From the IMG/VR virus record IMGVR_UViG_3300021426_000008: a stretch of 64,000 nt of DNA. One strand, written 5' to 3'. A program made the translations under genes and the position numbers. The notes beneath the pieces are model-generated. The model made no database searches. It was not told the origin of the DNA and saw only the letters and a list, made by a program, of their open reading frames with translations. This document shows positions 1-64,000 of this stretch, piece by piece (position 1 is the first letter of the stretch; the number at the start of each line of letters is the position of its first letter). The DNA is from a virus. Lineage: Duplodnaviria; Heunggongvirae; Uroviricota; Caudoviricetes.

Positions 1-240
1 ATACTGTGATGTTGCTCTGCTGTTGATAAATCTATTATTAGTATATATTTTTTAGTAGATAGATAAAGTCAGTAATGTGTAAAAATATATATAAAACAGA
101 GAAAACGGAAAGCAAATCAACGCAATCGCTCAAACCCTTATAATCACTGCATTTTTTAACGTTGCTTTGCTCAGAGCAACACACGTTCGTTCGTAGAAAA
201 AAATCGACCAAACCATTATTTTTGATTAACGCATTTCCTC

Positions 241-269
241 TTGACAAATTTTATTTCACCATATATAAT
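241..269 (+). promoter_or_regulatory. Sigma-A-like promoter: TTGACA (241-246), 17-bp spacer, TATAAT (264-269). It sits upstream of the RHH gene.
   Basis: Consensus -35 and -10 hexamers with a 17-bp spacer, read directly. Two direct repeats of TTTATAAACAAT lie downstream at about 305-338. Confidence 0.6.
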
Positions 270-354
270 GGTATGGTGTAAAACGCACCAGAAAAATCGT
301 GTGTTTTATAAACAATATCAATTATTTATAAACAATCGAAAGGAGGAATAAAAA

Positions 355-615
355 ATGGCATTAAAAAGATTTACTATCGGGCTACCAGAGGACACCTATC
401 AAATTTTAAAAGAACAAGCAGAGCGAGACCACCGTACACTCGGTCAACAAATCGCATACCTATTAGAAGTATACGTACCAGCATACCAAAAAACAATGGA
501 AGTCACATTCCCGGGTACGTTCATAAAGCCGACCTTAGCCGAAAACCCAACAAACGCACCCATATTAACTAACGACACAAACACATACTATAAAAAAAGA
601 AAGGAGCTAATATAA
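355..615 (+). CDS. Ribbon-helix-helix (CopG/Arc-like) transcriptional regulator
   Basis: The N-terminus RFTIGLPEDTYQILKEQAERDHRTLGQQIAYLLE fits the RHH beta-strand plus two-helix pattern. AAAGGAGG RBS 8 nt upstream. Confidence 0.5.
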   Translation: MALKRFTIGLPEDTYQILKEQAERDHRTLGQQIAYLLEVYVPAYQKTMEVTFPGTFIKPTLAENPTNAPILTNDTNTYYKKRKELI

Positions 616-619
616 CAAA

Positions 620-1099
620 ATGGTACTTTTACCGAATTTCACAATACCAAAAAATTTATACCGAGACCTTGTCTCACAAGCTACATACCGCCACCAGACA
701 CTCGCAGAAGCTACAAGAGAACGACTAACTACCACATTAAATTCAAACTATTCATTCAATAATAAATGGTCAGAAACATATCGTATTATATGGCAAGGAA
801 CTCAACTACAATACTTAAATTATCCTGAAAAAATGAAATTTGATTATGTAGTGGCGCGAAAAACTAATGATGTATTCGCACAAATACAGCAACAGACCGG
901 GTATGAAAACGACGCCTTGGTAAAAGAAATAGTCGCTCGAATAGCGTACACTATGAATGACCCATTTTATTATGAATTTATAGACCGGGAGGACAATTTA
1001 GTCCTCTCTCTTTTTTTAATTTCTCCCCGAACTCACGTCCACCGGGAGTGTTGTGTATCCTCTCGTGTTCACTTACAGTTACACAGACTAGATTGCTAA
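620..1099 (+). CDS. Hypothetical protein. The last ~35 codons are probably read-through into non-coding sequence.
   Basis: ORF with an RBS. The C-terminal tail (SLFLISPRTHVHRECC...) is low-complexity and overlaps a C/T-skewed segment. Confidence 0.35.
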   Translation: MVLLPNFTIPKNLYRDLVSQATYRHQTLAEATRERLTTTLNSNYSFNNKWSETYRIIWQGTQLQYLNYPEKMKFDYVVARKTNDVFAQIQQQTGYENDALVKEIVARIAYTMNDPFYYEFIDREDNLVLSLFLISPRTHVHRECCVSSRVHLQLHRLDC

Positions 1100-1187
1100 T
1101 TATATTATTAGTCTTAACCCAGTCTACGTGGTGTATTACACACCCAACCGGGACACTCATACCCGCTTCCGCTTCCCACATAGCCAC
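978..1187 (-). pseudogene. Truncated HNH endonuclease fragment
   Basis: HHVDWVKTNNIISNLVCVTVSEHERIH matches the HNH pattern (HH...N...NL...H..H). It is only 69 codons, with no full-length frame. Confidence 0.3.
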
Positions 1188-1502
1188 GTGAAGTCTTTTT
1201 CTATCTCCAGAGGTACAAACGTAGTAGCCGGGTCTTCTTGTCTTGCCTATATTTTTTACCCAAATACATTTGCTGGTCTAAGCGGGTACACACTTCACGC
1301 CTCTTATTATTGTTCAGCATATCACCAATCATAGTTATTCTACTCCTTATCTCTTAATAATTGATTAAGTCTTACGTTTTCAGCGTGTAAATCGTCTATC
1401 ATATGGTTCATTTCGTCTTCGTGAGCCTTCATATTTTCTATTCTATCTAATAACATCATTACTATCTGCTCCCAATGATAACCGCCCATAAAATCACCTC
1501 CA

Positions 1503-2933
1503 TTATAATAAAGTTCTCTTACTTCCAGTAACAGCTCTGCCAGACCATAAATCTACTGTCGCATAACGTGTTGCGTCAATTCCGTGGTCATTAACACTAG
1601 GCCATTCTTGAATAATTATTTCTTTTCCGCCTATATCACGTCTCAAAAATTCAGCACCAACGAACTCAGCCCAACAGCCAGGACACCTTTCTGAGTCAAT
1701 CCAGATTTCTTTAACGTCACCAAATCCACCAGTTAAGAACTGATATGATACGTCTCTCGAACCCGATACTTTCTTAACCGGGTATATGTTCAACCCCTTG
1801 CTTCTCAAGCCGTCGATAATTCTATTATCTATTTCAGAGTTTATTAGCGACGATATATTAACCGACCTATCAAATAAGCCACCGCCACGCTTCAACATCT
1901 CAGCGACGTTCATATAAATACCGTCTTCTGACCAACCGATACCTCTTACTTCGTCAGTTATAAATAATATCTTTTTAACTTTATTATAACCTACAACTAC
2001 ACATACAGTAGGGTCAGGTCTATAACCATAGTCCATACCAACAAGCCAACGCCAACACTCAGGACCATTACCAAATTCCGAGGTATCAATATCTCCAACT
2101 CTAACGGGTCTAAGTAGTGGGAATACCATAGTAGCCGGGTCTCCAACCTCTCCCATTATGACGTGCTTCCACTCCTGTTCATTTTCTTCCTTCATTGCTT
2201 CAGCCATATCATAAACTTGTTGTGGTACGATACCTCTTGGAATATCATATAAATTAACGTGTTTGAAGTAAACCTTTTCGCTTAATTTTTTCCTGTCCTC
2301 ATCTCTATCTACTTCTTCGATTGCCATTTCTTTTGCGTTGTTCCAACCGATATTAAGCCAGTGTGAAGGTGAGAATGGTGTATTATAAGTAAATATAGTT
2401 TCAAATATGTCACCACCACGATATAAAGATAATAACACTTGGTCTACGTCGTGCTTAGATTGAAATTGGTCAGCTTCTTCAAACCATATTAACCTACAGT
2501 AACCTCCGGGCCATTTGATAGATTTAACTTTTCCATAGTCCTCAGCAGTATTTAAGTTAGCGAATTTAATTACAGATTTTGTCCCTTTTAATCTAATCTC
2601 CATAGGGTTAGTAAGCATTTGCCATTTATCTTCAACTCCTAAATTGATTATAGCATTAGCAATTTCAGCATATACAGAGGTTCTTAATGTATTATTATAT
2701 TTTCTTAGTGCCAAGCAACACGCCCAGGGTTCGCCCTCTTTGTGAACACTAGCCAGAGCCAGAAGTGTTAAAATTATATGATGAGCCGCCCAGTAAGATT
2801 TACCAGAAAAACGTCCACCACGTAAAAACATTTTACGACTTCTCTCCAGCTGTTCACCTATTCCGTCTTCGAGTAAGTCCCAGTAATTCGGCAAAATAAT
2901 ATCACTCATTTTTCGTCTACTAATACTAATCAC
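1503..2933 (-). CDS. terL: Terminase large subunit (PBSX/XtmB-like)
   Basis: Walker A RGGRFSGKS, Walker B-like IWFEEAD, a C-terminal nuclease region with DHGIDATRYA, and typical length (476 aa). Confidence 0.85.
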   Translation of the reverse strand: MISISRRKMSDIILPNYWDLLEDGIGEQLERSRKMFLRGGRFSGKSYWAAHHIILTLLALASVHKEGEPWACCLALRKYNNTLRTSVYAEIANAIINLGVEDKWQMLTNPMEIRLKGTKSVIKFANLNTAEDYGKVKSIKWPGGYCRLIWFEEADQFQSKHDVDQVLLSLYRGGDIFETIFTYNTPFSPSHWLNIGWNNAKEMAIEEVDRDEDRKKLSEKVYFKHVNLYDIPRGIVPQQVYDMAEAMKEENEQEWKHVIMGEVGDPATMVFPLLRPVRVGDIDTSEFGNGPECWRWLVGMDYGYRPDPTVCVVVGYNKVKKILFITDEVRGIGWSEDGIYMNVAEMLKRGGGLFDRSVNISSLINSEIDNRIIDGLRSKGLNIYPVKKVSGSRDVSYQFLTGGFGDVKEIWIDSERCPGCWAEFVGAEFLRRDIGGKEIIIQEWPSVNDHGIDATRYATVDLWSGRAVTGSKRTLL

Positions 2934-2945
2934 CCCATTTCTTCA

Positions 2946-4364
2946 CTATTTATACCACGATTTCTTTTCTTTTTCCACTCCAAATAAATTCTTGAACACC
3001 GCTTCTAGTACGTTTACTACAATCGAGTTACCTGCTTGTTTATATAATTGCGTGTCTGAAGTAGGCACAGCCTGTGCTTTATCAAAATCTTCGTCACCAA
3101 ATCCCATTAGACGCCAACATTCTCTTGGAGTTAGTTTTCTAATACGCATATCCGGGGTAACAACACCCCTCTCACTTCCATTTGCCATTAAAGTCTGTGT
3201 CATTTCTTTTTGAACATTACCTCTTTGATACTTCATTCTTCCAGAAATATTAACACCGTCTCCTGCGTAAGCCTCTTTATATCCAGCTTTCGTGGCTTCT
3301 TTTATTTTCAAACAAGGCTCTATAACATAATTATCTTTTTGTACTGTTGTTATTGTATTACTAATTCCCTGTCTATTTATTTCCAATCTCTGTTCAGTAG
3401 GGATACCAGGAGTTCTATCACCTGGATTATCAGGATTTCTCCCCCTGCTCGCAGCAATAACTGGTTCATTAACAACAATCTTTGGTTGACGATTGCCACC
3501 TTGCATATCAGTAAGGGTGGGAGCAATACCCTCCCCAGAATACACGCGCTTAACGCAGTCGTGTCCTTTTATGTCTAATTTTCCTACAACTTGAATATAA
3601 TTGTCTCCTGACCTACACGCTCCAACTCTAGTAGTTACAGTCTTTGCCACACAGTCTCCGTCAGTAGTTTCAAATGCAAATCCATTTCCCTTCGCTCTCT
3701 GTCGTTCAGTGTTTGCTATTAGCCCAGCGATTAGCTTGTCACTTAAATAATATTTCTCGTCAACACTTTCTTCTAATACGTCTTTAAGTTTTTTAGTTAA
3801 TTTGATTTCTGGTGGGAATTCATAATTCAACCCCAAATCTTTCCTGATTGATACAGTGAACACACGCTCCCTGTTTTGAGGAATGCCATAATGTTTTGAA
3901 TTTAACACTTTATAATAACTATTATAACCGAGCTTATCCATAATTTCCAAATAACCGTCGAAATTATGTCGATTTTTACTACTCAATAAATTCTTTACGT
4001 TTTCCCAAACCACATATTTAGGTTTTACTACTTCAACTATATCAACAGTACACCACATTAAACTGCTCCTAGTACCAGAGCCTTTATCTCCTCCAGCAAG
4101 TCTACCGGCAATACTAAAATCCTGACAAGGTGAACCGTGGGTAATTAAATCTATTTCTAAATCTTTTAATTTATCTAAATCTATTTTACTAACGTCACCT
4201 AAATTCAAATCTTCTGAAACACCGTGTACTGCACAATAAGATTTTGTAGCATACTTATCAATTTCTGAAAACCCTACAAGCTCTACGTCTATACCTATTC
4301 GTTTAAGTGCTAATTCAAATGCACCAATTCCTGAAAACAAACTTAATACTTTCAAGCTAAACAC
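2946..4364 (-). CDS. DNA (cytosine-5)-methyltransferase
   Basis: Motifs I (FSGIGAFE), IV (GSPCQDFS), VI (ENVKNL), VIII (QNRERVF) and X (GNSIVV) appear in canonical order. Confidence 0.85.
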   Translation of the reverse strand: MFSLKVLSLFSGIGAFELALKRIGIDVELVGFSEIDKYATKSYCAVHGVSEDLNLGDVSKIDLDKLKDLEIDLITHGSPCQDFSIAGRLAGGDKGSGTRSSLMWCTVDIVEVVKPKYVVWENVKNLLSSKNRHNFDGYLEIMDKLGYNSYYKVLNSKHYGIPQNRERVFTVSIRKDLGLNYEFPPEIKLTKKLKDVLEESVDEKYYLSDKLIAGLIANTERQRAKGNGFAFETTDGDCVAKTVTTRVGACRSGDNYIQVVGKLDIKGHDCVKRVYSGEGIAPTLTDMQGGNRQPKIVVNEPVIAASRGRNPDNPGDRTPGIPTEQRLEINRQGISNTITTVQKDNYVIEPCLKIKEATKAGYKEAYAGDGVNISGRMKYQRGNVQKEMTQTLMANGSERGVVTPDMRIRKLTPRECWRLMGFGDEDFDKAQAVPTSDTQLYKQAGNSIVVNVLEAVFKNLFGVEKEKKSWYK

Positions 4365-4381
4365 CTCTTTCTGTTCACTTT

Positions 4382-4963
4382 TTATTCATCTGATTCTTCA
4401 TCTTCATCACTACTGTCTGGCTCAAACTTTCCTTTGTATAAATCGTTAATAAATGTAACACCTTCAATACCTTCTCCTGAGTACATTCCAGTATACATTT
4501 CGATTGCTTTTAATCTATCTGCGTCACGAGCGTTTTTGTTTTTTATAATACTACTTAATATCGCTTTAATTCCGTCTTGGTCAACTAAACTATAATCCTG
4601 CGCTCTATATTTTTCTATTACAGATTGAACTTGCTTCCAGCCCAATAAATTTTGTTTATCAGCAGAAAGTGAAGTCGGGTCTAAATTACCCCCCATCTGG
4701 TCGTCTAAATAAATTATATCTGCAACTGTTTTAACATAATCGTCTTGTAATAACCACATTGCGTCTTTGCATTCTTGTAGCCAAATAGGTTTTAATTTTC
4801 TGTATATATTATCAACTGTCTTTTTGTATCTCTCGTCGTCTGTAAGTCTATCGCCTTTCATAAAACTACCAATTAGTTCTTCTGCGTCAAAGACTTCTTC
4901 TTTTCCTCGTTTACTTTTACCTCTAGGCATATATTCACTCCCCTCCAATACATTATTAAACAA
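4382..4963 (-). CDS. Putative terminase small subunit
   Basis: Positioned upstream of terL in the same orientation, 193 aa, acidic C-terminus. The call rests on position only. Confidence 0.3.
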   Translation of the reverse strand: MFNNVLEGSEYMPRGKSKRGKEEVFDAEELIGSFMKGDRLTDDERYKKTVDNIYRKLKPIWLQECKDAMWLLQDDYVKTVADIIYLDDQMGGNLDPTSLSADKQNLLGWKQVQSVIEKYRAQDYSLVDQDGIKAILSSIIKNKNARDADRLKAIEMYTGMYSGEGIEGVTFINDLYKGKFEPDSSDEDEESDE

Positions 4964-5085
4964 CTAAAATAGCCGATTGCAAAATGTAAGCCGTAAATAA
5001 ATCCGGTCGTTCACTTTTAGATTTTTTAGAAGTGCGGATAGAAACCCTCCGCACAACCAAATTACGCACAATAAAATTACTTTTT

Positions 5086-7494
5086 TCATTCTTCTTCGTC
5101 CTTCTTTCCTATAAATAATCTATTTAAGCTCATACCTTTATCATTTCTAGTTTTTTTCATTTCAAGCTCATAGCCTTTTTCTGTTAGTTTACTTATAGTT
5201 TTACCAAGTTTCATTGAAAATGCTTTTTCTTTCATAGCTTGGTCTCCTGTTGCCATTTCACTGTGCCAATCTTGATATTCTAAATATAATTCTTTTGTCC
5301 AAATATCCTCTTTACGTTCAACCACATACCATTCTAGGAATTCTTCTAGCTCGGCGTCAAATCCACCAGAGAAAGTACCTTCTAGTTTTTCTCTCATATC
5401 GTCAGTATCTTCTAGTTTTAATTTTCCTAACATCCAATCTATATACATATATCTAGCTTTATTCGCAAACCAAGCCAAACTTCCGTGGTCTAAACTATCT
5501 AATACACCAGTCTCTCTTGTGTGCATTTTCATAACTTTAGTACCTCTGTCTCCATAAGCACTCTCTTTCATTCTGTATTCAGCAACTGCTGCATTATCCA
5601 TTGTGTTCAGTACCAGCTTCCACTGCAATAGCTCATCTTTAACACTATCATCAACGTGGAATTCAGTAGGTAGTATTTTTACCCTACGTCTCATACCTTC
5701 TGATTTATCATATAGTTCAAATTCAAAATTAGTACAAGCAATAATCTGAGGTAGTACGTCTAGTTTCTTTTTAGGTTTGAATTTTTCATTTATATAAACA
5801 GTATCTGTACCAGTTACACCACCTTTAATATATGAAAATGCGTCTCTATTATATACTCTATTTAAGTCGTCTATTACGCATAAAATACCGTGGTCTAGGT
5901 CTTCACCCCAAAACTTATTATCGTGAGGATTGCTGTCAAATATCTTACTTTCGTTAAACATATCTTCACCCAAACATAGTCTGATTAGAGAGGTATAAAG
6001 AGATTTTCCGTTTTGTCCTCCACCTGCAAGTATTACTATCTTTTGAAGTTGATTAGCGGGTATCATACTAGCCCCAGCTATTACCCAAAGCCAATCTTGA
6101 ACCATAGGTTGAGGAATACCTTTTGCGTTTCTTGATAATTGAGATATAAACCAATTTATATTTTTACCCAAATCTTCTTCGTGTTCTTCAACCCATTCTT
6201 TCGGATACCAATTCCACTTAAATATTACGTCTGTTGGAGGTCTAGTGCCAAGCCAAGAAAAGTCGTATGCGTCTGGCGCTATACAAGATAATATTTTATT
6301 TTTACAAATTACATAAGTGTCATTACGTCTTATTATTTTGCTATTAGCTGCACACATTTGCATTAACTGCACCTCCACTTCTTTGAAATACGTTTCTTTG
6401 AAATTCTGTTCACTGTGGTCTTTCAACGCTTGTCTTGGTACGGTCAAATCGGTCTTATAATCATAAGGACCTTCCAACTCTTTATAGAATAACTTTTTGA
6501 AAAGTCCGTCATCTCCTGCTCCTGTGCCATAGAAGTCGAATTGCTTAAATAAATACTCCGCTGCTCTACGTTCGTCTATCTTTTTATCGTCTTTTGATTT
6601 TACTTTCTTCCAATGTCTTTCCTTTTCATCATAATCCCAACCCTCGGAAGATAACATTGCTCCATATTCTTCCCAACGTTTAGGTAGGTCTCCAAATAAA
6701 TCACTATCACTCATAGCTGTACCAATTTTAACTAAATATTGGTCGTGTATAGCTTGAATTAAATCCTTAAACTCACTCATTTCAAAACCATTACTTAAAC
6801 CAAAATAACTACAACGCTCAACTATGAAGTTATGTCTTGAGCCTTCGGTCATTTTCATCAAAGTTGTGAACGGATTATCTTTCAGCGTATATGTTACCGC
6901 GTCTTCTTTTGTCCTGTCACCAGTTTTTCCGCCTTTATGTAATTCAGTATCTTTTAACTTTCCCCATAACCAGTATGGAAGTATGTCCAAATCTTCAATG
7001 TTTATAGCTTTAGGTGCGATTAACTCACTAGGTCTCCAACTAGCTCTTTCGTCACGCTCCATACCACATACTTTTATAATTTGAACACTACCTGGACCTT
7101 TAGTATCAAACGTATAACCAAACCAGTTAGTAGCTCTAGTCATTTCTTTTTTATAAAAATCAGGTTTACGGAATAAAAAATGATAACCCTTTACTGTCTC
7201 TAATATTAAACATTTTAGTTTAGAACGTATGATGATTTCATACATTTCAGCTGCTTCAGTAGCGTTATCATAATCTATGAACACGCAATCATCAGGTACA
7301 ACTCTGGCGTAGTTAGGACCGTCACCACTATCTATTTTCAAATCGTCATAACTTAATAATTTTTTACGTCTTGGTGCTTTACTATCGTTGTATAATTTTA
7401 TTTGCTCTGGGTCGTGTTCTTTAAATTTTTCAATATTAAATTCACGAGGTGTTTCTGGCAACTCGCAGAAAGTAAACTCTATTGTTTTGCTCAT
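5086..7494 (-). CDS. DNA primase-polymerase (AEP prim-pol) fused to an SF3/P4-type helicase
   Basis: N-terminal prim-pol motifs (FIDYDN ... KGYHFLF) and a C-terminal Walker A (ILAGGGQNGKSL) in D5/P4-like helicase context. Confidence 0.75.
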   Translation of the reverse strand: MSKTIEFTFCELPETPREFNIEKFKEHDPEQIKLYNDSKAPRRKKLLSYDDLKIDSGDGPNYARVVPDDCVFIDYDNATEAAEMYEIIIRSKLKCLILETVKGYHFLFRKPDFYKKEMTRATNWFGYTFDTKGPGSVQIIKVCGMERDERASWRPSELIAPKAINIEDLDILPYWLWGKLKDTELHKGGKTGDRTKEDAVTYTLKDNPFTTLMKMTEGSRHNFIVERCSYFGLSNGFEMSEFKDLIQAIHDQYLVKIGTAMSDSDLFGDLPKRWEEYGAMLSSEGWDYDEKERHWKKVKSKDDKKIDERRAAEYLFKQFDFYGTGAGDDGLFKKLFYKELEGPYDYKTDLTVPRQALKDHSEQNFKETYFKEVEVQLMQMCAANSKIIRRNDTYVICKNKILSCIAPDAYDFSWLGTRPPTDVIFKWNWYPKEWVEEHEEDLGKNINWFISQLSRNAKGIPQPMVQDWLWVIAGASMIPANQLQKIVILAGGGQNGKSLYTSLIRLCLGEDMFNESKIFDSNPHDNKFWGEDLDHGILCVIDDLNRVYNRDAFSYIKGGVTGTDTVYINEKFKPKKKLDVLPQIIACTNFEFELYDKSEGMRRRVKILPTEFHVDDSVKDELLQWKLVLNTMDNAAVAEYRMKESAYGDRGTKVMKMHTRETGVLDSLDHGSLAWFANKARYMYIDWMLGKLKLEDTDDMREKLEGTFSGGFDAELEEFLEWYVVERKEDIWTKELYLEYQDWHSEMATGDQAMKEKAFSMKLGKTISKLTEKGYELEMKKTRNDKGMSLNRLFIGKKDEEE

Positions 7495-7823
7495 TATAAA
7501 ACACCTCCATCTGTTAGAACTTTAAATATTTCAGCGATATATTTTATTATATCCTGTTCAAAGATGGTCAGGTTCTTGTAGTTAGCATATATTTGATTTA
7601 TTTCAGCCATTAAAATAAGGCGGAAGTCAGTTTCTTCAACGTCATCACGCTCACGTATCTCATTTAATTCAGATACAATAGTGGTGACAGCAAATCTTCT
7701 TTTCGCCCTATCATAAGAATCCTCCCCTCTTTTCACATAATCTGCGACTACATACCATAGACCATTGGGGATTTTCTCTGTATTTTTTCCTAATTCAAAA
7801 TCAAGTTTAGTTATTTTTAACAT
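7494..7823 (-). CDS. Hypothetical protein
   Basis: ORF in an operon, with start/stop coupled to its neighbours. Confidence 0.4.
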   Translation of the reverse strand: MLKITKLDFELGKNTEKIPNGLWYVVADYVKRGEDSYDRAKRRFAVTTIVSELNEIRERDDVEETDFRLILMAEINQIYANYKNLTIFEQDIIKYIAEIFKVLTDGGVL

Positions 7824-7851
7824 TCTATCGTCCTACCTTTCTACTACTTAC

Positions 7852-8709
7852 TTATTTTATCCATTTTTCTTTTTCACATTTATAAACTCTCATATCAGTT
7901 ACATAGGTGTCAAAGAATTTATCGTAATATTCGTCATTCATATCGCAAAGAATAACATCCGCTTGGTTCACTGCTCGTAAGAGACTTCCCGAACCTGCGA
8001 AGAAGTCCCCAATGACACAACCCTCTTGGTCTGCGTCTGATAGCCATACCAAATGCTCTAATAATTTTCTAGGTTTTTGACAAGGGTGAGCTAGTTTATC
8101 ATCCCTATAATTTCCTTGAGGTTTAGCGAATTTTAGTACACTTGTCTTATCCCATAGTTTTGCTTTTTTATTTAATCTTGCGTTACCTTTTCTTACTACT
8201 ATAATTGGTGTTATGTCATAACTAAAATCACCTGTTATACTACTTATCATATTCGGTTGTTGCCAAAATATTACACGGTTGACGTCGAATAATTGATACG
8301 CCAAATATAAATATTTCATACTCCAAAATATGAACATAAAACTATCGTCTGCTAATTTCTGATGAGCTTTACAATACCAAGTATAACAATAATTCTTGTA
8401 GTCTTCTAATTTAGATTTTTCTTCCCACGGAATAGCAACTTCAAATCTAGGAGTTACCATACCTTTTTCTAAGTCACTCTCGCTAGGAGAGACCTGTGCT
8501 GTGTATCGTGAATGGAATATTGCTGCTCCATTTTTGTTTTTCATATTACCTGTTAATACGTTGTAGGGCGGGTCTATTATCCAGCAGTTAACACTTTCGT
8601 CCTCCAACTTATCTAACCATTCCATACAATCGGCTTTTGTGAATTTTCTATGACTGTAAGGATTTATGGTATTATCTCGTTTCATACTACTGTAAACGAC
8701 ATCTGCCAT
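7852..8709 (-). CDS. DNA methyltransferase (N6-adenine or N4-cytosine, beta class)
   Basis: IIDPPYNV (motif IV) lies N-terminal and DFFAGSGS (motif I) C-terminal. The IV-before-I order is typical of beta-class amino methyltransferases. Confidence 0.65.
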   Translation of the reverse strand: MADVVYSSMKRDNTINPYSHRKFTKADCMEWLDKLEDESVNCWIIDPPYNVLTGNMKNKNGAAIFHSRYTAQVSPSESDLEKGMVTPRFEVAIPWEEKSKLEDYKNYCYTWYCKAHQKLADDSFMFIFWSMKYLYLAYQLFDVNRVIFWQQPNMISSITGDFSYDITPIIVVRKGNARLNKKAKLWDKTSVLKFAKPQGNYRDDKLAHPCQKPRKLLEHLVWLSDADQEGCVIGDFFAGSGSLLRAVNQADVILCDMNDEYYDKFFDTYVTDMRVYKCEKEKWIK

Positions 8710-8720
8710 ACGTGTACCTC

Positions 8721-9050
8721 CTACTCTAGTCCTAGTTCCATCTTTGAATTTACATACTCAACTATATGGTTTAAATTCGGTTCAATTTGTCTCCATATAT
8801 CAATCTTTTCATAATCGTCTCCGTGCAAATCAGAAACATAAAATTCACATTCTGTTTTGCTCCAGTAATCATACATAAATACAGTTTTTAGATATTCGCG
8901 TAATATACTTTTATTATGAATGCTCTTTCTTCTTACTTCGTTTGCTATATCTTCTTTTCTCCATTGTAATATATTGTAGTTTATTACTTTTTTAGTATTA
9001 AAATCCCAACGAAGTACATACCATTCTAAGTTAACATTTTTTACTTTCAT
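8721..9050 (-). CDS. Hypothetical protein
   Basis: ORF in an operon. Confidence 0.4.
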   Translation of the reverse strand: MKVKNVNLEWYVLRWDFNTKKVINYNILQWRKEDIANEVRRKSIHNKSILREYLKTVFMYDYWSKTECEFYVSDLHGDDYEKIDIWRQIEPNLNHIVEYVNSKMELGLE

Positions 9051-9727
9051 AATATCACTGGCTCCCTTACTATACCTTTTCTTTCTTTTTCTTTCTCTGC
9101 CTCTGCTATTTCTCTAAAGTGTTTATTCCATAATTCTAATATAGCATTACCTAGTTTTTTATCTATTGGAAATTTAAACCAACGATAACCAGTTTTAGTA
9201 AGGCTCAAACATCTTAATTCGTCTATTTTTTTCGCTAAGTCTTTTTGCTCTTTATTACCTTTTAATAACATCATATAATATAATTGAAGTTGACATTCGG
9301 TCGACCACTCGTCTAAGTTACTACTTGTTTTCCAGTCTATCATACATATTTTATCATTTACGACAGCTATACAGTCTATTATTCCTTTTACACCTAACTT
9401 CTTATTTATAATACGTTGCTCTGTATATAGTGGGTGTATATCCCAGTCTATTCTTTCTTCTAACCACTCTTTAAAACGAGCTTCGTATTGTGTATATTCA
9501 AGACCTAAGTGAGGCTCAAACTCGTCTTCTGGCTTAAATCTACGGTCATACCAACCTAACCAATCTTCTATATATTTATGTACCGCAGTACCTCTTTCTC
9601 CTGCTGCTTTCAATATTCTCTCTGGAATATCCATTTTTTCAAATTTATTACCAAAAATTGCATTTAGAACGCTAGTGACACCCCTATAAGGAGCGTCAAA
9701 AAATTCGCTATCGCTATAATCTTTCAT
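9047..9727 (-). CDS. PD-(D/E)XK family nuclease (RecB/Cas4/YqaJ-like exonuclease)
   Basis: IIDCIAVVNDKICMIDWKTS matches the D...(D/E)xK core. Confidence 0.5.
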   Translation of the reverse strand: MKDYSDSEFFDAPYRGVTSVLNAIFGNKFEKMDIPERILKAAGERGTAVHKYIEDWLGWYDRRFKPEDEFEPHLGLEYTQYEARFKEWLEERIDWDIHPLYTEQRIINKKLGVKGIIDCIAVVNDKICMIDWKTSSNLDEWSTECQLQLYYMMLLKGNKEQKDLAKKIDELRCLSLTKTGYRWFKFPIDKKLGNAILELWNKHFREIAEAEKEKERKGIVREPVIL

Positions 9728-9947
9728 TTCAATCTCCTATTTCTCATTTTTCATACATAGCATATCATTTTTTATAAAAATTTTCAATAGATTTTATGAA
9801 ATTTAGACAAAAAATCTCTTGTCCTTAGAAAACCCGCTGTCGTAGTAGGCTCAAGGGTTGTAGCGTTATGTAAACTAACTAAAATAACGCTCGACTTTAC
9901 CCAAAACACGAGCGCAAAAATTTTTTAGAAAAAAGACAACAAACCTA

Positions 9948-9976
9948 TTGACTTGTTGATAATATTGTTGTATAAT
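9948..9976 (+). promoter_or_regulatory. Sigma-A-like promoter (TTGACT, 17-bp spacer, TATAAT) for the rightward early operon
   Basis: Read directly. An upstream motif AGACAACAAACCTATTGAC recurs at 19588. Confidence 0.6.
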
Positions 9977-10098
9977 ATAGATATAGGGACGCAGGAAATC
10001 CTTATGCAAAGGGTAGGAGCTAGAAGTGTGAGACCGCTTCTATAACTTATGAAACAATACCCTTTGCCCCCAATATTATATATAAGAAAGGAGAAGTT

Positions 10099-11400
10099 AT
10101 GAAGTTACCAAAAGATATGAAATTGTCGCCCCACGCACGACAAAGATTATTAGAAAGAAAAGACGTGGATATGAAATATAATACGAGTAATATTATGAGA
10201 AGTAGTGTCAAGTGGTATGGAAAAGATGATTTAATTCACGATTGCGCACTGTATAGACATTGCTGTTATACGACCAGAAAATCAAACCAGATAGGGTATA
10301 TTACTGACGGGGACATTGAAGTTATATATAATAAAGGTACACACGTAGCAATTACGGTATTAGAAGTAAAAGATAAATTTAAGCCTATAACTCAATTCAT
10401 TAAACCCGAAATATTAAGATATAGGGAGAAGAAAAAGGAGAGAAGAAAAATGGAGACCGAAAACCAAAAAATATGTGTAGATTGTGGAAAAGAGGTAGAA
10501 GAATTAAACTCACACGGAGTATGTGTAAGATGTACAAGAAGAAAAGCTAATATGAAAGCTAGAGGAAAAGCATATATTCGTTATTTAGATTTATCCGATG
10601 AAGAAAAATGGAGAATAGATAGAGCGATAGAAGGACAAAATAAGAGACACGAAAAACCAGTAGAACCTGAACCAGAATTAACTGTACCAGATAACGACAG
10701 TTATTATTCTTCAAAAGCTAATGGGGGCGAGGTAGAGCAACACCCTATGATGAAACCAATTAAGAAAGCGTTAGACCCATTATCCGACCAAGATAGTTTT
10801 ATTAGAATATTAAGAGAATGCGGTTGTGAGATACCAGACGAAAGTTTAGAGGACGTATTAGACGTATTAGTAAATACTGATAAATTAAAAGATATATTTA
10901 TGACTATTGCAAAATCTAACAGTCAACAAGCAATGCTTGATTTAGAGCAAGCCTTGAATGTAGTAGAAAGAAAATTACAACACGACTGGGAATATAATGG
11001 TTTTCAAGAGGCAGACGATATAAAATTCAAAGGTTTTTTAACTTGGAGACGTGTATTAAAAGGAGCTATATTCTTTTGGAAAAAACTATATCAAACAAAT
11101 ACTATTATAGAAATGCAAAGAGCTTGGAACGCTTATACGCAAGACCCTAATGATAAGATACTACTTGCGGGGGATAGAATAGATAGTACAATGAAACGTT
11201 ATCAAATTACTACTGATAGTATATCTACTATATTCAATACTAGACGTCCATTCACAAGAGTATTTTATGCAACAGACAAAGACGTAGCTTATAATATGTT
11301 CAAACAATGGATGGCTGATAGAAATTTACACGAAGACCCTAAGAAAACTACTATTGTTGAATTAAAAAACGACGGTAGTGAAGACGGAAGGGAGAAATAA
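10099..11400 (+). CDS. Hypothetical Zn-finger protein (CxxC...CxxC)
   Basis: CVDCGKEVEELNSHGVCVRCTRR. First gene after the promoter, with a structured leader. Confidence 0.5.
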   Translation: MKLPKDMKLSPHARQRLLERKDVDMKYNTSNIMRSSVKWYGKDDLIHDCALYRHCCYTTRKSNQIGYITDGDIEVIYNKGTHVAITVLEVKDKFKPITQFIKPEILRYREKKKERRKMETENQKICVDCGKEVEELNSHGVCVRCTRRKANMKARGKAYIRYLDLSDEEKWRIDRAIEGQNKRHEKPVEPEPELTVPDNDSYYSSKANGGEVEQHPMMKPIKKALDPLSDQDSFIRILRECGCEIPDESLEDVLDVLVNTDKLKDIFMTIAKSNSQQAMLDLEQALNVVERKLQHDWEYNGFQEADDIKFKGFLTWRRVLKGAIFFWKKLYQTNTIIEMQRAWNAYTQDPNDKILLAGDRIDSTMKRYQITTDSISTIFNTRRPFTRVFYATDKDVAYNMFKQWMADRNLHEDPKKTTIVELKNDGSEDGREK

Positions 11401-11402
11401 AA

Positions 11403-11675
11403 TTGCAAAAGTTGATTGATATAACTGGGAACAGATATGGATATTTAACTGTTTTAGGATTTAGTCATATGGAATATAGAAAAAACGGTAAAAGTCGAAG
11501 TGTATGGAAATGTGAATGTGATTGTGGTAATATAATATTGTTACGAAAAGACCAGTTTATATATCCATATAGTAATTATAGGTCTTGCGGTTGTTGGCAC
11601 AAAATAGAAAGTAGTCGACGCCCTAAAGATAAATTAGGTAGATTTAAGAAATTAGAAAGGGGTGAAAAGAAATGA
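11403..11675 (+). CDS. Small Cys-rich (zinc-ribbon-like) protein
   Basis: CECDCGN ... CGCWH. Confidence 0.4.
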   Translation: MQKLIDITGNRYGYLTVLGFSHMEYRKNGKSRSVWKCECDCGNIILLRKDQFIYPYSNYRSCGCWHKIESSRRPKDKLGRFKKLERGEKK

Positions 11676-11905
11676 CAGAAAGAGAAGAACAAGCTAATGC
11701 TGTATTACAAGACATAGCAAAAGATATTAAAGCTAAACTTCCAGAGAATTTTGGGTTTGCATTACTTGCTTATGAATTTGGAGAAGGTGATGATAAAAAA
11801 ATGTTATATATCTCAAATTCACAAAGACAAGATGTTATGAATGCAATGGTTGAATTCTTACAAAAGAATTTAGACGACCCTAAAATGTTTGGAAAGGATG
11901 TATAG
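11672..11905 (+). CDS. Hypothetical protein
   Basis: ORF, overlapping start/stop. Confidence 0.4.
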   Translation: MTEREEQANAVLQDIAKDIKAKLPENFGFALLAYEFGEGDDKKMLYISNSQRQDVMNAMVEFLQKNLDDPKMFGKDV

Positions 11906-11907
11906 TT

Positions 11908-12375
11908 ATGAGTAGTACCTGGAAAAAGTTACAGAAAGCAAGTGAAGATTTTGCTATTAAAAAGTATTATGAAAGTATGACCCCTGAGATGTATCAAGAG
12001 GGTATACAAAGAGCTATCAAAATGACAGAAGAAAGATTAACTAAAGAATATAACGCAGAGCTAATGCGTATGGGGAAAGAATTTAATCGTAAACTTCAAG
12101 AGGGTACACTAATCGCAATGGACACCCTCGCTACAGAAATGGTTTACGAGTTGGGGAATATATTAGAATGTTATAAGGACGAGCCTGAATACTTAGACCA
12201 AAAGATAGATATTGTTCAAGGTATATACGAAACTGCTATGAAATCAATCGAGGACTATGCAAGTGATAAATATAAAAGTGACGCACAGGCTCAAAAAGCA
12301 TTTGAAAAGAAAAAGAAAACTATTCAAAAAGTTTTTGGAATGGAGCCAGATGATGGGAAGAAAAAAAGTAAATAG
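11908..12375 (+). CDS. Hypothetical protein
   Basis: ORF. Confidence 0.45.
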   Translation: MSSTWKKLQKASEDFAIKKYYESMTPEMYQEGIQRAIKMTEERLTKEYNAELMRMGKEFNRKLQEGTLIAMDTLATEMVYELGNILECYKDEPEYLDQKIDIVQGIYETAMKSIEDYASDKYKSDAQAQKAFEKKKKTIQKVFGMEPDDGKKKSK

Positions 12376-12616
12376 TGATAAGAAAAACGCTAGTGTAGAT
12401 GATTTATGCGATTTAATAAATGAAAAGTATAATCTGTTACCTAGTAGTATTGGTAGTATTGAGTACCATAGTGATATGTGCGAAAGCTCAATAGTACAAA
12501 TATGTAATAAAGCTCGAGGACATAGACAGCTCATAAGTGGACCCGAGCCAGTATTAAAAACATATTTAAGAAATATATTAGAAGATAAAACTATATTGAA
12601 TTTTTGGGCTATATAA
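12350..12616 (+). CDS. Hypothetical protein. The start is probably the internal ATGATG at 12350.
   Basis: The ORF track gives 12257..12616, overlapping the previous gene. An internal Met with GGAG just upstream is the more plausible start. Confidence 0.3.
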   Translation: MMGRKKVNSDKKNASVDDLCDLINEKYNLLPSSIGSIEYHSDMCESSIVQICNKARGHRQLISGPEPVLKTYLRNILEDKTILNFWAI

Positions 12617-12633
12617 TTTAAGGAGGAGAACCT

Positions 12634-14625
12634 ATGTTATTATACGATTTTGAGGTATTCAAGCACGACACATTACTTGGAGTTTTAGATGAGGAGACCG
12701 GGGTAGTTACCCAGTTGTGGGATATTGATGAAATCAAATCGTTCACCAGAAAGAATTTAGAAAACATTTGGGTAGGTTATAACTCTGCGCATTACGACCA
12801 TATATTGCTACACGGAATTCTGACTGGGAAATTAACTACCGAGGATAGAGTTTTTGCGTGTAGCAATTCTGTTATTCACGCACAGGATTATGATATACCA
12901 GTATTCAATGTATTAGGGAAGTATGACATTACAGACTTTTATCAATCGCCGATTTTAAGTTATGACGTTATGGGGGACGGTTCATTTTTCTCATTAAAAC
13001 AGCTAGAAGGTTTTATTGGAATGAGTATCGTAGAAAGTGTTGTGCCATTTGATATAGATAGAAAATTAACACAAGAAGAAAAAGATGACGTTGCAAAATA
13101 TAACAGAGCTGATTTATTTGGTACATTAGAAAGATTTAAGCAAAGAAAAAATACATTCAAAACAAAAATGTTACTTGTAAAAGAATTTGGACTACCTATA
13201 AATTATGTATGTAAAACAAACGCAAAGCTAACAGAGACTATATTGTTATCACAGAATAGAGGTGTGAATACTAGAGCAAGAAAGAATTTTCAATTATCAA
13301 CATTACCTTGTAATTGGGACGTGCCAGAGATAAAAACAGTATTTGGATTTTTCTTAGAAGCCTTACGTGAGTTAGAAAAACATAAATGGGACACTAAAAA
13401 GTGTGATAAAACAAAGTTAAGTATGAATATAGATATATTAGGAGTAGAGCATACATTTGCACTTGGAGGAGTACACGGAGGAATTAAAAATTATATATGT
13501 AGACCAGAAGACGGAAAGAAAATTATTTGGGTAGACGTATCTTCACTATACCCTAACATATTAGTACAATGGGATTTATTATCAAGACAAATTGATAAAC
13601 GTGGTGTTGAAGCGTTTGGAAATATGGTTCAAGTTCGTATGGATATAAAAGCTAAAATGCACGACGAAGGATTGAGTAAAGAAGAAAAGAAGGCACTAAA
13701 AGACCAAGCAGCAAGATATAAACTTATATTGAACACGACTTCTGGTTGTATGAAAGATAAATACAAAAAGATTTATGACCCTGAATATAATACTAAAATG
13801 TGTATGTTAGGACAATTATCTTTATTAGATTTAATTTATAGACTTCATAATGCTAAACGCAGAAAGAAACCTATGTGGGCTGTAGACCCTAGCACAATTA
13901 AAGGTGTATATAGAGTGGGTGATAGTCTTGACGGAGAATATTTTAAACTAATTCAATCTAATACTGATGGTATCGCATTAGAATTATTAACTCCGGACGC
14001 AGAGGACACGATTGACCGAGTATGTAAAGACTGGGAAAAAGATTGGAGATTTAGTTTAGAGAAAACTGTTGCCGACAACTTATATGAAAAAGACGTTAAC
14101 AATTATGTATTTAAAGATAGTAGCGGAAAAGTAAAAGTTAAAGGAGCGTATGTGACGAAATATGACGACGGTAATGAACAGGATACGCTATCAATTCTTG
14201 CTAAAGCCGTAGTTGAATATTTCTTAAATGGAGTAGATATTAGGACTACTATTTGTAATCCAGAAAATCCAGCAACTGATTATCAAATGATTAAAAAGTT
14301 AGGGAATATGTACGATACCCCAACTTGGAAAAAAGATTCAGGAGACGAAATAGTACAGAAAGTGAACAGGATATTCCCAAGTGTAGATAAAACTCTTGGT
14401 GGTCTATTCAAACATAAAAGAGATAAAGAAATAGGCTCACTTGATAAAGTTGAAGGTACACCAGAACACGTGTTGATAATTAACACTGATATACGTGGAA
14501 AGAAAATAGGAGAGTTAGATAATATAGATTATGAGTGGTATATAGCAGAAGCTCAAAAGCGTATCAACGATTTTTTAGGAATAAAACCAGAAAGAAAAAC
14601 AAGAAAAAGAAAGGTGGAAAGCTAA
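12634..14625 (+). CDS. Family B DNA polymerase
   Basis: Exo I YDFEV, Exo II YNSAHYDHILL, motif A DVSSLYPNIL, motif B KLILNTTSG, motif C SNTDGI. GGAGG RBS. Confidence 0.8.
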   Translation: MLLYDFEVFKHDTLLGVLDEETGVVTQLWDIDEIKSFTRKNLENIWVGYNSAHYDHILLHGILTGKLTTEDRVFACSNSVIHAQDYDIPVFNVLGKYDITDFYQSPILSYDVMGDGSFFSLKQLEGFIGMSIVESVVPFDIDRKLTQEEKDDVAKYNRADLFGTLERFKQRKNTFKTKMLLVKEFGLPINYVCKTNAKLTETILLSQNRGVNTRARKNFQLSTLPCNWDVPEIKTVFGFFLEALRELEKHKWDTKKCDKTKLSMNIDILGVEHTFALGGVHGGIKNYICRPEDGKKIIWVDVSSLYPNILVQWDLLSRQIDKRGVEAFGNMVQVRMDIKAKMHDEGLSKEEKKALKDQAARYKLILNTTSGCMKDKYKKIYDPEYNTKMCMLGQLSLLDLIYRLHNAKRRKKPMWAVDPSTIKGVYRVGDSLDGEYFKLIQSNTDGIALELLTPDAEDTIDRVCKDWEKDWRFSLEKTVADNLYEKDVNNYVFKDSSGKVKVKGAYVTKYDDGNEQDTLSILAKAVVEYFLNGVDIRTTICNPENPATDYQMIKKLGNMYDTPTWKKDSGDEIVQKVNRIFPSVDKTLGGLFKHKRDKEIGSLDKVEGTPEHVLIINTDIRGKKIGELDNIDYEWYIAEAQKRINDFLGIKPERKTRKRKVES

Positions 14626-14805
14626 AATGATATATTTAAAAATTTATATAATTACATTGATAAGTGCGACATTATTATTAAAATTTATTAGTATTATAAA
14701 GAAAAAATATGCTTATGGAATAAAATATGCGGTTTTATGCTTCCTACTATTTTATTTACCAATATTAGTGTATACAGTATTTTCGTAAAAATTTAAGATA
14801 AAGTA

Positions 14806-14834
14806 TTGACAAACTACTAAAAGTTGTGTATAAT
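14806..14834 (+). promoter_or_regulatory. Sigma-A-like promoter (TTGACA, 17-bp spacer, TATAAT)
   Basis: Read directly. Confidence 0.55.
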
Positions 14835-14859
14835 GTTTATAAAAGAAGGAGGTTATAAT

Positions 14860-15117
14860 ATGGACTTAGAAGAATTCAAAAAAGATAGAGACGAAGCACT
14901 TGCGAGTGGAGACCCAGATAAAATGAAAGCATATTGTAAAAAGTATGACATAGATATACCAGAAGACGAGAATGTATTTCTAGCAGGTATGCACAAAGCT
15001 ATTTGTAATATGTTTTTAATGCCAGGCACTAAGATTAGTTTAGACCAATATGAAAAAAGTTATAGTTGGCTTACAGCAAACGGCTATACACCGTCTGTCA
15101 CAGGAGGTGAAGAATAA
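14860..15117 (+). CDS. Hypothetical protein
   Basis: Start placed at the ATG that follows the AAGAAGGAGG RBS. Confidence 0.45.
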   Translation: MDLEEFKKDRDEALASGDPDKMKAYCKKYDIDIPEDENVFLAGMHKAICNMFLMPGTKISLDQYEKSYSWLTANGYTPSVTGGEE

Positions 15118-15222
15118 TGGACCCATTTTTAGACCTAATATTGTATGATATTGACCCAGATAGTATGACAGAAGTTGAAAAAGAAATTTTGCTAGACGAA
15201 ATGTACGAGGGAGGTGAGATAG

Positions 15223-15453
15223 ATGTTTAGAAAACTTGCCGACGTACCAGAATGTTTAGGAAATATCAACGGAGTAGACTATGACGCAGACATATCTGTT
15301 AGAGCAATTAAAGATTATGACACAATAACTAAAGGTAAAATATATCACGTACATAAGATAACAAGTTATGGAGACCCATTTGACGTATGGATAACGAATG
15401 ACAGAGGAGAGGAAGAAGACTTCGGAGAATTTTGTTTTGAAGATATAGATTAG
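15223..15453 (+). CDS. Hypothetical protein
   Basis: ORF. Confidence 0.4.
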   Translation: MFRKLADVPECLGNINGVDYDADISVRAIKDYDTITKGKIYHVHKITSYGDPFDVWITNDRGEEEDFGEFCFEDID

Positions 15454-15473
15454 TAGAAAGGTAGGAAATTAAA

Positions 15474-16358
15474 ATGAATTTATTTGAAAAAAGAGAAGAA
15501 GAAAGAAGTGTAGCATATAATGTTTACACAACAAGAGATTATTCGATATTCAAAAGATTAGTAGGAAACAGAGATATACCAGAGAGTAGAATTAGTAAGA
15601 TAGTAGATAGTATTCAAAAAATAGGTTGGATACATAATCCTATCGTAGTAAATGAAAATATGGAAGTAATCGACGGTCAAGGTAGACTTACAGCACTTCA
15701 AAGATTAAAAATGCCAGTGGAGTATATCATAGCCCCAGGAGCAGGTACAAAAGAGTGTGTTTATATGAATATGAATATGGTAAACTGGAAATTACCAGAC
15801 TTTATCAAGTCATACGCAGAACAAGGAAACGAAAATTATCAAAGATTATTAAAACTTATGAGTAAATACGCAAATGGAAACTTAGATATAATTTCAACAG
15901 CAGTTTATAGAGTATCAAAATCAAAACATAGAGATATAAAAGAAGGTATTTTGCAATTAACAGAGGAGCAATATGAAGACGCTATACCTAGACTAGAATT
16001 TATTAAACCTTTATTAGAAAGTATTGATGAAAAGAAAATACCAGGAAGTTTAGTAACACTTATGCAAACTGTTATTTATTACTTTGATTATCCAGAAGTT
16101 GATAAGAAAAGACTTGCTTATAGTGTAGAGAAATATATTTATAATGCAACACCTTGGGTATTAAATACTGACTGTGAAAGAGAAGTTGAAAATGTATATA
16201 ACTATAATATGAAGTTAGAAGATAAAATTTCAATAGCTCATTTAGTTAAAGAAGAAAGAATGAGAAGACAATTAGAATTAAATAAAGCAAATCAAGCTAG
16301 AGCATTTGAAAGAACACAAAAAGGAATTCAAGGATTTATTACTAAAACGGAGGAATAA
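15474..16358 (+). CDS. ParB/Sulfiredoxin-like nuclease-domain protein
   Basis: NPIVVNENMEVIDGQGRLTAL resembles the ParB N-terminal motif. Confidence 0.55.
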   Translation: MNLFEKREEERSVAYNVYTTRDYSIFKRLVGNRDIPESRISKIVDSIQKIGWIHNPIVVNENMEVIDGQGRLTALQRLKMPVEYIIAPGAGTKECVYMNMNMVNWKLPDFIKSYAEQGNENYQRLLKLMSKYANGNLDIISTAVYRVSKSKHRDIKEGILQLTEEQYEDAIPRLEFIKPLLESIDEKKIPGSLVTLMQTVIYYFDYPEVDKKRLAYSVEKYIYNATPWVLNTDCEREVENVYNYNMKLEDKISIAHLVKEERMRRQLELNKANQARAFERTQKGIQGFITKTEE

Positions 16359-16361
16359 TAC

Positions 16362-16727
16362 GTGAAAAGTAAAAAATATAAAGAAATATTTAAGTTAAAG
16401 AAAATGCTTGAGGACGCAGGAATTCCGTTCAGTTGGAATGAAGGTTGGGGCTACGACGAAGAAAAGTTAAAAGAATTACGAAAAGTAGCTCCCGACCTAG
16501 TGGAGCATTATCAAATCTGTTATCCTGTATTCGATAGTGAACATAGATGGATAAGCGTGATTGAAGGTTTTGGCACATTTGGAGCCGAGAAAGATAGATT
16601 AGAAATAATGGGAGGCTTTACTCCTTGGGAAAGATATGAGTATGGAGACGAACCTGTTATGGGTGGATTGACTGCTCGTAATGTATATCAAAGAATAAAA
16701 AATCATTGGGAGGAGCATAAAATATGA
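16362..16727 (+). CDS. Hypothetical protein
   Basis: ORF. Confidence 0.4.
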   Translation: MKSKKYKEIFKLKKMLEDAGIPFSWNEGWGYDEEKLKELRKVAPDLVEHYQICYPVFDSEHRWISVIEGFGTFGAEKDRLEIMGGFTPWERYEYGDEPVMGGLTARNVYQRIKNHWEEHKI

Positions 16728-17158
16728 AAAAGAAAATAATTAAAATTGACGAAGAAACATTTGAAATTACTGAAATGTACGTAGACGTAGAGGAAGAAGA
16801 AACAAAAGATGGGGCTGTTGGTGATGTAATATCTGACTTCGCAGAAGCTCTACGCAAAGCTATGGGTTGTACGTCTGATGAATTTTATGATAAATACCAA
16901 GCTATGAAAAAAGCAGAGGCAGAATTCAAAGAAGTATATGAACCATTAAAAGCAGAAGTTATTAAATTACACGAAACACAAAACTTACCAAAAAATGTAA
17001 TAGTAGGTGGAGCAAAATTAACTTATGTTTCTCCTAGTACAAGAAGTACAATAGATAGTAAAAAACTAAAAGAGGAGGAGCCTGAAATCGCGAAGAAGTT
17101 TACCAAAACTACACAAGTTGCTGCGACTGTAAAATTAGAAGATATAGGAGGTAAATAA
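16724..17158 (+). CDS. Hypothetical acidic protein
   Basis: ORF. Confidence 0.4.
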   Translation: MKKKIIKIDEETFEITEMYVDVEEEETKDGAVGDVISDFAEALRKAMGCTSDEFYDKYQAMKKAEAEFKEVYEPLKAEVIKLHETQNLPKNVIVGGAKLTYVSPSTRSTIDSKKLKEEEPEIAKKFTKTTQVAATVKLEDIGGK

Positions 17159-17463
17159 TGAGTGATAGAAAAGCGTACCAACGCGAGTATTATAGAAAAA
17201 AGAAAGAAGAACGTCAAGCGTACTTCAAAGAATATTATGAAAAAAATAAAGATAGAATAAAAGCTCGTAATAATAAACATTATGCTGAAAGTAAAGAGTT
17301 ACAGAAAGAAAAGAAAGACAATTATGAAAAATTTTACAAGGAGCATAAAGACGAAAGAAAAGAATATTATAAAGAGCATTATGAGAAAAACAAAAAAGAA
17401 AGACAAAAATATTATAGAGATTATTATAAAAGAAAGAAGGAGGCTCAGTCTAATGAAAACTGA
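17158..17463 (+). CDS. Highly charged K/E/Y tandem-repeat protein
   Basis: Repeats of the YYKEHYEKNK type. The DNA shows imperfect tandem repeats across 17200-17450. Confidence 0.4.
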   Translation: MSDRKAYQREYYRKKKEERQAYFKEYYEKNKDRIKARNNKHYAESKELQKEKKDNYEKFYKEHKDERKEYYKEHYEKNKKERQKYYRDYYKRKKEAQSNEN

Positions 17464-18817
17464 TTTATATGTGTATCAAAGAGTTACAGCAGACGACATA
17501 TATTATAGAATGAGTAATACAGACCAACGTGGAGCTTATTTAGGTTTTGATACAGGTACAGGGAAGACTGTAACCTCCCTTTCTGTTGCTGAAAAATTAT
17601 ATAAAAATCATATGATAAAAGGCGTAGTAGTAATATGCCCAGTTTCAAAAGTAGACGACTGGAAAAGAGATTTAGAATACGAAGTACCTGAAATAGAAAT
17701 GAAATTTGTGTCTAGTTTTCAAAGTGCTTGGAGAGAAAAAAACAAAGCTAAAATTGAATATGTATGTAAAATGGTGGACGCTTTAGTGATAGTAGACGAA
17801 GGTCATAAAATGAAGACTTATGATAGTAAACAAAGTAAATTCATACAAGCATTAAGTGAAACGTATAAACCTTATATGCTAGTGCTTAGTGCTACACCAC
17901 AAAATAAAAAATATATAGATTTATACCCACAATATAAAGCCTTAGGACACCCATTATTTAATATTAAACCAAAAGATTTTAAGCAAAGATTTTGTATTGA
18001 AGCTCAAAACTGGAATTTAGTTAGAGCAGGAAAAGCTCGTTTTCCGTTCAACGAAATAGTAGGATATAGAGAAACTGAAAAAATGGACGAGGCTGTAAAT
18101 GATTATACTTATTATAAAAAATATGAAAGTGAATATGATCGTCCTATTGAGATACCACAGTTATTCAAAATGACTTCTGATATGAAATATTTTAAGGAGA
18201 AAAAAGTATGGCCTAGAATGGACGAGAAATCGTTTTTAAGCGCTTTAGAAAGGGGAGACGATAAATTACTTAACGAGGATATAATAATCGCTAATAGACC
18301 AACCTTGCACCATATTTATATGCGTGAAAGTTGTAGTGGATTTATATTTGATAAATACTTAAAGGATAATCCAAAATTACAATGGTTAGAAGACTTTTTA
18401 GATGGAAATGAAGGTCGCATTGTTGTATTCACTAATTTTGTAACAGAAACTTATATTATAAAAGCATTATGTAATAAACAAAAAAGACATTGTGTCATTT
18501 ACGACGGAGCGCATAAAGACTTAAAAGATTGGTATGAGCAAGACGATTGTGTTGCTATTGTAAACGTAGTAGCAGGAGGAGCAGGTCTTAACGATTTTGC
18601 TAAAACTAATATTGCTATATTCTTCTCACCACCAGAAAATCATATAGATTTTGAACAAGCAAAAGGTCGTATAGATAGAATTGGTCAAACAAAGCAACCT
18701 GTATATTATTATCTTCAAATTATGAATTCTGTTGAGCCAGCTATTTATAGAAACCTAAAAGAAGGTAAAGATTTTGATGATAGAATGTTTGAAGAATGGC
18801 TAGAGAAGGGGGAATAA
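17453..18817 (+). CDS. SNF2-family helicase
   Basis: GFDTGTGKT (motif I), VIVDEGH (motif II), SATP, GGAGLN and QAKGRIDRIGQ (motif VI). Start set at the MKTD Met. The ORF-track start at 17282 lies inside the repeat gene. Confidence 0.75.
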   Translation: MKTDLYVYQRVTADDIYYRMSNTDQRGAYLGFDTGTGKTVTSLSVAEKLYKNHMIKGVVVICPVSKVDDWKRDLEYEVPEIEMKFVSSFQSAWREKNKAKIEYVCKMVDALVIVDEGHKMKTYDSKQSKFIQALSETYKPYMLVLSATPQNKKYIDLYPQYKALGHPLFNIKPKDFKQRFCIEAQNWNLVRAGKARFPFNEIVGYRETEKMDEAVNDYTYYKKYESEYDRPIEIPQLFKMTSDMKYFKEKKVWPRMDEKSFLSALERGDDKLLNEDIIIANRPTLHHIYMRESCSGFIFDKYLKDNPKLQWLEDFLDGNEGRIVVFTNFVTETYIIKALCNKQKRHCVIYDGAHKDLKDWYEQDDCVAIVNVVAGGAGLNDFAKTNIAIFFSPPENHIDFEQAKGRIDRIGQTKQPVYYYLQIMNSVEPAIYRNLKEGKDFDDRMFEEWLEKGE

Positions 18818-19569
18818 CTGTGAGAAGAAAGAAAAAGGAAGAACCAGAAATTTATCATACTCCGTTTGGGTCAACAACTGTAAGACCACCAGAGTATGAT
18901 TTAAGCCCCTATTCAATAGAACCTGATACAATAGAAGTAACTTCATTGGGAGACCCATATAAAAGTTATATACAAAGTCCATTTACAACTGGTACTTCTT
19001 TAACTTATACAGGTTCTACTGGTGAAACCAGACACGTATATTATCCACCAAAACATTGGGAACCCTATTTAACTACGCTGGATTACGAAGATTTTATGAG
19101 AAAAATTGGAAAAGAGGAGGAGGCAAAAGTGAAGGTAAATGTAGAAAATTTCAAAGGCAAGTATGTATGCTGTGTTAAAGATACACCTGATTTATTGCCA
19201 GAAAAGATACTCGTTACTTTGTCTGCGGTAAAAGGTAGGTTAATGATGGAAATTGCACCCATTCATATAAAAGAATTTCAATGTAGTATGACCCCCGCAG
19301 TAAGGAAAAACATAATTCAAGCTAGTAAACGAGCTAGAATGTATGGAAAGAAAATGCCAATTATTGCTCGTTTTGATGAATACGGTAGACCGCTTCCTGA
19401 ACAGATAGAAATAAATGACTCACCAGGAGTTAATTTAAGAATTTTAGACCCAGCTGATTATGGAGAATTATATCTTGAATTAGTTGCTATTGAATTTCCT
19501 AATAATGAGTATAAAGTTGCTAGAGACTGGACTTATACAGGAGGATTTGATGAGGGTATTCCATTCTAA
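18796..19569 (+). CDS. Hypothetical protein
   Basis: ORF. Confidence 0.4.
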   Translation: MAREGGITVRRKKKEEPEIYHTPFGSTTVRPPEYDLSPYSIEPDTIEVTSLGDPYKSYIQSPFTTGTSLTYTGSTGETRHVYYPPKHWEPYLTTLDYEDFMRKIGKEEEAKVKVNVENFKGKYVCCVKDTPDLLPEKILVTLSAVKGRLMMEIAPIHIKEFQCSMTPAVRKNIIQASKRARMYGKKMPIIARFDEYGRPLPEQIEINDSPGVNLRILDPADYGELYLELVAIEFPNNEYKVARDWTYTGGFDEGIPF

Positions 19570-19599
19570 AAATTATTTATGAAACAGACAACAAACCCA

Positions 19600-19628
19600 T
19601 TGACGATTTAGGTCGATTGTGATATGAT
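19600..19628 (+). promoter_or_regulatory. Sigma-A-like promoter (TTGACG, 17-bp spacer, TATGAT)
   Basis: Preceded by AGACAACAAACCCATTGAC, the same motif as at 9936. Confidence 0.5.
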
Positions 19629-19650
19629 ATGCACAAAGGAGAAATGAAGA

Positions 19651-19845
19651 ATGGGAAAAATAATTGCACTTATTTTAATTTTAGTTGTTTGTGGTATATT
19701 ATGGGCATTTCCACTATGGGCGGTTGTTAATTTTGTATGCTGGGCGTTCCATTTATCCTTTCATTTGAGCTACTTACAAGCATTTGCGTTATGTTTATTA
19801 GCAAGTGTAATAAGAAGTTTATTATTCAAAAAGGAGGATAAATAA
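19651..19845 (+). CDS. Small membrane protein
   Basis: Two hydrophobic helices. Confidence 0.4.
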   Translation: MGKIIALILILVVCGILWAFPLWAVVNFVCWAFHLSFHLSYLQAFALCLLASVIRSLLFKKEDK

Positions 19846-19846
19846 T

Positions 19847-20212
19847 ATGGAATTTGTATCACCAGTTAATCCAAAAAATATTTGGACTTTATGTTTCAAA
19901 GACAGAGACGAAATGAACAGAATATTTTATGAAAACAGACCAATCGACCAAGAGGCTAGATTACACGGAATAACAGAATATATTTCACAAACTATTTATA
20001 TTGATAAAGATTTAGACGGCTTTCTTTTAGGAAAAGCGTTAAGACACGAACTTACACACGTTTACTTATGGGAAACAGGACAACAAGATAGAGTTTTAAA
20101 TGAAGAAGAAACAGCTGATTTTATGAGTGTTGCTGGACCAGTTATATGTAAATGTGCTGATAATTTAATGCTTAGACTAAGAGAGGGGTTATATAAAAAT
20201 GGGGAATTATAA
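19847..20212 (+). CDS. HExxH metallopeptidase-like protein (ImmA/IrrE-like?)
   Basis: Motif LRHELTHVYLW. Confidence 0.35.
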   Translation: MEFVSPVNPKNIWTLCFKDRDEMNRIFYENRPIDQEARLHGITEYISQTIYIDKDLDGFLLGKALRHELTHVYLWETGQQDRVLNEEETADFMSVAGPVICKCADNLMLRLREGLYKNGEL

Positions 20213-20510
20213 ACCACACAAAGAGAAAGCTATTGAAAATGAAATTAAAGAATATATAACAAGTCTAGGTGGATTATGTTATAAAATTCACGGCGGAGAC
20301 TTATATCAAGAAACAGGTATACCAGACTTATTATGTTGCTGGGGAGGATTATTCTTCGGTATAGAAGTTAAAGACCCAGGAGGAAAACCTAGTGCTATTC
20401 AATTAGCACAAGGAGCGAGAATTAAAAAAGCTGGAGGGCATTTTATTATTGCTAAAAGTTTACAAGATGTAAAAGACTATGTATGGAAAGAGGGGTTAGT
20501 AGGACTATGA
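20199..20510 (+). CDS. VRR-NUC domain nuclease
   Basis: GIPDLL ... GIEVKDPGGKPSAIQ ... fits the PD-(D/E)XK VRR-NUC pattern. Confidence 0.55.
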   Translation: MGNYKPHKEKAIENEIKEYITSLGGLCYKIHGGDLYQETGIPDLLCCWGGLFFGIEVKDPGGKPSAIQLAQGARIKKAGGHFIIAKSLQDVKDYVWKEGLVGL

Positions 20511-20680
20511 GTATGTATGACAAAAGTTATTGTGCTACAGAGTGTGAAGATTGTAGTTGTGAACGAAATATAAAATTTAATAAACCAGAAACACAATTTT
20601 ATTCTATGGCTACGTTTGATGATAGTAACCCAGACAAAATGCACAAACGTTGTCCTTGGAGAATAAAGAAAGGAAGCTAA
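20507..20680 (+). CDS. Small Cys-rich protein
   Basis: CATECEDCSC...; the ATGA overlaps the upstream stop codon. Confidence 0.35.
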   Translation: MSMYDKSYCATECEDCSCERNIKFNKPETQFYSMATFDDSNPDKMHKRCPWRIKKGS

Positions 20681-20681
20681 T

Positions 20682-20936
20682 ATGGAAGACAAATTAAAAG
20701 AATTAGAAAAAGAAAATCATAATATGAGAGAGCAACTTCAAAACTTTATACCTCGTAGACGTGTGCGTAGAGTTTATAAAATGTTGGGTAAAATTTTAGA
20801 CGAAGATACTGACACCACTTTCTATGTAACTATGTTAAAGGATTTTATAAATAAAATAGAAAAAGAAGGGAAAGCTGAAGCAGGACAAGAAATAAAAACA
20901 GCGATTGAACACCTGCTTTCAGTTAGAGAAAGATAA
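20682..20936 (+). CDS. Hypothetical protein
   Basis: ORF. Confidence 0.4.
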   Translation: MEDKLKELEKENHNMREQLQNFIPRRRVRRVYKMLGKILDEDTDTTFYVTMLKDFINKIEKEGKAEAGQEIKTAIEHLLSVRER

Positions 20937-21457
20937 TGATTTATTTCACAAGTGACCTACATTTAGGTCATAAAAATATTATTGAATATGAAGATAGACC
21001 TTGGAAAAGTGTAGAAGAAATGACTATAGGTCTTATTAAGAATTGGAATGAGGTAGTTAAACCAAACGACGAAGTATATATTTTAGGAGATTTTGCGTTT
21101 CAAAATTCATATATGACACCGTTTTTAATAACAGATGTGTTAAGTCGACTAAACGGAAAAAAACATTTGATTATTGGAAATCACGATACATATATAAATA
21201 AGCAAGCATTTAATCCTAGATACTTCGAGGAGATGGTTCACTATAAAGAGCTAAAGATAAACGGTAAATTTATAATTTTATCACATTATCCAATAGAAAG
21301 CTGGAATTGTAAAGAACACGGAAGTATTCACTTACACGGTCATACACATAAACCAGATAATCGACCTGATATAAATAGATATAATGTAGGGTGTATGTTA
21401 TATGATTATAAACCCGTAACACTAGATTATTTATTGAAAGGAGGGTATCTAAAATGA
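20936..21457 (+). CDS. Calcineurin-like metallophosphoesterase
   Basis: DLHLGH, ILGDFAF and GNHD motifs. Confidence 0.7.
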   Translation: MIYFTSDLHLGHKNIIEYEDRPWKSVEEMTIGLIKNWNEVVKPNDEVYILGDFAFQNSYMTPFLITDVLSRLNGKKHLIIGNHDTYINKQAFNPRYFEEMVHYKELKINGKFIILSHYPIESWNCKEHGSIHLHGHTHKPDNRPDINRYNVGCMLYDYKPVTLDYLLKGGYLK

Positions 21458-21681
21458 CACCGTTTGAAGATAAGTTATTACATATCGAAGAAAGAAAATT
21501 ACTAGAAATGAAAACTTTAAATTCAACACTTGCTGAAATCCACGAGACACTAAAAGCATTAAATACAAATCTTCGTGATACATTAGGTAGTGCCGAAACA
21601 GGTGACGCATTAGTGGCTATCGCAAGAATTCCAGAAGAAATTAACGCGTTGACAGATATTTTAGATAACGGGGAGGAATAA
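21454..21681 (+). CDS. Hypothetical protein
   Basis: ORF. Confidence 0.4.
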   Translation: MTPFEDKLLHIEERKLLEMKTLNSTLAEIHETLKALNTNLRDTLGSAETGDALVAIARIPEEINALTDILDNGEE

Positions 21682-21683
21682 TT

Positions 21684-21908
21684 ATGGCTATGTTTCCAGT
21701 ATTTATGATTGGTGTAATTATTGGTATTGCTCTATCTTATGCGTTTTATAAATACAAAGAAGACGTACCATCACAAGTTAAAATTCAAATGCAAGAAAGA
21801 CAAATTAAATCACAAGAAAGCGATAACAAAATGCTTAATGATTTAGTCGATAGATTGTATAAGAAGATTGAAACACTCGAGACAGAATTAAAAGAACTTA
21901 AAAAATAA
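21684..21908 (+). CDS. Small membrane protein with a coiled-coil tail
   Basis: N-terminal TM segment followed by heptad-like repeats. Confidence 0.4.
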   Translation: MAMFPVFMIGVIIGIALSYAFYKYKEDVPSQVKIQMQERQIKSQESDNKMLNDLVDRLYKKIETLETELKELKK

Positions 21909-21934
21909 TTGAATTTAATAGGAGGATTGAAATT

Positions 21935-22738
21935 ATGAGTAGAAAACAAACAATGGCTCTAGTAATCGGAGTAGTAGTCTTATTTATAGGAATGATTATA
22001 TTTTTTGCAGGTACAACAATAGTACCAACAGGACACATAGGAGTTGTAACATTGTATCAAAATGTTCAAGATAAATATTTAGACGCAGGTTTTCATTGGA
22101 TTAAACCATTCGTTGAAGACGTACACGACGTAGATATAAGAACACAAAAATATTCAAATACTGTTGAAGGAAGCGCAAAAGACCTTCAAATTGTAAATAT
22201 AACAATGTCAATTAACTATCAAATTAAACCTGAAAAAGTAACAGAATTATATGCAAAAGTAGGAGAGCATTATAACGACGTAATATTAAACCCTGCATTA
22301 CAATCTAGTCTTAAAGCTAGTATGGCTCAATTTACAGCAGAAGAAATGATAACAAAAAGAGCAGAAGTTGCTGCTAAAATAACAGAAGAATTAAACACAA
22401 GACTTGATGAATACTTTTTAATTAGTGCTGTAAACTTAGAAAATATAGACTTTACAGACGAATACAATAAAGCTATTGAAGCTAAAACTACAAATCAACA
22501 AAAAGCTGAGGCTGAAAAAGCTCAACTTGAAATTATAAAAGTTCAAAATGAACAAAAAATAAATACAGCAGAGGCAGAAGCAAAAGTAAGAGAATTACAA
22601 TCGCAATCTGTAACTGATAAATCATTAGAACAACTAAGATTAGAAATACAAAGAGAAATGATACAAAAATGGAATGGTCAATTCCCTACAACAATGCTTA
22701 GCGACGACCCTACTGTGCTATTCAATATGAATAAATAA
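21935..22738 (+). CDS. SPFH/band-7 (stomatin/prohibitin-like) membrane protein
   Basis: N-terminal TM then HIGVVTLYQNV...GFHWIKPFVEDVHDVDIRTQ, a typical SPFH core. Confidence 0.65.
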   Translation: MSRKQTMALVIGVVVLFIGMIIFFAGTTIVPTGHIGVVTLYQNVQDKYLDAGFHWIKPFVEDVHDVDIRTQKYSNTVEGSAKDLQIVNITMSINYQIKPEKVTELYAKVGEHYNDVILNPALQSSLKASMAQFTAEEMITKRAEVAAKITEELNTRLDEYFLISAVNLENIDFTDEYNKAIEAKTTNQQKAEAEKAQLEIIKVQNEQKINTAEAEAKVRELQSQSVTDKSLEQLRLEIQREMIQKWNGQFPTTMLSDDPTVLFNMNK

Positions 22739-22758
22739 TAGATTAAGGAGAGGATATA

Positions 22759-22980
22759 ATGGCTACTCGTAAAGTAGAAACAGAAAACAACGCGTATAAC
22801 AAAATAGAAAATATTGTAATGAATAGAGTGTTTATGCTAGAAAATGAAAACGCACAACTAAAAAATGAATTAGCTGTAGCCAAAGCAAAATTAGAAGTCT
22901 ATGAACGATTAGCCAATATATCTGGGACTAAAACACAACTTGGTTTTGGTCCACCATTGGATAGAGAAGGAGGTATGTAA
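22759..22980 (+). CDS. Hypothetical protein
   Basis: ORF. Confidence 0.4.
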   Translation: MATRKVETENNAYNKIENIVMNRVFMLENENAQLKNELAVAKAKLEVYERLANISGTKTQLGFGPPLDREGGM

Positions 22981-23174
22981 TGACTATGACTACATTAGAA
23001 GGAAAAGATAAATCAATTAGTATAACATTTTCAAATGGCATAACTATACTAGGCAGCAATAAGTATCAACTTAACTTACCTACTATTAGCTGTACGAAAA
23101 TGGAAGACGCTGAATATATGCAAACTAGAATAAATGAATTTGTAAATAATCTTAGTCGTGAATTAGTAAAATAA
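22980..23174 (+). CDS. Hypothetical protein
   Basis: ORF. Confidence 0.35.
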   Translation: MTMTTLEGKDKSISITFSNGITILGSNKYQLNLPTISCTKMEDAEYMQTRINEFVNNLSRELVK

Positions 23175-23295
23175 TATTACGAGGAGGTATTTATAATGAG
23201 AATATGTACGGGTACAGGATATGATATAGACCACTGTAGAGTGGAAAAAATGGGGTGTCCTGGTTGTGACCATTATAGAGAAGGAGGATTAAAAA

Positions 23296-24408
23296 ATGAG
23301 CAGAAAGTTAGCAAGTGTGCAGACTGTCAGGGCGATAAAGCCGATAGAGGGCGCAGATAGAATAGAGATTGTTCAAATCTTAAACTGGGATTGTGTGGCT
23401 AGAAAAGGAGAATATCGAGTAGGAGATAAAGTTATTTATTTTGAAATTGATAGCTTACTTCCAGATATTCCAGCGTTTGAATTCTTAAAGGGTTCTTCTT
23501 GGTCACAAAAATTAAACAAGTATAAGATTTCTACACATAAATTTAGAAATCAAATTTCTCAAGGATTAGTAATACCTTATGAGCAGATAAAAGACTTAAT
23601 GGTACAAATCAATGGTGAAATAGATTTTAGAACTGAATATCCAGAGGGAGAAGATTTAACCGCATTGTTAAAAATTGAAAAATATGAACCACCAGTTTCA
23701 AACGGAGCGTTAGGTGATATAATTCATCACGAATGGTATATACCAAAAACTGATGAGGAGAGAATTCAAGTTTGTGCAGCAGACGTTTTACCAGCGTATA
23801 TAAATAGTGAACAAGATGATTGGTATAGCTCAATAAAACTTGACGGTACTTCTTGCACAGTTGGATTATTTGATGACGCATTTTTAATAGGTGGTAGAAA
23901 TCAATTTTATAAAGACGAAAATATGTATACCACTACAGTTAATAAGTATTTTGAAAATGGAGCTAAAGAGAAATTTGAAAATTATAAAGCTATAAATGGT
24001 ATATATGTAGCATTCCAAGGAGAATTATGTGGGCCCGGTATTCAAGGAAATAAATTAGGACTTAAAGAAAAAGAATGGTTTATATTTAATGCTTTTGTAA
24101 GTAAAACTGGTAAAAACGGAAGCTATGTAAAATGCGACTTATTATATATGTTAAAATTATGTGAAGAATTCGGTCTAAAACACGTACCTCTAATTGACGC
24201 AGAAGATAAATTCAAATTTGACCCTGAGGAAACAGTGGATAACACAGTGGAAAAATTATTGAAATATGTTGACGATATAAAATATAGAAAATATTTTGAA
24301 GACGCTTCACCAAGTCAAATTGCAGAAGGTGTTGTATTTAGAACAGAAGATATGACTTATTCATTCAAAGTTGTGTCTAATAAATATTTATTGAAAGGTG
24401 GAGAATAG
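23296..24408 (+). CDS. ATP-dependent polynucleotide ligase, probably an RNA ligase
   Basis: Motif I KLDGT, EGVVFR (motif IV-like) and KVVSNKYLLK (motif V-like). GAAGGAGG RBS. Confidence 0.55.
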   Translation: MSRKLASVQTVRAIKPIEGADRIEIVQILNWDCVARKGEYRVGDKVIYFEIDSLLPDIPAFEFLKGSSWSQKLNKYKISTHKFRNQISQGLVIPYEQIKDLMVQINGEIDFRTEYPEGEDLTALLKIEKYEPPVSNGALGDIIHHEWYIPKTDEERIQVCAADVLPAYINSEQDDWYSSIKLDGTSCTVGLFDDAFLIGGRNQFYKDENMYTTTVNKYFENGAKEKFENYKAINGIYVAFQGELCGPGIQGNKLGLKEKEWFIFNAFVSKTGKNGSYVKCDLLYMLKLCEEFGLKHVPLIDAEDKFKFDPEETVDNTVEKLLKYVDDIKYRKYFEDASPSQIAEGVVFRTEDMTYSFKVVSNKYLLKGGE

Positions 24409-24766
24409 AATGATACTACGAGTTTATTTACACAGAACAAAAAAGCACGAGTTTGAAGTGGCTGACGCATTTGAAGTAAAAGTTGATTTAGAAAATCTAC
24501 CTGACGATAAAAAAGAAGATTTAGATTATATAAATTTAGGTTTTAAAAATGATTGCCAAAAATTAGCTCGTACAAGAGAATGTGTGCAAAAATACGGAAC
24601 CGCTTATATATCTTTTATGCGTCCTCAATTTGAAGGAGACGAAAAAGATAATGGTAATGATAAAGTTTATTTTGATAATAAAGAAATGTTATTTATGAAA
24701 AGAAAACCAAAACGTACCAGAAAAAAGAAAGCGGAGGAACCTGTTAATGAAGAAGAAAAGAAATAA
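24398..24766 (+). CDS. Hypothetical protein
   Basis: ORF. Confidence 0.4.
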   Translation: MENRMILRVYLHRTKKHEFEVADAFEVKVDLENLPDDKKEDLDYINLGFKNDCQKLARTRECVQKYGTAYISFMRPQFEGDEKDNGNDKVYFDNKEMLFMKRKPKRTRKKKAEEPVNEEEKK

Positions 24767-25112
24767 AATAATAGGTGTTGATTTTGACGGGACACTGGCT
24801 ACAATAGTGTCCCCTTATCCTAATATAGGAGAGCCTATTCAAGAAATTATAGATTATATACTTGAAGAACAAAGAAATGGTGCTTATTTAGTTTTAGTAA
24901 CTATGCGCGAGGGAGTTGCATTAGAAGGAGCGCTTATGTGGTGTGAAGACCACGGAATTAAATTCAATGCAGTGAACGATAATTTACCCCATATGAAGGA
25001 TTGGTTCGGCAATAATCCACGAAAGATTTTTTGTAATGAATATATAGACGATAATAACTTCGGAGGGATTGATTACGTATTAGAAAAATTACGAAAAAGA
25101 AAGGAAGAATAG
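24747..25112 (+). CDS. HAD-superfamily phosphatase (5'(3')-deoxyribonucleotidase-like)
   Basis: N-terminal IGVDFDGTLA matches HAD motif I (DxDGT). Confidence 0.5.
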   Translation: MKKKRNKIIGVDFDGTLATIVSPYPNIGEPIQEIIDYILEEQRNGAYLVLVTMREGVALEGALMWCEDHGIKFNAVNDNLPHMKDWFGNNPRKIFCNEYIDDNNFGGIDYVLEKLRKRKEE

Positions 25113-25114
25113 TT

Positions 25115-25888
25115 ATGAAATATTGTTTTGGTAGTGTTAGTTGGAGTGGTTATTTAGAAAGATATGTAGATGTTTTTGTGGATAACTATATAAGATTATT
25201 TAAAGAATTGATAAGAGTAGGTATAAATTACACAGATATAGCAGACCCTGTAATTGTATATGCTAATGATATTGAAGGATTTACAACAGAGGAGCAAGTA
25301 CAGAAATTATACGACGTAACTGGTAAAAAATTAGTTTTAGTGAGTGATAAGCATAAATATAATCAAGATAATATTATGTATTCAACAAGAAATAGACTAA
25401 GAGAAAAAGTTAGAACTATGTATCCAGATGACCAAAAAGTATTCTGGTATTTCCCTATTGACGACGCGATAAAAGAAGAAGACGCAGTTCGTGAATTATT
25501 AAAACTTAGTAAAGCTACTGAAAATACAGCTTGTATGTTCAAATTTTACGTTAATCAAGGTGCTAATAATTTTACAGCTGGTACTACTCCTATAAATTCA
25601 TATAAAGATATTCACCCTGGAGACTGGGGAGGATATTGTGCATATACCATATTAGATGAGGATAAATGCCCTTTGTATCCAGAAATAGCAATACCAAATG
25701 TAGCTTTTTATATTGCATTATATGAAGCTGGTTATAAACAATACGCAAGTGAAAAAATATGTGTAGAGCATTTAAGACATTTAGATAGTCACCACTTCAA
25801 GACAAAAGACAAACCAATGTCACAAAAAGTTTCAGACTATTTGTTAAAGAAAAGAGCTGAACTCGCAAAGAAAGAAGGAAAAGAATAA
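25115..25888 (+). CDS. Hypothetical protein
   Basis: ORF. Confidence 0.4.
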   Translation: MKYCFGSVSWSGYLERYVDVFVDNYIRLFKELIRVGINYTDIADPVIVYANDIEGFTTEEQVQKLYDVTGKKLVLVSDKHKYNQDNIMYSTRNRLREKVRTMYPDDQKVFWYFPIDDAIKEEDAVRELLKLSKATENTACMFKFYVNQGANNFTAGTTPINSYKDIHPGDWGGYCAYTILDEDKCPLYPEIAIPNVAFYIALYEAGYKQYASEKICVEHLRHLDSHHFKTKDKPMSQKVSDYLLKKRAELAKKEGKE

Positions 25889-26319
25889 TGACCGATTTTG
25901 TTATAGTGTTAGGTGTAATAAGTGGCTTATATCTTATGTGGGAGTTATTCAATAAAGTTATATTTCCTAAAATGGTTTATCACGGTATGAAAGAAATTGA
26001 CCGTAACCCAAAATGGATTACTTCAAAGTTACAATATTATGGTTTTGATGATATAGATATAGTATTGTGTGAAAGTAAATGGGGAATGTTACCTCGATTT
26101 CGTGCTGGTAAAGATAATCGTTTAGAATTATGGATTGATAACGACACCTCAACAAAAGACGTAGACGACGTAGGACACTTAGCATTGTGTGTAAAAGTAA
26201 AAGCCAAATATGGACTATGGTTCCCAGACAAACCTACTTATTGGTTATCTATTTTATTATATATGTTAGACGGTGGAAATATAGAAATGAGAGAAAAAGA
26301 AAAACAAGAAACCTCTTGA
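25888..26319 (+). CDS. Hypothetical protein with an N-terminal TM segment
   Basis: ORF. Confidence 0.4.
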   Translation: MTDFVIVLGVISGLYLMWELFNKVIFPKMVYHGMKEIDRNPKWITSKLQYYGFDDIDIVLCESKWGMLPRFRAGKDNRLELWIDNDTSTKDVDDVGHLALCVKVKAKYGLWFPDKPTYWLSILLYMLDGGNIEMREKEKQETS

Positions 26320-26383
26320 CTAATTCCGTAAAATATTATATAATTATATTATAGACTTTATCAAAAGAAAGGAAGAAGTAATT

Positions 26384-26791
26384 ATGAAAGACTTATCCGA
26401 GTATAGGGCGCTAAATAAAGCTCACCTATATAGGGAATTCAAAACCGAATATGGCTATCCAGAAATGCAAATAACTTCATATAGACGTGTGCTATATGGC
26501 GAAAGTACATACTTAGGTAAAGGACGCTCACCTTATATTGCAGATATGTTTAGGTTCTTTGGTAATAAACTTCACAAAGAGTTTATTGACGTGGCATACG
26601 ACTTATTAGACTCAGAATTCTTTGGTAGAAAAAATACATTATTAGACGTAATTATGGCAGAGAAAAATATACCAAAAGAAAAAGTTAATGAAATATTAGG
26701 AGATAGAGCAGTAGCACTTGATAACATAAGACTATGTGATTTAAACGACGATAACAGAAAGATATATGAAGACGCGGTAAAGGAGGTATAA
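26384..26791 (+). CDS. Hypothetical protein
   Basis: ORF. Confidence 0.4.
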   Translation: MKDLSEYRALNKAHLYREFKTEYGYPEMQITSYRRVLYGESTYLGKGRSPYIADMFRFFGNKLHKEFIDVAYDLLDSEFFGRKNTLLDVIMAEKNIPKEKVNEILGDRAVALDNIRLCDLNDDNRKIYEDAVKEV

Positions 26792-26792
26792 A

Positions 26793-27440
26793 ATGAAGGC
26801 AAAAATAGAACCACAAGGAATAATCGAAGCATATGAAAATGGTCAATCCTTGAACGCGATAGCACGTGCCTTCGGTACATATCCAACAACCGTTAGACGT
26901 ATCTTAGAAAGAAATGATATAGAACTGAGACACGACGCTATGATTAAAGGGTCTCATACTGTATTAAACGACGGAGAAAAACTAATTGAATGGGCTAAAG
27001 CTCAAGGTCGATTAGTAACAAGAAAAGAATTAGCAGAAGTAGTAGGTAAGACAAGATTGTCACCAGGGTATTTTCAAAAATATCCAGAACTTGGACAATA
27101 TGTAGCGTCTTATGAGCAGAAAGATATTAGAAAATATACAGAGCAATTATTTACTTGGTTGCAAGAAAATGATATTTCATACGCGCCAAACGACAGAAGT
27201 GCATTAGAAGGTATACCAGTACAAGCAAAATTATTAAATAAATACGACGGAATACTTATAACTATTGATATTAAATCTGTATCAATTAGTAATGCACGAT
27301 ATAAAGAAATGATACGTAGAAGATTAAAAAAAGCAAATGAAAAAGGATTGATTATGTTATTCTTAAAAGAAGAACATTTTGAGGATTTAGATTGTATTAA
27401 AGGCTTATTAGATAGTCTAAAATATTCAAAGGAGAGGTAG
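26793..27440 (+). CDS. HTH-domain DNA-binding protein
   Basis: GQSLNAIARAFGTYPTTVRRIL is a helix-turn-helix. Confidence 0.5.
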   Translation: MKAKIEPQGIIEAYENGQSLNAIARAFGTYPTTVRRILERNDIELRHDAMIKGSHTVLNDGEKLIEWAKAQGRLVTRKELAEVVGKTRLSPGYFQKYPELGQYVASYEQKDIRKYTEQLFTWLQENDISYAPNDRSALEGIPVQAKLLNKYDGILITIDIKSVSISNARYKEMIRRRLKKANEKGLIMLFLKEEHFEDLDCIKGLLDSLKYSKER

Positions 27441-27443
27441 TCA

Positions 27444-28058
27444 ATGGCTGGGCAAATGTTATATGTGAAGAAGGGGGAAAAGGACGTGGCAAAAGCGAGC
27501 GTAGTATTTAGCAAAGATAATGAATATTATACACCAAAATATGTAGTAGACTTCTTCTACCCTGATGGCTTCGACTATGACCCAGCAACTTGTGAAGGTA
27601 AAGCAAAAGAATTCGCAGTACCTCATTATGATACAATAGAAACAGACGGTCTTGCACAAGACTGGACAAAATATGACCGTATCTGGATTAACCCTCCGTT
27701 TACGGATAAACACAAGTTTTTAGCAAAGGCAGTTGAGACTTATAATAAGGCTCACAATACTATATATGTTTTATTCCCTATTGAATTTTTAACTACCGCT
27801 AGATTTCACGACTTACATTGTAAATGTGAATTATATGTACCTAAAGGTAGAATAAATTTTGAAAGTGGATTAGGTAAAACAGGAAAAAGTCCTGCCTTTG
27901 GTAGTGTAGTAATAAAGTTATCTGACAAAAATGTAATTCATTATATTGAATTAAAACCTGGCAATAGTGTAAACGATATAACGCCCGAAGATGTTACACT
28001 ACCAAATACAGAGGATTTAGGAAGTATTATAAAAAAGAAAAAATCTTGGTATAGATAG
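27444..28058 (+). CDS. Phage Dam-like DNA N6-adenine methyltransferase
   Basis: FSKDNEYYTP ... FDYDPA ... DGLAQDW ... IWINPPF follows the Dam (PF05869-type) pattern, including NPPF. Confidence 0.8.
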   Translation: MAGQMLYVKKGEKDVAKASVVFSKDNEYYTPKYVVDFFYPDGFDYDPATCEGKAKEFAVPHYDTIETDGLAQDWTKYDRIWINPPFTDKHKFLAKAVETYNKAHNTIYVLFPIEFLTTARFHDLHCKCELYVPKGRINFESGLGKTGKSPAFGSVVIKLSDKNVIHYIELKPGNSVNDITPEDVTLPNTEDLGSIIKKKKSWYR

Positions 28059-28067
28059 GAGAAAAAT

Positions 28068-28217
28068 ATGTTAGCCTATACTTGTGAAAATTGTAAAAAA
28101 ATAATTTTATGGGGAAGTGTTAATGAGTATAACCAGCATTTTTGCGACGAAAAATGTTATGAGAAATATTGTAAAAAGAATGGTTATGAAGCTCACCCAG
28201 AAAAATTATATAAAATA
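28068..28217 (+). CDS. Small zinc-ribbon protein (~50 aa)
   Basis: CENC...CDEKC...C. Absent from the ORF track because it is under 60 aa. Coordinates are approximate. Confidence 0.3.
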
Positions 28218-28237
28218 AAATCAATATTTAATTAACA

Positions 28238-28321
28238 TAGCTGAGGTTAAAAGACGTATAGTGGGTAACGTCACGGGTGAAAGTCCGCGCGGGTAGATGA
28301 GGTTCAAATCCTCCCTCGGCT
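28238..28321 (+). tRNA. tRNA-like element, isotype unresolved
   Basis: Acceptor pairing AGCTGAG/CTCGGCT and a T-arm GAGGTTCAAATCCTC. The D and anticodon arms could not be folded canonically by eye. The antisense ORF carries the GFEP signature. Confidence 0.35.
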
Positions 28322-28338
28322 TCGCCCCACTCATATAT

Positions 28339-28411
28339 CGCGGGGGTGGTGCAACGGCAGCACGCTGGGCCCATAACCCAGAGACGAGGTTCGATTCCTA
28401 CGCCCGCAACC
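28339..28411 (+). tRNA. tRNA-Met-like (anticodon CAT), atypical
   Basis: Good D-arm (GTGC/GCAC) and anticodon arm (CTGGG CCCATAA CCCAG), but C33, a weak T-stem and a G-G acceptor mismatch. Possibly a pseudo-tRNA. Confidence 0.45.
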
Positions 28412-28437
28412 AATAATTTAGTAGGTAGGTAGTTAGA

Positions 28438-28902
28438 ATGTGGAAAGAATGTAGTGTCTGTTCAAATTACGAAATTTCAAAATATGGAGACGTTAGAAAT
28501 AAACAGACTGGAAAAATATTAAAACAAAAACTTGATAAAAGTAATTGTCTAATGGTGAATTTATCCTTAGGAAAAAGAGGAAAAGCAAAATATTATATAG
28601 TAGCTCGTTTAGTTGCTATGGCTTTTGTGCCAAATCCTATGGGTTACACTTGGGTTAGACATATTGACGGTAATACTTTGAATAATGAAGCAAGTAATCT
28701 TGAATGGGTAAAAGAGCGTTGGTCAAGTCAAGCTCGTGGTGAACACTCTCATAATTCAAAACTTACAACGGCAGAAGTAGAATGGTGTAGAGAAGTTTAT
28801 AAACCTAGAGATAAAGAATATGGTTTGACTTCACTTGCAAAACGTTTTAATGTTTCAAATTCAACAATGTCTTACGTACTAAATAATGTAACATATAAAT
28901 AA
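28438..28902 (+). CDS. HNH homing endonuclease (NUMOD4 + HNH_3-like)
   Basis: YEISKYGDVRN and ARLVAMAFVPNP...HIDGN...NNEASNLEW. Sits inside the tRNA cluster. Confidence 0.7.
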   Translation: MWKECSVCSNYEISKYGDVRNKQTGKILKQKLDKSNCLMVNLSLGKRGKAKYYIVARLVAMAFVPNPMGYTWVRHIDGNTLNNEASNLEWVKERWSSQARGEHSHNSKLTTAEVEWCREVYKPRDKEYGLTSLAKRFNVSNSTMSYVLNNVTYK

Positions 28903-28905
28903 CAT

Positions 28906-28979
28906 TCGGGAGTGGTGAAATGGTATCACATAGCGCTTTGACCGATATATTCCTAGTTCGAGTCTAGGCTCCCGAGCCA
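28906..28979 (+). tRNA. tRNA-Gln (TTG)
   Basis: Cloverleaf folded by hand: U1-A72, D-stem GTGA/TCAC, anticodon loop CTTTGAC, T-arm CCTAG TTCGAGT CTAGG, 3' GCCA. Confidence 0.7.
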
Positions 28980-29077
28980 GCCCGAAAGGGCGTGTGAACA
29001 TTTTATTTGGTGTTAATCACCAGACTTTGTTATATTCAACTCGAGCAGTTCGATTCTGCGACTACTATCTTAATTGA

Positions 29078-29100
29078 CGTGGGGGAGTGGTGAAAATCCG
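29078..29100 (+). repeat. Degenerate copy of the 5' part of tRNA-Gln
   Basis: GGGGGAGTGGTGAAAATCC versus TCGGGAGTGGTGAAATGG at 28906. A tRNA-Gln T-arm-like copy also occurs at 31262-31290. A partial tRNA-Ser 5' half (GCCGTGG...GTCAC) sits at 29213-29250. Confidence 0.4.
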
Positions 29101-29132
29101 CTATAGGAAAGATTGAATATAACATTGTATAT

Positions 29133-29208
<76 letters not shown>

Positions 29209-29427
29209 GATAGCCGTGGCGCTGTCACCTAGTTGTGAGGGTCAGTCACAACAAATCAACTAGAGTAACAATAAGCCGTAATCTGTATGCACGAGATTAT
29301 TGAAAGCCCTGATATGTGGTAACAAACTTTACCTAGAGCATACACGAGCAGTGGGTAAATACCGACAATCACTGCTGGGGAGGGTTAGTTGTTTCACCCC
29401 AGCCATTATATAAAAAGGAGAATTATT

Positions 29428-29727
29428 ATGTATTTCATAACAACAATCGAAACTAAAAAAGGAGATGTTAAAGATACACGTTGCGTAGGTTACTATAAAA
29501 CATTTGAAGAAGCCGAGCGAGCAGTAATGGAAAATGCGTGTGATATATGGGAAACTTGTTATGATTATGCAGTAATTGAAAACATAAAAGAAGGACTATA
29601 TCAATATGACTTCCACCCAACTTGGTATAAATATCACAAACCAACATCAGGATATATCAAATGTGAACAACCGGATTTTGTAAATCCAAAAGGTGGAGTA
29701 GGTATGATAGGATACGCTATCGGTTAG
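29428..29727 (+). CDS. Hypothetical protein
   Basis: Start set at the ATG after the AAAGGAG RBS. Confidence 0.45.
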   Translation: MYFITTIETKKGDVKDTRCVGYYKTFEEAERAVMENACDIWETCYDYAVIENIKEGLYQYDFHPTWYKYHKPTSGYIKCEQPDFVNPKGGVGMIGYAIG

Positions 29728-29789
29728 GAGGAAAATATGAATAGAAAAGGTTGCGTCTTCTAGGGCTTTGTGCCTAAGGAGGCGATAAA

Positions 29790-30092
29790 ATGAGTAGAAG
29801 TTATAAACACTTCCCAATTTCAAGAATGGTTTTATGGGGTAGGTCAATGAAAAAAGGAAAACAAGTGGCTAACCGTAAAATCAGAAGAAAACTAAAAGAC
29901 CCTGATATTGAAGTCGGTAACGGTAGATATTATAAATCTTTGGGGTTAGATAGTTGGGAATTGTGGGAATTCAAATTTTTAGAAACAAAACAAGACGCAA
30001 TAGACCGTTGGGAACAAGACCAAAAAGAATTAGCAAATGGAGTAAGACGGTTGGAGAACGCTACACGATTGGAGTTTAGAAGACGCAGTTAA
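29790..30092 (+). CDS. Hypothetical basic protein
   Basis: ORF with an AAGGAGG RBS. Confidence 0.45.
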   Translation: MSRSYKHFPISRMVLWGRSMKKGKQVANRKIRRKLKDPDIEVGNGRYYKSLGLDSWELWEFKFLETKQDAIDRWEQDQKELANGVRRLENATRLEFRRRS

Positions 30093-30145
30093 TGACTGGG
30101 CTAAATTCCATAAAAGAAAATAGGGGTTGGTTAGCCCCTCCATAT

Positions 30146-30220
30146 GGCGCTAGGGACAGTCGGTTAAGTCACCAGGTTTTCATCCTGGGGTGTCCAGTTT
30201 GACTCTGGATAGCGCTACCA
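30146..30220 (+). tRNA. tRNA-Glu (TTC)
   Basis: Acceptor GGCGCTA/TAGCGCT, anticodon arm CCAGG TTTTCAT CCTGG, T-arm TCCAG TTTGACT CTGGA, ACCA end. Confidence 0.75.
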
Positions 30221-30240
30221 AAAACGAAACGAGGTGCGAA

Positions 30241-30381
30241 ATGGATTACAAAACACAAATAGAAAAATCAAAAGAATTATTAGAAAGAACAAAATCTGCT
30301 ATTGAAGAAACAAAATATAGAAAAGAGGAAACTCGTAAAATAATACAAACTTATAGAAATAAAGACGAAGAAGAAAGATAA
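30241..30381 (+). CDS. Small hypothetical protein
   Basis: Internal Met with a GAGGTG RBS. The ORF-track start at 30190 overlaps the tRNA. Confidence 0.35.
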   Translation: MDYKTQIEKSKELLERTKSAIEETKYRKEETRKIIQTYRNKDEEER

Positions 30382-30384
30382 TAT

Positions 30385-30475
30385 GCCGAGATGGGTGAGT
30401 GGTTTAAACCAACGCACTGCTAACGCGTCGACCTAGTAACGGGGTCCGCAGGTTCGAATCCTGCTCTCGGCGCCA
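30385..30475 (+). tRNA. tRNA-Ser (GCT), type II
   Basis: Acceptor GCCGAGA/TCTCGGC, anticodon loop CTGCTAA, long variable arm, T-arm GCAGG TTCGAAT CCTGC, GCCA end. Confidence 0.75.
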
Positions 30476-30495
30476 ATAAATTTTAGGAGGTTATT

Positions 30496-30795
30496 ATGGT
30501 AGTATCAGGAGAAACAAAGAAAGAAAAATTAGTTATAGTTAATTGTGATTGTGGTTGTAACGAAGGTATTTATGTAACAAAATATAAAGAAGTAGGACTA
30601 CCTAATGACTATTATATTACAATTACAACTTCAAAATTTTATAGTGAGCAAGATAAAATGTGGCAAAAATTTAAAAAGAGACTTAAAATGATATGGTATG
30701 CTATAAGAGGCAAAGAATATAGGTTGTGTGAAATTTGTATTACTGACGACGATATAGACGAGTTAATAAAAAAGTTAGAGGAAATAAAGAAATGA
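30496..30795 (+). CDS. Hypothetical Cys-cluster protein
   Basis: NCDCGCNEG. Confidence 0.4.
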   Translation: MVVSGETKKEKLVIVNCDCGCNEGIYVTKYKEVGLPNDYYITITTSKFYSEQDKMWQKFKKRLKMIWYAIRGKEYRLCEICITDDDIDELIKKLEEIKK

Positions 30796-31010
30796 AATAT
30801 AAAGAATTTGTAGATTGGTGTAATCAAAGAGCTTGTGACGGCTGTTGGTCGTCTGCTACAGCAATTTATTGCATTGGTATTTGTAGCACGATAAATAGTT
30901 ACCGATTTTGGAAACGTGAAAAAATATGGAAAGAAAAATATGAAAAAGAAGTTGTCAGAGATATAGTTGAAGTTATCAACGAAAAACGTAGAGAAATGGG
31001 CTATTGTTAA
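30792..31010 (+). CDS. Hypothetical Cys-rich protein
   Basis: ORF. Confidence 0.4.
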   Translation: MKYKEFVDWCNQRACDGCWSSATAIYCIGICSTINSYRFWKREKIWKEKYEKEVVRDIVEVINEKRREMGYC

Positions 31011-31013
31011 TAT

Positions 31014-31100
31014 GGGTAAGCGCTAGAGTAGGAGAGCTAGGGCGGTCTGTAAAACCGTTGTCGAAAGGCTGAGGTGGTTCGATTCCACCCTTACCCACCA
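31014..31100 (+). tRNA. tRNA-Tyr (GTA), type II
   Basis: Acceptor GGGTAAG/CTTACCC, anticodon arm GCGGT CTGTAAA ACCGT, T-arm GGTGG TTCGATT CCACC, ACCA end. Confidence 0.75.
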
Positions 31101-31175
31101 TTAAAAACAGTCGATTTATGTATCCACATAGATACTGGTATGGGTAATAGAGTTTGACTGTTCTCTATTGTATAT

Positions 31176-31251
31176 GGGTCGTTAGCTCATCAGGTAGAGC
31201 ATTACACTTTTAATGTAAGGGTAGTTGGTTCGAGTCCAACACGACCCACCA
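31176..31251 (+). tRNA. tRNA-Lys (TTT)
   Basis: Acceptor GGGTCGT/ACGACCC, anticodon arm TTACA CTTTTAA TGTAA, T-arm GTTGG TTCGAGT CCAAC, ACCA end. Confidence 0.8.
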
Positions 31252-31354
31252 GCGAGTATCCCGATATATTCATAGTTGAATTCTAGGCTATAATATTATG
31301 GACGAAAGAGGGTAGGTAATCTCGGGGTATAGACCCTCAACTCGCCTCATTTAT

Positions 31355-31441
31355 GCCGTGGTTGTGACCGGCTAGTCACACCGTGCCTTGAAAGCACGTA
31401 CACGTGAAAGCGTGGGGGTTCGACACCTCACCACGGCGCCA
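31355..31441 (+). tRNA. tRNA-Ser (TGA), type II
   Basis: Acceptor GCCGTGG/CCACGGC, anticodon arm CGTGC CTTGAAA GCACG, long variable arm, T-loop TTCGACA, GCCA end. Confidence 0.7.
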
Positions 31442-31840
31442 TTGGAAGGAAAACCATAAACCCTTGGAGAAGATTCGCACTATTCCGCCTAAGTAAAAGT
31501 AGAGGGGCAAGTGTATTGCTTAGATTGCATATTTATCTATGCACGTCAGCTGGTCCCTAGTGACGTTAACAAAAGGGAGTTTAGCGTGGCTAGTAGCGAG
31601 ACGTCACATTTCTGTTCTAGGGAATAGCCCCTGTGACGCACGAGGAATATGGTAGCTCCATATTGAAGATGGGCAGATGAGTGTTCTTCCACACAGACAC
31701 TATCTTTGTTGGCTGGCGTCGTTATAACGGTCCCATACGGAGGCGCACAGCGTGACCTCTACGTCGCTTCAAGTGACGGGGTTGCAGGCGGAATAAACGA
31801 TAAAACCGCCATACTCCTTATATAGAAAAGAGGTAAAATA

Positions 31841-32065
31841 ATGATTGATTTAGTTATAAAATTTTTACTAATTGCTTTATTAGTATTACAAATTGTAGTA
31901 TTGGTGCATATGTTAATATGTCAAATTAAAAGAAACAAAGAAGATAAAAAATTTTGGGAGCAAATGGGTAGTGCTATTAAAGAGCAAGTTGACAGATACA
32001 ACAATTTATATCCAGACGAACCATTAAAACTAGAGGAGGATAATACAAGTGAACAGGATAAATAA
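31841..32065 (+). CDS. Small membrane protein
   Basis: N-terminal TM segment. Confidence 0.4.
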   Translation: MIDLVIKFLLIALLVLQIVVLVHMLICQIKRNKEDKKFWEQMGSAIKEQVDRYNNLYPDEPLKLEEDNTSEQDK

Positions 32066-32366
32066 AACTCCTGGTGTTGTATATTCAGAAAAAGAGAAAC
32101 TAAAGAATAACAACGAACTAATTTCACAATATGATAGACGAATTGTTGATATGCTTCATAAAATTGAATTTCTTGACGCAACACCAGCACAAGCCTATAA
32201 AATGTATATGAAATTGCAAGGATTTTTAAGAAAGAAACGTGACCTAAAAAGGTCAGGGAGTATTTATGTACCCCGTACCGAAACTGGGAATTATATCATA
32301 GGTGGTAGGGTAACAAAATTAAAAAAGGAGGACGACGATGGAAATAGACGAAGAAATAAAAAATGA
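32049..32366 (+). CDS. Hypothetical basic protein
   Basis: ORF. Confidence 0.4.
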   Translation: MNRINKTPGVVYSEKEKLKNNNELISQYDRRIVDMLHKIEFLDATPAQAYKMYMKLQGFLRKKRDLKRSGSIYVPRTETGNYIIGGRVTKLKKEDDDGNRRRNKK

Positions 32367-32682
32367 AATTAACGGTTACGCTAGCCTCATTGTGTCTGCA
32401 TTACTAGATGGAGGAAATTTATTTATGAATATTCAAATTGAAGAAGAATATTCACAATATGATATAATGTTTATGTATAAACCAAATAACTTCGGTAATC
32501 ATCAAAGAGGTATAACAAGTAATGACTTACTGATAGGTGTCGTAGGGTTTGGTGCTTATGGATTTAGTATAAATATTCCAGATACTGACCCAGGATATTA
32601 TAGAGAAAAACTAGGTATAAGTAGCAACTTTTTAGCGTTTTTATTTAATGAAGTTAGACGTAGATTAAATGAAATAAAATAA
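32338..32682 (+). CDS. Hypothetical protein
   Basis: ORF. Confidence 0.4.
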   Translation: MEIDEEIKNEINGYASLIVSALLDGGNLFMNIQIEEEYSQYDIMFMYKPNNFGNHQRGITSNDLLIGVVGFGAYGFSINIPDTDPGYYREKLGISSNFLAFLFNEVRRRLNEIK

Positions 32683-32706
32683 TTTAGAAAAAAGTCAATA
32701 AAGGTA

Positions 32707-32735
32707 TTGACTTTTTATTTTTTATAATATATAAT
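32707..32735 (+). promoter_or_regulatory. Sigma-A-like promoter (TTGACT, 17-bp spacer, TATAAT)
   Basis: Read directly. An AT-rich UP-like region lies upstream. Confidence 0.5.
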
Positions 32736-32826
32736 ACAAACATAAATAGAGAACAAGTAAGTCGTTTACAGGATTAAACGCAATAACAGAATAGTTAGTA
32801 ATCTTTTACTGATATAAATAATCCTG

Positions 32827-32851
32827 TAGACCTTCAAAGAGGTCTATTTTT
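32827..32851 (+). terminator. Intrinsic terminator-like hairpin (TAGACC TTCAAAGA GGTCTA then TTTTT) inside the leader of the following gene
   Basis: Stem-loop plus T-run, read directly. Flanked by the alternative pairing elements CAGGATTA / TAATCCTGTA / TACAGGAT. Confidence 0.45.
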
Positions 32852-32878
32852 AATTTAATAGAAAGGAGGATACAGGAT

Positions 32879-33619
32879 ATGAAATTATGGATTTATGGTA
32901 AGGTAATGTCTGGTAAAACAACATTCGCAAGTCAATTTGAAAATGCGTATATTATCTCAACTGACGGTAACGCAGAATACACATTCGCTCCTGATAAAAT
33001 ATTAAGAGTTAGAAATTATAAAGAATTGAATGACGCTATTGCTAAATTAAAAACAATAAAGCCTGAATGGGTAATAGTAGACACAACTTCATACTTAATT
33101 GACTATTTAAGATTTTATTGGTGTGATAAGAATGGTGTTGAACACGAATCAGAAATAGCTTACAAAGGTTACACAATGCTTAGAAGTTTCTTATGGGAAA
33201 GCATATTCTCTATTGCAAATGCTTTTGACAATGTAATGTTTATTTCACACGAGCAAGAAATTATAGAGAAAAATAAATTTGGTAGAGAAATCTCTAAATT
33301 CCAACCAGTATTTGAAGAAAAACTTAGAGACCAAATGTCAGGACTTATGGGTATAATTGCTAGAACAGTTAAATCAATAAGTGAAGATGGTACAGCAAAA
33401 TACGAATTACACATTTCAAATTCTGATGACGAGTTTGGTGGTTCGAGATTACCAATAAAGAAAACAGCAATCCCACTTACTAAAAAAGATTTTGACGAAA
33501 ACTTCAAAAAATTATATGACGCAGAAAAAATCGTACGTGGTGAAAAAGACACAGTGGCTGATACAGCTAAACCAGCAGAAGCTGAAGAAAAACCTAAAAG
33601 ACGTTCAGTTATAGGTTAA
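32879..33619 (+). CDS. Sak4-like RecA-fold ATPase (AAA_24-like)
   Basis: N-terminal Walker A YGKVMSGKTT, ~246 aa, sits in a recombination-module position. Confidence 0.45.
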   Translation: MKLWIYGKVMSGKTTFASQFENAYIISTDGNAEYTFAPDKILRVRNYKELNDAIAKLKTIKPEWVIVDTTSYLIDYLRFYWCDKNGVEHESEIAYKGYTMLRSFLWESIFSIANAFDNVMFISHEQEIIEKNKFGREISKFQPVFEEKLRDQMSGLMGIIARTVKSISEDGTAKYELHISNSDDEFGGSRLPIKKTAIPLTKKDFDENFKKLYDAEKIVRGEKDTVADTAKPAEAEEKPKRRSVIG

Positions 33620-33646
33620 TAAATATTTTTAAGGAGGAATGTAATT

Positions 33647-34081
33647 ATGGCAAATAACGGAATTGACAAAGAAGATTTATCAGAATTAAATGCAATTTTC
33701 AAAGAAATGGGTGGTGTAGATAAAATAGAAGACTACACAAACAATTTTGAAAATCTTGCAGACGGAGAATATATAGGAGAAATCGAAAAGGTTGAAGCTA
33801 AAAATTCAAAAAATAGTGGTAAACCTATGATTAGTATTACAGTAGCAGTTGAAGGTGGAAAGAAAGAATTTAGACATCTAATGCTAGCTGGAGAAAATTT
33901 AGAAAAAACACGTTCAGCTATTGCTAGAACTGTATCTCAATTAAAGGAATTAGGTGTAGACGTTAGTAGCAATGATATTGCAGTTATAACTGATAACGCT
34001 TATTCATTAGTAGGAACTAAAGTTAATATGGAAATTAAAACAAATAATAACTTTAGAAATGTATGGTTAACTCTTGCTTAA
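33647..34081 (+). CDS. Possible ssDNA-binding protein (DUF669-like)
   Basis: The call rests on position (follows the Sak4-like ATPase) and size only. Confidence 0.25.
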   Translation: MANNGIDKEDLSELNAIFKEMGGVDKIEDYTNNFENLADGEYIGEIEKVEAKNSKNSGKPMISITVAVEGGKKEFRHLMLAGENLEKTRSAIARTVSQLKELGVDVSSNDIAVITDNAYSLVGTKVNMEIKTNNNFRNVWLTLA

Positions 34082-34112
34082 TATAAATTTGATACCGGTA
34101 TAAAAGCCGGTA

Positions 34113-34580
34113 TCATTTTTCTTGGTCATAATATTCGTCTATAATTTTTTGTGTTTCTCTTTTTTCTTTTGCACGATTAAATCTTCCTTTTTCATCAATA
34201 CTAAAGTCCATAGCTCTAACTTCAAACGGTAAGTCTAATTCGTCCACAAATACAACCGTGCATTCGTCTATTTGTTTTTTATATTCTTGAAATATTGCGT
34301 TCATATATCCTTGTGCTTGGGGACTTTGTTGGTGAAACCACGAATGATTTTCTGCGGATAGTAATGCTCCATTTTCAACTGTAGCTTTTCCTCCGTCCTT
34401 TTTCATTCTTATATGATGGTATGTTAATTGTTTCATTCGTTTCTTTTGGCCTTTGCTCGTGTATCTTCTGGGTGTAGTATCTTTTCTTAAATGTAATTTT
34501 TCAATAAAACATTCCGCTCCATATCTTCTTATCAATTCTTGTTTCGCATTTTTATTACTACTCATTTTTAATTCCCCCAT
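34113..34580 (-). CDS. HNH endonuclease
   Basis: LTYHHIRMKKDGGKATVENGALLSAENHSWFH fits the HNH pattern (HH...GG...N...NH..H). Confidence 0.65.
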   Translation of the reverse strand: MGELKMSSNKNAKQELIRRYGAECFIEKLHLRKDTTPRRYTSKGQKKRMKQLTYHHIRMKKDGGKATVENGALLSAENHSWFHQQSPQAQGYMNAIFQEYKKQIDECTVVFVDELDLPFEVRAMDFSIDEKGRFNRAKEKRETQKIIDEYYDQEK

Positions 34581-34742
34581 TTTATTTTTATTATCATTTA
34601 ATGAGAAAGTGAACAGATTTTAAACGGACCGTTTTAAGACGCAGAGATGAGTCTTAGAATGACTCAATCCGATTTCTGTTCACTTTTTGTTGTCGTAGCT
34701 TGTCATTTTTTGTCGAACCCTGTCAAAATTCTGACAAACAGT

Positions 34743-34813
34743 ATAAAAAATAGGGGTAAAATAGCCATATGGTGTTATAACGCTCTAAAATGCCCATACA
34801 GCGATTTTACCCC
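34743..34813 (-). terminator. Intrinsic terminator that ends the leftward late operon
   Basis: Perfect 10-bp inverted repeat GGGGTAAAAT ... ATTTTACCCC with a 31-nt loop, followed on the minus strand by TATTTTTTAT. Confidence 0.55.
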
Positions 34814-34969
34814 TTAGGAGTATAACTTTATTATTCTAACATATAAAAACGATTTACGGCTATTCTAACGCGTTGTTTAGGTTACATAATTATAAAATAT
34901 GTAAGTAGAAATCATTTTTAGAATTTTTAATTTTAACTTTCCAAAATCGGACAATTTTCTGTTCACTTT

Positions 34970-35236
34970 TTAATAACTTTGTGACAAAATATTTTGAATA
35001 TCAATTTCTGTATTCAAACTACAAGTCCTAAAAATATAAGTTGGGTTGTCTTGCTGGTCACGGGTGAAGGAGGTGCATACCCCCATTGTCCCGTCTGCGT
35101 CAAATCCCATAAATCCTACGTCAACAAATCCTGAAATAGCAGTTAGTTGTGAAGCGTCTGTAATCGTTGTTGAATTACCTATCGTTCTTGATAATTTTGT
35201 TGTACTTATTGTACCTATATTATTAGCCATAAACAT
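34970..35236 (-). CDS. Small hypothetical protein (88 aa) at the end of the late operon
   Basis: ORF overlaps the stop of the upstream gene by 14 nt. Contains GFMGFDADGTMG and two Cys. Confidence 0.3.
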   Translation of the reverse strand: MFMANNIGTISTTKLSRTIGNSTTITDASQLTAISGFVDVGFMGFDADGTMGVCTSFTRDQQDNPTYIFRTCSLNTEIDIQNILSQSY

Positions 35237-38200
35237 TACCTCCTCTATCTATTTTAGTTAATCTTACGATTGTACTTATGTTATTGCTTATATTCACTAT
35301 TACGTAGATATGTCCCATACTATCTGTTAATATAAATCCATTTTGAATAGTTCCTGAAATTATATTTATATTTGCATTATCAACTGTAGTGCTATCACTC
35401 AAACTTAATGTTGTGTAGCCAATATCATTTCGTTCACTATCTGTTGAATATACAGCACGTAACGTTGTTGAACCCGCTACTGTTGTGACCGTTGTGGTTG
35501 GGTCATATATATTTGTGATTGTATCTGTGTCACCCTCCCAGTATTGGAATGTCATACCTGAAATTGTATCTGCTGTAATATTCACAGTTTCACCAGCTTC
35601 ATAAAATCCAGAAGTTTCTCCCGTGTCGTCAATAGTAGCATTTGATAAACTTAATTTATATGAAGATATATAATTAGCCTTTAATCCTACCGCTGTTGCT
35701 GGCATTTTAATATAAATTGGATTATCATAAGTACCTGGTATAAGAGGGTTAAACATACCTCCGTCCCATAATTCAATTTGAGTAATTGGTGTATAGTTTC
35801 CAGAAAGTACCGTCCACCTTGTGAATGTATATTTCACAGTAGAAGTATCTTCTTTACCAAATCTAATGTCTACTTTTTTACCTTCATACACCGTTGCAGA
35901 AGTTTGGTTTTCTCCAGTTAAGCCATCTACCAGTTCAATTTGTACATCACCTTTTCTAACCGTACTACCTTGAAACGTTGTTGCGACTTTTGGCATTGTC
36001 AATGTCGTAGTATGTGGAAAATCTGGTGGATTTGTTCTACTTATAATATCGCTCAAATCTTCTTCAGACGAATAAGCATACGCTGACCAACCACCGAAAT
36101 AATACTCGTTTGGATATTCTGTCATTCTAATTTCTACTTCGTCTCCAACATAATAGTCGTGAGGTTCGGTTGTCCAGTGTTCAGTCACTACTTCGTCTCC
36201 GGTTTCTGGGTCAGTAGAAGTTGTTGTATATTTCATTTCTCCATATATACCCGACCTATGTAAAGTTACTTTTGGTCTAGCTCCTTCGTCGATATAATTT
36301 TCTGTAATTTCAATATTTACAGAAGGTATTGTCATTTGAATTGGTGTTACTAATGCACTTGTACTAGCATAAGCCAAATCTCCAGTCCATTCGTAAAACT
36401 CTTTACCTTGGTCTGGGCTACTTGCGTATACCGTTACTTGGTCTCCAATAGGTCTTGTATATTGAGTAGTTGAACCATCTTTTCTATGTACTGTAAGTGT
36501 ACGTTGTTGAGTTGTGTCTGGTACAAAGAATGTGGCTTTAATCGTACAATCACTTCTTAACTTTGAAAGTCTGGTTGTTTCAGCTAATGGGCTATAAATT
36601 TCAACATAATTTGTTGTAGTCTGTAACACACCGTTTATATAGACTTCCCACTGTAAGAATTGATGACCATAAGGTACGGCACCTTGTTTAACTCTAATGT
36701 TGCTCAATGAATCACGTAAAATCGTTGCACTATCTACCCAAGTGTCTCCATTTTGAAGTTCACCGTCAACCATTGTTACTGTAAACCAAGGAATAGCTGA
36801 ATAATTACACGTTATCGTACTATCACTTGTTCTTGCGTATATTCTGGTTGAAGATGAATTTGTGTTAGCGATTTCTGCGTCTCCAGAAGTCAATGACCAA
36901 TGATTAAATTCATATGTATCTGGAGCTGTACCAGAGCTTACTGTTATGTAATCACCTTGTCTCACGTTATATGTGTTACTTCCTGAATTAGTTATTACTG
37001 TGATTTTTCTCATATTATAATTAGCTGTAACAGTACCATCAGCTCTACCTAATTTAACTGTAGTATTAGCACTATATGAATTTCCAATACTATAAATACT
37101 TGAAGTAGACCAATTTGAAAAATCTCCTAAACTTGTATCTGCTGAAATATTTACAGATTGCCTTTCTTTATAATCTCCTGAGCCTGTACCATTCACAACA
37201 GTTAAATGATACGTTTCTTTTTGTCTATATTCAACTGTAATAGTTGTATTTCCTGACACATAAAATCCATAACTTGTAGAAGTGCTTACTTGTGTTCCGT
37301 CTTTTAACCACCTTACAAATAAGTAATCTCCCACTTCTTCATTAGTCGAACTACTCCAATAATTTCCTGATAAAACTTGTGAAGTAGTAGTTTGTCCACC
37401 GTTGTTTCTGTTCACTAATGTTACTGTATAAGTTGGATAAAAGTCATATCTTGCTTCGATAGTTCTATCATTAGCTCCAGCTGTAATATCTAATGTTGTA
37501 CTTGTGCTAATTCTTGTATCGTTTTCATACCAACCATTAAATCTATATTCTCCTACAGTTGAGTTAGTTGTAAATCTTTGTTTACGTCCTTGTACTAATT
37601 GATTTACAGAAGTTCCTCCAGCATTATTTTGATTAGTAACTGTTATAGTTCTTATTGGTGCATAATGTCCTGTAATAATAGCGTTTCCGTCACCAACAGT
37701 AAATGTATTTGTATGATTTCCTAATGCGTCAGTGCCAATACTACCTTGACCTTCTATTGTCCAATTCAAAATACCTTGTGAACTATCTGGTGGGGTAGGT
37801 ACTAATGTATATGAATTTGTTTGTCTTAATCCACTGGCTTGTGCTACGTCACTATTATTAACTCTAATTAAACCGTCAATTACTTGCACTTCGTTATATG
37901 AATATACGTATTCAAAATGTGCTGTAAAACTCAATGCGTTATCTGGCATTTTGAATGACCCATATGAGCTATGTATATCAGTTAGATAATTTGTATTACC
38001 TGACCAATATGAAAATTTGTAATGACTTGGTACTGTAGCAGAAATATGTACGTTTGTACCGTATTTATAGATACCTCCACCTGTACCACCGTTTACAGTT
38101 AGATAATGTCCTGTTGCGTCTCTGTAGAATGCAGTTAATTCTACGTCACAATCAGGCATTGTAAGTATTGATACAGAAGGGTCTTCTGCGTTTGTCACAC

Positions 38201-39095
38201 CTACTATTTGGCGTAAAGCGTCTTCTGTTCCTTGCCATTCATAAAATTCCATTCCAAATGGTGCTACTGTTGCGATAATCATAACTTCCTCGCCTGCGAA
38301 GTATGTTGCTGTGCTTGGACCGCTACTTGCTGTAGGTGAACTACTTGTTGAAATATATCCGTTAGTAATTGTTAAAGTTCTTGGTATATGAGTTTCAAAA
38401 TTAGCACTATAAGCAATATCTCTATAAGGCATTACAAACGTAGCTTCTTGTGTTTCACTATCTGGTTGAAGTAATAGCAAATCCTGTGCTGTACCACTCC
38501 AATCTCTAAAAGATTGATATTGAGCATATTCACCATAAGGTACGCCTTTTATTGTCACTACTTCGTCTTCTGCAACTAATGCTGTACTAGCATTTATACG
38601 TTCAGTTGTACCGTCGTCCCTAACAACTTGTGTTATAATACCATTTGCTATTTCTACAGTCCAATAATCTAATGGTAATTTTGGTTGGTCGTGCATTAAA
38701 TATAATGCAAATTCTAATTGGTTGGCTAGTACATAGTTAGGTTGTGTCGCACTCGCATATATATTAGGTAATTGGTCAGCAATCGCAGGATTATTTTTAG
38801 ATAAATCCACTAATTGTTTAATATTACTTACAATTCTGTCTATATCCGTTTTAGTAGGCACCATATTTTTTTGCCAATAATCATTTTCATAAACTTCAAT
38901 ATCTGGTGCGGTACGTACTATTTTTTGTTGTACCATCCATTCAGCACAATACGCAGTGTTTTTCTCTAGTCTGTTTAAGTCTGTATCATTCCAAGCACCT
39001 TTAGGATTTTCTTGGTCTGGGTCTATTTGGACGGCTTTTACACTTCCTAAAGTTCTATCATAAATTGGTTCTATCCATTCTCTAGTCAAGCGCAA
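35223..39095 (-). CDS. Large tail protein (receptor-binding/tail-tip) with ~11 InlB-type B-repeat (Flg_new-like) modules
   Basis: Recurrent YxFxGW motifs (YRFNGWY, YEFNHWS, FYEWTG, FSYWSG and others). Lies downstream of the TMP-Dit-like genes. Confidence 0.5.
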   Translation of the reverse strand: MRLTREWIEPIYDRTLGSVKAVQIDPDQENPKGAWNDTDLNRLEKNTAYCAEWMVQQKIVRTAPDIEVYENDYWQKNMVPTKTDIDRIVSNIKQLVDLSKNNPAIADQLPNIYASATQPNYVLANQLEFALYLMHDQPKLPLDYWTVEIANGIITQVVRDDGTTERINASTALVAEDEVVTIKGVPYGEYAQYQSFRDWSGTAQDLLLLQPDSETQEATFVMPYRDIAYSANFETHIPRTLTITNGYISTSSSPTASSGPSTATYFAGEEVMIIATVAPFGMEFYEWQGTEDALRQIVGVTNAEDPSVSILTMPDCDVELTAFYRDATGHYLTVNGGTGGGIYKYGTNVHISATVPSHYKFSYWSGNTNYLTDIHSSYGSFKMPDNALSFTAHFEYVYSYNEVQVIDGLIRVNNSDVAQASGLRQTNSYTLVPTPPDSSQGILNWTIEGQGSIGTDALGNHTNTFTVGDGNAIITGHYAPIRTITVTNQNNAGGTSVNQLVQGRKQRFTTNSTVGEYRFNGWYENDTRISTSTTLDITAGANDRTIEARYDFYPTYTVTLVNRNNGGQTTTSQVLSGNYWSSSTNEEVGDYLFVRWLKDGTQVSTSTSYGFYVSGNTTITVEYRQKETYHLTVVNGTGSGDYKERQSVNISADTSLGDFSNWSTSSIYSIGNSYSANTTVKLGRADGTVTANYNMRKITVITNSGSNTYNVRQGDYITVSSGTAPDTYEFNHWSLTSGDAEIANTNSSSTRIYARTSDSTITCNYSAIPWFTVTMVDGELQNGDTWVDSATILRDSLSNIRVKQGAVPYGHQFLQWEVYINGVLQTTTNYVEIYSPLAETTRLSKLRSDCTIKATFFVPDTTQQRTLTVHRKDGSTTQYTRPIGDQVTVYASSPDQGKEFYEWTGDLAYASTSALVTPIQMTIPSVNIEITENYIDEGARPKVTLHRSGIYGEMKYTTTSTDPETGDEVVTEHWTTEPHDYYVGDEVEIRMTEYPNEYYFGGWSAYAYSSEEDLSDIISRTNPPDFPHTTTLTMPKVATTFQGSTVRKGDVQIELVDGLTGENQTSATVYEGKKVDIRFGKEDTSTVKYTFTRWTVLSGNYTPITQIELWDGGMFNPLIPGTYDNPIYIKMPATAVGLKANYISSYKLSLSNATIDDTGETSGFYEAGETVNITADTISGMTFQYWEGDTDTITNIYDPTTTVTTVAGSTTLRAVYSTDSERNDIGYTTLSLSDSTTVDNANINIISGTIQNGFILTDSMGHIYVIVNISNNISTIVRLTKIDRGGNVYG

Positions 39096-41226
39096 TCACC
39101 TCCATATCTCCTGACCACGTACCATCAAAAGTCCAGTGGTTTCTTAATATATAAACTGGCATTTCCGCAGTAAATTGTGTTTGAATTACTCCATAATCAC
39201 CTGCGTTTACCAAAGGCTCTCCTCTACCTGTATAAGTATATTTGAATTTCTTTTTATACCATTCTAAATATTTACGTTTAATATATTCTGAAGTATTGTT
39301 CACTGTTATATCATATTGCATAATTTGTGTGTTTAATACTAAACTATCACTTGTAACATTTCTTTCTTGTATAGTTTTTATTTCTATTGGGTATCCTATA
39401 ATCTCAACTTTAACTTCTTCTCCACCTGAAAAACCTATCAATGAAATAAGCCCACGTTTACTATAAAGTCTGATAGTACCAAGTGATATAGCTTGCAAAA
39501 CAGATTGTGAATTTTCGTCTGAAAGTCTTGCTCCTATTACATATGCGTCACTATAAGTTATTTCATTACTTACAGATGTGCAGGTAGCTGTAGTTATAAC
39601 TTTACAATGACTGTATACATTACCAGTAGTTATAGCGGAATTATTTGCTACAAAATTGTCTATGTCACCGGATTGTTCTAATCCTGCATAATATTTTGGC
39701 ATTGATATTTGCGATAAATTATTTATAGTATTCAACTGTTCAGCAGCAGGTATACTTTCAAAATCTGTATAATGCCAAGTATATGAATTTGTGAATGTAG
39801 TAGGGTCTGATATATTCAAATTAGCGAATTTAATATGTCCATTATCCTTTATCAAAAGTGTAGCTCCTACTGAGAAAGCTAGCAACTGTAATACTTCTTT
39901 ACAAGTTACTTCTGGGATAGGTACGTTAATACGGTAATCACCGAAATTAGTACCATTAACGTCAGTTGAAAACTCAACTGAATTTAAGTCAAACCCTTCA
40001 TAAACTAATATATCATTTACTATTTCAGCTACTCTACGTTCGTCATTTGGGTATATATCTGTTGTATAAGTTTCTTCCATTACGTCTAAAAGTGAACCGC
40101 AGGTGAATGTCGCACTTTCGTCTGCATTCGCTGATACATCCATAAGTCTTAATTCTTTCCAACTATCCCATTCAATTTCAACACCTTCACCTAATTCATA
40201 ATTGATTACTGGAAAAGCATTTGCTCTTTTTACGGTTGCAACTCCTACATAACGCGTAACTGGGTTTCCGTCTTTGTCCACAACTGGATTTCCTTCGTCG
40301 TCATACACTTGCTGTTCAACCGTAGTATATTCAAATTCATCTTCCATTTTTACAGTACCGTCTTGATTATATTCGTAACCAAATACATTATATCCATTTC
40401 TAAATCTAATTCTAGTTTGTCGAGTTAAGTTTATATAACCGTTTTCTGGATTATCTATATTATAAAATCCGTCATAGTTATTTACGTCAAAACTAAACGT
40501 CCTTGAAGGTAGTGTATCGCATACGTACGAAGTTTTATCGTCAAAGTCCACATTTAATACGGCGTCTTGGTCTAAATAAATTGTTTTACCAAACATTATT
40601 GTACTTACACGAATTCTTCTATGTCTAAATCTAGTTTTAACAAATTCTATTTCTAAATAACTAATATTATTTGTATTTATTTCAAAATTAACAGAAGGTA
40701 AAGTTTCAAGTATATGCGACCCACTTGTATCCTCCCATTCAATTCTTTCTGTGAATGTAGCAACTTCTGTGTCACTTGCGTTATAGCAGTGAACTATAAT
40801 GCTTTTTGGATAAGCACTAGGTACAGCAGGATTTAGCATTACCGAAAAATTTTCAATGTTACTTACGTGAGCTAAATTTACTTTCATTTTAGGATTAGTT
40901 TCAAATTCTCCATTTTCATCAGAAACACTTTCTGAAACATATCCGTCAATCGGTGTACCTTGATACACAATAAATCGACCATCTAATAACCATAAGTTTT
41001 CTTCTAATGTGGCTACTGTCCCACTGTTGTATTTATCTAAATCTGTAACAGCGTCAATATTACAAATACTCAATTTATCAGTTGAAGTTACACTACTGAT
41101 TTGAATATTTGTATCTGGTGTATACATTATTATATCAATGTAGCCTTCTTTTCTAGTCCTAGCTTTTAAGTGATTTTCAAAATCTACTTTATCCAAATTT
41201 CCATACGTATCTCTATGAACCGCCAT
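39082..41226 (-). CDS. Tail protein (distal tail / baseplate-like)
   Basis: 714 aa, sits between the TMP and the B-repeat protein. Call rests on position. Confidence 0.4.
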   Translation of the reverse strand: MAVHRDTYGNLDKVDFENHLKARTRKEGYIDIIMYTPDTNIQISSVTSTDKLSICNIDAVTDLDKYNSGTVATLEENLWLLDGRFIVYQGTPIDGYVSESVSDENGEFETNPKMKVNLAHVSNIENFSVMLNPAVPSAYPKSIIVHCYNASDTEVATFTERIEWEDTSGSHILETLPSVNFEINTNNISYLEIEFVKTRFRHRRIRVSTIMFGKTIYLDQDAVLNVDFDDKTSYVCDTLPSRTFSFDVNNYDGFYNIDNPENGYINLTRQTRIRFRNGYNVFGYEYNQDGTVKMEDEFEYTTVEQQVYDDEGNPVVDKDGNPVTRYVGVATVKRANAFPVINYELGEGVEIEWDSWKELRLMDVSANADESATFTCGSLLDVMEETYTTDIYPNDERRVAEIVNDILVYEGFDLNSVEFSTDVNGTNFGDYRINVPIPEVTCKEVLQLLAFSVGATLLIKDNGHIKFANLNISDPTTFTNSYTWHYTDFESIPAAEQLNTINNLSQISMPKYYAGLEQSGDIDNFVANNSAITTGNVYSHCKVITTATCTSVSNEITYSDAYVIGARLSDENSQSVLQAISLGTIRLYSKRGLISLIGFSGGEEVKVEIIGYPIEIKTIQERNVTSDSLVLNTQIMQYDITVNNTSEYIKRKYLEWYKKKFKYTYTGRGEPLVNAGDYGVIQTQFTAEMPVYILRNHWTFDGTWSGDMEVIALD

Positions 41227-41245
41227 AACTTACCTCCTTTCTATT

Positions 41246-41773
41246 TTAGTATCCCATATCAATTAAATTACATTTGACGTCTTTGTACCATATTGGACGT
41301 TTTGCGTATAAATAGTTTCCTCCAGCTGTGTACTTTATCGTTTCCCATTCACACGGGGTGGCTTCAAAGTCACCCCAGTAGAATTTTCTTTTTATAAATT
41401 GTTCATATTCATCATCCCAATACCATAACTCACATTCAAATTTTGCAATTTGTTTTTTTAACCAATTTACGTCATACCTTGATAAATATGGCCAATATAA
41501 ATTTTCAAATTTGTTAAGTCTACGATTTATTGTTTGTGATACCACTTGTCCATTAGCGTTTCTTGTAGACTTAACTAATTGTTCAGATTTTTCTTGATAG
41601 CCTATTGCTGGGTTATTCACTGTATTCCAATATGGATGAGAAGGGTCATATTTTGAATAATCTTCAGTTAAACGATTTCCATATGGGTCGTGGAAATAAA
41701 AATTTTCTCTATTTATAATCAACAATGGTGCAAATGAATTTACTTTTGGGCATATTCCTGAATGTATATCCAT
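41246..41773 (-). CDS. Tail component, hypothetical
   Basis: Immediately downstream of the TMP. Confidence 0.35.
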   Translation of the reverse strand: MDIHSGICPKVNSFAPLLIINRENFYFHDPYGNRLTEDYSKYDPSHPYWNTVNNPAIGYQEKSEQLVKSTRNANGQVVSQTINRRLNKFENLYWPYLSRYDVNWLKKQIAKFECELWYWDDEYEQFIKRKFYWGDFEATPCEWETIKYTAGGNYLYAKRPIWYKDVKCNLIDMGY

Positions 41774-41789
41774 AACCTTCTACCTCCTT

Positions 41790-44700
41790 TTATCTTGCAT
41801 AAACTCTATTGTTTAATACATTATTTTTTATTCTATTATTAGCTCTTTCAACTGTTGCCACTAAATCAGAACCTCTTTGTACGAACTGACCTTTAACTGG
41901 TATACCTTGGTTTACTTGATTGCTGATTTGAGCAACTTGTTGTACTAAATTATTTATCGCACTTTCCATTCCAGAGTTATTTTGTGGTTGATATGGTTGA
42001 TTATATTTTTTAGGTATAACAGCTTCTCCTTGGTGTAAGTAAGCTAATCCGTCATTTGGTACATAATTTGTACCAACTGCGTATGTTCTTACTGTGAATT
42101 TACCTTTTTTAGCTTCTTCTTCATATTTAGCTTCACCATTATACGTCCACGTTTTTGCATTACCAAATGAGAATATTTCTGCAATAGTATCTCCAACTCC
42201 TTGCCAAAAACCTTGATGTTGTTGTATTATTGCGTCTATACTATTCATTTCTTGTTGGAATTTTTGTTGAGTATCTGCGCCAACACCTTCAAGTAAAGAT
42301 TTTTTAACGTCGTCGCTTGATTCCTGCCATATCTTTGATAATTCTTGTAGTTCTTTATCAGTAACAGCGTTATATTCAGCCATTTTCTGTCTTTGGTCTT
42401 GTGTTAGATTTTGAAGTAAATTCTTTCTTTCTTCTTCTCCACCTTGTTTGTATAATTGAATACGTTTTTTAGTAGCGTCTTCTGTCGAATATACACCTTG
42501 CGCTTCCGCTACTTCAATTCTTGCGGCTGCTATTTCAAAATTACCAGCTTCTATGTCTTGAGCAATAGATAATTCCGTTTGAGCTTTCAATAGTTTCTTT
42601 TGAGCTTCTTCTAATTTTTTAGTAACCTCAGTAGTATGTTCTTGTTTTTGTGCTAAATCAGTAAGGCTTCCTGCTAATCCTGTTTCTGAACCTGTTAGCA
42701 TATCTGTAGTAAATGTACCATTTTGTGTAGCCTGTACTAATTCGTCCATACGAGATTTACTTATACCAAGTTTTTCACCTTGTTCATAAACAGCTTTTGT
42801 ACTTAGTTCCAATGATTGTTTCAATAATTGTTGCTGTTCGTCAAATATATCTACTTGGGATTGCGCACCTTTTACAGCACCTTCATAATATTCGATTTTT
42901 TGCATTTCATTATTTGCGTTTCTCGCAGCGACTTCTAATTTTTCAAACGCAGGAGCTAATGAAGTTGTAATCAATCCTGCGATTCCACCTATCGCGGCAC
43001 CTATCGCAGCACCTATTGGTCCTCCTATTGCAAGTCCTGCTAATGCTCCACCAGCTGCACCACCCAATGTACCCAGAGCTTTACCGCCAGCACCTGATTT
43101 TTTATCTTTATCTTTTGTACCACCATAGGCTTCATAACCTAAGTTATATGATTCGTCGTCGGCTACTATATCAAATCCTTTTGCTATACTAAATCCTGCT
43201 ATCGCAACACCTATTACAGCAACCAATGCTTGTGCAAATACTGCTCCAAGTGAAGCACCACCAGCTTTAAATGTACCAATCATACCTCCGCTATTAAACA
43301 TAGCTTTTATACCACGTACGAAATCACTGCCAAATTGGGTAGATGTGAACACATCCATAAATTTAGTACCAAGTTTTCCAAATATCTCTCCAATTTTACC
43401 ATTTGTTATCCAGCCCCATAATGCTTTAAGTAATGTTGGACCAGCTATTTTCAACAACTTCCACGCTAAGAATGCAGTTAATATTGAAGCTAATATTTTC
43501 TTCCAATTAGCGATTAACCATTTACCAAGTGATGTTTGTTTAAACCAATCCCAAATAGCTTTTGCTATTTTTCCTAATAACTCTAATAACATTCCAAATA
43601 TTCTACCGAAAACTTCTCCTATAGTTTTTTCACCTTTTATCAAACCAGCAAATAAATCACCGATTTCTTCTGCCATTGCTTTCCATTCATCTGATAGTTG
43701 AGGTTTATAAATATCGCCGAGTAAATCATTTTCTCCACTATTATCTGAACCAATATCGTGAAGTTCGTCAAATCCTGCTGTAACATTTGCCGCTTTTTCT
43801 AATTCTCTACGCATTTTTTCAGCATTTGCGCCAGCTTGGTCGAATAAGTCAACCGGTGTTTGTCCAAATGCTTCCTGTACTTTCATAGAAATTATATTAA
43901 AGAAGCCTATAATATTTACTAATTTTTGTGCTATCCATTCCATTGCTGGTTTTATCGCTCTTTGGAAGTTTATTTTAATTACATTCATAGTACGTTGCCA
44001 TTTTGTATCATAACTTCCAAAATCTTGAAACGCGCTTTTTATCCAACCGGTAATAGTTTTAAAAACACTTTTTATAATATTCAATGGATTTAACATACTG
44101 ATTATTTTCTTAAACCATTGACCTATACTACGAGATATTAACTGGAATGTATAATTCAAAATTTCTGCCATTCTAGTTTGAAATTTTAATGCTTTTCCAT
44201 TTTTATCTAATCCCGCATTTATATTTCTTAATATGCTATTATTATCTCTTAATACAGGAGAAGTGAATGATAATTGTCTTACTAATTTACTAAACTTTCC
44301 ACCTGTTCTTGCGATAATTTCATCATTTGCTAATAAATCGGCTTTGATTGTATCCAATACTAATTTTTCTTCTTCTAAATCAGCTAACGTTTTGAAAGCT
44401 GCACTAGATGAATCTTCTGTCAATGTTCCATCTGCGTTAAATTTAGCCTTTCCTTCTTTTTCTAAACCAGCAAGTTCAGTTTCTTTCATTTGAATATTTG
44501 CCAATACAGAATTTAACGCATTATTTATATTTCCTAATATTTGATTTAGTCCGTCTGCTTGCGCTCTTGATTTTTCAAGAGATGGCATTCCTATAAATCC
44601 AGTAAATGCACCTGCTACTTGACGTAATGGACTTCCTCCCATTTGAGCATTACGCATTTGTTTACCAGATAAAACTTTATTCAATGCTTTTGTAATAGCA

Positions 44701-47126
44701 GTAGTATCAACATCTCTGCCACCAGTCAATCTTATTTTCTGTCTTAATTCTGGGTTCTGTTCAATGCTTGCTTTGTTAGTTCTATATAGTTGCAAGATAC
44801 GTCTCATACCAGCTATATCACCAGTATCATTAGGATTTCTACCATTATTCATACCATATTGAACAATTCTTTCTGCCGCCATTTTATCTTGGTCTTCTGC
44901 TGCAGCGTTCATCACGTCTTTGTATGCCTTAGTTGCACCAGTCAAATCTCCTAATGCGTCTGCTAATTTATCCCAAACAGTTTGCTTTATTGGAGACGCA
45001 TATATTTTAGATTTTTCAACTTGTGGTTGATAATCTGGTATTACTACTCTAGGAGGAGCTGTAATATCTCCATTTTGATTACGCCTTGCTTCCTTTCTTG
45101 CATTTGACGCATTTGCTAGTCTACGTAGCATATCTTCATCATATTCAAATTTATCAGTGCCTTCTGGTCTGTCAATGTGTCTTTGTTTATCTAATACTGA
45201 AGGGTGGATAGCTTCTTTTAATGTTTTTGCAAATTCTCCCGGTATAACCGCTAACGCTTTTTTCATTGCATTTTGTACGGGTATCAATCCTAATTGTGGA
45301 TTTTCATCTTTTAATCCATCTGAGATTTTCTTTCTTCTTCCGTCTGGTTTTGGTAATCCTAATATTTTACTTGGGTCAGCTAATTTTTTATATAAATCTT
45401 TTGTACTAATAGGTAATTCTATTTTAGAAGTAATGTCTTTTGCTTTACCTAAATTATTACGTATATCTTCCACTATTCCAATAAGTTTATTAGCAGTTGT
45501 ATCAGTATTGAAACCACTAACTTCGTCTGCTTTTACTGCTCGTGCAGTGTCTTTGTTTATATCTCTATTTACTTCTTCTACTTTTATTTCTTTTGCCATA
45601 TCTGTATCAGATTTGACATTTGCGTTTTTATCATAAACAGTTTGAACATTTGTAGCTTTTGTACCAGCTTTTACTGCATTAGTGGTATTTTTAGATTCTC
45701 GCACAAGTCTATTTACTTCTTGGTCTAATTTACTACCAGAGCCTTGTTTAGTCGAAGACACATTTGTACCATTTAATATTCGGTCTACTTCTTTACTTGC
45801 AGCTCTAGGGTCTATTCTTGCTAATACTTTTAATTGACGTAATTCTTCTGCTGATACGTTAACTAATTGTTCTCCTACTTTTACTACTTTATCAGCAAAA
45901 CCAGTCTCTAATTTTTCTTTGAATGTTTTTATCATTCCAATAATAGCTCTTTGTGCTTGACGATGACCTTCACCTGCACCTGTTTTTCCGCCATCAGTTA
46001 TACCAATCGTACCATCTGTATTAAAATATCTATGAAATGTTTTATTTAACGCTAGTAATATAGCGTCATAACCACCTTTACCGTTTTTCTCAGATTGTAA
46101 AGTAGCTTCAAGATATTTATTGAATTGGTCTATACTAGCGTCAGGACGGTTAGCCTCTAATCCTCCTAATATTTTAGCAAGTTCATTTGAAATTAAATTA
46201 GCTGTTTCATCTGCTTTCTGTTTATCTGAAATGTTATTTTTATTTTTTCCATAATATACGTCATCTTCATATCTAGTTTCTATTTGTCCATTTTTCTTTT
46301 TTTCTTGTATTTGACGTTTTATAGGCATTCCATTTGTAAAGGCTTTCGCATAATCATTTGCGATATTTTCGCTAAGATATGTTTTTAAACTTTTCTTCAT
46401 CCATTTAACTGCCGCTAATTCACTTAACTTCATTTGTCGAGCATAATTACTTGGATATGGTCCTCCACGGTCACTTGCTTTGAGTGTTTTATCTGTTGCT
46501 ACACCACCTTCAAATCCTACATAACGTTTGTATCCTTTTGGTTCAGCTTGCTTTATTCCACTCAAACGTCTTCTTCGTTCACTTTGAATATTAGATTCTA
46601 TTTCTTCATCTGTTATACCGTGATAAGACTTTTTAGTTTTTGCTTTTTGTTGTGCTTTTACTTTTTGTGTTTGTTTTATTTGAGCCTTTTGTTGAGTATT
46701 AACTTGTTTTCTTAAATCGTTTACGAAATCTTGATAATCACTTAACATTTGTCTCAAATTATTATTGGCATTAGCAATAATATCGCTACCTTTATATTTG
46801 GCGGTTTTTTTACCAAACTTATCAATTTGGGTCTTAAAATCTTTTATATCTTTTAATGTTAAAGAGACGCTTTCGTCAGCCATCTGTTGTGCTTTTTTGT
46901 AGATGGCGGCGTAAGCGTCTTTTATTTCTTGATTTATCTCTTTACCGTTTTTGAACTTACCGTCTATCGTTGCAGGAAGCGTAATAACTCCGTCTTTACC
47001 ACCATAAATAGATGATTTTAATTTTGATTGTACGGCTTTAACCAATTTATCAACCGAATCACTAACACTAGCTTCATCTGGTTTAACACCTAACAACGCA
47101 TAAAGAGATTCTATTTCTTCATTCAT
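41790..47126 (-). CDS. Tape measure protein
   Basis: 1778 aa, extensive coiled coil, Gly/Ala-rich hydrophobic segment (GGAAGGALAGLAIGGPIGAAIGAAIGGIAGLI). Follows the chaperone-like genes. Confidence 0.8.
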   Translation of the reverse strand: MNEEIESLYALLGVKPDEASVSDSVDKLVKAVQSKLKSSIYGGKDGVITLPATIDGKFKNGKEINQEIKDAYAAIYKKAQQMADESVSLTLKDIKDFKTQIDKFGKKTAKYKGSDIIANANNNLRQMLSDYQDFVNDLRKQVNTQQKAQIKQTQKVKAQQKAKTKKSYHGITDEEIESNIQSERRRRLSGIKQAEPKGYKRYVGFEGGVATDKTLKASDRGGPYPSNYARQMKLSELAAVKWMKKSLKTYLSENIANDYAKAFTNGMPIKRQIQEKKKNGQIETRYEDDVYYGKNKNNISDKQKADETANLISNELAKILGGLEANRPDASIDQFNKYLEATLQSEKNGKGGYDAILLALNKTFHRYFNTDGTIGITDGGKTGAGEGHRQAQRAIIGMIKTFKEKLETGFADKVVKVGEQLVNVSAEELRQLKVLARIDPRAASKEVDRILNGTNVSSTKQGSGSKLDQEVNRLVRESKNTTNAVKAGTKATNVQTVYDKNANVKSDTDMAKEIKVEEVNRDINKDTARAVKADEVSGFNTDTTANKLIGIVEDIRNNLGKAKDITSKIELPISTKDLYKKLADPSKILGLPKPDGRRKKISDGLKDENPQLGLIPVQNAMKKALAVIPGEFAKTLKEAIHPSVLDKQRHIDRPEGTDKFEYDEDMLRRLANASNARKEARRNQNGDITAPPRVVIPDYQPQVEKSKIYASPIKQTVWDKLADALGDLTGATKAYKDVMNAAAEDQDKMAAERIVQYGMNNGRNPNDTGDIAGMRRILQLYRTNKASIEQNPELRQKIRLTGGRDVDTTAITKALNKVLSGKQMRNAQMGGSPLRQVAGAFTGFIGMPSLEKSRAQADGLNQILGNINNALNSVLANIQMKETELAGLEKEGKAKFNADGTLTEDSSSAAFKTLADLEEEKLVLDTIKADLLANDEIIARTGGKFSKLVRQLSFTSPVLRDNNSILRNINAGLDKNGKALKFQTRMAEILNYTFQLISRSIGQWFKKIISMLNPLNIIKSVFKTITGWIKSAFQDFGSYDTKWQRTMNVIKINFQRAIKPAMEWIAQKLVNIIGFFNIISMKVQEAFGQTPVDLFDQAGANAEKMRRELEKAANVTAGFDELHDIGSDNSGENDLLGDIYKPQLSDEWKAMAEEIGDLFAGLIKGEKTIGEVFGRIFGMLLELLGKIAKAIWDWFKQTSLGKWLIANWKKILASILTAFLAWKLLKIAGPTLLKALWGWITNGKIGEIFGKLGTKFMDVFTSTQFGSDFVRGIKAMFNSGGMIGTFKAGGASLGAVFAQALVAVIGVAIAGFSIAKGFDIVADDESYNLGYEAYGGTKDKDKKSGAGGKALGTLGGAAGGALAGLAIGGPIGAAIGAAIGGIAGLITTSLAPAFEKLEVAARNANNEMQKIEYYEGAVKGAQSQVDIFDEQQQLLKQSLELSTKAVYEQGEKLGISKSRMDELVQATQNGTFTTDMLTGSETGLAGSLTDLAQKQEHTTEVTKKLEEAQKKLLKAQTELSIAQDIEAGNFEIAAARIEVAEAQGVYSTEDATKKRIQLYKQGGEEERKNLLQNLTQDQRQKMAEYNAVTDKELQELSKIWQESSDDVKKSLLEGVGADTQQKFQQEMNSIDAIIQQHQGFWQGVGDTIAEIFSFGNAKTWTYNGEAKYEEEAKKGKFTVRTYAVGTNYVPNDGLAYLHQGEAVIPKKYNQPYQPQNNSGMESAINNLVQQVAQISNQVNQGIPVKGQFVQRGSDLVATVERANNRIKNNVLNNRVYAR

Positions 47127-47152
47127 ATTTACTACCTCCTACAACCTATATT

Positions 47153-47365
47153 TTAATCAATACGTTTTTTTACGGATTGATTTACTTTCTTTTCATAATC
47201 CTCCCTCAACCATTCTGGCATAGGAGCCTTCGGTCTTTTTTCAAACAATTCAGACATAGCTTCTTCCATCTTAACGGGATAAGTTTTCGCACCAAATGCG
47301 GCTCTGTTCATACTACCCATACGCCAAATTTTATAAGCTAATCCTTCTCGTTTGTACTTTAGCAT
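47153..47365 (-). CDS. Hypothetical small protein (tail assembly region)
   Basis: ORF. Confidence 0.35.
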   Translation of the reverse strand: MLKYKREGLAYKIWRMGSMNRAAFGAKTYPVKMEEAMSELFEKRPKAPMPEWLREDYEKKVNQSVKKRID

Positions 47366-47501
47366 AAATAATAATTCCTTACAAGAATAATCATATAAGT
47401 CTCGTAATTCACTACCTTGTTTTACTAACTCAGCATATATATCGTGAACAACGTGAAATCCTGCTATAGGGTCATATTCATTTTCTCCTTCATCAATCCA
47501 C

Positions 47502-47855
47502 TTATTTATTCCAAGTTTTTTCGCTAGCTTCTGTACTGGGTGTCATAGGTATTTCTTGCTCTTTCTGTACTAAGCCTGATTTTTGAACTATCTCATTTAG
47601 ATAATTCTCAGCTAGCTCTTGCATTCCATATTCTTTTAATAATGCGTCAAATAAATCCCCTTCGTCTGCATATTTTACTTTACACGCTTGGCTTGCACAG
47701 GCATAGAATAAATTAACCATTGTTGTAAAGTCTGGATTTTGGAATGCTTCAAATATATTCTTACCTAATTTTTTTTCTAAGTATAAAATACTTGAACTCT
47801 TTAATTTGAATTCATACTCTACACCTTCAATTTTAATGATTACTACATTATCCAT
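47502..47855 (-). CDS. Putative tail assembly chaperone
   Basis: Position between the major tail protein and the TMP, 117 aa, acidic. Confidence 0.4.
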   Translation of the reverse strand: MDNVVIIKIEGVEYEFKLKSSSILYLEKKLGKNIFEAFQNPDFTTMVNLFYACASQACKVKYADEGDLFDALLKEYGMQELAENYLNEIVQKSGLVQKEQEIPMTPSTEASEKTWNK

Positions 47856-47869
47856 AATTTCAATCCTCC

Positions 47870-47925
47870 TATTTAATAAAATGGTGGGTGTAAACGCCCG
47901 AAGATTGACCTGGCTAAACTGACCA
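47870..47925 (-). terminator. Possible attenuating terminator after the major tail gene
   Basis: GC-rich stem (GGTGG...CCACC) followed by AUUUUAUU on the minus strand. Imperfect stem. Confidence 0.3.
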
Positions 47926-47946
47926 CCTAAGTTTAGTTTTATTTAA

Positions 47947-48471
47947 TTAAAGACTATTTTGATTTGGTAATGACACTTTTATATCACTTCTTACGTCGTG
48001 ATAGATACTGAATTTTTCAATATCTTGTTGAGCGTCAGCTGTATAGCTTATGCTACAAGTTGCGTCATATTCAATTATTACTCCTGAAGCCTTATATACT
48101 ATCCAGTGAGCTTTAACTTTAGGGTCAGCGTCAGCCATTTCTTTAACGCTTCTTAGGTTATGAGCAACCCCAGCGTTATCTTTGAAGCTCATCATATTGA
48201 TTTCATATGTAACTTCTGCGGCTGGTTGTAATCCTAAAACTGATGTTTCTGATTTAGTATTATCTAATGTTGTTGTATCTATTGTATTTGGTTGTCCACC
48301 AAAATCTGGTGTTGAAGCCAAACCGTAAACTCTTGTATATCCACCTAAAGCAGTGTCTAGGTCTGATTGGTTATAAGAGCCTGCGTTTCCAACAAATCTA
48401 CCAACGTGGTCTTTGCTAAAATATAACGCAGTACCAAGTGTGGCTACTTGAATTTTTGCATCTGGATCCAT
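47947..48471 (-). CDS. Major tail (tube) protein
   Basis: 174 aa, upstream of chaperone and TMP. Composition typical of a siphovirus tube protein. Confidence 0.5.
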   Translation of the reverse strand: MDPDAKIQVATLGTALYFSKDHVGRFVGNAGSYNQSDLDTALGGYTRVYGLASTPDFGGQPNTIDTTTLDNTKSETSVLGLQPAAEVTYEINMMSFKDNAGVAHNLRSVKEMADADPKVKAHWIVYKASGVIIEYDATCSISYTADAQQDIEKFSIYHDVRSDIKVSLPNQNSL

Positions 48472-48523
48472 AATATTACCTCCTATAAAATATTTTCCTT
48501 AACAAAGTATTTAGTTCAGTGGA

Positions 48524-48907
48524 CTATCTTAATGTCCCTTCTAAAGTATTTGCTTGTGCGTATGCAGTTAACATACATTCGCGATAGCCTGTGTCTGGTG
48601 TAATAGGACTATCTTGAGTTGTAGGTCTAAATCTTAATTCGCCTAATTTTTCACATATAGCGTCTAGGTAATCATCAAATTGCTTTTGTGTACCACCTTT
48701 TGTAGATAAATACCCAATTACAGAAATAGTATATTGTTCATTATCATAAGATAAATCTCTGTGATTTAAACTAGTTCTGATGTCATATCCAAAATAATAT
48801 CTACCTTTTTCAACCATTTCTTGAGGTATAATGATACCAGTTTCCAAACCTTCGATTTCGGTTAACTTACTTTGTATCATTACACGAAGATTGTTCACTA
48901 ATCTCAT
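48524..48907 (-). CDS. Neck / tail-completion protein (putative)
   Basis: Position. Confidence 0.35.
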   Translation of the reverse strand: MRLVNNLRVMIQSKLTEIEGLETGIIIPQEMVEKGRYYFGYDIRTSLNHRDLSYDNEQYTISVIGYLSTKGGTQKQFDDYLDAICEKLGELRFRPTTQDSPITPDTGYRECMLTAYAQANTLEGTLR

Positions 48908-48919
48908 TTAATCTACCTC

Positions 48920-49579
48920 CTATTTTTTATATTTCTGTTTTCTAACATAATTTTTAAGATTTAAACTATCAATAAAACCTTTCATTTGAAGCGAAGTGTG
49001 CATTTCAAATAAATGTGCTGGTGTTGGATAATTATAAGCGGTTGGTCTTTCAGCTTCTTCGTTATAAAACCAATAATGACCTCCACCTCTGGTGCCTTCT
49101 CTTAACCATTCATATACCTGTGTAGCAGTGATAGTTTTATCTCTATGACCGTCATTAGGATATGGGTCTGGTTTTATAATAATACTAACTTTGCTTTCAT
49201 ATTTACTTTTCTTCTCAATTTTAGTATCAATGGCTCCTTCAAGAATACCAGTATGTTTATATGAAAGCGTTTTACGGCTTAATCTTTTTCTATCTTCACC
49301 ATATTTACCTTTATTTTTTTCAGCTTCTTCGGCTTTTTTAGCTTTGTTATATTCAACCTTTTCTTGCTCGCCTCTAGCTCTTGGGTAATATGACGCAACT
49401 ACATTTGCTTTATGTGTTTCTTTTAATTTATCAGCTACAACCTGTTCAAGATTTATTCTCATATCTTCGGCTTCTTTCATTAACTTTTTAGTTATATTCA
49501 CAGTGACTTTTTGTTGCCACCTACCGAAGTTATCTCTATAATGTGAGTTAGCCATAAAATCACCTCCATTGTATATCAA
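48920..49579 (-). CDS. Head-tail joining protein (putative)
   Basis: Position. Confidence 0.3.
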   Translation of the reverse strand: MIYNGGDFMANSHYRDNFGRWQQKVTVNITKKLMKEAEDMRINLEQVVADKLKETHKANVVASYYPRARGEQEKVEYNKAKKAEEAEKNKGKYGEDRKRLSRKTLSYKHTGILEGAIDTKIEKKSKYESKVSIIIKPDPYPNDGHRDKTITATQVYEWLREGTRGGGHYWFYNEEAERPTAYNYPTPAHLFEMHTSLQMKGFIDSLNLKNYVRKQKYKK

Positions 49580-49892
49580 TATATAACGGAGTAACCTTCA
49601 CAACAGCGTACTTATTTCCTTTCCACTCAACTAAATACTTTGTTAAGTTGTCTGGAGAATTATTTGTTTTCTCCAATAAAAATGGTTCTAAGTCATTGTA
49701 TATAGATTTGAAGCGGTATGTTTTGTCAAGGTTAGCACCGTATGCACTTTGAGCAATCTCATCTGACGCAAGGTATTGCACAGCTCCGTCAGCGTGGAAT
49801 ATATCTTCATATTCTTCGATTAAGTCACCGTCCGCACCTCTTGTAGATTTAAGATTATAAAGTACGACCGGTGTTAACTTTGACAATAACAT
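49560..49892 (-). CDS. Head-tail connector/adaptor (putative)
   Basis: Position, 110 aa. Confidence 0.3.
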   Translation of the reverse strand: MLLSKLTPVVLYNLKSTRGADGDLIEEYEDIFHADGAVQYLASDEIAQSAYGANLDKTYRFKSIYNDLEPFLLEKTNNSPDNLTKYLVEWKGNKYAVVKVTPLYIDIQWR

Positions 49893-49919
49893 AACCTTTT
49901 CTCCTTTACTTACAATTTA

Positions 49920-50813
49920 TTATTCTGTGATGTTAAATGCTATAGCTCCTGTTCTATTATTTAATATAAATACATCACTGTATTCTTTTTCATAATAGAT
50001 ATAGTCACCTTTAGTTCCAGCTGCTGGAGCTTCCATACCAACAAATGCGTATTTGCTAGGTGTTAAGATAGCAGATGGGTGTACTAAGAACAAGTTGATT
50101 TGTTTAGCACTATCAGATGGTTCAAATCCTGTAGTGAATGTATAAGCAGTCTTCATTAAGAATGAAGGTACAGATATTAACTTGATTTCGTCAAGTCTAT
50201 CTACAACTCTGTTTATAGTATTTTCACCATTTTGAACACTTCTTGATAGACCAATGTTACTAGCTTGTTTTAATAAAGTTTTAACAGCTGGAGTAACATA
50301 TAGTAATCTTCCTTGTGCAGGTACTAATGCTTCGTCCATTTGTTCCATTAACTTATCAAATACTGCTAATACATTGTCTACGTTTAAAGCTGTAGTGTCA
50401 GCTGTTTTTCCTTCAGCTACCCAATCAGCATATATTTTTGAAATTGTATATGCATCTTTTTCTGGAAATTTTTGTGTTTCGTTGAATACTTGTGTTGCGT
50501 TTTGGATAGTTAATACCATATTAGTATCCATAACGTCTGCTGGGTCTATACTTGTTGACCACTCTCTGTAGAATGTAAGGGTTTTTGTCTCCCATTCATT
50601 ATCTACGTTTCTTTGGAATGTTCCATCTATAGCGTCTCTGTTAACATTTTTTCTACCTGTTACAGAAATTGATGGAATATGAATTGTTTTTGCGTCTACG
50701 AACTTATATGTTCTGTTGTTAGCTACATTATATAATTCACCAAAGTTTAATACGTTTGGATATGCTTGTGCTAACGCTCTTTCGTAGGCTTCGGCATAAT
50801 TAACTGCGCCCAT
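49920..50813 (-). CDS. Putative major capsid protein
   Basis: 297 aa, own strong promoter and long leader, immediately upstream of the neck genes. No motif-level support. Confidence 0.45.
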   Translation of the reverse strand: MGAVNYAEAYERALAQAYPNVLNFGELYNVANNRTYKFVDAKTIHIPSISVTGRKNVNRDAIDGTFQRNVDNEWETKTLTFYREWSTSIDPADVMDTNMVLTIQNATQVFNETQKFPEKDAYTISKIYADWVAEGKTADTTALNVDNVLAVFDKLMEQMDEALVPAQGRLLYVTPAVKTLLKQASNIGLSRSVQNGENTINRVVDRLDEIKLISVPSFLMKTAYTFTTGFEPSDSAKQINLFLVHPSAILTPSKYAFVGMEAPAAGTKGDYIYYEKEYSDVFILNNRTGAIAFNITE

Positions 50814-50829
50814 AATAAATCCTCCTTTA

Positions 50830-50928
50830 AATTATATTTTTTTTAAACTAAAACAAGTTCGTAGCAAACCGAATGGGTCTAACTACACAACTGTTACGTT
50901 ATATAGAAATATTACCCATCCCATTTGC
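50830..50928 (-). terminator. Long hairpin (15-bp perfect arms CAAGTTCGTAGCAAA / TTTGCTACGAACTTG) plus U-tract in the 5' leader of the putative capsid gene
   Basis: Arms at 50844-50858 and 50914-50928. On the minus strand the stem is followed by UUUUAGUUUAAAAAAAA, then the RBS GGAGG. Confidence 0.5.
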
Positions 50929-50994
50929 TACGAACTTGGACCGAATTTCATACCAAATATCGTATGCCCCCAGGACATATCTATTTCTGTTCAT

Positions 50995-51023
50995 ATTATA
51001 ACAAAATTGAACAGAATAGTCAA
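50995..51023 (-). promoter_or_regulatory. Sigma-A-like promoter on the minus strand (TTGACT, 17-bp spacer, TATAAT) overlapped by the inverted repeat TTCTGTTCA-N14-TGAACAGAA
   Basis: Reverse complement of 50981-51030 reads ctcTTGACTattctgttcaattttgtTATAATatgaacagaa. Confidence 0.55.
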
Positions 51024-51041
51024 GAGATATTTTAACTTTTT

Positions 51042-51401
51042 TTATAAAACTTTCCAAACGTCCCAAAGTTCTCTGTCTCTACAGTCAAATGTGTCATATA
51101 CAACGCCGTCAATCACCGTAGTTATATGATTAGGCATAGTTATTAAATATGTTCCAATTTGACATCTTTCGACAAAATCACCAACTGTTTCGTCTGGATA
51201 AGTTTCAACTCTGTCATACCTATAATCCAACAAAGGTTCAACAAAATTCACATCATCAAGTAAGATACCGTTTTTCTTTGCTATTCTACTTAAATCGTCA
51301 TACGTGTCACTCCAACTTTTATCTTCCGCAGTAGAAATAGCACGAATTACACAATCATTCACAAAATTATTATGCTCATTAGCATTATAATATTTATACA
51401 T
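51042..51401 (-). CDS. Papain-like cysteine peptidase-like protein (C39-like?)
   Basis: NDCVIRAIS (Cys) and MPNHITTVIDG (His) in the expected order. 119 aa. Weak. Confidence 0.3.
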   Translation of the reverse strand: MYKYYNANEHNNFVNDCVIRAISTAEDKSWSDTYDDLSRIAKKNGILLDDVNFVEPLLDYRYDRVETYPDETVGDFVERCQIGTYLITMPNHITTVIDGVVYDTFDCRDRELWDVWKVL

Positions 51402-51406
51402 TCACA

Positions 51407-51940
51407 TTACCCCATTTGGCTTATTTTTCTTAAATGCTTTCTAATTATTTGCTTTGCTTCTGGAGAATCAACTTCTTTAATCATCTTTTGAGCAAACTCT
51501 GTGAACAATCTCATAGTGTCTTCTAATGCTTCCATACTATCTTCTCCTGCATTATAATTACCTCTATTATATGCAGAACGACTTTCTGAATATGCAGAAT
51601 AACTTTCTTTCATATCTTCAATCATATCTTCTCCATCGTCGTGACCTCTGTATCTACCTCTACCTGTACCAGGTACACCACGTCTACCGTATCTTCCTTC
51701 TGAATATCCACCTTCTGAATAATCTCCATAATCATTATATCTCATTTTCATAACCTCCTTTTTACATTTCCAGTAGTCAATATTTTCTAAATCTTTATCA
51801 ATATCAACTAACTTATACAATACATCTAATTCGTCACTTGTCAGTTCTGAATTAGAAAATTTTTCGAGTTCTTTACAAACAAGTTCTTTCACTTTATCTG
51901 TATAGCACACTTCTTCTTTCTTTTCTTCTTCCTCCTCCAT
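51407..51940 (-). CDS. Acidic protein with an R/G/Y/S-rich central low-complexity region
   Basis: EEEEEKKEE N-terminus; YSEGGYSEGRYGRRGVPGTGRGRYRGHDDGED. Confidence 0.4.
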   Translation of the reverse strand: MEEEEEKKEEVCYTDKVKELVCKELEKFSNSELTSDELDVLYKLVDIDKDLENIDYWKCKKEVMKMRYNDYGDYSEGGYSEGRYGRRGVPGTGRGRYRGHDDGEDMIEDMKESYSAYSESRSAYNRGNYNAGEDSMEALEDTMRLFTEFAQKMIKEVDSPEAKQIIRKHLRKISQMG

Positions 51941-51951
51941 ATAAACACCTC

Positions 51952-52425
51952 CTATTGCACTCTTTTCTTAATTACTAAATTTGCACTCGCAATAATAGGA
52001 GTTTGTGTATCTATACCAGGAGCAGTTAAATCTGTAAAATCTGGAAGACTAGGTACACTACCTACAGCTATAGTTGTATTACCTTTTCCACATACTTGTA
52101 GTATAGTATCAAATGTTAAAGTGGTGACATCACCTGCGGTAGCAAGAGTTGCTGCAGTAGTTGTTCCAGGAGAAATTATACCATCTTCATATAAAGCTAG
52201 TGCCACTTCTCCAGCTGTAGCTGAGCTAACTACGGCTTTAAATGTAACATCATAATATCCACATTCAAGTAATTGATATAATGGAGAACCTTCTCTGTGT
52301 TGAAGCCAACCATTACAACAATTTGCACTTCTAGTTCTTATATCGTCAACACTAAACGTTATAAAAGCCGTATTATTAGTTAATGTAATTGGTAATTCTT
52401 GTACGCTTTCTATCATAATCATCAA
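51952..52425 (-). CDS. BclA C-terminal-domain-like / C1q-TNF-like jelly-roll protein (putative surface fibre head)
   Basis: Gestalt similarity to exosporium BclA CTD (alternating beta-strand pattern GYYDVTFKAVVSSATAGEVALALYEDGII...TLTFDTILQV). No collagen repeats. Confidence 0.35.
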   Translation of the reverse strand: MMIMIESVQELPITLTNNTAFITFSVDDIRTRSANCCNGWLQHREGSPLYQLLECGYYDVTFKAVVSSATAGEVALALYEDGIISPGTTTAATLATAGDVTTLTFDTILQVCGKGNTTIAVGSVPSLPDFTDLTAPGIDTQTPIIASANLVIKKRVQ

Positions 52426-52430
52426 TTCCT

Positions 52431-52471
52431 TTCTAAAAAATTAAAGAGACAGACGAAACTTGTCTATCTCT
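52431..52471 (-). terminator. Intrinsic terminator (AGAGATAGAC aagtttc GTCTGTCTCT then UUAAUUUUUU) immediately upstream of the RBS of gene 51952..52425
   Basis: Read from the reverse complement of 52431-52471. Confidence 0.5.
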
Positions 52472-52535
52472 GTTCATATAGCAAGTTCTCGTATTCGAGC
52501 ATCCTGTAATCAGGTGCTTGCTGTTTTGTTTTTAC

Positions 52536-53459
52536 TTAAAAATTTCCATTACATCCGCATCCACAGCCGTTATTATTGTTGCAGGTAAATATCGGAGTGC
52601 GTCCATAGACCGGAGTTGCCGGAATTGGGCAGCTGTTCAATCTGTTATACAACTGGTCTACCTCATTACTAAATCCTTGAGAAATAAATGCGTTTTGAGC
52701 AGTTTGACTTGCTCTAAAATCTGCTGTACTTAGTTGTCTTTGTAAGTCTGCAATTTTATCATTTTTAGCTTCAACTTGTGCTTTTACTCCATCTAATTCT
52801 AATTGACATAGTTTATCAAGAATAGCTTGTGTATTAGAAGTTGCGTTTGTAATAATATCTCTTGTATTATTAGCGTCAGCAAATCTTGTAGCATTTCCTT
52901 CATTTTGAATAATGTTTTGAGTTTGACAATTTGCTAATCTATTTTCACAGCAACAATCAGCAAATTGAGAACCTAATTGGTTGAATCCCTGTAACATTGC
53001 TGTTTGATTATTGAAGTTTTGGTTCATATTAGCCATTTGTCTAGCATTAGCTGCAGTTTCAACATTAGCAAATCCAGAACTTACAGTTTGGTTCACTCCT
53101 GCGAATCCATTGCACAAACTTTGAGAAATGTCTCCACAACAGTTGCAAAGTTGTGTACTGATTCCTTGTACTGAATTAGAAATATCATTTAATTGATTTC
53201 CTAATTGTAAAGTATTGAAGCCTTGATTTGTATTTTGCATTATTTCTTTTTGTCCGTTTGATAGCCAAGGATACATATTATCAGCACCTCCGCCGAAGCC
53301 ACCGCCGAAACCACCATTGTTCCAGCCACCCATAGCAAAAATTAGAAATAATATTATCCACCAAGCTCCATTGTCGCCAAAACCTCCAAAACCACCATTG
53401 TTTCTGTCTTGGATTAAAGCTACATCAGAGGCAGATAAACCACCATTTCCATAATCCAT
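52536..53459 (-). CDS. Gly/Cys/Asn-Gln-rich membrane protein (YjcZ-like Gly-Cys style)
   Basis: GGFGGFGDNGAWWIILFLIFAMGGWNNGGFGGGFGGG, several CC/CCC clusters, C-terminus CNNNNGCGCGCNGNF. Confidence 0.4.
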   Translation of the reverse strand: MDYGNGGLSASDVALIQDRNNGGFGGFGDNGAWWIILFLIFAMGGWNNGGFGGGFGGGADNMYPWLSNGQKEIMQNTNQGFNTLQLGNQLNDISNSVQGISTQLCNCCGDISQSLCNGFAGVNQTVSSGFANVETAANARQMANMNQNFNNQTAMLQGFNQLGSQFADCCCENRLANCQTQNIIQNEGNATRFADANNTRDIITNATSNTQAILDKLCQLELDGVKAQVEAKNDKIADLQRQLSTADFRASQTAQNAFISQGFSNEVDQLYNRLNSCPIPATPVYGRTPIFTCNNNNGCGCGCNGNF

Positions 53460-53504
53460 AACTTTTCCCTCCTTTTTAAAATATTTATATTATTGCAATA
53501 ATAT

Positions 53505-53726
53505 CTATTTAAAGGTGTTTTTAAATTTATTAAATTCTGTATCAAAATCTAGTCCACGTTGTTTGCATATATTTCTCGCAAAAGTTTCAACACCTTTTGT
53601 GTTCCCATTTTGAGCCATACTTATCACATTATTTAAAATAGGGTTATTTATATTCATTTTATTCAATATACCTTTGGGAGTTAGTCCTTGAAGCATATAT
53701 TGTTTTATCATATTTATAGGATTCAT
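53505..53726 (-). CDS. Hypothetical small protein
   Basis: ORF. Confidence 0.35.
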   Translation of the reverse strand: MNPINMIKQYMLQGLTPKGILNKMNINNPILNNVISMAQNGNTKGVETFARNICKQRGLDFDTEFNKFKNTFK

Positions 53727-53728
53727 AA

Positions 53729-54232
53729 CTATTTCTCCTTTTTATATTTTAAGTCATCTGCAATGTCTTCTAACTTACGTTTTAGTGTTTTTACGTCTTC
53801 TTTTAAGTCTTTTATATCCTTACTGTTCACATTTTTAAGTTGGTCTTTCAAATCGTCTCCTGTGATGAATTTACTATCCATATTTTTTAATTGTTTTTCT
53901 AAATCATTTTCAGTTATATATTTATTTTTATTTTCTTCATTTTCAATCATAGGTTTATATATAACTACTTTACTTGTACCGTCTTGTTGTAATTGTTTAG
54001 TTATAATAGCTGTACCGTCTGTTAGTGGAAAATAACTAACACTTCCGTCATAAGGAATATCAGTAGCTTTTACAACATCTAAACTATCCACAACCTTCCC
54101 TTGTAAGGAATTTTGTGGTCTATACTGATTTTGTCTTGATATTGGGATTTGTTGTTGAGTTTGTTGATTATAATTCAAATATGGATTAGTATAAGGATTG
54201 TATATATTATTGTAATTATAAGGTTCGTACAT
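53729..54232 (-). CDS. Protein with an N/Q/Y-rich N-terminus and a GerW/YtfJ-like core
   Basis: YNPYTNPYLNY N-terminus. DSLDVVKATDIPYDGSVSYFPLTDGTAII resembles the GerW/YtfJ sporulation-protein motif (D...P.DGSV..P). Coiled-coil C-terminus. Confidence 0.3.
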   Translation of the reverse strand: MYEPYNYNNIYNPYTNPYLNYNQQTQQQIPISRQNQYRPQNSLQGKVVDSLDVVKATDIPYDGSVSYFPLTDGTAIITKQLQQDGTSKVVIYKPMIENEENKNKYITENDLEKQLKNMDSKFITGDDLKDQLKNVNSKDIKDLKEDVKTLKRKLEDIADDLKYKKEK

Positions 54233-54326
54233 AATTATTACCTCCTATCTAAATCCATTTTATAGAAATAAAAAATAAAATGTCAGTCAGACAGAACAAA
54301 AAAAAAATATGAGGATTTTTATATCC

Positions 54327-54899
54327 TCATATCTTACAATAAATTCTAATTGCAAACGCTACTTTATCTAATTTTTCAACTATTCTAGGATTATCCATAT
54401 CCAGAAGTTCGCTGATTTCACTAAAAGTTTTCTCGTCCTTAAATCTATATTTATATACCAAATATTCAATACCGTCTAATTGCTCTAATTTCTTTTCAAA
54501 TTCAATTAACTTATCATCAAATCTATTATATTTGACATATTCAGCTACGTCAGCGTATTTACTAGGTGTGCCGTCTGTATTCCACAAATACATATCTTTA
54601 ATATTTGACTTACCAGTCATTATGAAAGCACTAAATATCGCAAATAATATAGAAATGACTAAATCTACTTTTAGTAAAACAAATATACTAAGCATTATCA
54701 GCGTACTCCAAATTAAACACCTATACCAAGTTTTGAAATGTAGCGCTTTTCCAAATAACCCTCTACTAATCATAAATGTTAGCATTAGTATAACCACATA
54801 TCTCATATCCAGTTTTAGAGCAACACCAGATAGAAATATAATTGCAGTCTCTGCTAAATTAAAAATCAGAGTGGGTATCAATCTTCCTATTCTGTTCAT
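54327..54899 (-). CDS. Membrane protein (about 4 TM) with a C-terminal sigma-70 region-4-like HTH
   Basis: Hydrophobic N-terminal half. C-terminus KTFSEISELLDMDNPRIVEKLDKVAFAIR resembles sigma r4 / ArpU-type HTH. Confidence 0.4.
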   Translation of the reverse strand: MNRIGRLIPTLIFNLAETAIIFLSGVALKLDMRYVVILMLTFMISRGLFGKALHFKTWYRCLIWSTLIMLSIFVLLKVDLVISILFAIFSAFIMTGKSNIKDMYLWNTDGTPSKYADVAEYVKYNRFDDKLIEFEKKLEQLDGIEYLVYKYRFKDEKTFSEISELLDMDNPRIVEKLDKVAFAIRIYCKI

Positions 54900-54981
54900 A
54901 ATGTTTCTCTCCTATTCTCCATCTTCTGGGTTGTAAATCCAAAACCAGCTATCCCAAGGCCAATCTGACATAACTATCACC

Positions 54982-55530
54982 TCACTTTACAAATAGTAAT
55001 GCGTAAAGCATTCCAAAATTTATAATGAAAAATAACAAGTTGAATACAACAGTATTTATAGCTCTAAAAGTTGTGGTTTTAATTCGTTTAGGTTTATCGT
55101 TTCTGTTCCATAATAATTTGTATAAATTTTGTATTTTATTGAGTTTATGTCTGAATATAAATAAAAGCGTAAACATTAGTATACGACTTGATAATACTAC
55201 TAAAATTATATTATGGTTGAATAATATTGACACACCAGCACTAATCAAAATCAGAATTATACTACCTATACTAAACGTGAATATATCTATAATTTGTGAT
55301 TTTTCTTTATATAAAATTTTTAATATTATATAAGTCATAAATGTATAAGTAACCTGAAACCACATATTAAACGGAAATGCTAATTTTAACAATATATATT
55401 CTAATATCATTAAAACAGTAAATAATATTCGTTTTTCTTTTATATTTTTAACCAATATCATAAATAACGCAAAATATATAGCTTCAGGTATTTGTCCCAA
55501 CAATAATTGGTCTAATTTCATAAACAACAC
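54982..55530 (-). CDS. Polytopic membrane protein (5-6 TM), function unknown
   Basis: Hydrophobicity pattern. No recognised catalytic motif. Confidence 0.4.
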   Translation of the reverse strand: MLFMKLDQLLLGQIPEAIYFALFMILVKNIKEKRILFTVLMILEYILLKLAFPFNMWFQVTYTFMTYIILKILYKEKSQIIDIFTFSIGSIILILISAGVSILFNHNIILVVLSSRILMFTLLFIFRHKLNKIQNLYKLLWNRNDKPKRIKTTTFRAINTVVFNLLFFIINFGMLYALLFVK

Positions 55531-55582
55531 TCCTCTTGTTCGTTATTATACCAATTATTTATTTTAATGTCAAATATATTTA

Positions 55583-55885
55583 TTATGATTCTGTTATGTT
55601 CGGTAAGTTATGTAAATACTCCCAATCATTTCCGAATTTTCCTAATGTACTATCAGACAATTTGAAAAAAATTGGAGCGTCAGTTACAACATTTGTGTTC
55701 AAAACAATATCTGTTTTTATTTTGCAAAAATAAATAACATCAGTGCCACGAACTACAAAACATATATCGGGAGTAAAAAGGTTTGTGTCTGGCACACTTG
55801 TATTGTTTGTTATAGTTGCTTTATTAGTTGGAGTTGTTTGTATATTAACTCCATTAAGAGGTGTATTCCAAGTTCGGTTAACCAT
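55583..55885 (-). CDS. Hypothetical protein downstream of the fiber gene (chaperone?)
   Basis: Position. Confidence 0.3.
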   Translation of the reverse strand: MVNRTWNTPLNGVNIQTTPTNKATITNNTSVPDTNLFTPDICFVVRGTDVIYFCKIKTDIVLNTNVVTDAPIFFKLSDSTLGKFGNDWEYLHNLPNITES

Positions 55886-55895
55886 ATCATATATT

Positions 55896-58394
55896 CTACC
55901 GAGCGTATAAGCCTGATATAATTTTCATTTTAGAATTATTTATGTCGTAATAACCAGAAAGTTTACATCCATACGCTGCACCACGTAATGTTGTTTTCGA
56001 CATAACAATATCAGTTGGTGAAATCACAGCCATATTAGCCTCTCCTGTACCAGCAACATAAGGCATAATATATAAATTGTCTCCATTATATAAAACTACA
56101 AAATCGTCTCCAATAAACCAAGTACCAGATTGTGAGGATGAAAATGATTTTGAAATTAAATTATAATCATTAGTTAAAGAGTTGATATGTAATACTTTAT
56201 GGTAATACGTTCCAGAATCTCCGCCCCAAGCCTTCATACCTCCAATATAAACTTGTTCATTAGCTTTACCAATAATATATTCGTGATGATAATCATAATT
56301 TGAAGCAAAGTTAATGGTTGTCAATAATTTTAAACTGTCATCTTCACTAACATACACTTGAATATTGGTCTTAGCCGTAGAAATTCCAATATATAAATTA
56401 TTGCTATATATCGCGTCAAACATACTTGGATTCTCAATCGTAGCGGACAAAGTTCTATCATCGATTTTTTCTAATAGATTATTTTTTAATCTATACGTCA
56501 TCAAACGATATTGGTTACTAAATGTTAAACGAATAATGATGAAAGCTAAATCATTCGTTGCTTGTATACATTTAAGAGTATATGCAGTAGGATTAGACGG
56601 AGTAGATACATCTTCGATAACGTCTTCATAAGTATCTCCTGACGTAACAATATTTATTTTACGAAGAATAATTTGATGATTTGTGTTTGTATTATCTAAT
56701 TTAGTTGAAACTGCTACTTCCGAATTATACACAATGTTTGATAATACATAATTTTGATTATTAAGATTGCTCACAAACTGTTGGTTCGGTGAACGATACA
56801 TATACATTAAGTTATGTTTATCATCTTCGTCAGAATTTGATTTTTCTAAAGTAATACCGTGAGTTGGAAATACACGATTTTCATTATCTAAAACCAAATC
56901 AATTTCTTGAGTATTGATTCCGCTTACATCATTTAATATTGAAGATAAACCAATTTTATTGGCTACTGTTCCATCACCTGTAATTATACCTTTTTTACTA
57001 TAAGCAGTCATACCTGAAAATAAATCACTTTCGTCAGCACTAAATTGTGTTGAAGCGATTATATATTTATTTTCATACTCTATTTCTGTTCCAGAACCAA
57101 CTATATACATTTGATAATAAGAAGTACCAGAAACATCCCAACGATAGTATGTACCACTACTATTCACTAACCCTAATAAATAATACGAATTAGCCGGTAA
57201 ATCTAAAACTTTTCCCTGTGTAACCGCTCCAAGATTAGCCACACTTACTACCACTTCAGTACGAGACATATTTGTTAAATCATAACTATAATATGTCACA
57301 TCCGTTGGTGTTTGAGAAGCATTAAAGACTAAAGGCGCCCATCGATTATTATAAATATACATATTTTGATATTGTGTTGGCACAAAATAAGCTACACTTA
57401 AATCTTGTGATAAATATACAAACCCACGAATACCTAAATCAATAATTTTTCGTAATTTATTCCCTACATTTTTTCCACAAAATATTGTTTCTCCAGAATA
57501 GAAAGCATCCATTCCAGGATTACTTCGTGCGACCAAATTATAATTATCACCACTTTGTTCTCTTAATTTAAAACTATCTACAGGTTGATTAAGTGCGTAT
57601 TCGTATAACCCATCAAAATATTTTCCACCTATTTTCATAAAGTTACCAATTACATTATTCCAAGGTTCCATAGGTTCATATTTTATCACAGTTCCAAATT
57701 CTTGTAATTCTTCTCCACCATCAGTTCTTGTGTATGTTATTCCATCTTGGCTTTCATATTCTACTCTCATTTCGCCAGTATTTCCATAACCATCAAAACC
57801 AAAATTTGAAGATGACATATATACCATTCCTTCAAACCAAGTACCGTCTACTGGTCTAAATCTTCCATAAACGTTTCCTGTAAATGCTTCGTTTAATACT
57901 ACTGTTTGTGGAAAAATACAACTACTAAATTCACTTTCTTCTTGCACCGGTTGTGTAGCATCTCTATATATTATTGCTAAATCACCTTCACTAGGATTTG
58001 GGTCTGCTTGCATAGCTTGTTCAGTTTCAAAAAGTTTTACATCTCCACTTCCACCTTCTTGTGGTACATTAACTATTACAGTACCCAAACCGTCATAATT
58101 TTGGTCGGCGGTATATGAACCGTTTTCTGTAACTGTTTTATTTTGTAAAACTGGACTAACGCTTACACTAATGTTCACATTTGATAAAGCGTCAAATTCT
58201 TGGTCTGGTAATAAATTATAATTACCATTTTGTGTTACGTTTAATGTTTTTGATTGATAATTTCCCCCAGTTTCAATACTTAAAATCTCAGTATCAAAAT
58301 CAGAAGCGGGGATAGGAGTATTATCCCCAGTCTTCTGTTTTATAGCAGAGGAAACGTCATTCAAAAAATTTGTTAAATTGTTAATTCTCGCCAT
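55896..58394 (-). CDS. Tail fiber / receptor-binding protein (paralog A)
   Basis: N-terminus MARINNLTNFLNDVSSAIK and FETEQAMQADP are shared with the gene at 60698..62287. 832 aa. Confidence 0.5.
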   Translation of the reverse strand: MARINNLTNFLNDVSSAIKQKTGDNTPIPASDFDTEILSIETGGNYQSKTLNVTQNGNYNLLPDQEFDALSNVNISVSVSPVLQNKTVTENGSYTADQNYDGLGTVIVNVPQEGGSGDVKLFETEQAMQADPNPSEGDLAIIYRDATQPVQEESEFSSCIFPQTVVLNEAFTGNVYGRFRPVDGTWFEGMVYMSSSNFGFDGYGNTGEMRVEYESQDGITYTRTDGGEELQEFGTVIKYEPMEPWNNVIGNFMKIGGKYFDGLYEYALNQPVDSFKLREQSGDNYNLVARSNPGMDAFYSGETIFCGKNVGNKLRKIIDLGIRGFVYLSQDLSVAYFVPTQYQNMYIYNNRWAPLVFNASQTPTDVTYYSYDLTNMSRTEVVVSVANLGAVTQGKVLDLPANSYYLLGLVNSSGTYYRWDVSGTSYYQMYIVGSGTEIEYENKYIIASTQFSADESDLFSGMTAYSKKGIITGDGTVANKIGLSSILNDVSGINTQEIDLVLDNENRVFPTHGITLEKSNSDEDDKHNLMYMYRSPNQQFVSNLNNQNYVLSNIVYNSEVAVSTKLDNTNTNHQIILRKINIVTSGDTYEDVIEDVSTPSNPTAYTLKCIQATNDLAFIIIRLTFSNQYRLMTYRLKNNLLEKIDDRTLSATIENPSMFDAIYSNNLYIGISTAKTNIQVYVSEDDSLKLLTTINFASNYDYHHEYIIGKANEQVYIGGMKAWGGDSGTYYHKVLHINSLTNDYNLISKSFSSSQSGTWFIGDDFVVLYNGDNLYIMPYVAGTGEANMAVISPTDIVMSKTTLRGAAYGCKLSGYYDINNSKMKIISGLYAR

Positions 58395-60849
58395 TTGTTA
58401 CCTCCTCATTACTTATATTTATTTTATTTACACCATATTGTCTGTGTGTTACATTGTCAGTCATTCCATTTGTAACCAATAAATTATCTAAGCCATCAGT
58501 TAAGTGTATCGGTTTTGCAAGTCCTAAATTGCCTACGTAAACAGTACCAATACGATAGCCATCTTCACATTTTACCATTGCAATCGGAGTGGACCCTTGT
58601 GTTCCATAAGATACACCGTCTTCCCAATGTAATACGTGGTGAGGCATAGTTAGCACAGATGAAGTCATTGTTGACAAATCATAAATTGTCAAAGTACGAA
58701 TAAGACCGGCTACAGACCAACCAGTGACACAATAACGTTTATATAAGTCCATTCTTCCACTTGGATAAGTAACTGTGGTTTCTTCCGTTATCGCTAGGGT
58801 TGATTTGTTAATTCGATTTTTTCCAAACCAACAGTAAGTAGAATCGTGTGTTGAGTTTTCTGTCATTATTATTGGCCAAGCAAGCACAGAGCTTAAATCG
58901 AGAATCTTTGTAAGAGTTTTTCCTCCACTATCTTCCTTTATAGTGTCAGTAATACCATCTAAGCATACATAACGTCCATAAAATTGAGAACGGTCATTAT
59001 TTTGAGTTTGAAAGAAAATGTTAATATCAGTTCCGTTAATATCTGGTGCAATGACTGTCCTCATAGATGTATAAGTTGTTGAGGCAGTAAACGTTAATAG
59101 CTTTTTACATTTAAACTCACTTTCTGTCAAATCTATACTGTATACCCAACCAGATTGTAAAGTATTACTATATATATAAAAATGTATCTTAGAATGTAAA
59201 AGGTCAGGTAAAATGGTAGTCAAATAACAAACTTCTTCACCACTATCAGTCAACGAGATAGATTCTCGTTTTTCTTCGGCATAATAACAACGAATAATTT
59301 CACAAGTAGTCTCTGAACCACTATTCATTTTACTGTAAAATAATATTACACTGTCATCTAAAGGTGTCACGTACGCGTGTCGTTGAGTATATAAAGTGTA
59401 AGAAATTAAGGTTTTTTGTTCAGTGTCAAAAATTTTAAGACTACCACCTGTAAAATCGCAACATATAGCATATCTATTGTTATAAGAGTAGAATGTATAT
59501 TGGTAATTTGTTCCAATCACATAGTCAAATTCAGATAAATCTTTTGGAGTATACAACAAGTCATATTGACCAGATGTAAAATTTTCAGGTAGATTGACAT
59601 TCTTATAAACTGCATTGTTATTCAAATCTGTTAAAGAGCTGATGATATATGGAATATATTTTGTACTAACATAAGACTTTTGACCATATACCTCCTCCTG
59701 AGAAGTTGTTAATGTTTTGACCTGTTCTCCCCAAAGATTACTTAATAGACTAATATTACTAATATAATTTTCTCTGTCATAAGTACCTGTAATGATCCCA
59801 TTTTTACCATATCCAACTAAACCGATAGACAATTCATCTGGAGTTCGAAAAGTTAACTGAGTTTTTGCCAAATAATATTTAGTTTCTGGTTTATGTATCA
59901 ACTCAGTAGTATGACGATACCAATGGGTTTTGCTGGTATAATACATAGTTATACTCTCACTTGGAAATGCTACTGGAATCCAACCATTTTCAAATGCCTT
60001 AAAGTCAATCGGGGTAACAATATCTTCAACCGAAAGATTTCCGTCAAACAAAACATATCTGCTCTCAATAGTATAAACAGCTGTGAGTTCAGTTGAAGTA
60101 TAAGTCTCATTCTCTAAATCTAACGAATATTTATATAACTTAACGTCTGTTCCATAGACACTAACGTATAATTTGTTATTATAAACTGAAGGTGGAACAT
60201 AGTCATCTTTATCAGAGGTTGCAAAAAGTTCATATTCTCCAGTCTTTTTCTTGACTAAAGTTGCCTTGCGAAGGTCTTCTTTAAGTTGAAGTAAAATATT
60301 TTGTAAATGAGTATTTCCAGCAACTTCTAGCCAAACATCTTCACACTCTGCTTCAGAAGTTAGTTCAAAATTAGTAAAAGCTATATTAAAATTAAGATTA
60401 CCTTGTGTTCCATATTGATATAAACCATTAAAACATTTTCCGATTGTTTTGAGCATAACAGTTAGTTGGTCTAAATTACAATGTTCATTATAATAAAGTT
60501 TCATAATATATGGTAATTTGTTATTCTCAGGTAAGGAAGTTTGACGAGTCCAATTATGACCATCCTCGCTAGTGTATTGTAAATAAATGTCTTGAGTTTT
60601 ATTATTGTATAATTTCCATAAAGTAGAAGTAATTTCAATTTTCAAATAACCCAAACTAGTTGACCCAGCCAACAGTGTTCCATTTTCATCATATAAATTA
60701 ACACCGTGAGTAAAACTCCTCCGCTGGAAAATCTTTAATATATACTGTTGGAAAAGCATACATATCAGGCATAGTGATTTCACCATATTGAGCAGCTCGT
60801 TCATCTTTATACTCCAATATATTTGGATATGGTACGAAACCTTCACCAT
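58381..60849 (-). CDS. Tail fiber paralog B, C-terminal portion (continuation of 60698..62287 in the +1 frame)
   Basis: YLQYTSEDGHNWTRQ...CFNGLYQYGTQ aligns with MRVEYESQDGITYTR...KYFDGLYEYALNQ of paralog A. Confidence 0.45.
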   Translation of the reverse strand: MVKVSYHIQIYWSIKMNELLNMVKSLCLICMLFQQYILKIFQRRSFTHGVNLYDENGTLLAGSTSLGYLKIEITSTLWKLYNNKTQDIYLQYTSEDGHNWTRQTSLPENNKLPYIMKLYYNEHCNLDQLTVMLKTIGKCFNGLYQYGTQGNLNFNIAFTNFELTSEAECEDVWLEVAGNTHLQNILLQLKEDLRKATLVKKKTGEYELFATSDKDDYVPPSVYNNKLYVSVYGTDVKLYKYSLDLENETYTSTELTAVYTIESRYVLFDGNLSVEDIVTPIDFKAFENGWIPVAFPSESITMYYTSKTHWYRHTTELIHKPETKYYLAKTQLTFRTPDELSIGLVGYGKNGIITGTYDRENYISNISLLSNLWGEQVKTLTTSQEEVYGQKSYVSTKYIPYIISSLTDLNNNAVYKNVNLPENFTSGQYDLLYTPKDLSEFDYVIGTNYQYTFYSYNNRYAICCDFTGGSLKIFDTEQKTLISYTLYTQRHAYVTPLDDSVILFYSKMNSGSETTCEIIRCYYAEEKRESISLTDSGEEVCYLTTILPDLLHSKIHFYIYSNTLQSGWVYSIDLTESEFKCKKLLTFTASTTYTSMRTVIAPDINGTDINIFFQTQNNDRSQFYGRYVCLDGITDTIKEDSGGKTLTKILDLSSVLAWPIIMTENSTHDSTYCWFGKNRINKSTLAITEETTVTYPSGRMDLYKRYCVTGWSVAGLIRTLTIYDLSTMTSSVLTMPHHVLHWEDGVSYGTQGSTPIAMVKCEDGYRIGTVYVGNLGLAKPIHLTDGLDNLLVTNGMTDNVTHRQYGVNKINISNEEVTNGEN

Positions 60850-62287
60850 AAACCGCGGCTAAATCTCCCTTTGTGGCAGTTGGGTCTGCCTGCATAGCTT
60901 GTTCAGTTTCAAATCTTTTGATATGTGTAGTTTTATTGTATAATTCAGCAGTACCAGTTATTTTTGTATCATTTCGATACGCTGTTTTTCCGTATGCAAT
61001 ATCACTAGCCACAGCTGTTGCATCAGATGTATCTAAATGAAATGAGTTGGCATAAAGAGTCCATCCTACAATCGGTTGCACAGACCCACTACTCGTATAA
61101 TCTATAGTAGAAAGTCCTCCACTTAAATTTGTATAGTTTGCTGTGCCATCAGAATTTATTGTTACAATCAAATCAGTTCCTAAAATGTTAGTTGCTCCAT
61201 CCGTACCAGAAATAAGATTTTCTAAATTGACGGTTTGGTTTAAGGTATAAGTGCTGGCGGCTAAGTCTAATGCGTATATTTTAAGTTGTTCATTTGAACA
61301 CATATAATAAGGCGAATATTCACTCACTTCTGGTATAATAAATCCAACACTTGTAGTAATTTGATTATTATAAATAGGTCTTACCGGAAAACATAATTTT
61401 CCAATGGCAGTATCTCCTGCCCAAGGAGAATGTAACACAGTATCAGCAGTAATTACTAACGCATAAATAACACCTCCAATAGACGTAACTTCTACACTTG
61501 TAGCAGCGGTAGGAGTTGGTGTAGACCACACGCTACTTAAATCTGCTGTCTGTAACGATTGTTCACTAATAATTTTATTTATAATAGGTGTAATTAAATT
61601 TACCGCAATACTTGTATCCGTTGAGGTAGATGTATATTCCACACTTGGCACGCTTATATCTACTACACAACCAGATTTTTTAGGTAGATTTATTCCCGAA
61701 TAATTTGCGTACTTAAAATAACCCAACATTCCATCATTAGTATTATATACTATAGCTTCGTCGTCTATTTCAGCAGAGGCTATTTCCATAGCAGCCATCG
61801 AAGCAAAACGTTTTATACCATCACTAGTTGTCGGAATATTAACAGTAACCTCTCCCAAACCAGTATAACCACTGTCAGCGGTATATATACCGTTTTCAGT
61901 AATAATTTTATCTTGATTATTTACCTGACTACTTGGCACATTTATATTTAGTGTAACCATATCAAACCCGTCATAACCTGTATCAGGTAATAACTGTATA
62001 TTAGTGTTTTGTGTAAAATCATAAGTTTTTGATTGTAATTGTTTTTCTGGTACAGCAACGGTTAATTCCAACTCGTCAATCGCATCATATCCTGAGCTGG
62101 GAGTAATCGTTTGCGTACCATTCGCAGAAATATTCAACACTCTTTGTTCATACGTACCTTGTGAAGGAAGGGCTAATATCTCTGTATCAAAATTGGCGGC
62201 AGGAATATTGGTTTCTGAACCTTTTTTAGTCTTAATCGCACTTGCTACGTCTGTTAAAAAATTACTTAAATTATTTACTCGAGCCAT
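60698..62287 (-). CDS. Tail fiber paralog B, N-terminal portion
   Basis: Conserved N-terminus MARVNNLSNFLTDVASAIK. Ends in a 150-nt overlap with the next ORF. Confidence 0.45.
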   Translation of the reverse strand: MARVNNLSNFLTDVASAIKTKKGSETNIPAANFDTEILALPSQGTYEQRVLNISANGTQTITPSSGYDAIDELELTVAVPEKQLQSKTYDFTQNTNIQLLPDTGYDGFDMVTLNINVPSSQVNNQDKIITENGIYTADSGYTGLGEVTVNIPTTSDGIKRFASMAAMEIASAEIDDEAIVYNTNDGMLGYFKYANYSGINLPKKSGCVVDISVPSVEYTSTSTDTSIAVNLITPIINKIISEQSLQTADLSSVWSTPTPTAATSVEVTSIGGVIYALVITADTVLHSPWAGDTAIGKLCFPVRPIYNNQITTSVGFIIPEVSEYSPYYMCSNEQLKIYALDLAASTYTLNQTVNLENLISGTDGATNILGTDLIVTINSDGTANYTNLSGGLSTIDYTSSGSVQPIVGWTLYANSFHLDTSDATAVASDIAYGKTAYRNDTKITGTAELYNKTTHIKRFETEQAMQADPTATKGDLAAVYGEGFVPYPNILEYKDERAAQYGEITMPDMYAFPTVYIKDFPAEEFYSRC

Positions 62288-62301
62288 TTCGCTCCTCCTT
62301 T

Positions 62302-62937
62302 CTAATAACTTCTACTCAAAGCATTTGTAATTGACGTTTGTATCGCTGTATCTGTATATTGATTAGCACTTGTTACTGCGCTGGTTCCAACACCATCGGC
62401 ATAATCTTTCGCATTTTGTTCAGCTGTACTAGCTTTTTCGTCAGCATAAGATTTTGCATTTGCTTCAGCAGTAGAAGCCTGTCCCTCTGCATAAGTTTTA
62501 GCAGAATTTAGAGTTAACACACCAGCAGCCTCAATCGCGTTCATCATTTCTTGAGTAGTTGAATATTTTGAAATATCAAATTCAACCATACCTACTGGGT
62601 CCCATTTTGTACCAGTCCAATGATATTCTACAAAACCACCTTTTCCGTCAGGTACTAAATAAATTTTTTGAATATCACCTTCTGCTGGTAATTCATCTAC
62701 GATTACATATATAGATGTATCTACCATACTAGCAATTATTTCGTTTAATGTAGAGTATGTACCATCTGGGTTTAACCATTTATTAGGTAATGCAGGTTTT
62801 GAATCCCACGCGCTATCGGGATTTACTACTGTATTTCCTTGCATATCTGTAACAGAACCATCTGCTTGCAACAATTTATTAGGTAATCCTTTTTTACTAT
62901 CTAATATGTAAGTTGCCTCATTTTCTTTTTTAGCCAT
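62302..62937 (-). CDS. Fiber-like protein with internal repeats
   Basis: Repeats KKGLPNKLLQADGS / KPALPNKWLNPDGT and STAEANAKSYAD / STAEQNAKDYAD. Confidence 0.4.
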   Translation of the reverse strand: MAKKENEATYILDSKKGLPNKLLQADGSVTDMQGNTVVNPDSAWDSKPALPNKWLNPDGTYSTLNEIIASMVDTSIYVIVDELPAEGDIQKIYLVPDGKGGFVEYHWTGTKWDPVGMVEFDISKYSTTQEMMNAIEAAGVLTLNSAKTYAEGQASTAEANAKSYADEKASTAEQNAKDYADGVGTSAVTSANQYTDTAIQTSITNALSRSY

Positions 62938-63304
62938 TTGTATTTTCTCCTTTCTTAATATTATCTATTTCTTCTTGAAGACGTTGATTTTCTTCTTCTA
63001 ATTTTTTATTTTCTTCTTCTAATTCTTGTATTTTTAATTTTAATTTATGGGTTTCTTTTTCTAGGTTTAATTTTTCTGACTTTAATTTATAATTTTCTTG
63101 CTCTAGGTTTGCTACACGTGCCTCTAATTTAGCCATTCTTTCATTCATTCTCTGGTCTATCTCCAACATACTTTTAATATCGGTATTTATTGCTTCAGCA
63201 TTAACTTTTCTTTTTTCTGTTAATGACTTCACAATCGCTCCTATGACGCCTCCACCAAGTAATGAACCTACCATTGTAGCAATAACTCCCCAGTCTATTC
63301 CCAT
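62930..63304 (-). CDS. Small membrane protein with a long coiled coil
   Basis: N-terminal TM (GSLLGGGVIGAIV) and EEENKKLEEENQRLQEE heptads. Confidence 0.4.
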   Translation of the reverse strand: MGIDWGVIATMVGSLLGGGVIGAIVKSLTEKRKVNAEAINTDIKSMLEIDQRMNERMAKLEARVANLEQENYKLKSEKLNLEKETHKLKLKIQELEEENKKLEEENQRLQEEIDNIKKGENTNG

Positions 63305-63324
63305 ATTCTCACCTCCTTGGTTTA

Positions 63325-63744
63325 TTAAATTATGTAGCGTCTATTAGTAATTTGTTGGTGCATTAACTTAACCCAGTCATTATAGACGTTTTGTTGACCT
63401 AACTCTGATTGAGAGCCTAATCCTTCCGCTCCCCTATTCAAATATGCTATGCAAGAACACTTAACGATTACTGGCCAGCAATCATTCATTACTTCTGTTA
63501 ATTGTTCTTCTTTAAATCTATTCGTCCATTGAGCAGCTTCTCTAATTACCATAGAGCATACATCTTCTAAATCAGTAGGTACTTCTTCTGTCTCTAATTC
63601 CCCAGTTTCTTCATTTACCGTTGTGATTTCGTCTAATTCAGCCTCAGTAATCTCAGCTATCTCTGGCTCACGATAGTTTTTACCTAGCATAAGTTTTGTT
63701 TTTTCCACTATTTTTTCAAATGTCATATCTGGTATTTTCGCCAT
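63325..63744 (-). CDS. Hypothetical acidic protein
   Basis: GAAGGAGG RBS. Confidence 0.45.
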   Translation of the reverse strand: MAKIPDMTFEKIVEKTKLMLGKNYREPEIAEITEAELDEITTVNEETGELETEEVPTDLEDVCSMVIREAAQWTNRFKEEQLTEVMNDCWPVIVKCSCIAYLNRGAEGLGSQSELGQQNVYNDWVKLMHQQITNRRYII

Positions 63745-63885
63745 TTGCTAGCCTCCTTCTTAAAAAATATAGACCGGTCGAAATCGTTTTTCAACCAGTC
63801 TACTAACCATATTACTTGTTCATATGATTTCCACCTATGAACAGTATAATATATTTCTTGTCTGATTACAAGTGGAGTACAAGTT

Positions 63886-63999
63886 TTATTTTCCTGTACT
63901 ACCAAATCCTCCAGCTCTTATAGCCGTAGGGTTAGAAGAATAATCATTTTCAACTTTAATAAATTTTTGTATAATTCCTTGACCAATTTTGTCACCTTT
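63886..63999 (-). CDS. 3' end of a gene that extends beyond the window
   Basis: The open frame reads ...GGFGSTGK then a stop near 63886. Partial. Confidence 0.3.
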   Translation of the reverse strand, partial: KGDKIGQGIIQKFIKVENDYSSNPTAIRAGGFGSTGK

Positions 64000-64000
64000 T

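Follow-up and report, generated by a model that had tools for sequence, protein, structure and literature searches.

A conserved leader RNA with competing terminator and antiterminator folds upstream of the major head protein gene in uncultured tailed phages

The 175-nt leader of the capsid operon in an uncultured tailed phage probably acts in cis as a transcription attenuator, either riboswitch-like or protein-dependent, in which termination would be the default and an effector would stabilize an antiterminator; we put the probability of this reading at roughly 0.6. The leader was found in a stretch of 64,000 nucleotides (here called the window) that represents most of the phage genome. Judged from a comparison of related phages, it is a conserved structured RNA family and more than a single hairpin, which a preliminary description of the same DNA had missed. 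A sensor domain at the 5' end competes with a terminator hairpin for one RNA strand, and the two folds, their mutual exclusivity and the conservation of both are evident from sequence and comparison.

Phage late genes are known to be controlled by activators, sigma factors and Q/N-type proteins. To our knowledge, the timing of late (structural) gene expression in gut Firmicutes phages is poorly understood. Attenuators with alternative terminator and antiterminator folds are a well-known kind of device; neither Rfam nor the literature searched contains this RNA family, a sensor of this structure or such a position ahead of a major capsid gene, and no account was found of a conserved RNA switch immediately preceding the major capsid gene that heads a capsid-to-tail operon. 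Such a switch would constitute a different, post-initiation checkpoint for late genes. Being compact (84 nt plus the terminator), and having well-defined invariant loops and mutants whose effects can be predicted, the leader lends itself to direct tests in vitro. Its study could uncover a new RNA-effector pair, and the element could mark where the late operon begins in an uncultured phage lineage.

The Capsid Operon and Its Promoter

The leader lies in a 228-nt intergenic gap on the minus strand, between an ORF of 119 aa (51042-51401) and the gene for the major head protein (Table 1). Behind the capsid gene, on the same strand, come a tail-protein/chaperone-like gene (phrog_2115) and then a weak match to a major tail protein. 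An ORF of 1778 aa after the capsid gene is tape-measure-like by its position and size range, a label without support from any annotated family. Among the genes upstream of the leader no recognizable head-assembly function was found. The downstream genes are common to the window and to a divergent subfamily of related phages, while the upstream genes are not.

Table 1. Coordinates of the leader elements and neighboring features in the window.
Feature	Position	Strand	Remarks
-35 hexamer TTGACT	51018..51023	-	TTGACA/TTGACT/TTTACA, 17-18 nt spacing, in 36/38 relatives
Inverted repeat, left arm TTCTGTTCA	51008..51016	-	in the promoter spacer, upstream of the start; extendable to 51020
Extended -10 TGtTATAAT	50995..51003	-	TATAAT at 51000-50995 with upstream TG
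Inverted repeat, right arm TGAACAGAA	50985..50993	-	spans the predicted start and overlaps the first 4 nt of P1a; extendable to 50981
Sensor (antiterminator) domain	50905..50988	-	84 nt, transcript 5' end; P1a, J1, P1b, J2, P2
P1a AGAAAUA/UAUUUCU	50988-50982 with 50911-50905	-	
J1 GAUA/GGUAA	50981-50978 opposite 50916-50912	-	
P1b UGUCCUG/UGGGAUG	50977-50971 with 50923-50917	-	
J2 GGG/AAA	50970-50968 opposite 50926-50924	-	
P2 variable hairpin	50967-50927	-	
Terminator hairpin	50854..50938	-	85 nt; 15-bp perfect base stem, inner helix, apical hairpin
U-tract UUUUAGUUU	50845..50853	-	directly 3' of the hairpin
Shine-Dalgarno AAAGGAGG and start codon ATG	50811..50828	-	50828-50821 and 50813-50811
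Major head protein gene	49920..50813	-	first gene of the conserved capsid-to-tail module; phrog_422, E 1.4e-94
Second terminator stem	52471-52445	-	tail TTAATTTTTT (UUAAUUUUUU)

The minus-strand promoter TTGACT-17-TATAAT reported in the preliminary description matches the consensus at 11 of 12 positions, and 36 of the 38 distinct relatives keep a -35/-10 pair spaced by 17-18 nt. The region as a whole holds no excess of promoter-like hexamer pairs (73 vs. 65 +/- 9 expected); the leader promoter is judged real, despite this lack of enrichment, on account of its conservation. Transcription is predicted to start at about 50988, and in most relatives P1a begins 6 nt past the -10 element. The 15-bp perfect hairpin arms, the U-tract, the ribosome binding site and the ATG of the major head gene were all found as described before. 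The hairpin does lie downstream of the promoter, starting about 50 nt after the predicted start and not 60 nt as first given. Folded with RNAfold, the 228-nt intergenic RNA reaches -74.4 kcal/mol (z = -7.9; none of 200 shuffles was as stable).

Distribution of the Leader RNA

About 40 related phage contigs were compared. They comprise a main subfamily (sf1) and a divergent one (sf2: L030, L031, L156, L194, and L197), the capsid proteins of which are ~65-68% identical to that of the window and the leaders of which keep the sensor core and little else. By BLAST, the intergenic leader is recognizable down to ~71% identity. All instances with enough downstream sequence directly precede a capsid gene of the same clade, 16-30 nt before its ribosome binding site; the capsids next in similarity (57-59% identity) have no leader, and their genes are directly adjoined by a scaffold-like ORF. 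A covariance model of the 5' domain (R1) has its sole match in the window at 50903-50992 (84.4 bits, E 8e-21) and outside the window matches capsid leaders only. The leader thus occurs once in the window, and no further copies of the sensor were found there or in ~95 related loci.

A known RNA family was considered and rejected. When the window was searched with the 4227 families of Rfam 15, only tRNAs passed the gathering threshold, and at E <= 10 the leader matched only microRNA-precursor models, far below threshold. The divergent subfamily likewise matched no family, giving only sub-threshold microRNA-hairpin models. A 2023 catalogue of ~8,500 unnamed RNA candidates from IMG/VR may include the leader RNA (PMC10690425). 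No DNA match to the window was found among 50,697 deposited phages (INPHARED), and the capsid protein is at most 56% identical to that of any deposited phage, the best match being a Clostridioides phage. Many relatives are present in IMG/VR, metagenome and MAG collections, including a contig from the human gut. Some of the contigs are binned with Lachnospiraceae, Clostridia or Bacilli, and these bin labels suggest Lachnospiraceae or other Clostridia/Bacilli as hosts. A scan of genomes returned only phage-like contigs in MAGs and chance matches that R1 did not confirm. The scans of these collections used an exact pattern with a 30-nt gap range, which is narrow and misses members with a long P2.

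The Sensor Domain

When the 5' domain is folded alone, the minimum free energy (MFE) structure is P1a-J1-P1b-J2-P2 in all 37 homologues, despite their differing P2 sequences, and RNAalifold independently predicts P1a, P1b, and the base of P2. Around 24 sensor nucleotides (24 alignment columns) are invariant, and two blocks, AGAAAUAGAUAUGUCYUGGGG and AAAUGNRAUGGGUA, are nearly so. Across homologues 85% of the sensor pairs are formed, compared to 38-52% in controls with slid partners. Changes on both sides occur in 15 of 23 pairs and none of 500 shuffles reached the covariation score, although such shuffle controls overstate significance because the homologues are related to each other.

The individual helices differ in how they vary. 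P1b is paired in 100% of the sequences, with variation in its two central pairs (CC/GG, CU/AG, UC/GA, and UG/CA(CG); taken one by one, CG/UA/UG and CG/UA/GC). The U.G and G.U pairs that flank them are invariant, as are both internal loops, and the bases of the four invariant G.U pairs of P1b may have a role beyond simple pairing. In P1a both bases vary at 7 of 9 pairs, with variants such as AGGAAUA/UAUUCUU, AUAUAACU/AGUUGUAU, and UAUAUUC/GAAUAUA. In P2 this holds for 6 of 7 pairs, and its closing pair is A-U in 24 sequences and G-C in 10.

The Terminator Hairpin

The two arms of the hairpin (50938-50914 and 50878-50854) are 25 nt each and 88% complementary. Pairing is perfect throughout the basal 15 bp (50938-50924 with 50868-50854), an inner helix pairs GGGAUGGGU with ACCCAUUC, and an apical hairpin spans 50906-50883; in isolation the whole structure has a predicted energy of -49 kcal/mol. 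It combines the stable G+C-containing stem and immediate U-tract of an intrinsic terminator. It lacks the usual compact, short-loop shape, being unusually long at 85 nt and containing internal loops as well as an apical hairpin of its own. A simple terminator scan that allowed loops of 3-8 nt did not call it because its loop exceeds the 8-nt limit.

Across 33 sequences, 95.7% of the pairs of the terminator fold are formed, compared to 30-42% in slid controls, with 53 cells changed on both sides and UA<->CG exchanges at four pairs of the base stem. In the alignment, the stem is directly followed by a U-rich tail in ~20 of 33 relatives, while in ~13 of 33 relatives 2-4 A residues stand between stem and U-run; in the latter, termination may be weak and the regulated step may be a different one.

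A helix with ~25 quasi-continuous base pairs in the 5' UTR of a gene that has to yield abundant product could instead be a constitutive processing or stability element, that is, an RNase III site or a 5' stabilizer of the capsid mRNA, with termination left unregulated. The early mRNAs of T7 are a precedent for such helices, and the weak U-tract of some relatives would fit as well. We nevertheless consider this explanation very unlikely: it gives no account of why a competing fold that destroys the helix should be under selection, nor of the U-tract that directly adjoins the stem, not only in the window but also in most relatives and the divergent subfamily.

Competition Between the Two Folds

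In sf1, the 5' arm of the terminator is made up of the 3' strand of P2, J2, P1b, and the GGU of J1. Because the 3' half of the sensor doubles as the 5' arm of the terminator, sensor and terminator are mutually exclusive. In a duplex test, the natural partners of this shared strand were replaced by foreign ones from relatives in which the shared strand differs. The 5' strand of P2 binds the shared strand with -9.9 kcal/mol when it is the own partner vs. -5.1 kcal/mol when it is foreign, and for the 3' arm of the terminator the values are -18.1 vs. -11.6 kcal/mol. By these duplex energies the shared strand covaries with both of its partners.

In the RNA from 50988 to 50846 the terminator fold is the MFE structure (-58.0 kcal/mol), and enforcing the sensor gives -41.4 kcal/mol. 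With the terminator ~17 kcal/mol more stable than the sensor, a switch needs kinetic control or a strong stabilizer. In fold predictions for a growing chain, the sensor was the MFE structure at lengths of 86 to ~110 nt, and with the appearance of the terminator's 3' arm the terminator fold replaced it from 122 nt on.

Leaders of sf2 also carry a long terminator hairpin (-32 to -34 kcal/mol), with U6 after it. AAAUGCRAUGGGUA and the 3' strand of P1a form the 5' arm of this hairpin, which is once more the 3' half of the sensor; the sequence of the 3' arm is unrelated to that of sf1, and a compensatory change is found in the stem (GCAAU/AUUGC vs. GCGAU/AUCGC). That two lineages keep the same competition with different sequences is the strongest argument for a real switch. 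The earlier proposal that a terminator-like hairpin ahead of the capsid gene implies antitermination or attenuation is thus strengthened by conserved, covarying and competing folds.

A strong promoter, a predicted product of ~140 nt, and a stable 3' hairpin with a U-tail would also suit a stand-alone small RNA gene acting in trans on host or phage mRNAs, the more so as the terminator fold leaves the conserved 5' 50 nt partly single-stranded. The conserved 5' bases, however, pair within the molecule and covary. The leader is moreover linked solely to the capsid gene, for which no separate downstream promoter is evident, and read-through is expected in the many relatives with a weak terminator tail, which counts against a free-standing RNA. 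A trans-acting small RNA is therefore a highly improbable main function; the terminated product of an attenuator could still have a secondary one.

The Inverted Repeat at the Promoter

An inverted repeat overlapping the promoter had been described as an operator. The repeat itself is present: 9-nt arms, 100% complementary and 14 nt apart, surround the -10 element, and RNAfold lengthens the pairing to CUAUUCUGUUCA/UGAACAGAAAUAG. A repeat at this place is found in roughly two thirds of the relatives, and ~1/3 are without a clear one. Its sequence occurs in at least six unrelated versions, with arms of up to 14 bp and loops of 8-16 nt, such as TGTTCATAT-N8-ATATGAACA, ACTATTTTTATTTA-N14-TAAATAAAAATAGT, TTTCTAAT-N13-ATTAGAAA, CTATTTCTA-N15-TAGAAATAG, and TTTATATT-N10-AATATAAA; in one relative the half-sites are swapped (GTGAACA-N13-TGTTCAC). 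Repeat scores of 9 or more occur in 34% of the relatives vs. 4.5% of shuffles. The placement of the arms is constant, with one arm in the promoter spacer and the other at or after the start, abutting or overlapping P1a. In the window, the 9-mer half-site has 52 matches with at most one mismatch vs. 24 expected; apart from the pair at the promoter these are single sites, and no second pair within 30 nt is evident among the matches listed. A fixed operator would have a half-site that is conserved in relatives and recurs at other promoters, and this was not what was found. A protein operator is thus not established, in view of the unrelated versions and of the relatives without a repeat. Going by the sequences, one fixed operator explains the pattern less well than conserved base-pairing does, or than regulators and sites that evolve together.

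Two readings of the repeat remain: a DNA site for co-evolving regulators (a repressor or Q-like protein), or an RNA hairpin in read-in transcripts that blocks P1a. The second would form solely in transcripts entering from the upstream genes. The 5' arm in the spacer would tie up the start of P1a and such transcripts would default to termination, while transcripts from the dedicated promoter could still form the antiterminator. This possibility is held only tentatively. The shape of the repeat is kept and its sequence is not, its arms flank the start site and abut or overlap P1a, and the hairpin predicted for the window covers AGAAAUAG. Upstream there is an excess of CTATT, which is complementary to AAUAG (20 of 38 vs. 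4.8 expected, with a shuffle maximum of 11), and no terminator was found in the window between the promoter and the ORF that precedes it. An upstream hairpin (SL-2) that blocks completion of an antiterminator is known from the pLS20 attenuator (PMC13401043). Against it stand the partial sequestration of P1a (a mean of 4.0 of 8 nt paired vs. 2.5 in shuffles), the overlap of just 1-2 nt with P1a in the commonest repeat variant, and the missing repeat in ~1/3 of relatives. Nor is the sense strand clearly more stable than the antisense strand (21 vs. 15 cases; 33 vs. 23 G.U pairs), and a repressor co-evolving with its site explains the same data.

The repeat also bears on a further explanation of the whole leader, in which a constitutively active late promoter gives rise to a short terminated RNA comparable to the 6S RNA of lambda PR'-tR', and a Q-type DNA-binding antiterminator loads at the inverted repeat while the leader RNA senses nothing. 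The strong, near-consensus promoter, the terminator ~135 nt downstream and the late genes beyond it correspond to such a unit, as does a repeat that straddles the -10 element and varies in sequence between relatives; Q-binding elements likewise vary among lambdoid phages. This layout leaves unexplained, however, why ~24 nucleotides are invariant and why a P1a/P1b/P2 fold in competition with the terminator should covary; ~1/3 of the relatives are without a clear repeat. Pfam scans of a subset of the window ORFs gave no Q-like protein, and no -10-like pause element was seen by eye. As a replacement for the RNA switch, a Q-type unit is quite improbable; Q-type action could take place alongside it.

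Proposed Mechanism and Candidate Effectors

In the attenuator model, RNA polymerase would start at about 50988 from a near-consensus promoter of the sigma-A/sigma-70 type. The first 84 nt would fold into a rod-like sensor hairpin, with P1b flanked by invariant G.U pairs, and the next 60 nt would bring the strand ACCCAUUCGGUUUGCUACGAACUUG, which is complementary to the 3' half of the sensor. ACCCAU would pair first with AUGGGU, whose bases are free or in wobble pairs in the sensor, and would then displace P1b, J2, and P2; we infer that AUGGGU in J1/P1b serves as the toehold for this strand invasion. Invasion would produce the -49 kcal/mol hairpin before the U-tract, and transcription would stop ~135-143 nt from the start, ahead of the capsid gene. 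If the sensor is held together, no terminator would form and polymerase would continue into the capsid-to-tail operon. Termination at the U-tract and an OFF state by default are the presumed outcomes without an effector, and binding of an effector to the invariant internal loops would decide between them.

Concerning the effector, invariance of the loops across diverged phages points to a constant partner, and we favor an infection-specific factor, e.g., a phage protein, over a general metabolite. The leader shares several features with riboswitches, as it has a conserved, aptamer-like domain with covarying helices and invariant junction nucleotides, and an expression platform that excludes this domain through the shared strand 50938-50914. 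Riboswitches are also expected to be linked, usually in cellular genomes, to genes for metabolism or transport of their ligand, and all true instances of the leader precede a phage capsid gene. In exact-pattern scans the motif was found only in phage contigs, which argues against a classical metabolite riboswitch. It is unlikely, in our estimate, that the sensor is the aptamer of a new riboswitch class whose ligand, a small molecule or a nucleotide signal, varies in the course of infection. If it were, gut Firmicutes phages would gate the whole virion-structural operon on a chemical cue, which would take the place of a phage-encoded transcription factor.

Candidate proteins were sought in the window as well. 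Pfam scans of a subset of its ORFs gave no antiterminator, Q-like or CAT-PRD protein, and Pfam/PHROGs scans of the neighboring and larger ORFs gave no RNA-binding regulator. The only match to a DNA-binding domain in the ORF scans was an HTH protein at 26793-27440.

Other forms of control were rejected. For attenuation by a leader peptide, an AUG is available in the invariant GAUAUGUCC, but inspection shows no Shine-Dalgarno sequence, neither the frame nor the length of the ORF is conserved (16, 10, 22, and 13 codons among relatives), and the pattern of covariation at the conserved bases is that of paired RNA. TRAP, HutP, CsrA, and LexA (Cheo box) were rejected by eye, as the repeats, GGA or GAAC-N4-GTTC are absent or not conserved.

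Comparison With Known Systems

With the transcriptional riboswitches and attenuators of Firmicutes, the leader shares a conserved 5' domain that is made first, invariant internal loops, covarying helices, a 3' half that is also the 5' arm of a terminator with a U-tract, and the exclusiveness of the two folds. Unlike these, it matches no Rfam family, occurs only in phage contigs, precedes a structural gene and not a metabolic or transport gene, and has an 85-nt terminator hairpin with its own apical hairpin.

A zipper-type attenuator, cATT, has been described for the conjugation operon of pLS20 (Nucleic Acids Res 2026, PMC13401043). Like the capsid leader, it heads a very long operon of a Gram-positive mobile element, and an extended, long imperfect hairpin takes in the 5' part of an intrinsic terminator (PMC13401043). 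Its weak upstream stem-loop can block completion of the antiterminator (PMC13401043), a logic that may be shared with the leader. In contrast, the pLS20 conformations are similar in energy and the antiterminator is the default (PMC13401043), while here the terminator is the more stable fold by far. The first downstream genes differ too, being the conAn antitermination system in pLS20 (conAn1/conAn2; PMC13401043) and the capsid gene here. By eye, with no alignment behind it, the two leaders show no sequence resemblance. The pLS20 attenuator is the closest described counterpart in a mobile element, and lambda PR'-tR' with Q the closest phage layout.

In lambda, PR' stands directly before the late genes and its transcripts end at tR' within 200 nt, giving the 6S RNA, so that read-through is needed. 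The decision is made on the DNA, through a sigma-dependent pause and the Q-binding element, and no competing conserved fold is known for the leader RNA. The capsid leader resembles this arrangement in its strong promoter before late genes and in a terminator at <200 nt that would yield a short RNA; it differs in that an RNA antiterminator is conserved and no Q homologue was found in the Pfam-scanned subset of ORFs.

RAT antiterminators, which are bound by proteins of the LicT/SacY/BglG family, are ~29 nt long and have a different consensus. They too are hairpins with two conserved internal loops that overlap a terminator and are stabilized by an effector, as is proposed for the sensor. The sensor, unlike a RAT, has 84 nt and a variable apical hairpin, and no CAT-PRD protein was recovered by the Pfam scans of the ORF subset. 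The put RNA of phage HK022 and the EAR RNA are cases of processive antitermination by RNA only, and like the leader they are structured RNAs, located right after a phage promoter in the likeness drawn here, that let polymerase pass terminators. Unlike the leader, put and EAR are not known to share a strand with the terminator they suppress; the mutual exclusivity with a built-in terminator would make the capsid leader a conditional switch.

A Second Terminator

The preliminary description placed a second terminator in the same leader position, at 52431-52471. A terminator stem does exist there (Table 1); it follows the stop codon of a 307-aa ORF, within a 110-nt gap, and the next start codon is 20 nt further on. 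A comparable leader position is not supported: a promoter scan gave at most 9 of 12 consensus matches near the stem, and no sensor RNA was found beside it. It looks like an ordinary intergenic intrinsic terminator. No second copy of the start-site sequence was found in relatives, the close ones being thinly covered; in the window, the 5' flank and left arm of the second terminator repeat 19 of 22 nt of the start-site region of the leader.

Structure of the sf2 leaders

In leaders of the divergent subfamily sf2 (L030, L031, L156, and L194), the GGGG within the invariant block UGGGG is complementary to a CCCC in the loop of P2, one of the helices of the proposed sensor hairpin, and the pairing of these two segments can give rise to an H-type pseudoknot. 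An additional strong hairpin lies 3' of the terminator in these leaders, and the sequence of its arm, GUUUAUCU, is found once more ahead of the RBS. Together with the potential pseudoknot, the extra hairpin and the recurrence of GUUUAUCU suggest that the expression platform of the sf2 leaders is more elaborate.

Sequences and genes around the capsid leader

A direct repeat of 22 nt (86% identity) has one copy at the start of the capsid leader and the other at the second terminator, where it makes up the left arm together with the 5' flank. The repeat could be a common recognition site for a protein or an RNA, or the remnant of a duplication.

Features of the window
Feature	Position	Strand	Remarks
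Large terminase	1503-2933
DNA methyltransferase gene	2946-4364	-
DNA methyltransferase gene	7852-8709	-
RNA ligase gene	23296-24408
DNA methyltransferase gene	27444-28058	+
tRNA cluster	28340-31441	+	Met, Gln, Thr, Glu, Ser, Tyr, Lys, Ser
1290-aa protein	35223-39095	-	Four InlB B-repeat (Flg_new_2) domains
Repeat copy, capsid leader	50975-50996		ATATGAACAGAAATAGATATGT
119-aa ORF	51042-51401	-	phrog_3754, no assigned function
Repeat copy, second terminator	52458-52479		ATATGAACAGAGATAGACAAGT
307-aa protein	52536-53459	-	Extremely rich in Gly, Asn, Gln, Cys
Terminator-like hairpin	54304-54335	-	Strong; 13-bp stem, long T run
Promoter	55545-55573	-	TTGACA-17-TATAAT with TG

For the 119-aa ORF upstream of the capsid leader, IMG/VR contains more than 130 relatives, the majority from phages that lack the capsid leader. 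The order of the ORF's Cys, His, and Asp residues, compared by eye only, resembles that of a small papain-like hydrolase. The 307-aa protein contains a hydrophobic segment and carries NNNNGCGCGCNGNF at its C-terminal end; family searches gave no confident assignment for it. Further upstream, the terminator-like hairpin overlaps the end of a 190-aa ORF and is followed by an AT-rich gap of 70 nt. The promoter, a perfect consensus match, is located 15 nt upstream of the RBS of a 182-aa ORF and has neither an inverted repeat nor a structured leader.

Other genes of the phage

The large terminase is distant from the capsid module. The three DNA methyltransferases are of the C5, N6/N4, and Dam-like types, and the eight tRNA genes, near which the RNA ligase gene is found, sit in a plus-strand region. 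The position of the 1290-aa protein, downstream of the tape-measure-sized ORF (1778 aa), makes it a probable tail fibre or adhesin, an assignment that may be compatible with a Gram-positive host.

Follow-up and report, generated by a model that had tools for sequence, protein, structure and literature searches.

What does the run of genes that separates the fibre genes from the capsid gene on the late strand of this phage encode? A preliminary description of the 64,000-nucleotide stretch of DNA analysed here (the window) had read nine consecutive genes as a sporulation- or exosporium-like set. The nine open reading frames are real, all lie on the minus strand at the positions reported (Table 1), and their separateness from standard head and tail morphogenesis genes is borne out. 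The sporulation character of the set is not, as it goes back to the fold of g7 and to amino-acid composition only. The reading favoured here, with a probability of roughly 0.4, is that g2-g9 form a mobile phage accessory cassette of two linked units, neither spore genes nor core head or tail morphogenesis genes, in which g2, a micro-ORF and g3 make up an agr-type peptide unit with its own promoter and terminator.

Table 1. Features of the cassette and its borders, in the coordinates of the window.
Feature	Position	Strand	Description
Cassette g2-g9	55573-51042	minus	Eight of the nine genes first described; g1 outside
g1	55583-55885	minus	Not in the conserved block
Unit A	55573-54304	minus	g2, micro-ORF and g3
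Unit A promoter	55545..55573	minus	TTGACA-17-TATAAT, extended -10 TG, 12/12 sigma-70 match; left cassette boundary
g2	54982..55530	minus	Polytopic membrane protein, 179-182 aa, hydrophobic segments; likely true start ATG at 55521
Micro-ORF	54912..54971	minus	Unannotated, 19 aa, MSDWPWDSWFWIYNPEDGE; between g2 and g3
g3	54327..54899	minus	AgrB-family membrane domain (residues 1-100) and ~90-aa cytoplasmic HTH-like domain
Unit A terminator	54304..54335	minus	Intrinsic; 13-bp stem, then T10 run
Unit B		minus	g4-g9, six genes; includes low-complexity proteins
g4	53729..54232	minus	P/Y/N/Q-rich N-terminus, ~60-aa beta-rich core, charged coiled-coil tail
g5	53505..53726	minus	73 aa, Asn/Lys-rich; always after g4
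g6	52536-53459	minus	307 aa, Gly/Asn/Gln/Cys-rich, predicted all-helical; module core
g6-g7 intergenic RNA	52426..52535	minus	Structured; branched stem, terminator-like hairpin (52445-52471), U-run, then g7 ribosome-binding site
g7	51952..52425	minus	Stand-alone BclA-C/C1q/TNF-like jelly roll, 157 aa; likely start ATG 52416, giving 154 aa
g8	51407..51940	minus	Acidic helical protein (net charge -12), disordered R/G/Y-rich insert
g9	51042..51401	minus	119 aa, Cys-His-Asp signature
Capsid-gene promoter	50995..51023	minus	TTGACT-17-TATAAT with TG; right cassette boundary

The extent of the cassette can be read from its conservation, which goes far beyond chance: more than 40 independent contigs keep g2-g9 or g4-g9 in synteny. 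The whole set of g2-g9 recurs at 50-89% identity within the different genome context of a 197-kb contig (L004), and its synteny is also found in 75-kb relatives and in 34 IMG/VR loci. Six further loci have g4-g9 without g2-g3, and for this reason Unit B is counted as travelling alone. Of the nine genes first grouped together, eight thus stand as a conserved block, but no related locus has a homologue of g1, which lies beyond the point, at 55573-55582, where nucleotide homology with the close relatives L022, L023 and L032 starts; this point coincides with the Unit A promoter. The 12/12 promoter site is shared by L022 and L032, and some 19 of 31 loci have a site of at least 10/12 ahead of g2, although in DNA as AT-rich as this such sites carry little weight. 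At the other border, the capsid-gene promoter proposed earlier does exist and is kept in 11 related loci. Every one of the 37 loci retrieved with g3 has Unit A directly ahead of a g6-type module, in several genome contexts that include phages of ~200 kb. The location of the module varies from phage to phage: it may precede the capsid gene, neighbour holin or endolysin genes, follow replication genes, or separate lysis genes from early ones. This variability fits a self-contained accessory system.

Within Unit A, g2 and g3 are indeed polytopic membrane proteins, as had been proposed, and the sigma-r4-type HTH attributed to the end of g3 is weakly indicated (E 0.012-0.26, no PDB match). What had been overlooked is that they are a hypervariable candidate partner and an AgrB-family protein, respectively, placed around an unannotated AgrD-like micro-ORF. 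The match of g3 itself to Pfam AgrB (E 4.4e-4, 20.1 bits) falls below the cutoff of 23 and spans only profile positions 28-110 of 185. At the family level, 24 of 25 members match AgrB with a best E of 1.4e-6, many homologues carry a precomputed PF04647 match, NCBI names one of them 'accessory gene regulator B family protein', and R46, G50, H54, C61 and S65 are invariant in the alignment. In 37/37 related loci the micro-ORF stands immediately before the AgrB-like gene, in the form of 34 distinct peptides and with a strong Shine-Dalgarno sequence of the GGAGGTG type. Its consensus is W-[ND]-S-[WF]-F-[WF]-[LI]-[FY]-D-x-E-[DE]-G-E, in which the Ser is invariant except for a Cys in L004, 4-5 hydrophobic residues come next and the tail is acidic; the product is a candidate leaderless AgrD-type pre-peptide. 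Wherever a locus extends far enough, g2 precedes the peptide and g3, and the nucleotide identity of g2 is only 71-73% between flanks of 91-100%. The g2 proteins are 31-47% distant between loci in which g3 differs by 2-8%. Both g2 and the peptide are hypervariable beside a g3 that is 96-98% identical; the distances of peptide and g2 correlate modestly (rho 0.33). No match to g2 was obtained in Pfam, NCBIfam, PHROG or PDB. Judged by hypervariability alone, g2 may be the partner of the peptide, and our guess is a receptor or an exporter. The fold of the intergenic region at the Unit A terminator reaches z = -4.7, and a second hairpin downstream of it pairs with the ribosome-binding site of g4.

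The core of Unit B is g6, with homologues in 947 clusters (50% identity, E <= 1e-3), all of ~200-370 aa and stand-alone. Its Gly/Asn/Cys-rich character was correctly described (15% Asn, 12% Gly, 9% Gln and 14 Cys), including an invariant CCC at 169-171 and a GCGCGC near the C-terminus, which ends in a CGCG tail. The membrane helix assigned to it fares less well, as the hydrophobic stretch AWWIILFLIFAM, of 12-16 residues, is too short for a 19-residue Kyte-Doolittle window. This stretch stands among further motifs, namely an N-terminal GLSxxDVAxL, a coiled coil and CP(V/I)P. The AlphaFold2 model of g6 is unusable (pLDDT 37) and contains nothing but helices; among its profile matches are many to influenza HA2 residues 5-132, none of them significant (E 1-9). 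In L055, g6 is interrupted by the insertion of an endonuclease-like gene. Downstream of g6, the hairpin that had been taken for a leader terminator bracketing the cassette exists and is conserved, but it is internal, between g6 and g7, and the cassette is not framed by it. The RNA of this interval folds with z = -3.9, and an alignment of 10 divergent loci shows compensatory change of both sides in 14/26 pairs. In that alignment 82% of cells are paired, compared with 33-48% when partners are slid, and the observed pairing was reached by 0/500 shuffles. No Rfam family matched this RNA.

The protein encoded after this RNA, g7, has BclA-type C-terminal domains and ExsFA as its best structural matches. 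The window's own g7 has no Pfam match; proteins in the same slot of relatives match Pfam BclA_C, and the likeness to the BclA C-terminal domain noticed earlier is confirmed. An invariant CC motif lies within the disordered N-terminal loop of g7. Identity of g7 ranges from 30 to 99% across loci whose neighbouring genes are >85% identical; in L023 it is replaced at the nucleotide level, and an unrelated family of Cys-rich proteins, 125-149 aa long, takes its place in 8 loci and in the C. perfringens phage XP41-N3. BclA-C-like stand-alone knobs are common in uncultured phages, and among viruses that infect non-sporulating hosts the fold is widespread. In some relatives the position after the knob gene is taken by proteins of the Pfam family DUF7841, and g8 has no detectable relation to that family; g8 has a homologue in Dulem virus 35, and its acidic composition around an R/G/Y-rich core is as first described. 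The conserved core of g4 (GKVVDS.DVVKA.DIP.DGS.SYFPLTDG) had suggested GerW/YtfJ, a likeness that fails, with 0/9 family members matching the Pfam model; g4 is syntenic in L004, L006, L011-L016 and many of the L022-L055 loci. As for g9, earlier called peptidase-like, D16, C17, H92 and D103 are invariant over 11 homologues, which makes it a candidate papain-like thiol enzyme, but the Peptidase_C39 profile is unmatched and searches of Pfam and PDB gave no sequence match. In Bacillus phage Tsamsa and Pseudomonas phage PAK_P1, g9 homologues occur in early regions, unaccompanied by the rest of the module. The families of g6 (PHROG 16490, E 3e-29, and 9288), g7 (PHROG 20016), g8 (PHROG 28802, E 5.5e-16) and g9 (PHROG 3754, E 6e-20) are all annotated as 'unknown function'.

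Unit B might instead be a virion fibre decorating head or tail, with g6 as stalk, g7 as receptor- or glycan-binding tip, g8, g4 and g5 as assembly chaperones and g9 as maturation protease, an arrangement that we regard as somewhat unlikely. It would suit the late-strand position between fibre and capsid genes in the window and its relatives, and that between portal/MuF and scaffold/capsid genes in Dulem virus 35 and L012/L013. It would also suit the fact that no signal peptide is evident by eye in g4, g5, g7, g8 or g9, that g7 swaps like a receptor-binding module, and that insertions such as the one splitting g6 are often seen in essential late genes. Yet the module follows replication genes in L014, and in XP41-N3 and the Butyrivibrio phage Ceridwen it separates the lysis genes from the early ones, in each case away from structural genes. 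The cassette also comes with a promoter, terminators and a regulatory unit of its own, membrane-type hydrophobic segments are unusual in fibres, none of the PHROG families is assigned a function, and the relatives of g9 in Tsamsa and PAK_P1 belong to regions of early host takeover. Proximity to lysis genes suggests another role, that of a lysis or release accessory in which g6 would be a membrane-anchored coiled coil, spanin- or fusion-like or a holin regulator, with the others as helpers. In many independent contexts (L011, L016, L019-21, L033, L038, L040, Ceridwen, XP41-N3 and the crAss-like phage cr125_1) only a few genes separate the module from holin or endolysin genes. Moreover, i-spanins and the stalks of class I fusion proteins have a layout similar to that of g6 (a hydrophobic Gly-rich segment, a long Asn/Gln-rich coiled coil and conserved Cys), which the many HA2 matches would reflect. 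Those matches, however, lack significance, in window-type phages the module precedes the capsid gene and is not next to lysis genes, and late-operon ends are also the usual site of unrelated cargo. In addition, the endolysins of relatives bear LysM, CW_7 and SH3 wall-binding domains, which indicate monoderm hosts in which a spanin is not needed. As the hypervariable knob and the thiol enzyme are left unexplained too, this role is considered quite unlikely.

The original proposal, that the host spore is the target of proteins which imitate or alter parts of its coat or exosporium (BclA, ExsFA, YjcZ, GerW), is now highly improbable. It is not refuted outright, because g7 has a BclA-C/C1q/TNF fold and its slot relatives match BclA_C; both g6 and the protein that can replace g7 are rich in Cys, g4 and g8 have a high Tyr/Gly content of the kind known in coat proteins, and C. 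perfringens, the host of the carrier phage XP41-N3, forms spores. Nevertheless, profile searches with the window proteins gave no match to YjcZ, Spore_YtfJ/GerW, Peptidase_C39 or any other spore family, nor did their families match one, g7 has neither a collagen-like repeat nor a BclA N-terminal domain, and its fold is not confined to viruses of spore-formers. The module is also carried by a Butyrivibrio fibrisolvens phage and a crAss-like phage, whose hosts are non-sporulating. Finally, Units A and B could be unrelated neighbouring cargo, Unit A being an agr-like host-manipulation set with no functional link to its neighbour. The existence of Unit B without Unit A, the separate promoter and terminator of the latter and the precedent of phage-borne agr genes acting on host signalling in phiCDHM1 (PMC3901668) speak for it, but the invariable placement of Unit A immediately upstream of the g6-type module makes it very unlikely.

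Taking g2-g9 as an accessory cassette of two linked units, our best guess is that it specifies a stalk-and-knob device which serves recognition, is associated with the membrane and is under the control of a peptide. In this picture, the AgrB domain of g3 would cut the acidic tail (YNPEDGE) off the 19-aa pre-peptide and cyclise the remainder through Ser8 into a lactone with an SWFWI ring, as AgrB does with AgrD. The peptide would leave the cell, g2 would be the partner specific to it (a receptor or an exporter), and expression of downstream genes might be tuned by the HTH-like tail of g3 as the output. In Unit B, g6 would build a helical stalk, probably a trimer, which its hydrophobic Gly-flanked segment would keep in or on the cytoplasmic membrane; a trimeric g7 knob would cap this stalk through the Cys-rich ends of both proteins, and the terminator between their genes would set the g6:g7 ratio. 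A component may be processed or cross-linked by g9, with g4, g5 and g8 as putative assembly helpers. Acting at the infected cell's envelope, such a device could serve strain-specific recognition, be it in receptor masking, in exclusion or in adhesion; since g7 has no signal peptide, display outside the cell would need some export route.

Several known systems resemble parts of this cassette. The structural relatives of g7 are BclA_C (PF18573, 1wck), the F-BclA tip of F-ENA (9h38) and ExsFA/BxpB (7r1m), with the C1q/TNF trimeric jelly rolls as wider kin. Sequence identity to the BclA-type relatives is 16-17%, and g7 differs from BclA in lacking collagen-like repeats and an exosporium-targeting N-terminus and in being encoded by phages, including those of non-sporulating hosts. 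A helical stalk with a hydrophobic Gly-rich segment (g6) and a variable jelly-roll head (g7) are analogous, in layout only, to influenza HA1/HA2, reovirus sigma-1, the adenovirus fibre and the collagen-tailed C1q-like fibres of giant viruses. In contrast to these two-part attachment devices, g6 has no significant sequence or structure match and stalk and head are separate genes.

Unit A is compared with the agr systems of Firmicutes. AgrD is a 40-50-aa protein defined by an amphipathic leader of 24-25 residues and a tail of 14-15 residues (PMC12312760), whereas the Unit A peptide has 14-19 aa, no amphipathic leader and a tail of only 6-7 residues. In g3 a shortened AgrB domain is joined to an HTH-like one, neither an AgrC kinase nor an AgrA regulator is seen with the unit, and the part of the hypervariable partner would fall to the product of an upstream gene, a membrane protein without a kinase. 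In common with agr, g3 is a membrane protein of the AgrB family with catalytic His and Cys seven residues apart, next to a small gene whose peptide product combines a centrally placed Ser or Cys with a hydrophobic stretch and an acidic tail, and variation is centred on the peptide gene, as in the agr specificity groups (PMC12312760). Known autoinducing peptides include Ser-lactones (RIPT[STGFF], NSA[SSWVA] and GBAP) and aromatic rings ([CLWFT] and [CPWII]) (PMC12312760). The capsid protein of the phage of the window is 55% identical to that of phiCDHM1, a Clostridioides phage that itself carries agrB-agrD-agrC genes (PMC3901668).

Eight of the nine minus-strand genes between the fibre-like genes and the capsid gene of this phage (g2-g9, of g1-g9 in transcription order) form a block that has a two-unit architecture, moves between phage genomes, carries recognisable folds and motifs and is hypervariable at particular positions. 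The preliminary description had taken all nine as a single cassette. The nine open reading frames are indeed all present (9/9), and the cassette holds for g2-g9, which recur together, but not for g1, which lies outside the conserved unit and has no homologue in any related locus. Nucleotide similarity to the closest relatives (L022, L023 and L032) begins exactly at 55573-55582, just above the -35 box of a promoter, and this boundary, together with the absence of g1 homologues, places the real unit at 55573-51042. Within it we distinguish unit A, formed by g2, a 19-aa micro-ORF and g3, from unit B, formed by g4-g9.

Table. Features of the cassette region, with coordinates in the window
Feature	Coordinates	Strand	Description
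g1	55583-55885	minus	ORF present
g2	54982-55530	minus	ORF present
micro-ORF	54971-54912	minus	19 aa, MSDWPWDSWFWIYNPEDGE, between g2 and g3; unannotated; GAGGTGA ribosome-binding site
g3	54327-54899	minus	ORF present
g4	53729-54232	minus	ORF present
g5	53505-53726	minus	ORF present
g6	52536-53459	minus	ORF present
g6-g7 spacer RNA	52426-52535	minus	branched stem, then terminator-like hairpin and U-run
g7	51952-52425	minus	ORF present
g8	51407-51940	minus	ORF present
g9	51042-51401	minus	ORF present

The mobility of the block is manifested in the variety of its carriers. Genes g2-g9 are found, with their order kept and 50-89% identity, on a 197-kb contig where they come after a gp25-like baseplate gene and not before a capsid gene, as well as in 34 IMG/VR contigs, and relatives of 75 kb share the layout of the window (DUF285 fibre proteins, cassette, capsid gene). 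Six further divergent contigs carry g4-g9 without the rest of the cassette, the cultured Butyrivibrio virus Ceridwen carries g9, g6 and g7, Dulem virus 35 carries g9, g6, g7 and g8, C. perfringens phage XP41-N3, also cultured, has g4-, g5- and g6-like genes plus a protein in the position of g7 (the slot), and the TAG-recoded crAss-like phage cr125_1 has a g6 homologue. In cr125_1 (L056, 2930-5514) this homologue is annotated as 'spike protein/glycoprotein', follows holin and LysB-like genes and is preceded by a DUF7841 protein whose tail is R/Y/D-rich; the in-frame TAG codons of the genes in this stretch indicate stop-codon recoding. No relation between DUF7841 and g8 was detected by hhalign. 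A Megablast search of GenBank phages with the region gave zero matches, PADLOC defence-system profiles gave none at E <= 0.05 and an Rfam scan of 50700-56000 yielded no credible family. Pfam, NCBIfam and PHROGs provided no functional name for g2, g4, g5, g6, g8 or g9, and profile searches against PDB sequences with g2, g3, the g3 C-terminus, g4, g6, g7, g8 and g9 returned nothing significant.

The window, low in GC (~33%), belongs to a tailed-phage genome whose plus strand carries replication genes (DNA polymerase, helicase, primase, RNA ligase and several methyltransferases) and whose minus-strand late operon runs in order through fibre-like proteins, the cassette, the major capsid protein, connectors, the tail tube, a 1778-aa tape measure and the distal tail. 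The major capsid protein is of the PHROG-422 family and shares 55% identity with those of C. difficile phages phiCDHM1 and phiC2. Since contigs as long as 77.8 kb encode an identical g6 protein, ~14 kb of a ~78-kb genome would lie outside the window; genes for the portal and the small terminase did not turn up in the window and are probably located beyond its start, and the window ORFs scanned included neither an integrase nor a repressor. The gene for the terminase large subunit (1503-2933, minus strand) adjoins genes for two large DNA methyltransferases, a primase and an exonuclease (1503-9727). The host is uncertain because the MAGs into which relatives fall bear the labels Anaeroplasmataceae, 'Tenericutes', Bacilli and Clostridia. 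Wall-less Anaeroplasma-type hosts, considered from these labels, are countered by the LysM, CW_7 and SH3 domains of the relatives' endolysins, which argue for walled hosts. On the 5' side of the cassette (55574-60849), the fibre-like genes encode proteins of 822 and 832 aa with a 14-nt overlap and are replaced in close relatives; several different fibre paralogues share with the 832-aa protein its first ~110 residues as their own N-terminus, and many of these paralogues have DUF285 repeats in the relatives compared (L006, L019 and L028). On its 3' side, the capsid leader (50814-51041, minus strand), downstream of the capsid promoter, contains a conserved box (AGAAATAGATATGTCCTGGGG) and a hairpin of ~36 bp followed by a U-rich tract. 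This hairpin is very stable (-50.9 kcal/mol, z = -8.2) and is kept in 11 related loci with compensatory changes at 3-5 pairs, a promoter-proximal terminator layout that suggests control of the late genes by antitermination or RNA processing.

At the level of unit A, the description of g2 and g3 as membrane proteins is borne out by several hydrophobic segments in each, and hhalign detected no relation between the two. By profile and motif, g3 is a probable member of the AgrB family of agr quorum-sensing components. The window protein itself matches Pfam AgrB (PF04647) at 20.1 bits, below the cutoff of 23 (E 4.4e-4; the match spans positions 28-110 of the 185 in the profile), and 24 of 25 members of its family match at E <= 0.01, the best at 1.4e-6. 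Many homologues have a precomputed PF04647 match, one of them being named 'accessory gene regulator B family protein' by NCBI. In the motif R46-G50-H54-C61-S65, H54 and C61 are among the residues invariant in the 25 sequences, and the interval of seven residues between these two, within a membrane-proximal segment, equals that of the AgrB catalytic His/Cys pair (H77/C84 in S. aureus). The C-terminal domain of g3 appears weakly HTH-like (Sigma70_r4 E 0.26, TIGR02937 E 0.012, PHROG 1740 E 0.017); for the sigma-r4/ArpU-type HTH no family member matched at E <= 0.01, and the domain had no PDB sequence match. Neither an AgrC histidine kinase nor an AgrA LytTR regulator was found among the ~50 window ORFs scanned, ~14 kb of the genome lying outside the window.

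Equivalents of the micro-ORF, preceded by a GGAGGTG-type site, are present in 37/37 related loci and encode 34 different peptides of 14-19 aa with the consensus W-[ND]-S-[WF]-F-[WF]-[LI]-[FY]-D-x-E-[DE]-G-E. The nucleophile position is occupied by Ser in 32 of the 34 and by Cys in one divergent peptide (MGGWDCWILLCNPDEGE), and is followed by [WF]-F-[WF]-[LI]; 1-7 residues stand ahead of the Ser and the acidic tail has 6-7 residues. As a small gene beside an agrB-type gene, with a central Ser/Cys, four or five hydrophobic residues and an acidic tail, the micro-ORF resembles agrD. Known autoinducing peptides include the Ser-lactones RIPT[STGFF], NSA[SSWVA] and GBAP, as well as aromatic rings such as [CLWFT] and [CPWII] (PMC12312760). 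However, AgrD has 40-50 residues, with an N-terminal amphipathic leader of 24-25 residues and a charged tail of 14-15 residues (PMC12312760), and the micro-peptides have neither this leader nor the long tail, so that they would be, at most, a new leaderless AgrD variant.

Unit A is a separate transcription unit, delimited by a perfect extended -10 sigma-70 promoter (55573-55545) and a strong terminator (54335-54304). Relatives that are 96-100% identical over g3-g9 are just 71-73% identical in g2 and differ in the micro-peptide, and across loci, pairs with a g3 difference of 2-8% show a g2 difference of 31-47%. This local hypervariability resembles that of agr specificity groups and makes g2 the best candidate for the specific partner of the peptide. 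The mechanically called start of g2 (55530) is probably too long, homologues favouring the ATG at 55521 (MKLDQLL...). A second predicted hairpin, 3' of the g3 terminator (54233-54300, minus strand), pairs with the g4 ribosome-binding site (AGGAGG) and may couple g4 translation to read-through. At every g3-family locus found, a g6-type module lies directly 3' of unit A, a constant adjacency that argues for a functional link between units A and B.

In unit B, g6 is the anchor gene, and its family has 947 clusters at 50% identity (E <= 1e-3) and >8,000 at 90%, from gut- and rumen-type phages; its members have ~200-370 aa and are never fused to other domains. The Cys clusters and composition attributed to g6 were correct (15% Asn, 12% Gly and 9% Gln; 14 Cys, including CCC and GCGCGC), and the family conserves GLSxxDVAxL, a hydrophobic segment, CCC, TRDI, NTQAILDxLC, ASQxAQN, CP(V/I)P and a CGCG tail. 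A membrane helix, also proposed, is plausible at the hydrophobic stretch AWWIILFLIFAM, although this is short, flanked by Gly and Trp, and fails a 19-residue hydropathy window. A YjcZ-like N-terminus finds no Pfam or NCBIfam match at E <= 1, the resemblance being compositional (a hydrophobic run between Gly-rich flanks). The AlphaFold2 model from a 40-sequence alignment was unusable (mean pLDDT 37), and the many HA2 matches obtained against the PDB all had E > 1. The N-terminus (LSxxDVAxL...GG) was also considered as a double-glycine leader cleaved by g9, an idea rejected as unsupported since its spacing departs from that of a canonical leader and g9 has no C39 match. In L055 (8394-10497), g6 is split into ORFs of 171 and 104 aa by an inserted 327-aa endonuclease-like ORF, an arrangement that may represent an intron harbouring a homing endonuclease, or else a disruption. 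The RNA of the g6-g7 spacer shows compensatory changes in 14/26 pairs across ten divergent loci, with 82% of cells paired vs 33-48% in slid controls, and its identity of 98-100% in close relatives exceeds the conservation of the flanking genes; it matches no Rfam family.

The knob candidate of unit B is g7, whose single-chain prediction adopts a ten-stranded TNF-like jelly-roll fold. Its proposed likeness to the BclA C-terminal domain stood in part: the window protein has no match to Pfam BclA_C (PF18573) at E <= 1, but the slot homologues from L028 and L038 reach 23-24 bits (below the cutoff of 38; E ~5e-5), and precomputed BclA_C matches are on record for the slot proteins of L019-L021, one of which is 31% identical to g7. 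Unlike whole BclA, g7 has 157 aa, no GXX repeats and no N-terminal exosporium-targeting domain, and the cassette has no collagen-like gene. Foldseek searches against viral models returned many stand-alone relatives of 130-150 aa in uncultured phages and placed the same fold at the tips of collagen-repeat fibres. A literature search on phage BclA/C1q modules and membrane-anchored TNF-like phage proteins found nothing relevant. Between loci, g7 identity ranges over 30-99% against >85% for the neighbouring genes; L023 shows an exact nucleotide-level replacement of g7 together with the g6-g7 spacer RNA, and in eight loci and XP41-N3 the slot is occupied by a Cys-rich family of 125-149 aa unrelated to the g7 family by hhalign. 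The swap-prone knob of BclA-C type in this slot is a candidate specificity determinant. The called start of g7 (52425) is probably too long, homologues favouring the ATG at 52416 (MIESVQ..., 154 aa), which sits 9 nt past the GAAAGGAA site.

Among the remaining genes, g8 is acidic with an R/G/Y core, as described (net charge -12), and the GerW/YtfJ-like core suggested for g4 was not recovered, Spore_YtfJ giving no match at E <= 1 in g4 and 8 homologues, with no NCBIfam match either. For g9, described as a Cys...His peptidase-like protein, C17, H92 and D103 are invariant from the window phage to Bacillus phage Tsamsa and Pseudomonas phage PAK_P1, but 11 members gave zero Pfam matches, C39 included, and no PDB sequence match. 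The invariant triad makes g9 a likely candidate thiol enzyme; its homologues are found singly in early regions of unrelated phages.

We favour, with a probability of about 0.4, a membrane-associated device of g6 stalk and g7 knob, linked to a peptide and used for strain-specific envelope recognition. In this model, g3 would process the micro-peptide into a putative AgrD-like cyclic (thio)lactone, and g2 and the g3 tail would link the peptide signal to expression. The g6 protein would form a membrane-associated helical stalk, capped by a putative g7 trimer through the Cys-rich ends of both; g9 may mature or cross-link a component, g4, g5 and g8 may aid assembly, and recognition would take place at the infected cell's envelope. 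Less probable is the main rival, in which the proteins make up a fibre or decoration of the virion: the location in the late operon, the absence of signal peptides and the swapping of g7 in the manner of receptor-binding modules favour it, but it fits poorly with a module that several phages place at a distance from their structural genes and that has regulatory signals of its own.

A more ambitious version of the stalk-and-knob proposal, which we hold to be unlikely, sees in unit A a circuit for phage communication that would be both new and minimal. An AgrD-type peptide of 14-19 aa, lacking a leader, would be cyclised by an AgrB domain fused to a DNA-binding output and sensed via g2 as a hypervariable, kinase-less membrane partner, so that related phages, apparently virulent, would count infections in specificity groups and switch on g6/g7 through the conserved terminator RNA between both genes. 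A lysis-accessory role is still less probable, in spite of the repeated adjacency of the module to holin and endolysin genes. Least probable is the original reading of the set as spore coat or exosporium: the carriers of the module include phages of non-sporulating hosts, which makes a spore-specific role unlikely as a general function, and neither g4 nor g6 matches a spore family.

Were a function assigned to the g6 family (~950 clusters at 50%), which has none so far, a recurrent piece of viral dark matter would gain an annotation. Standard phage annotation overlooks micro-ORFs and intergenic RNAs such as these. Peptide communication in phages has so far involved mainly arbitrium systems. 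Phage-borne agr genes are already known, as are BclA-C-like phage proteins, phiCDHM1 carrying the only earlier agr gene set that we found in the literature (PMC3901668). What appears to be undescribed is the leaderless peptide with its putative AgrB-HTH fusion and hypervariable partner, the fixed linkage of unit A to a large uncharacterised module and the conserved g6-g7 intergenic RNA. If its agr-like signalling holds true, unit A, widespread and diversifying, would add to phage signalling a second class that differs in structure.
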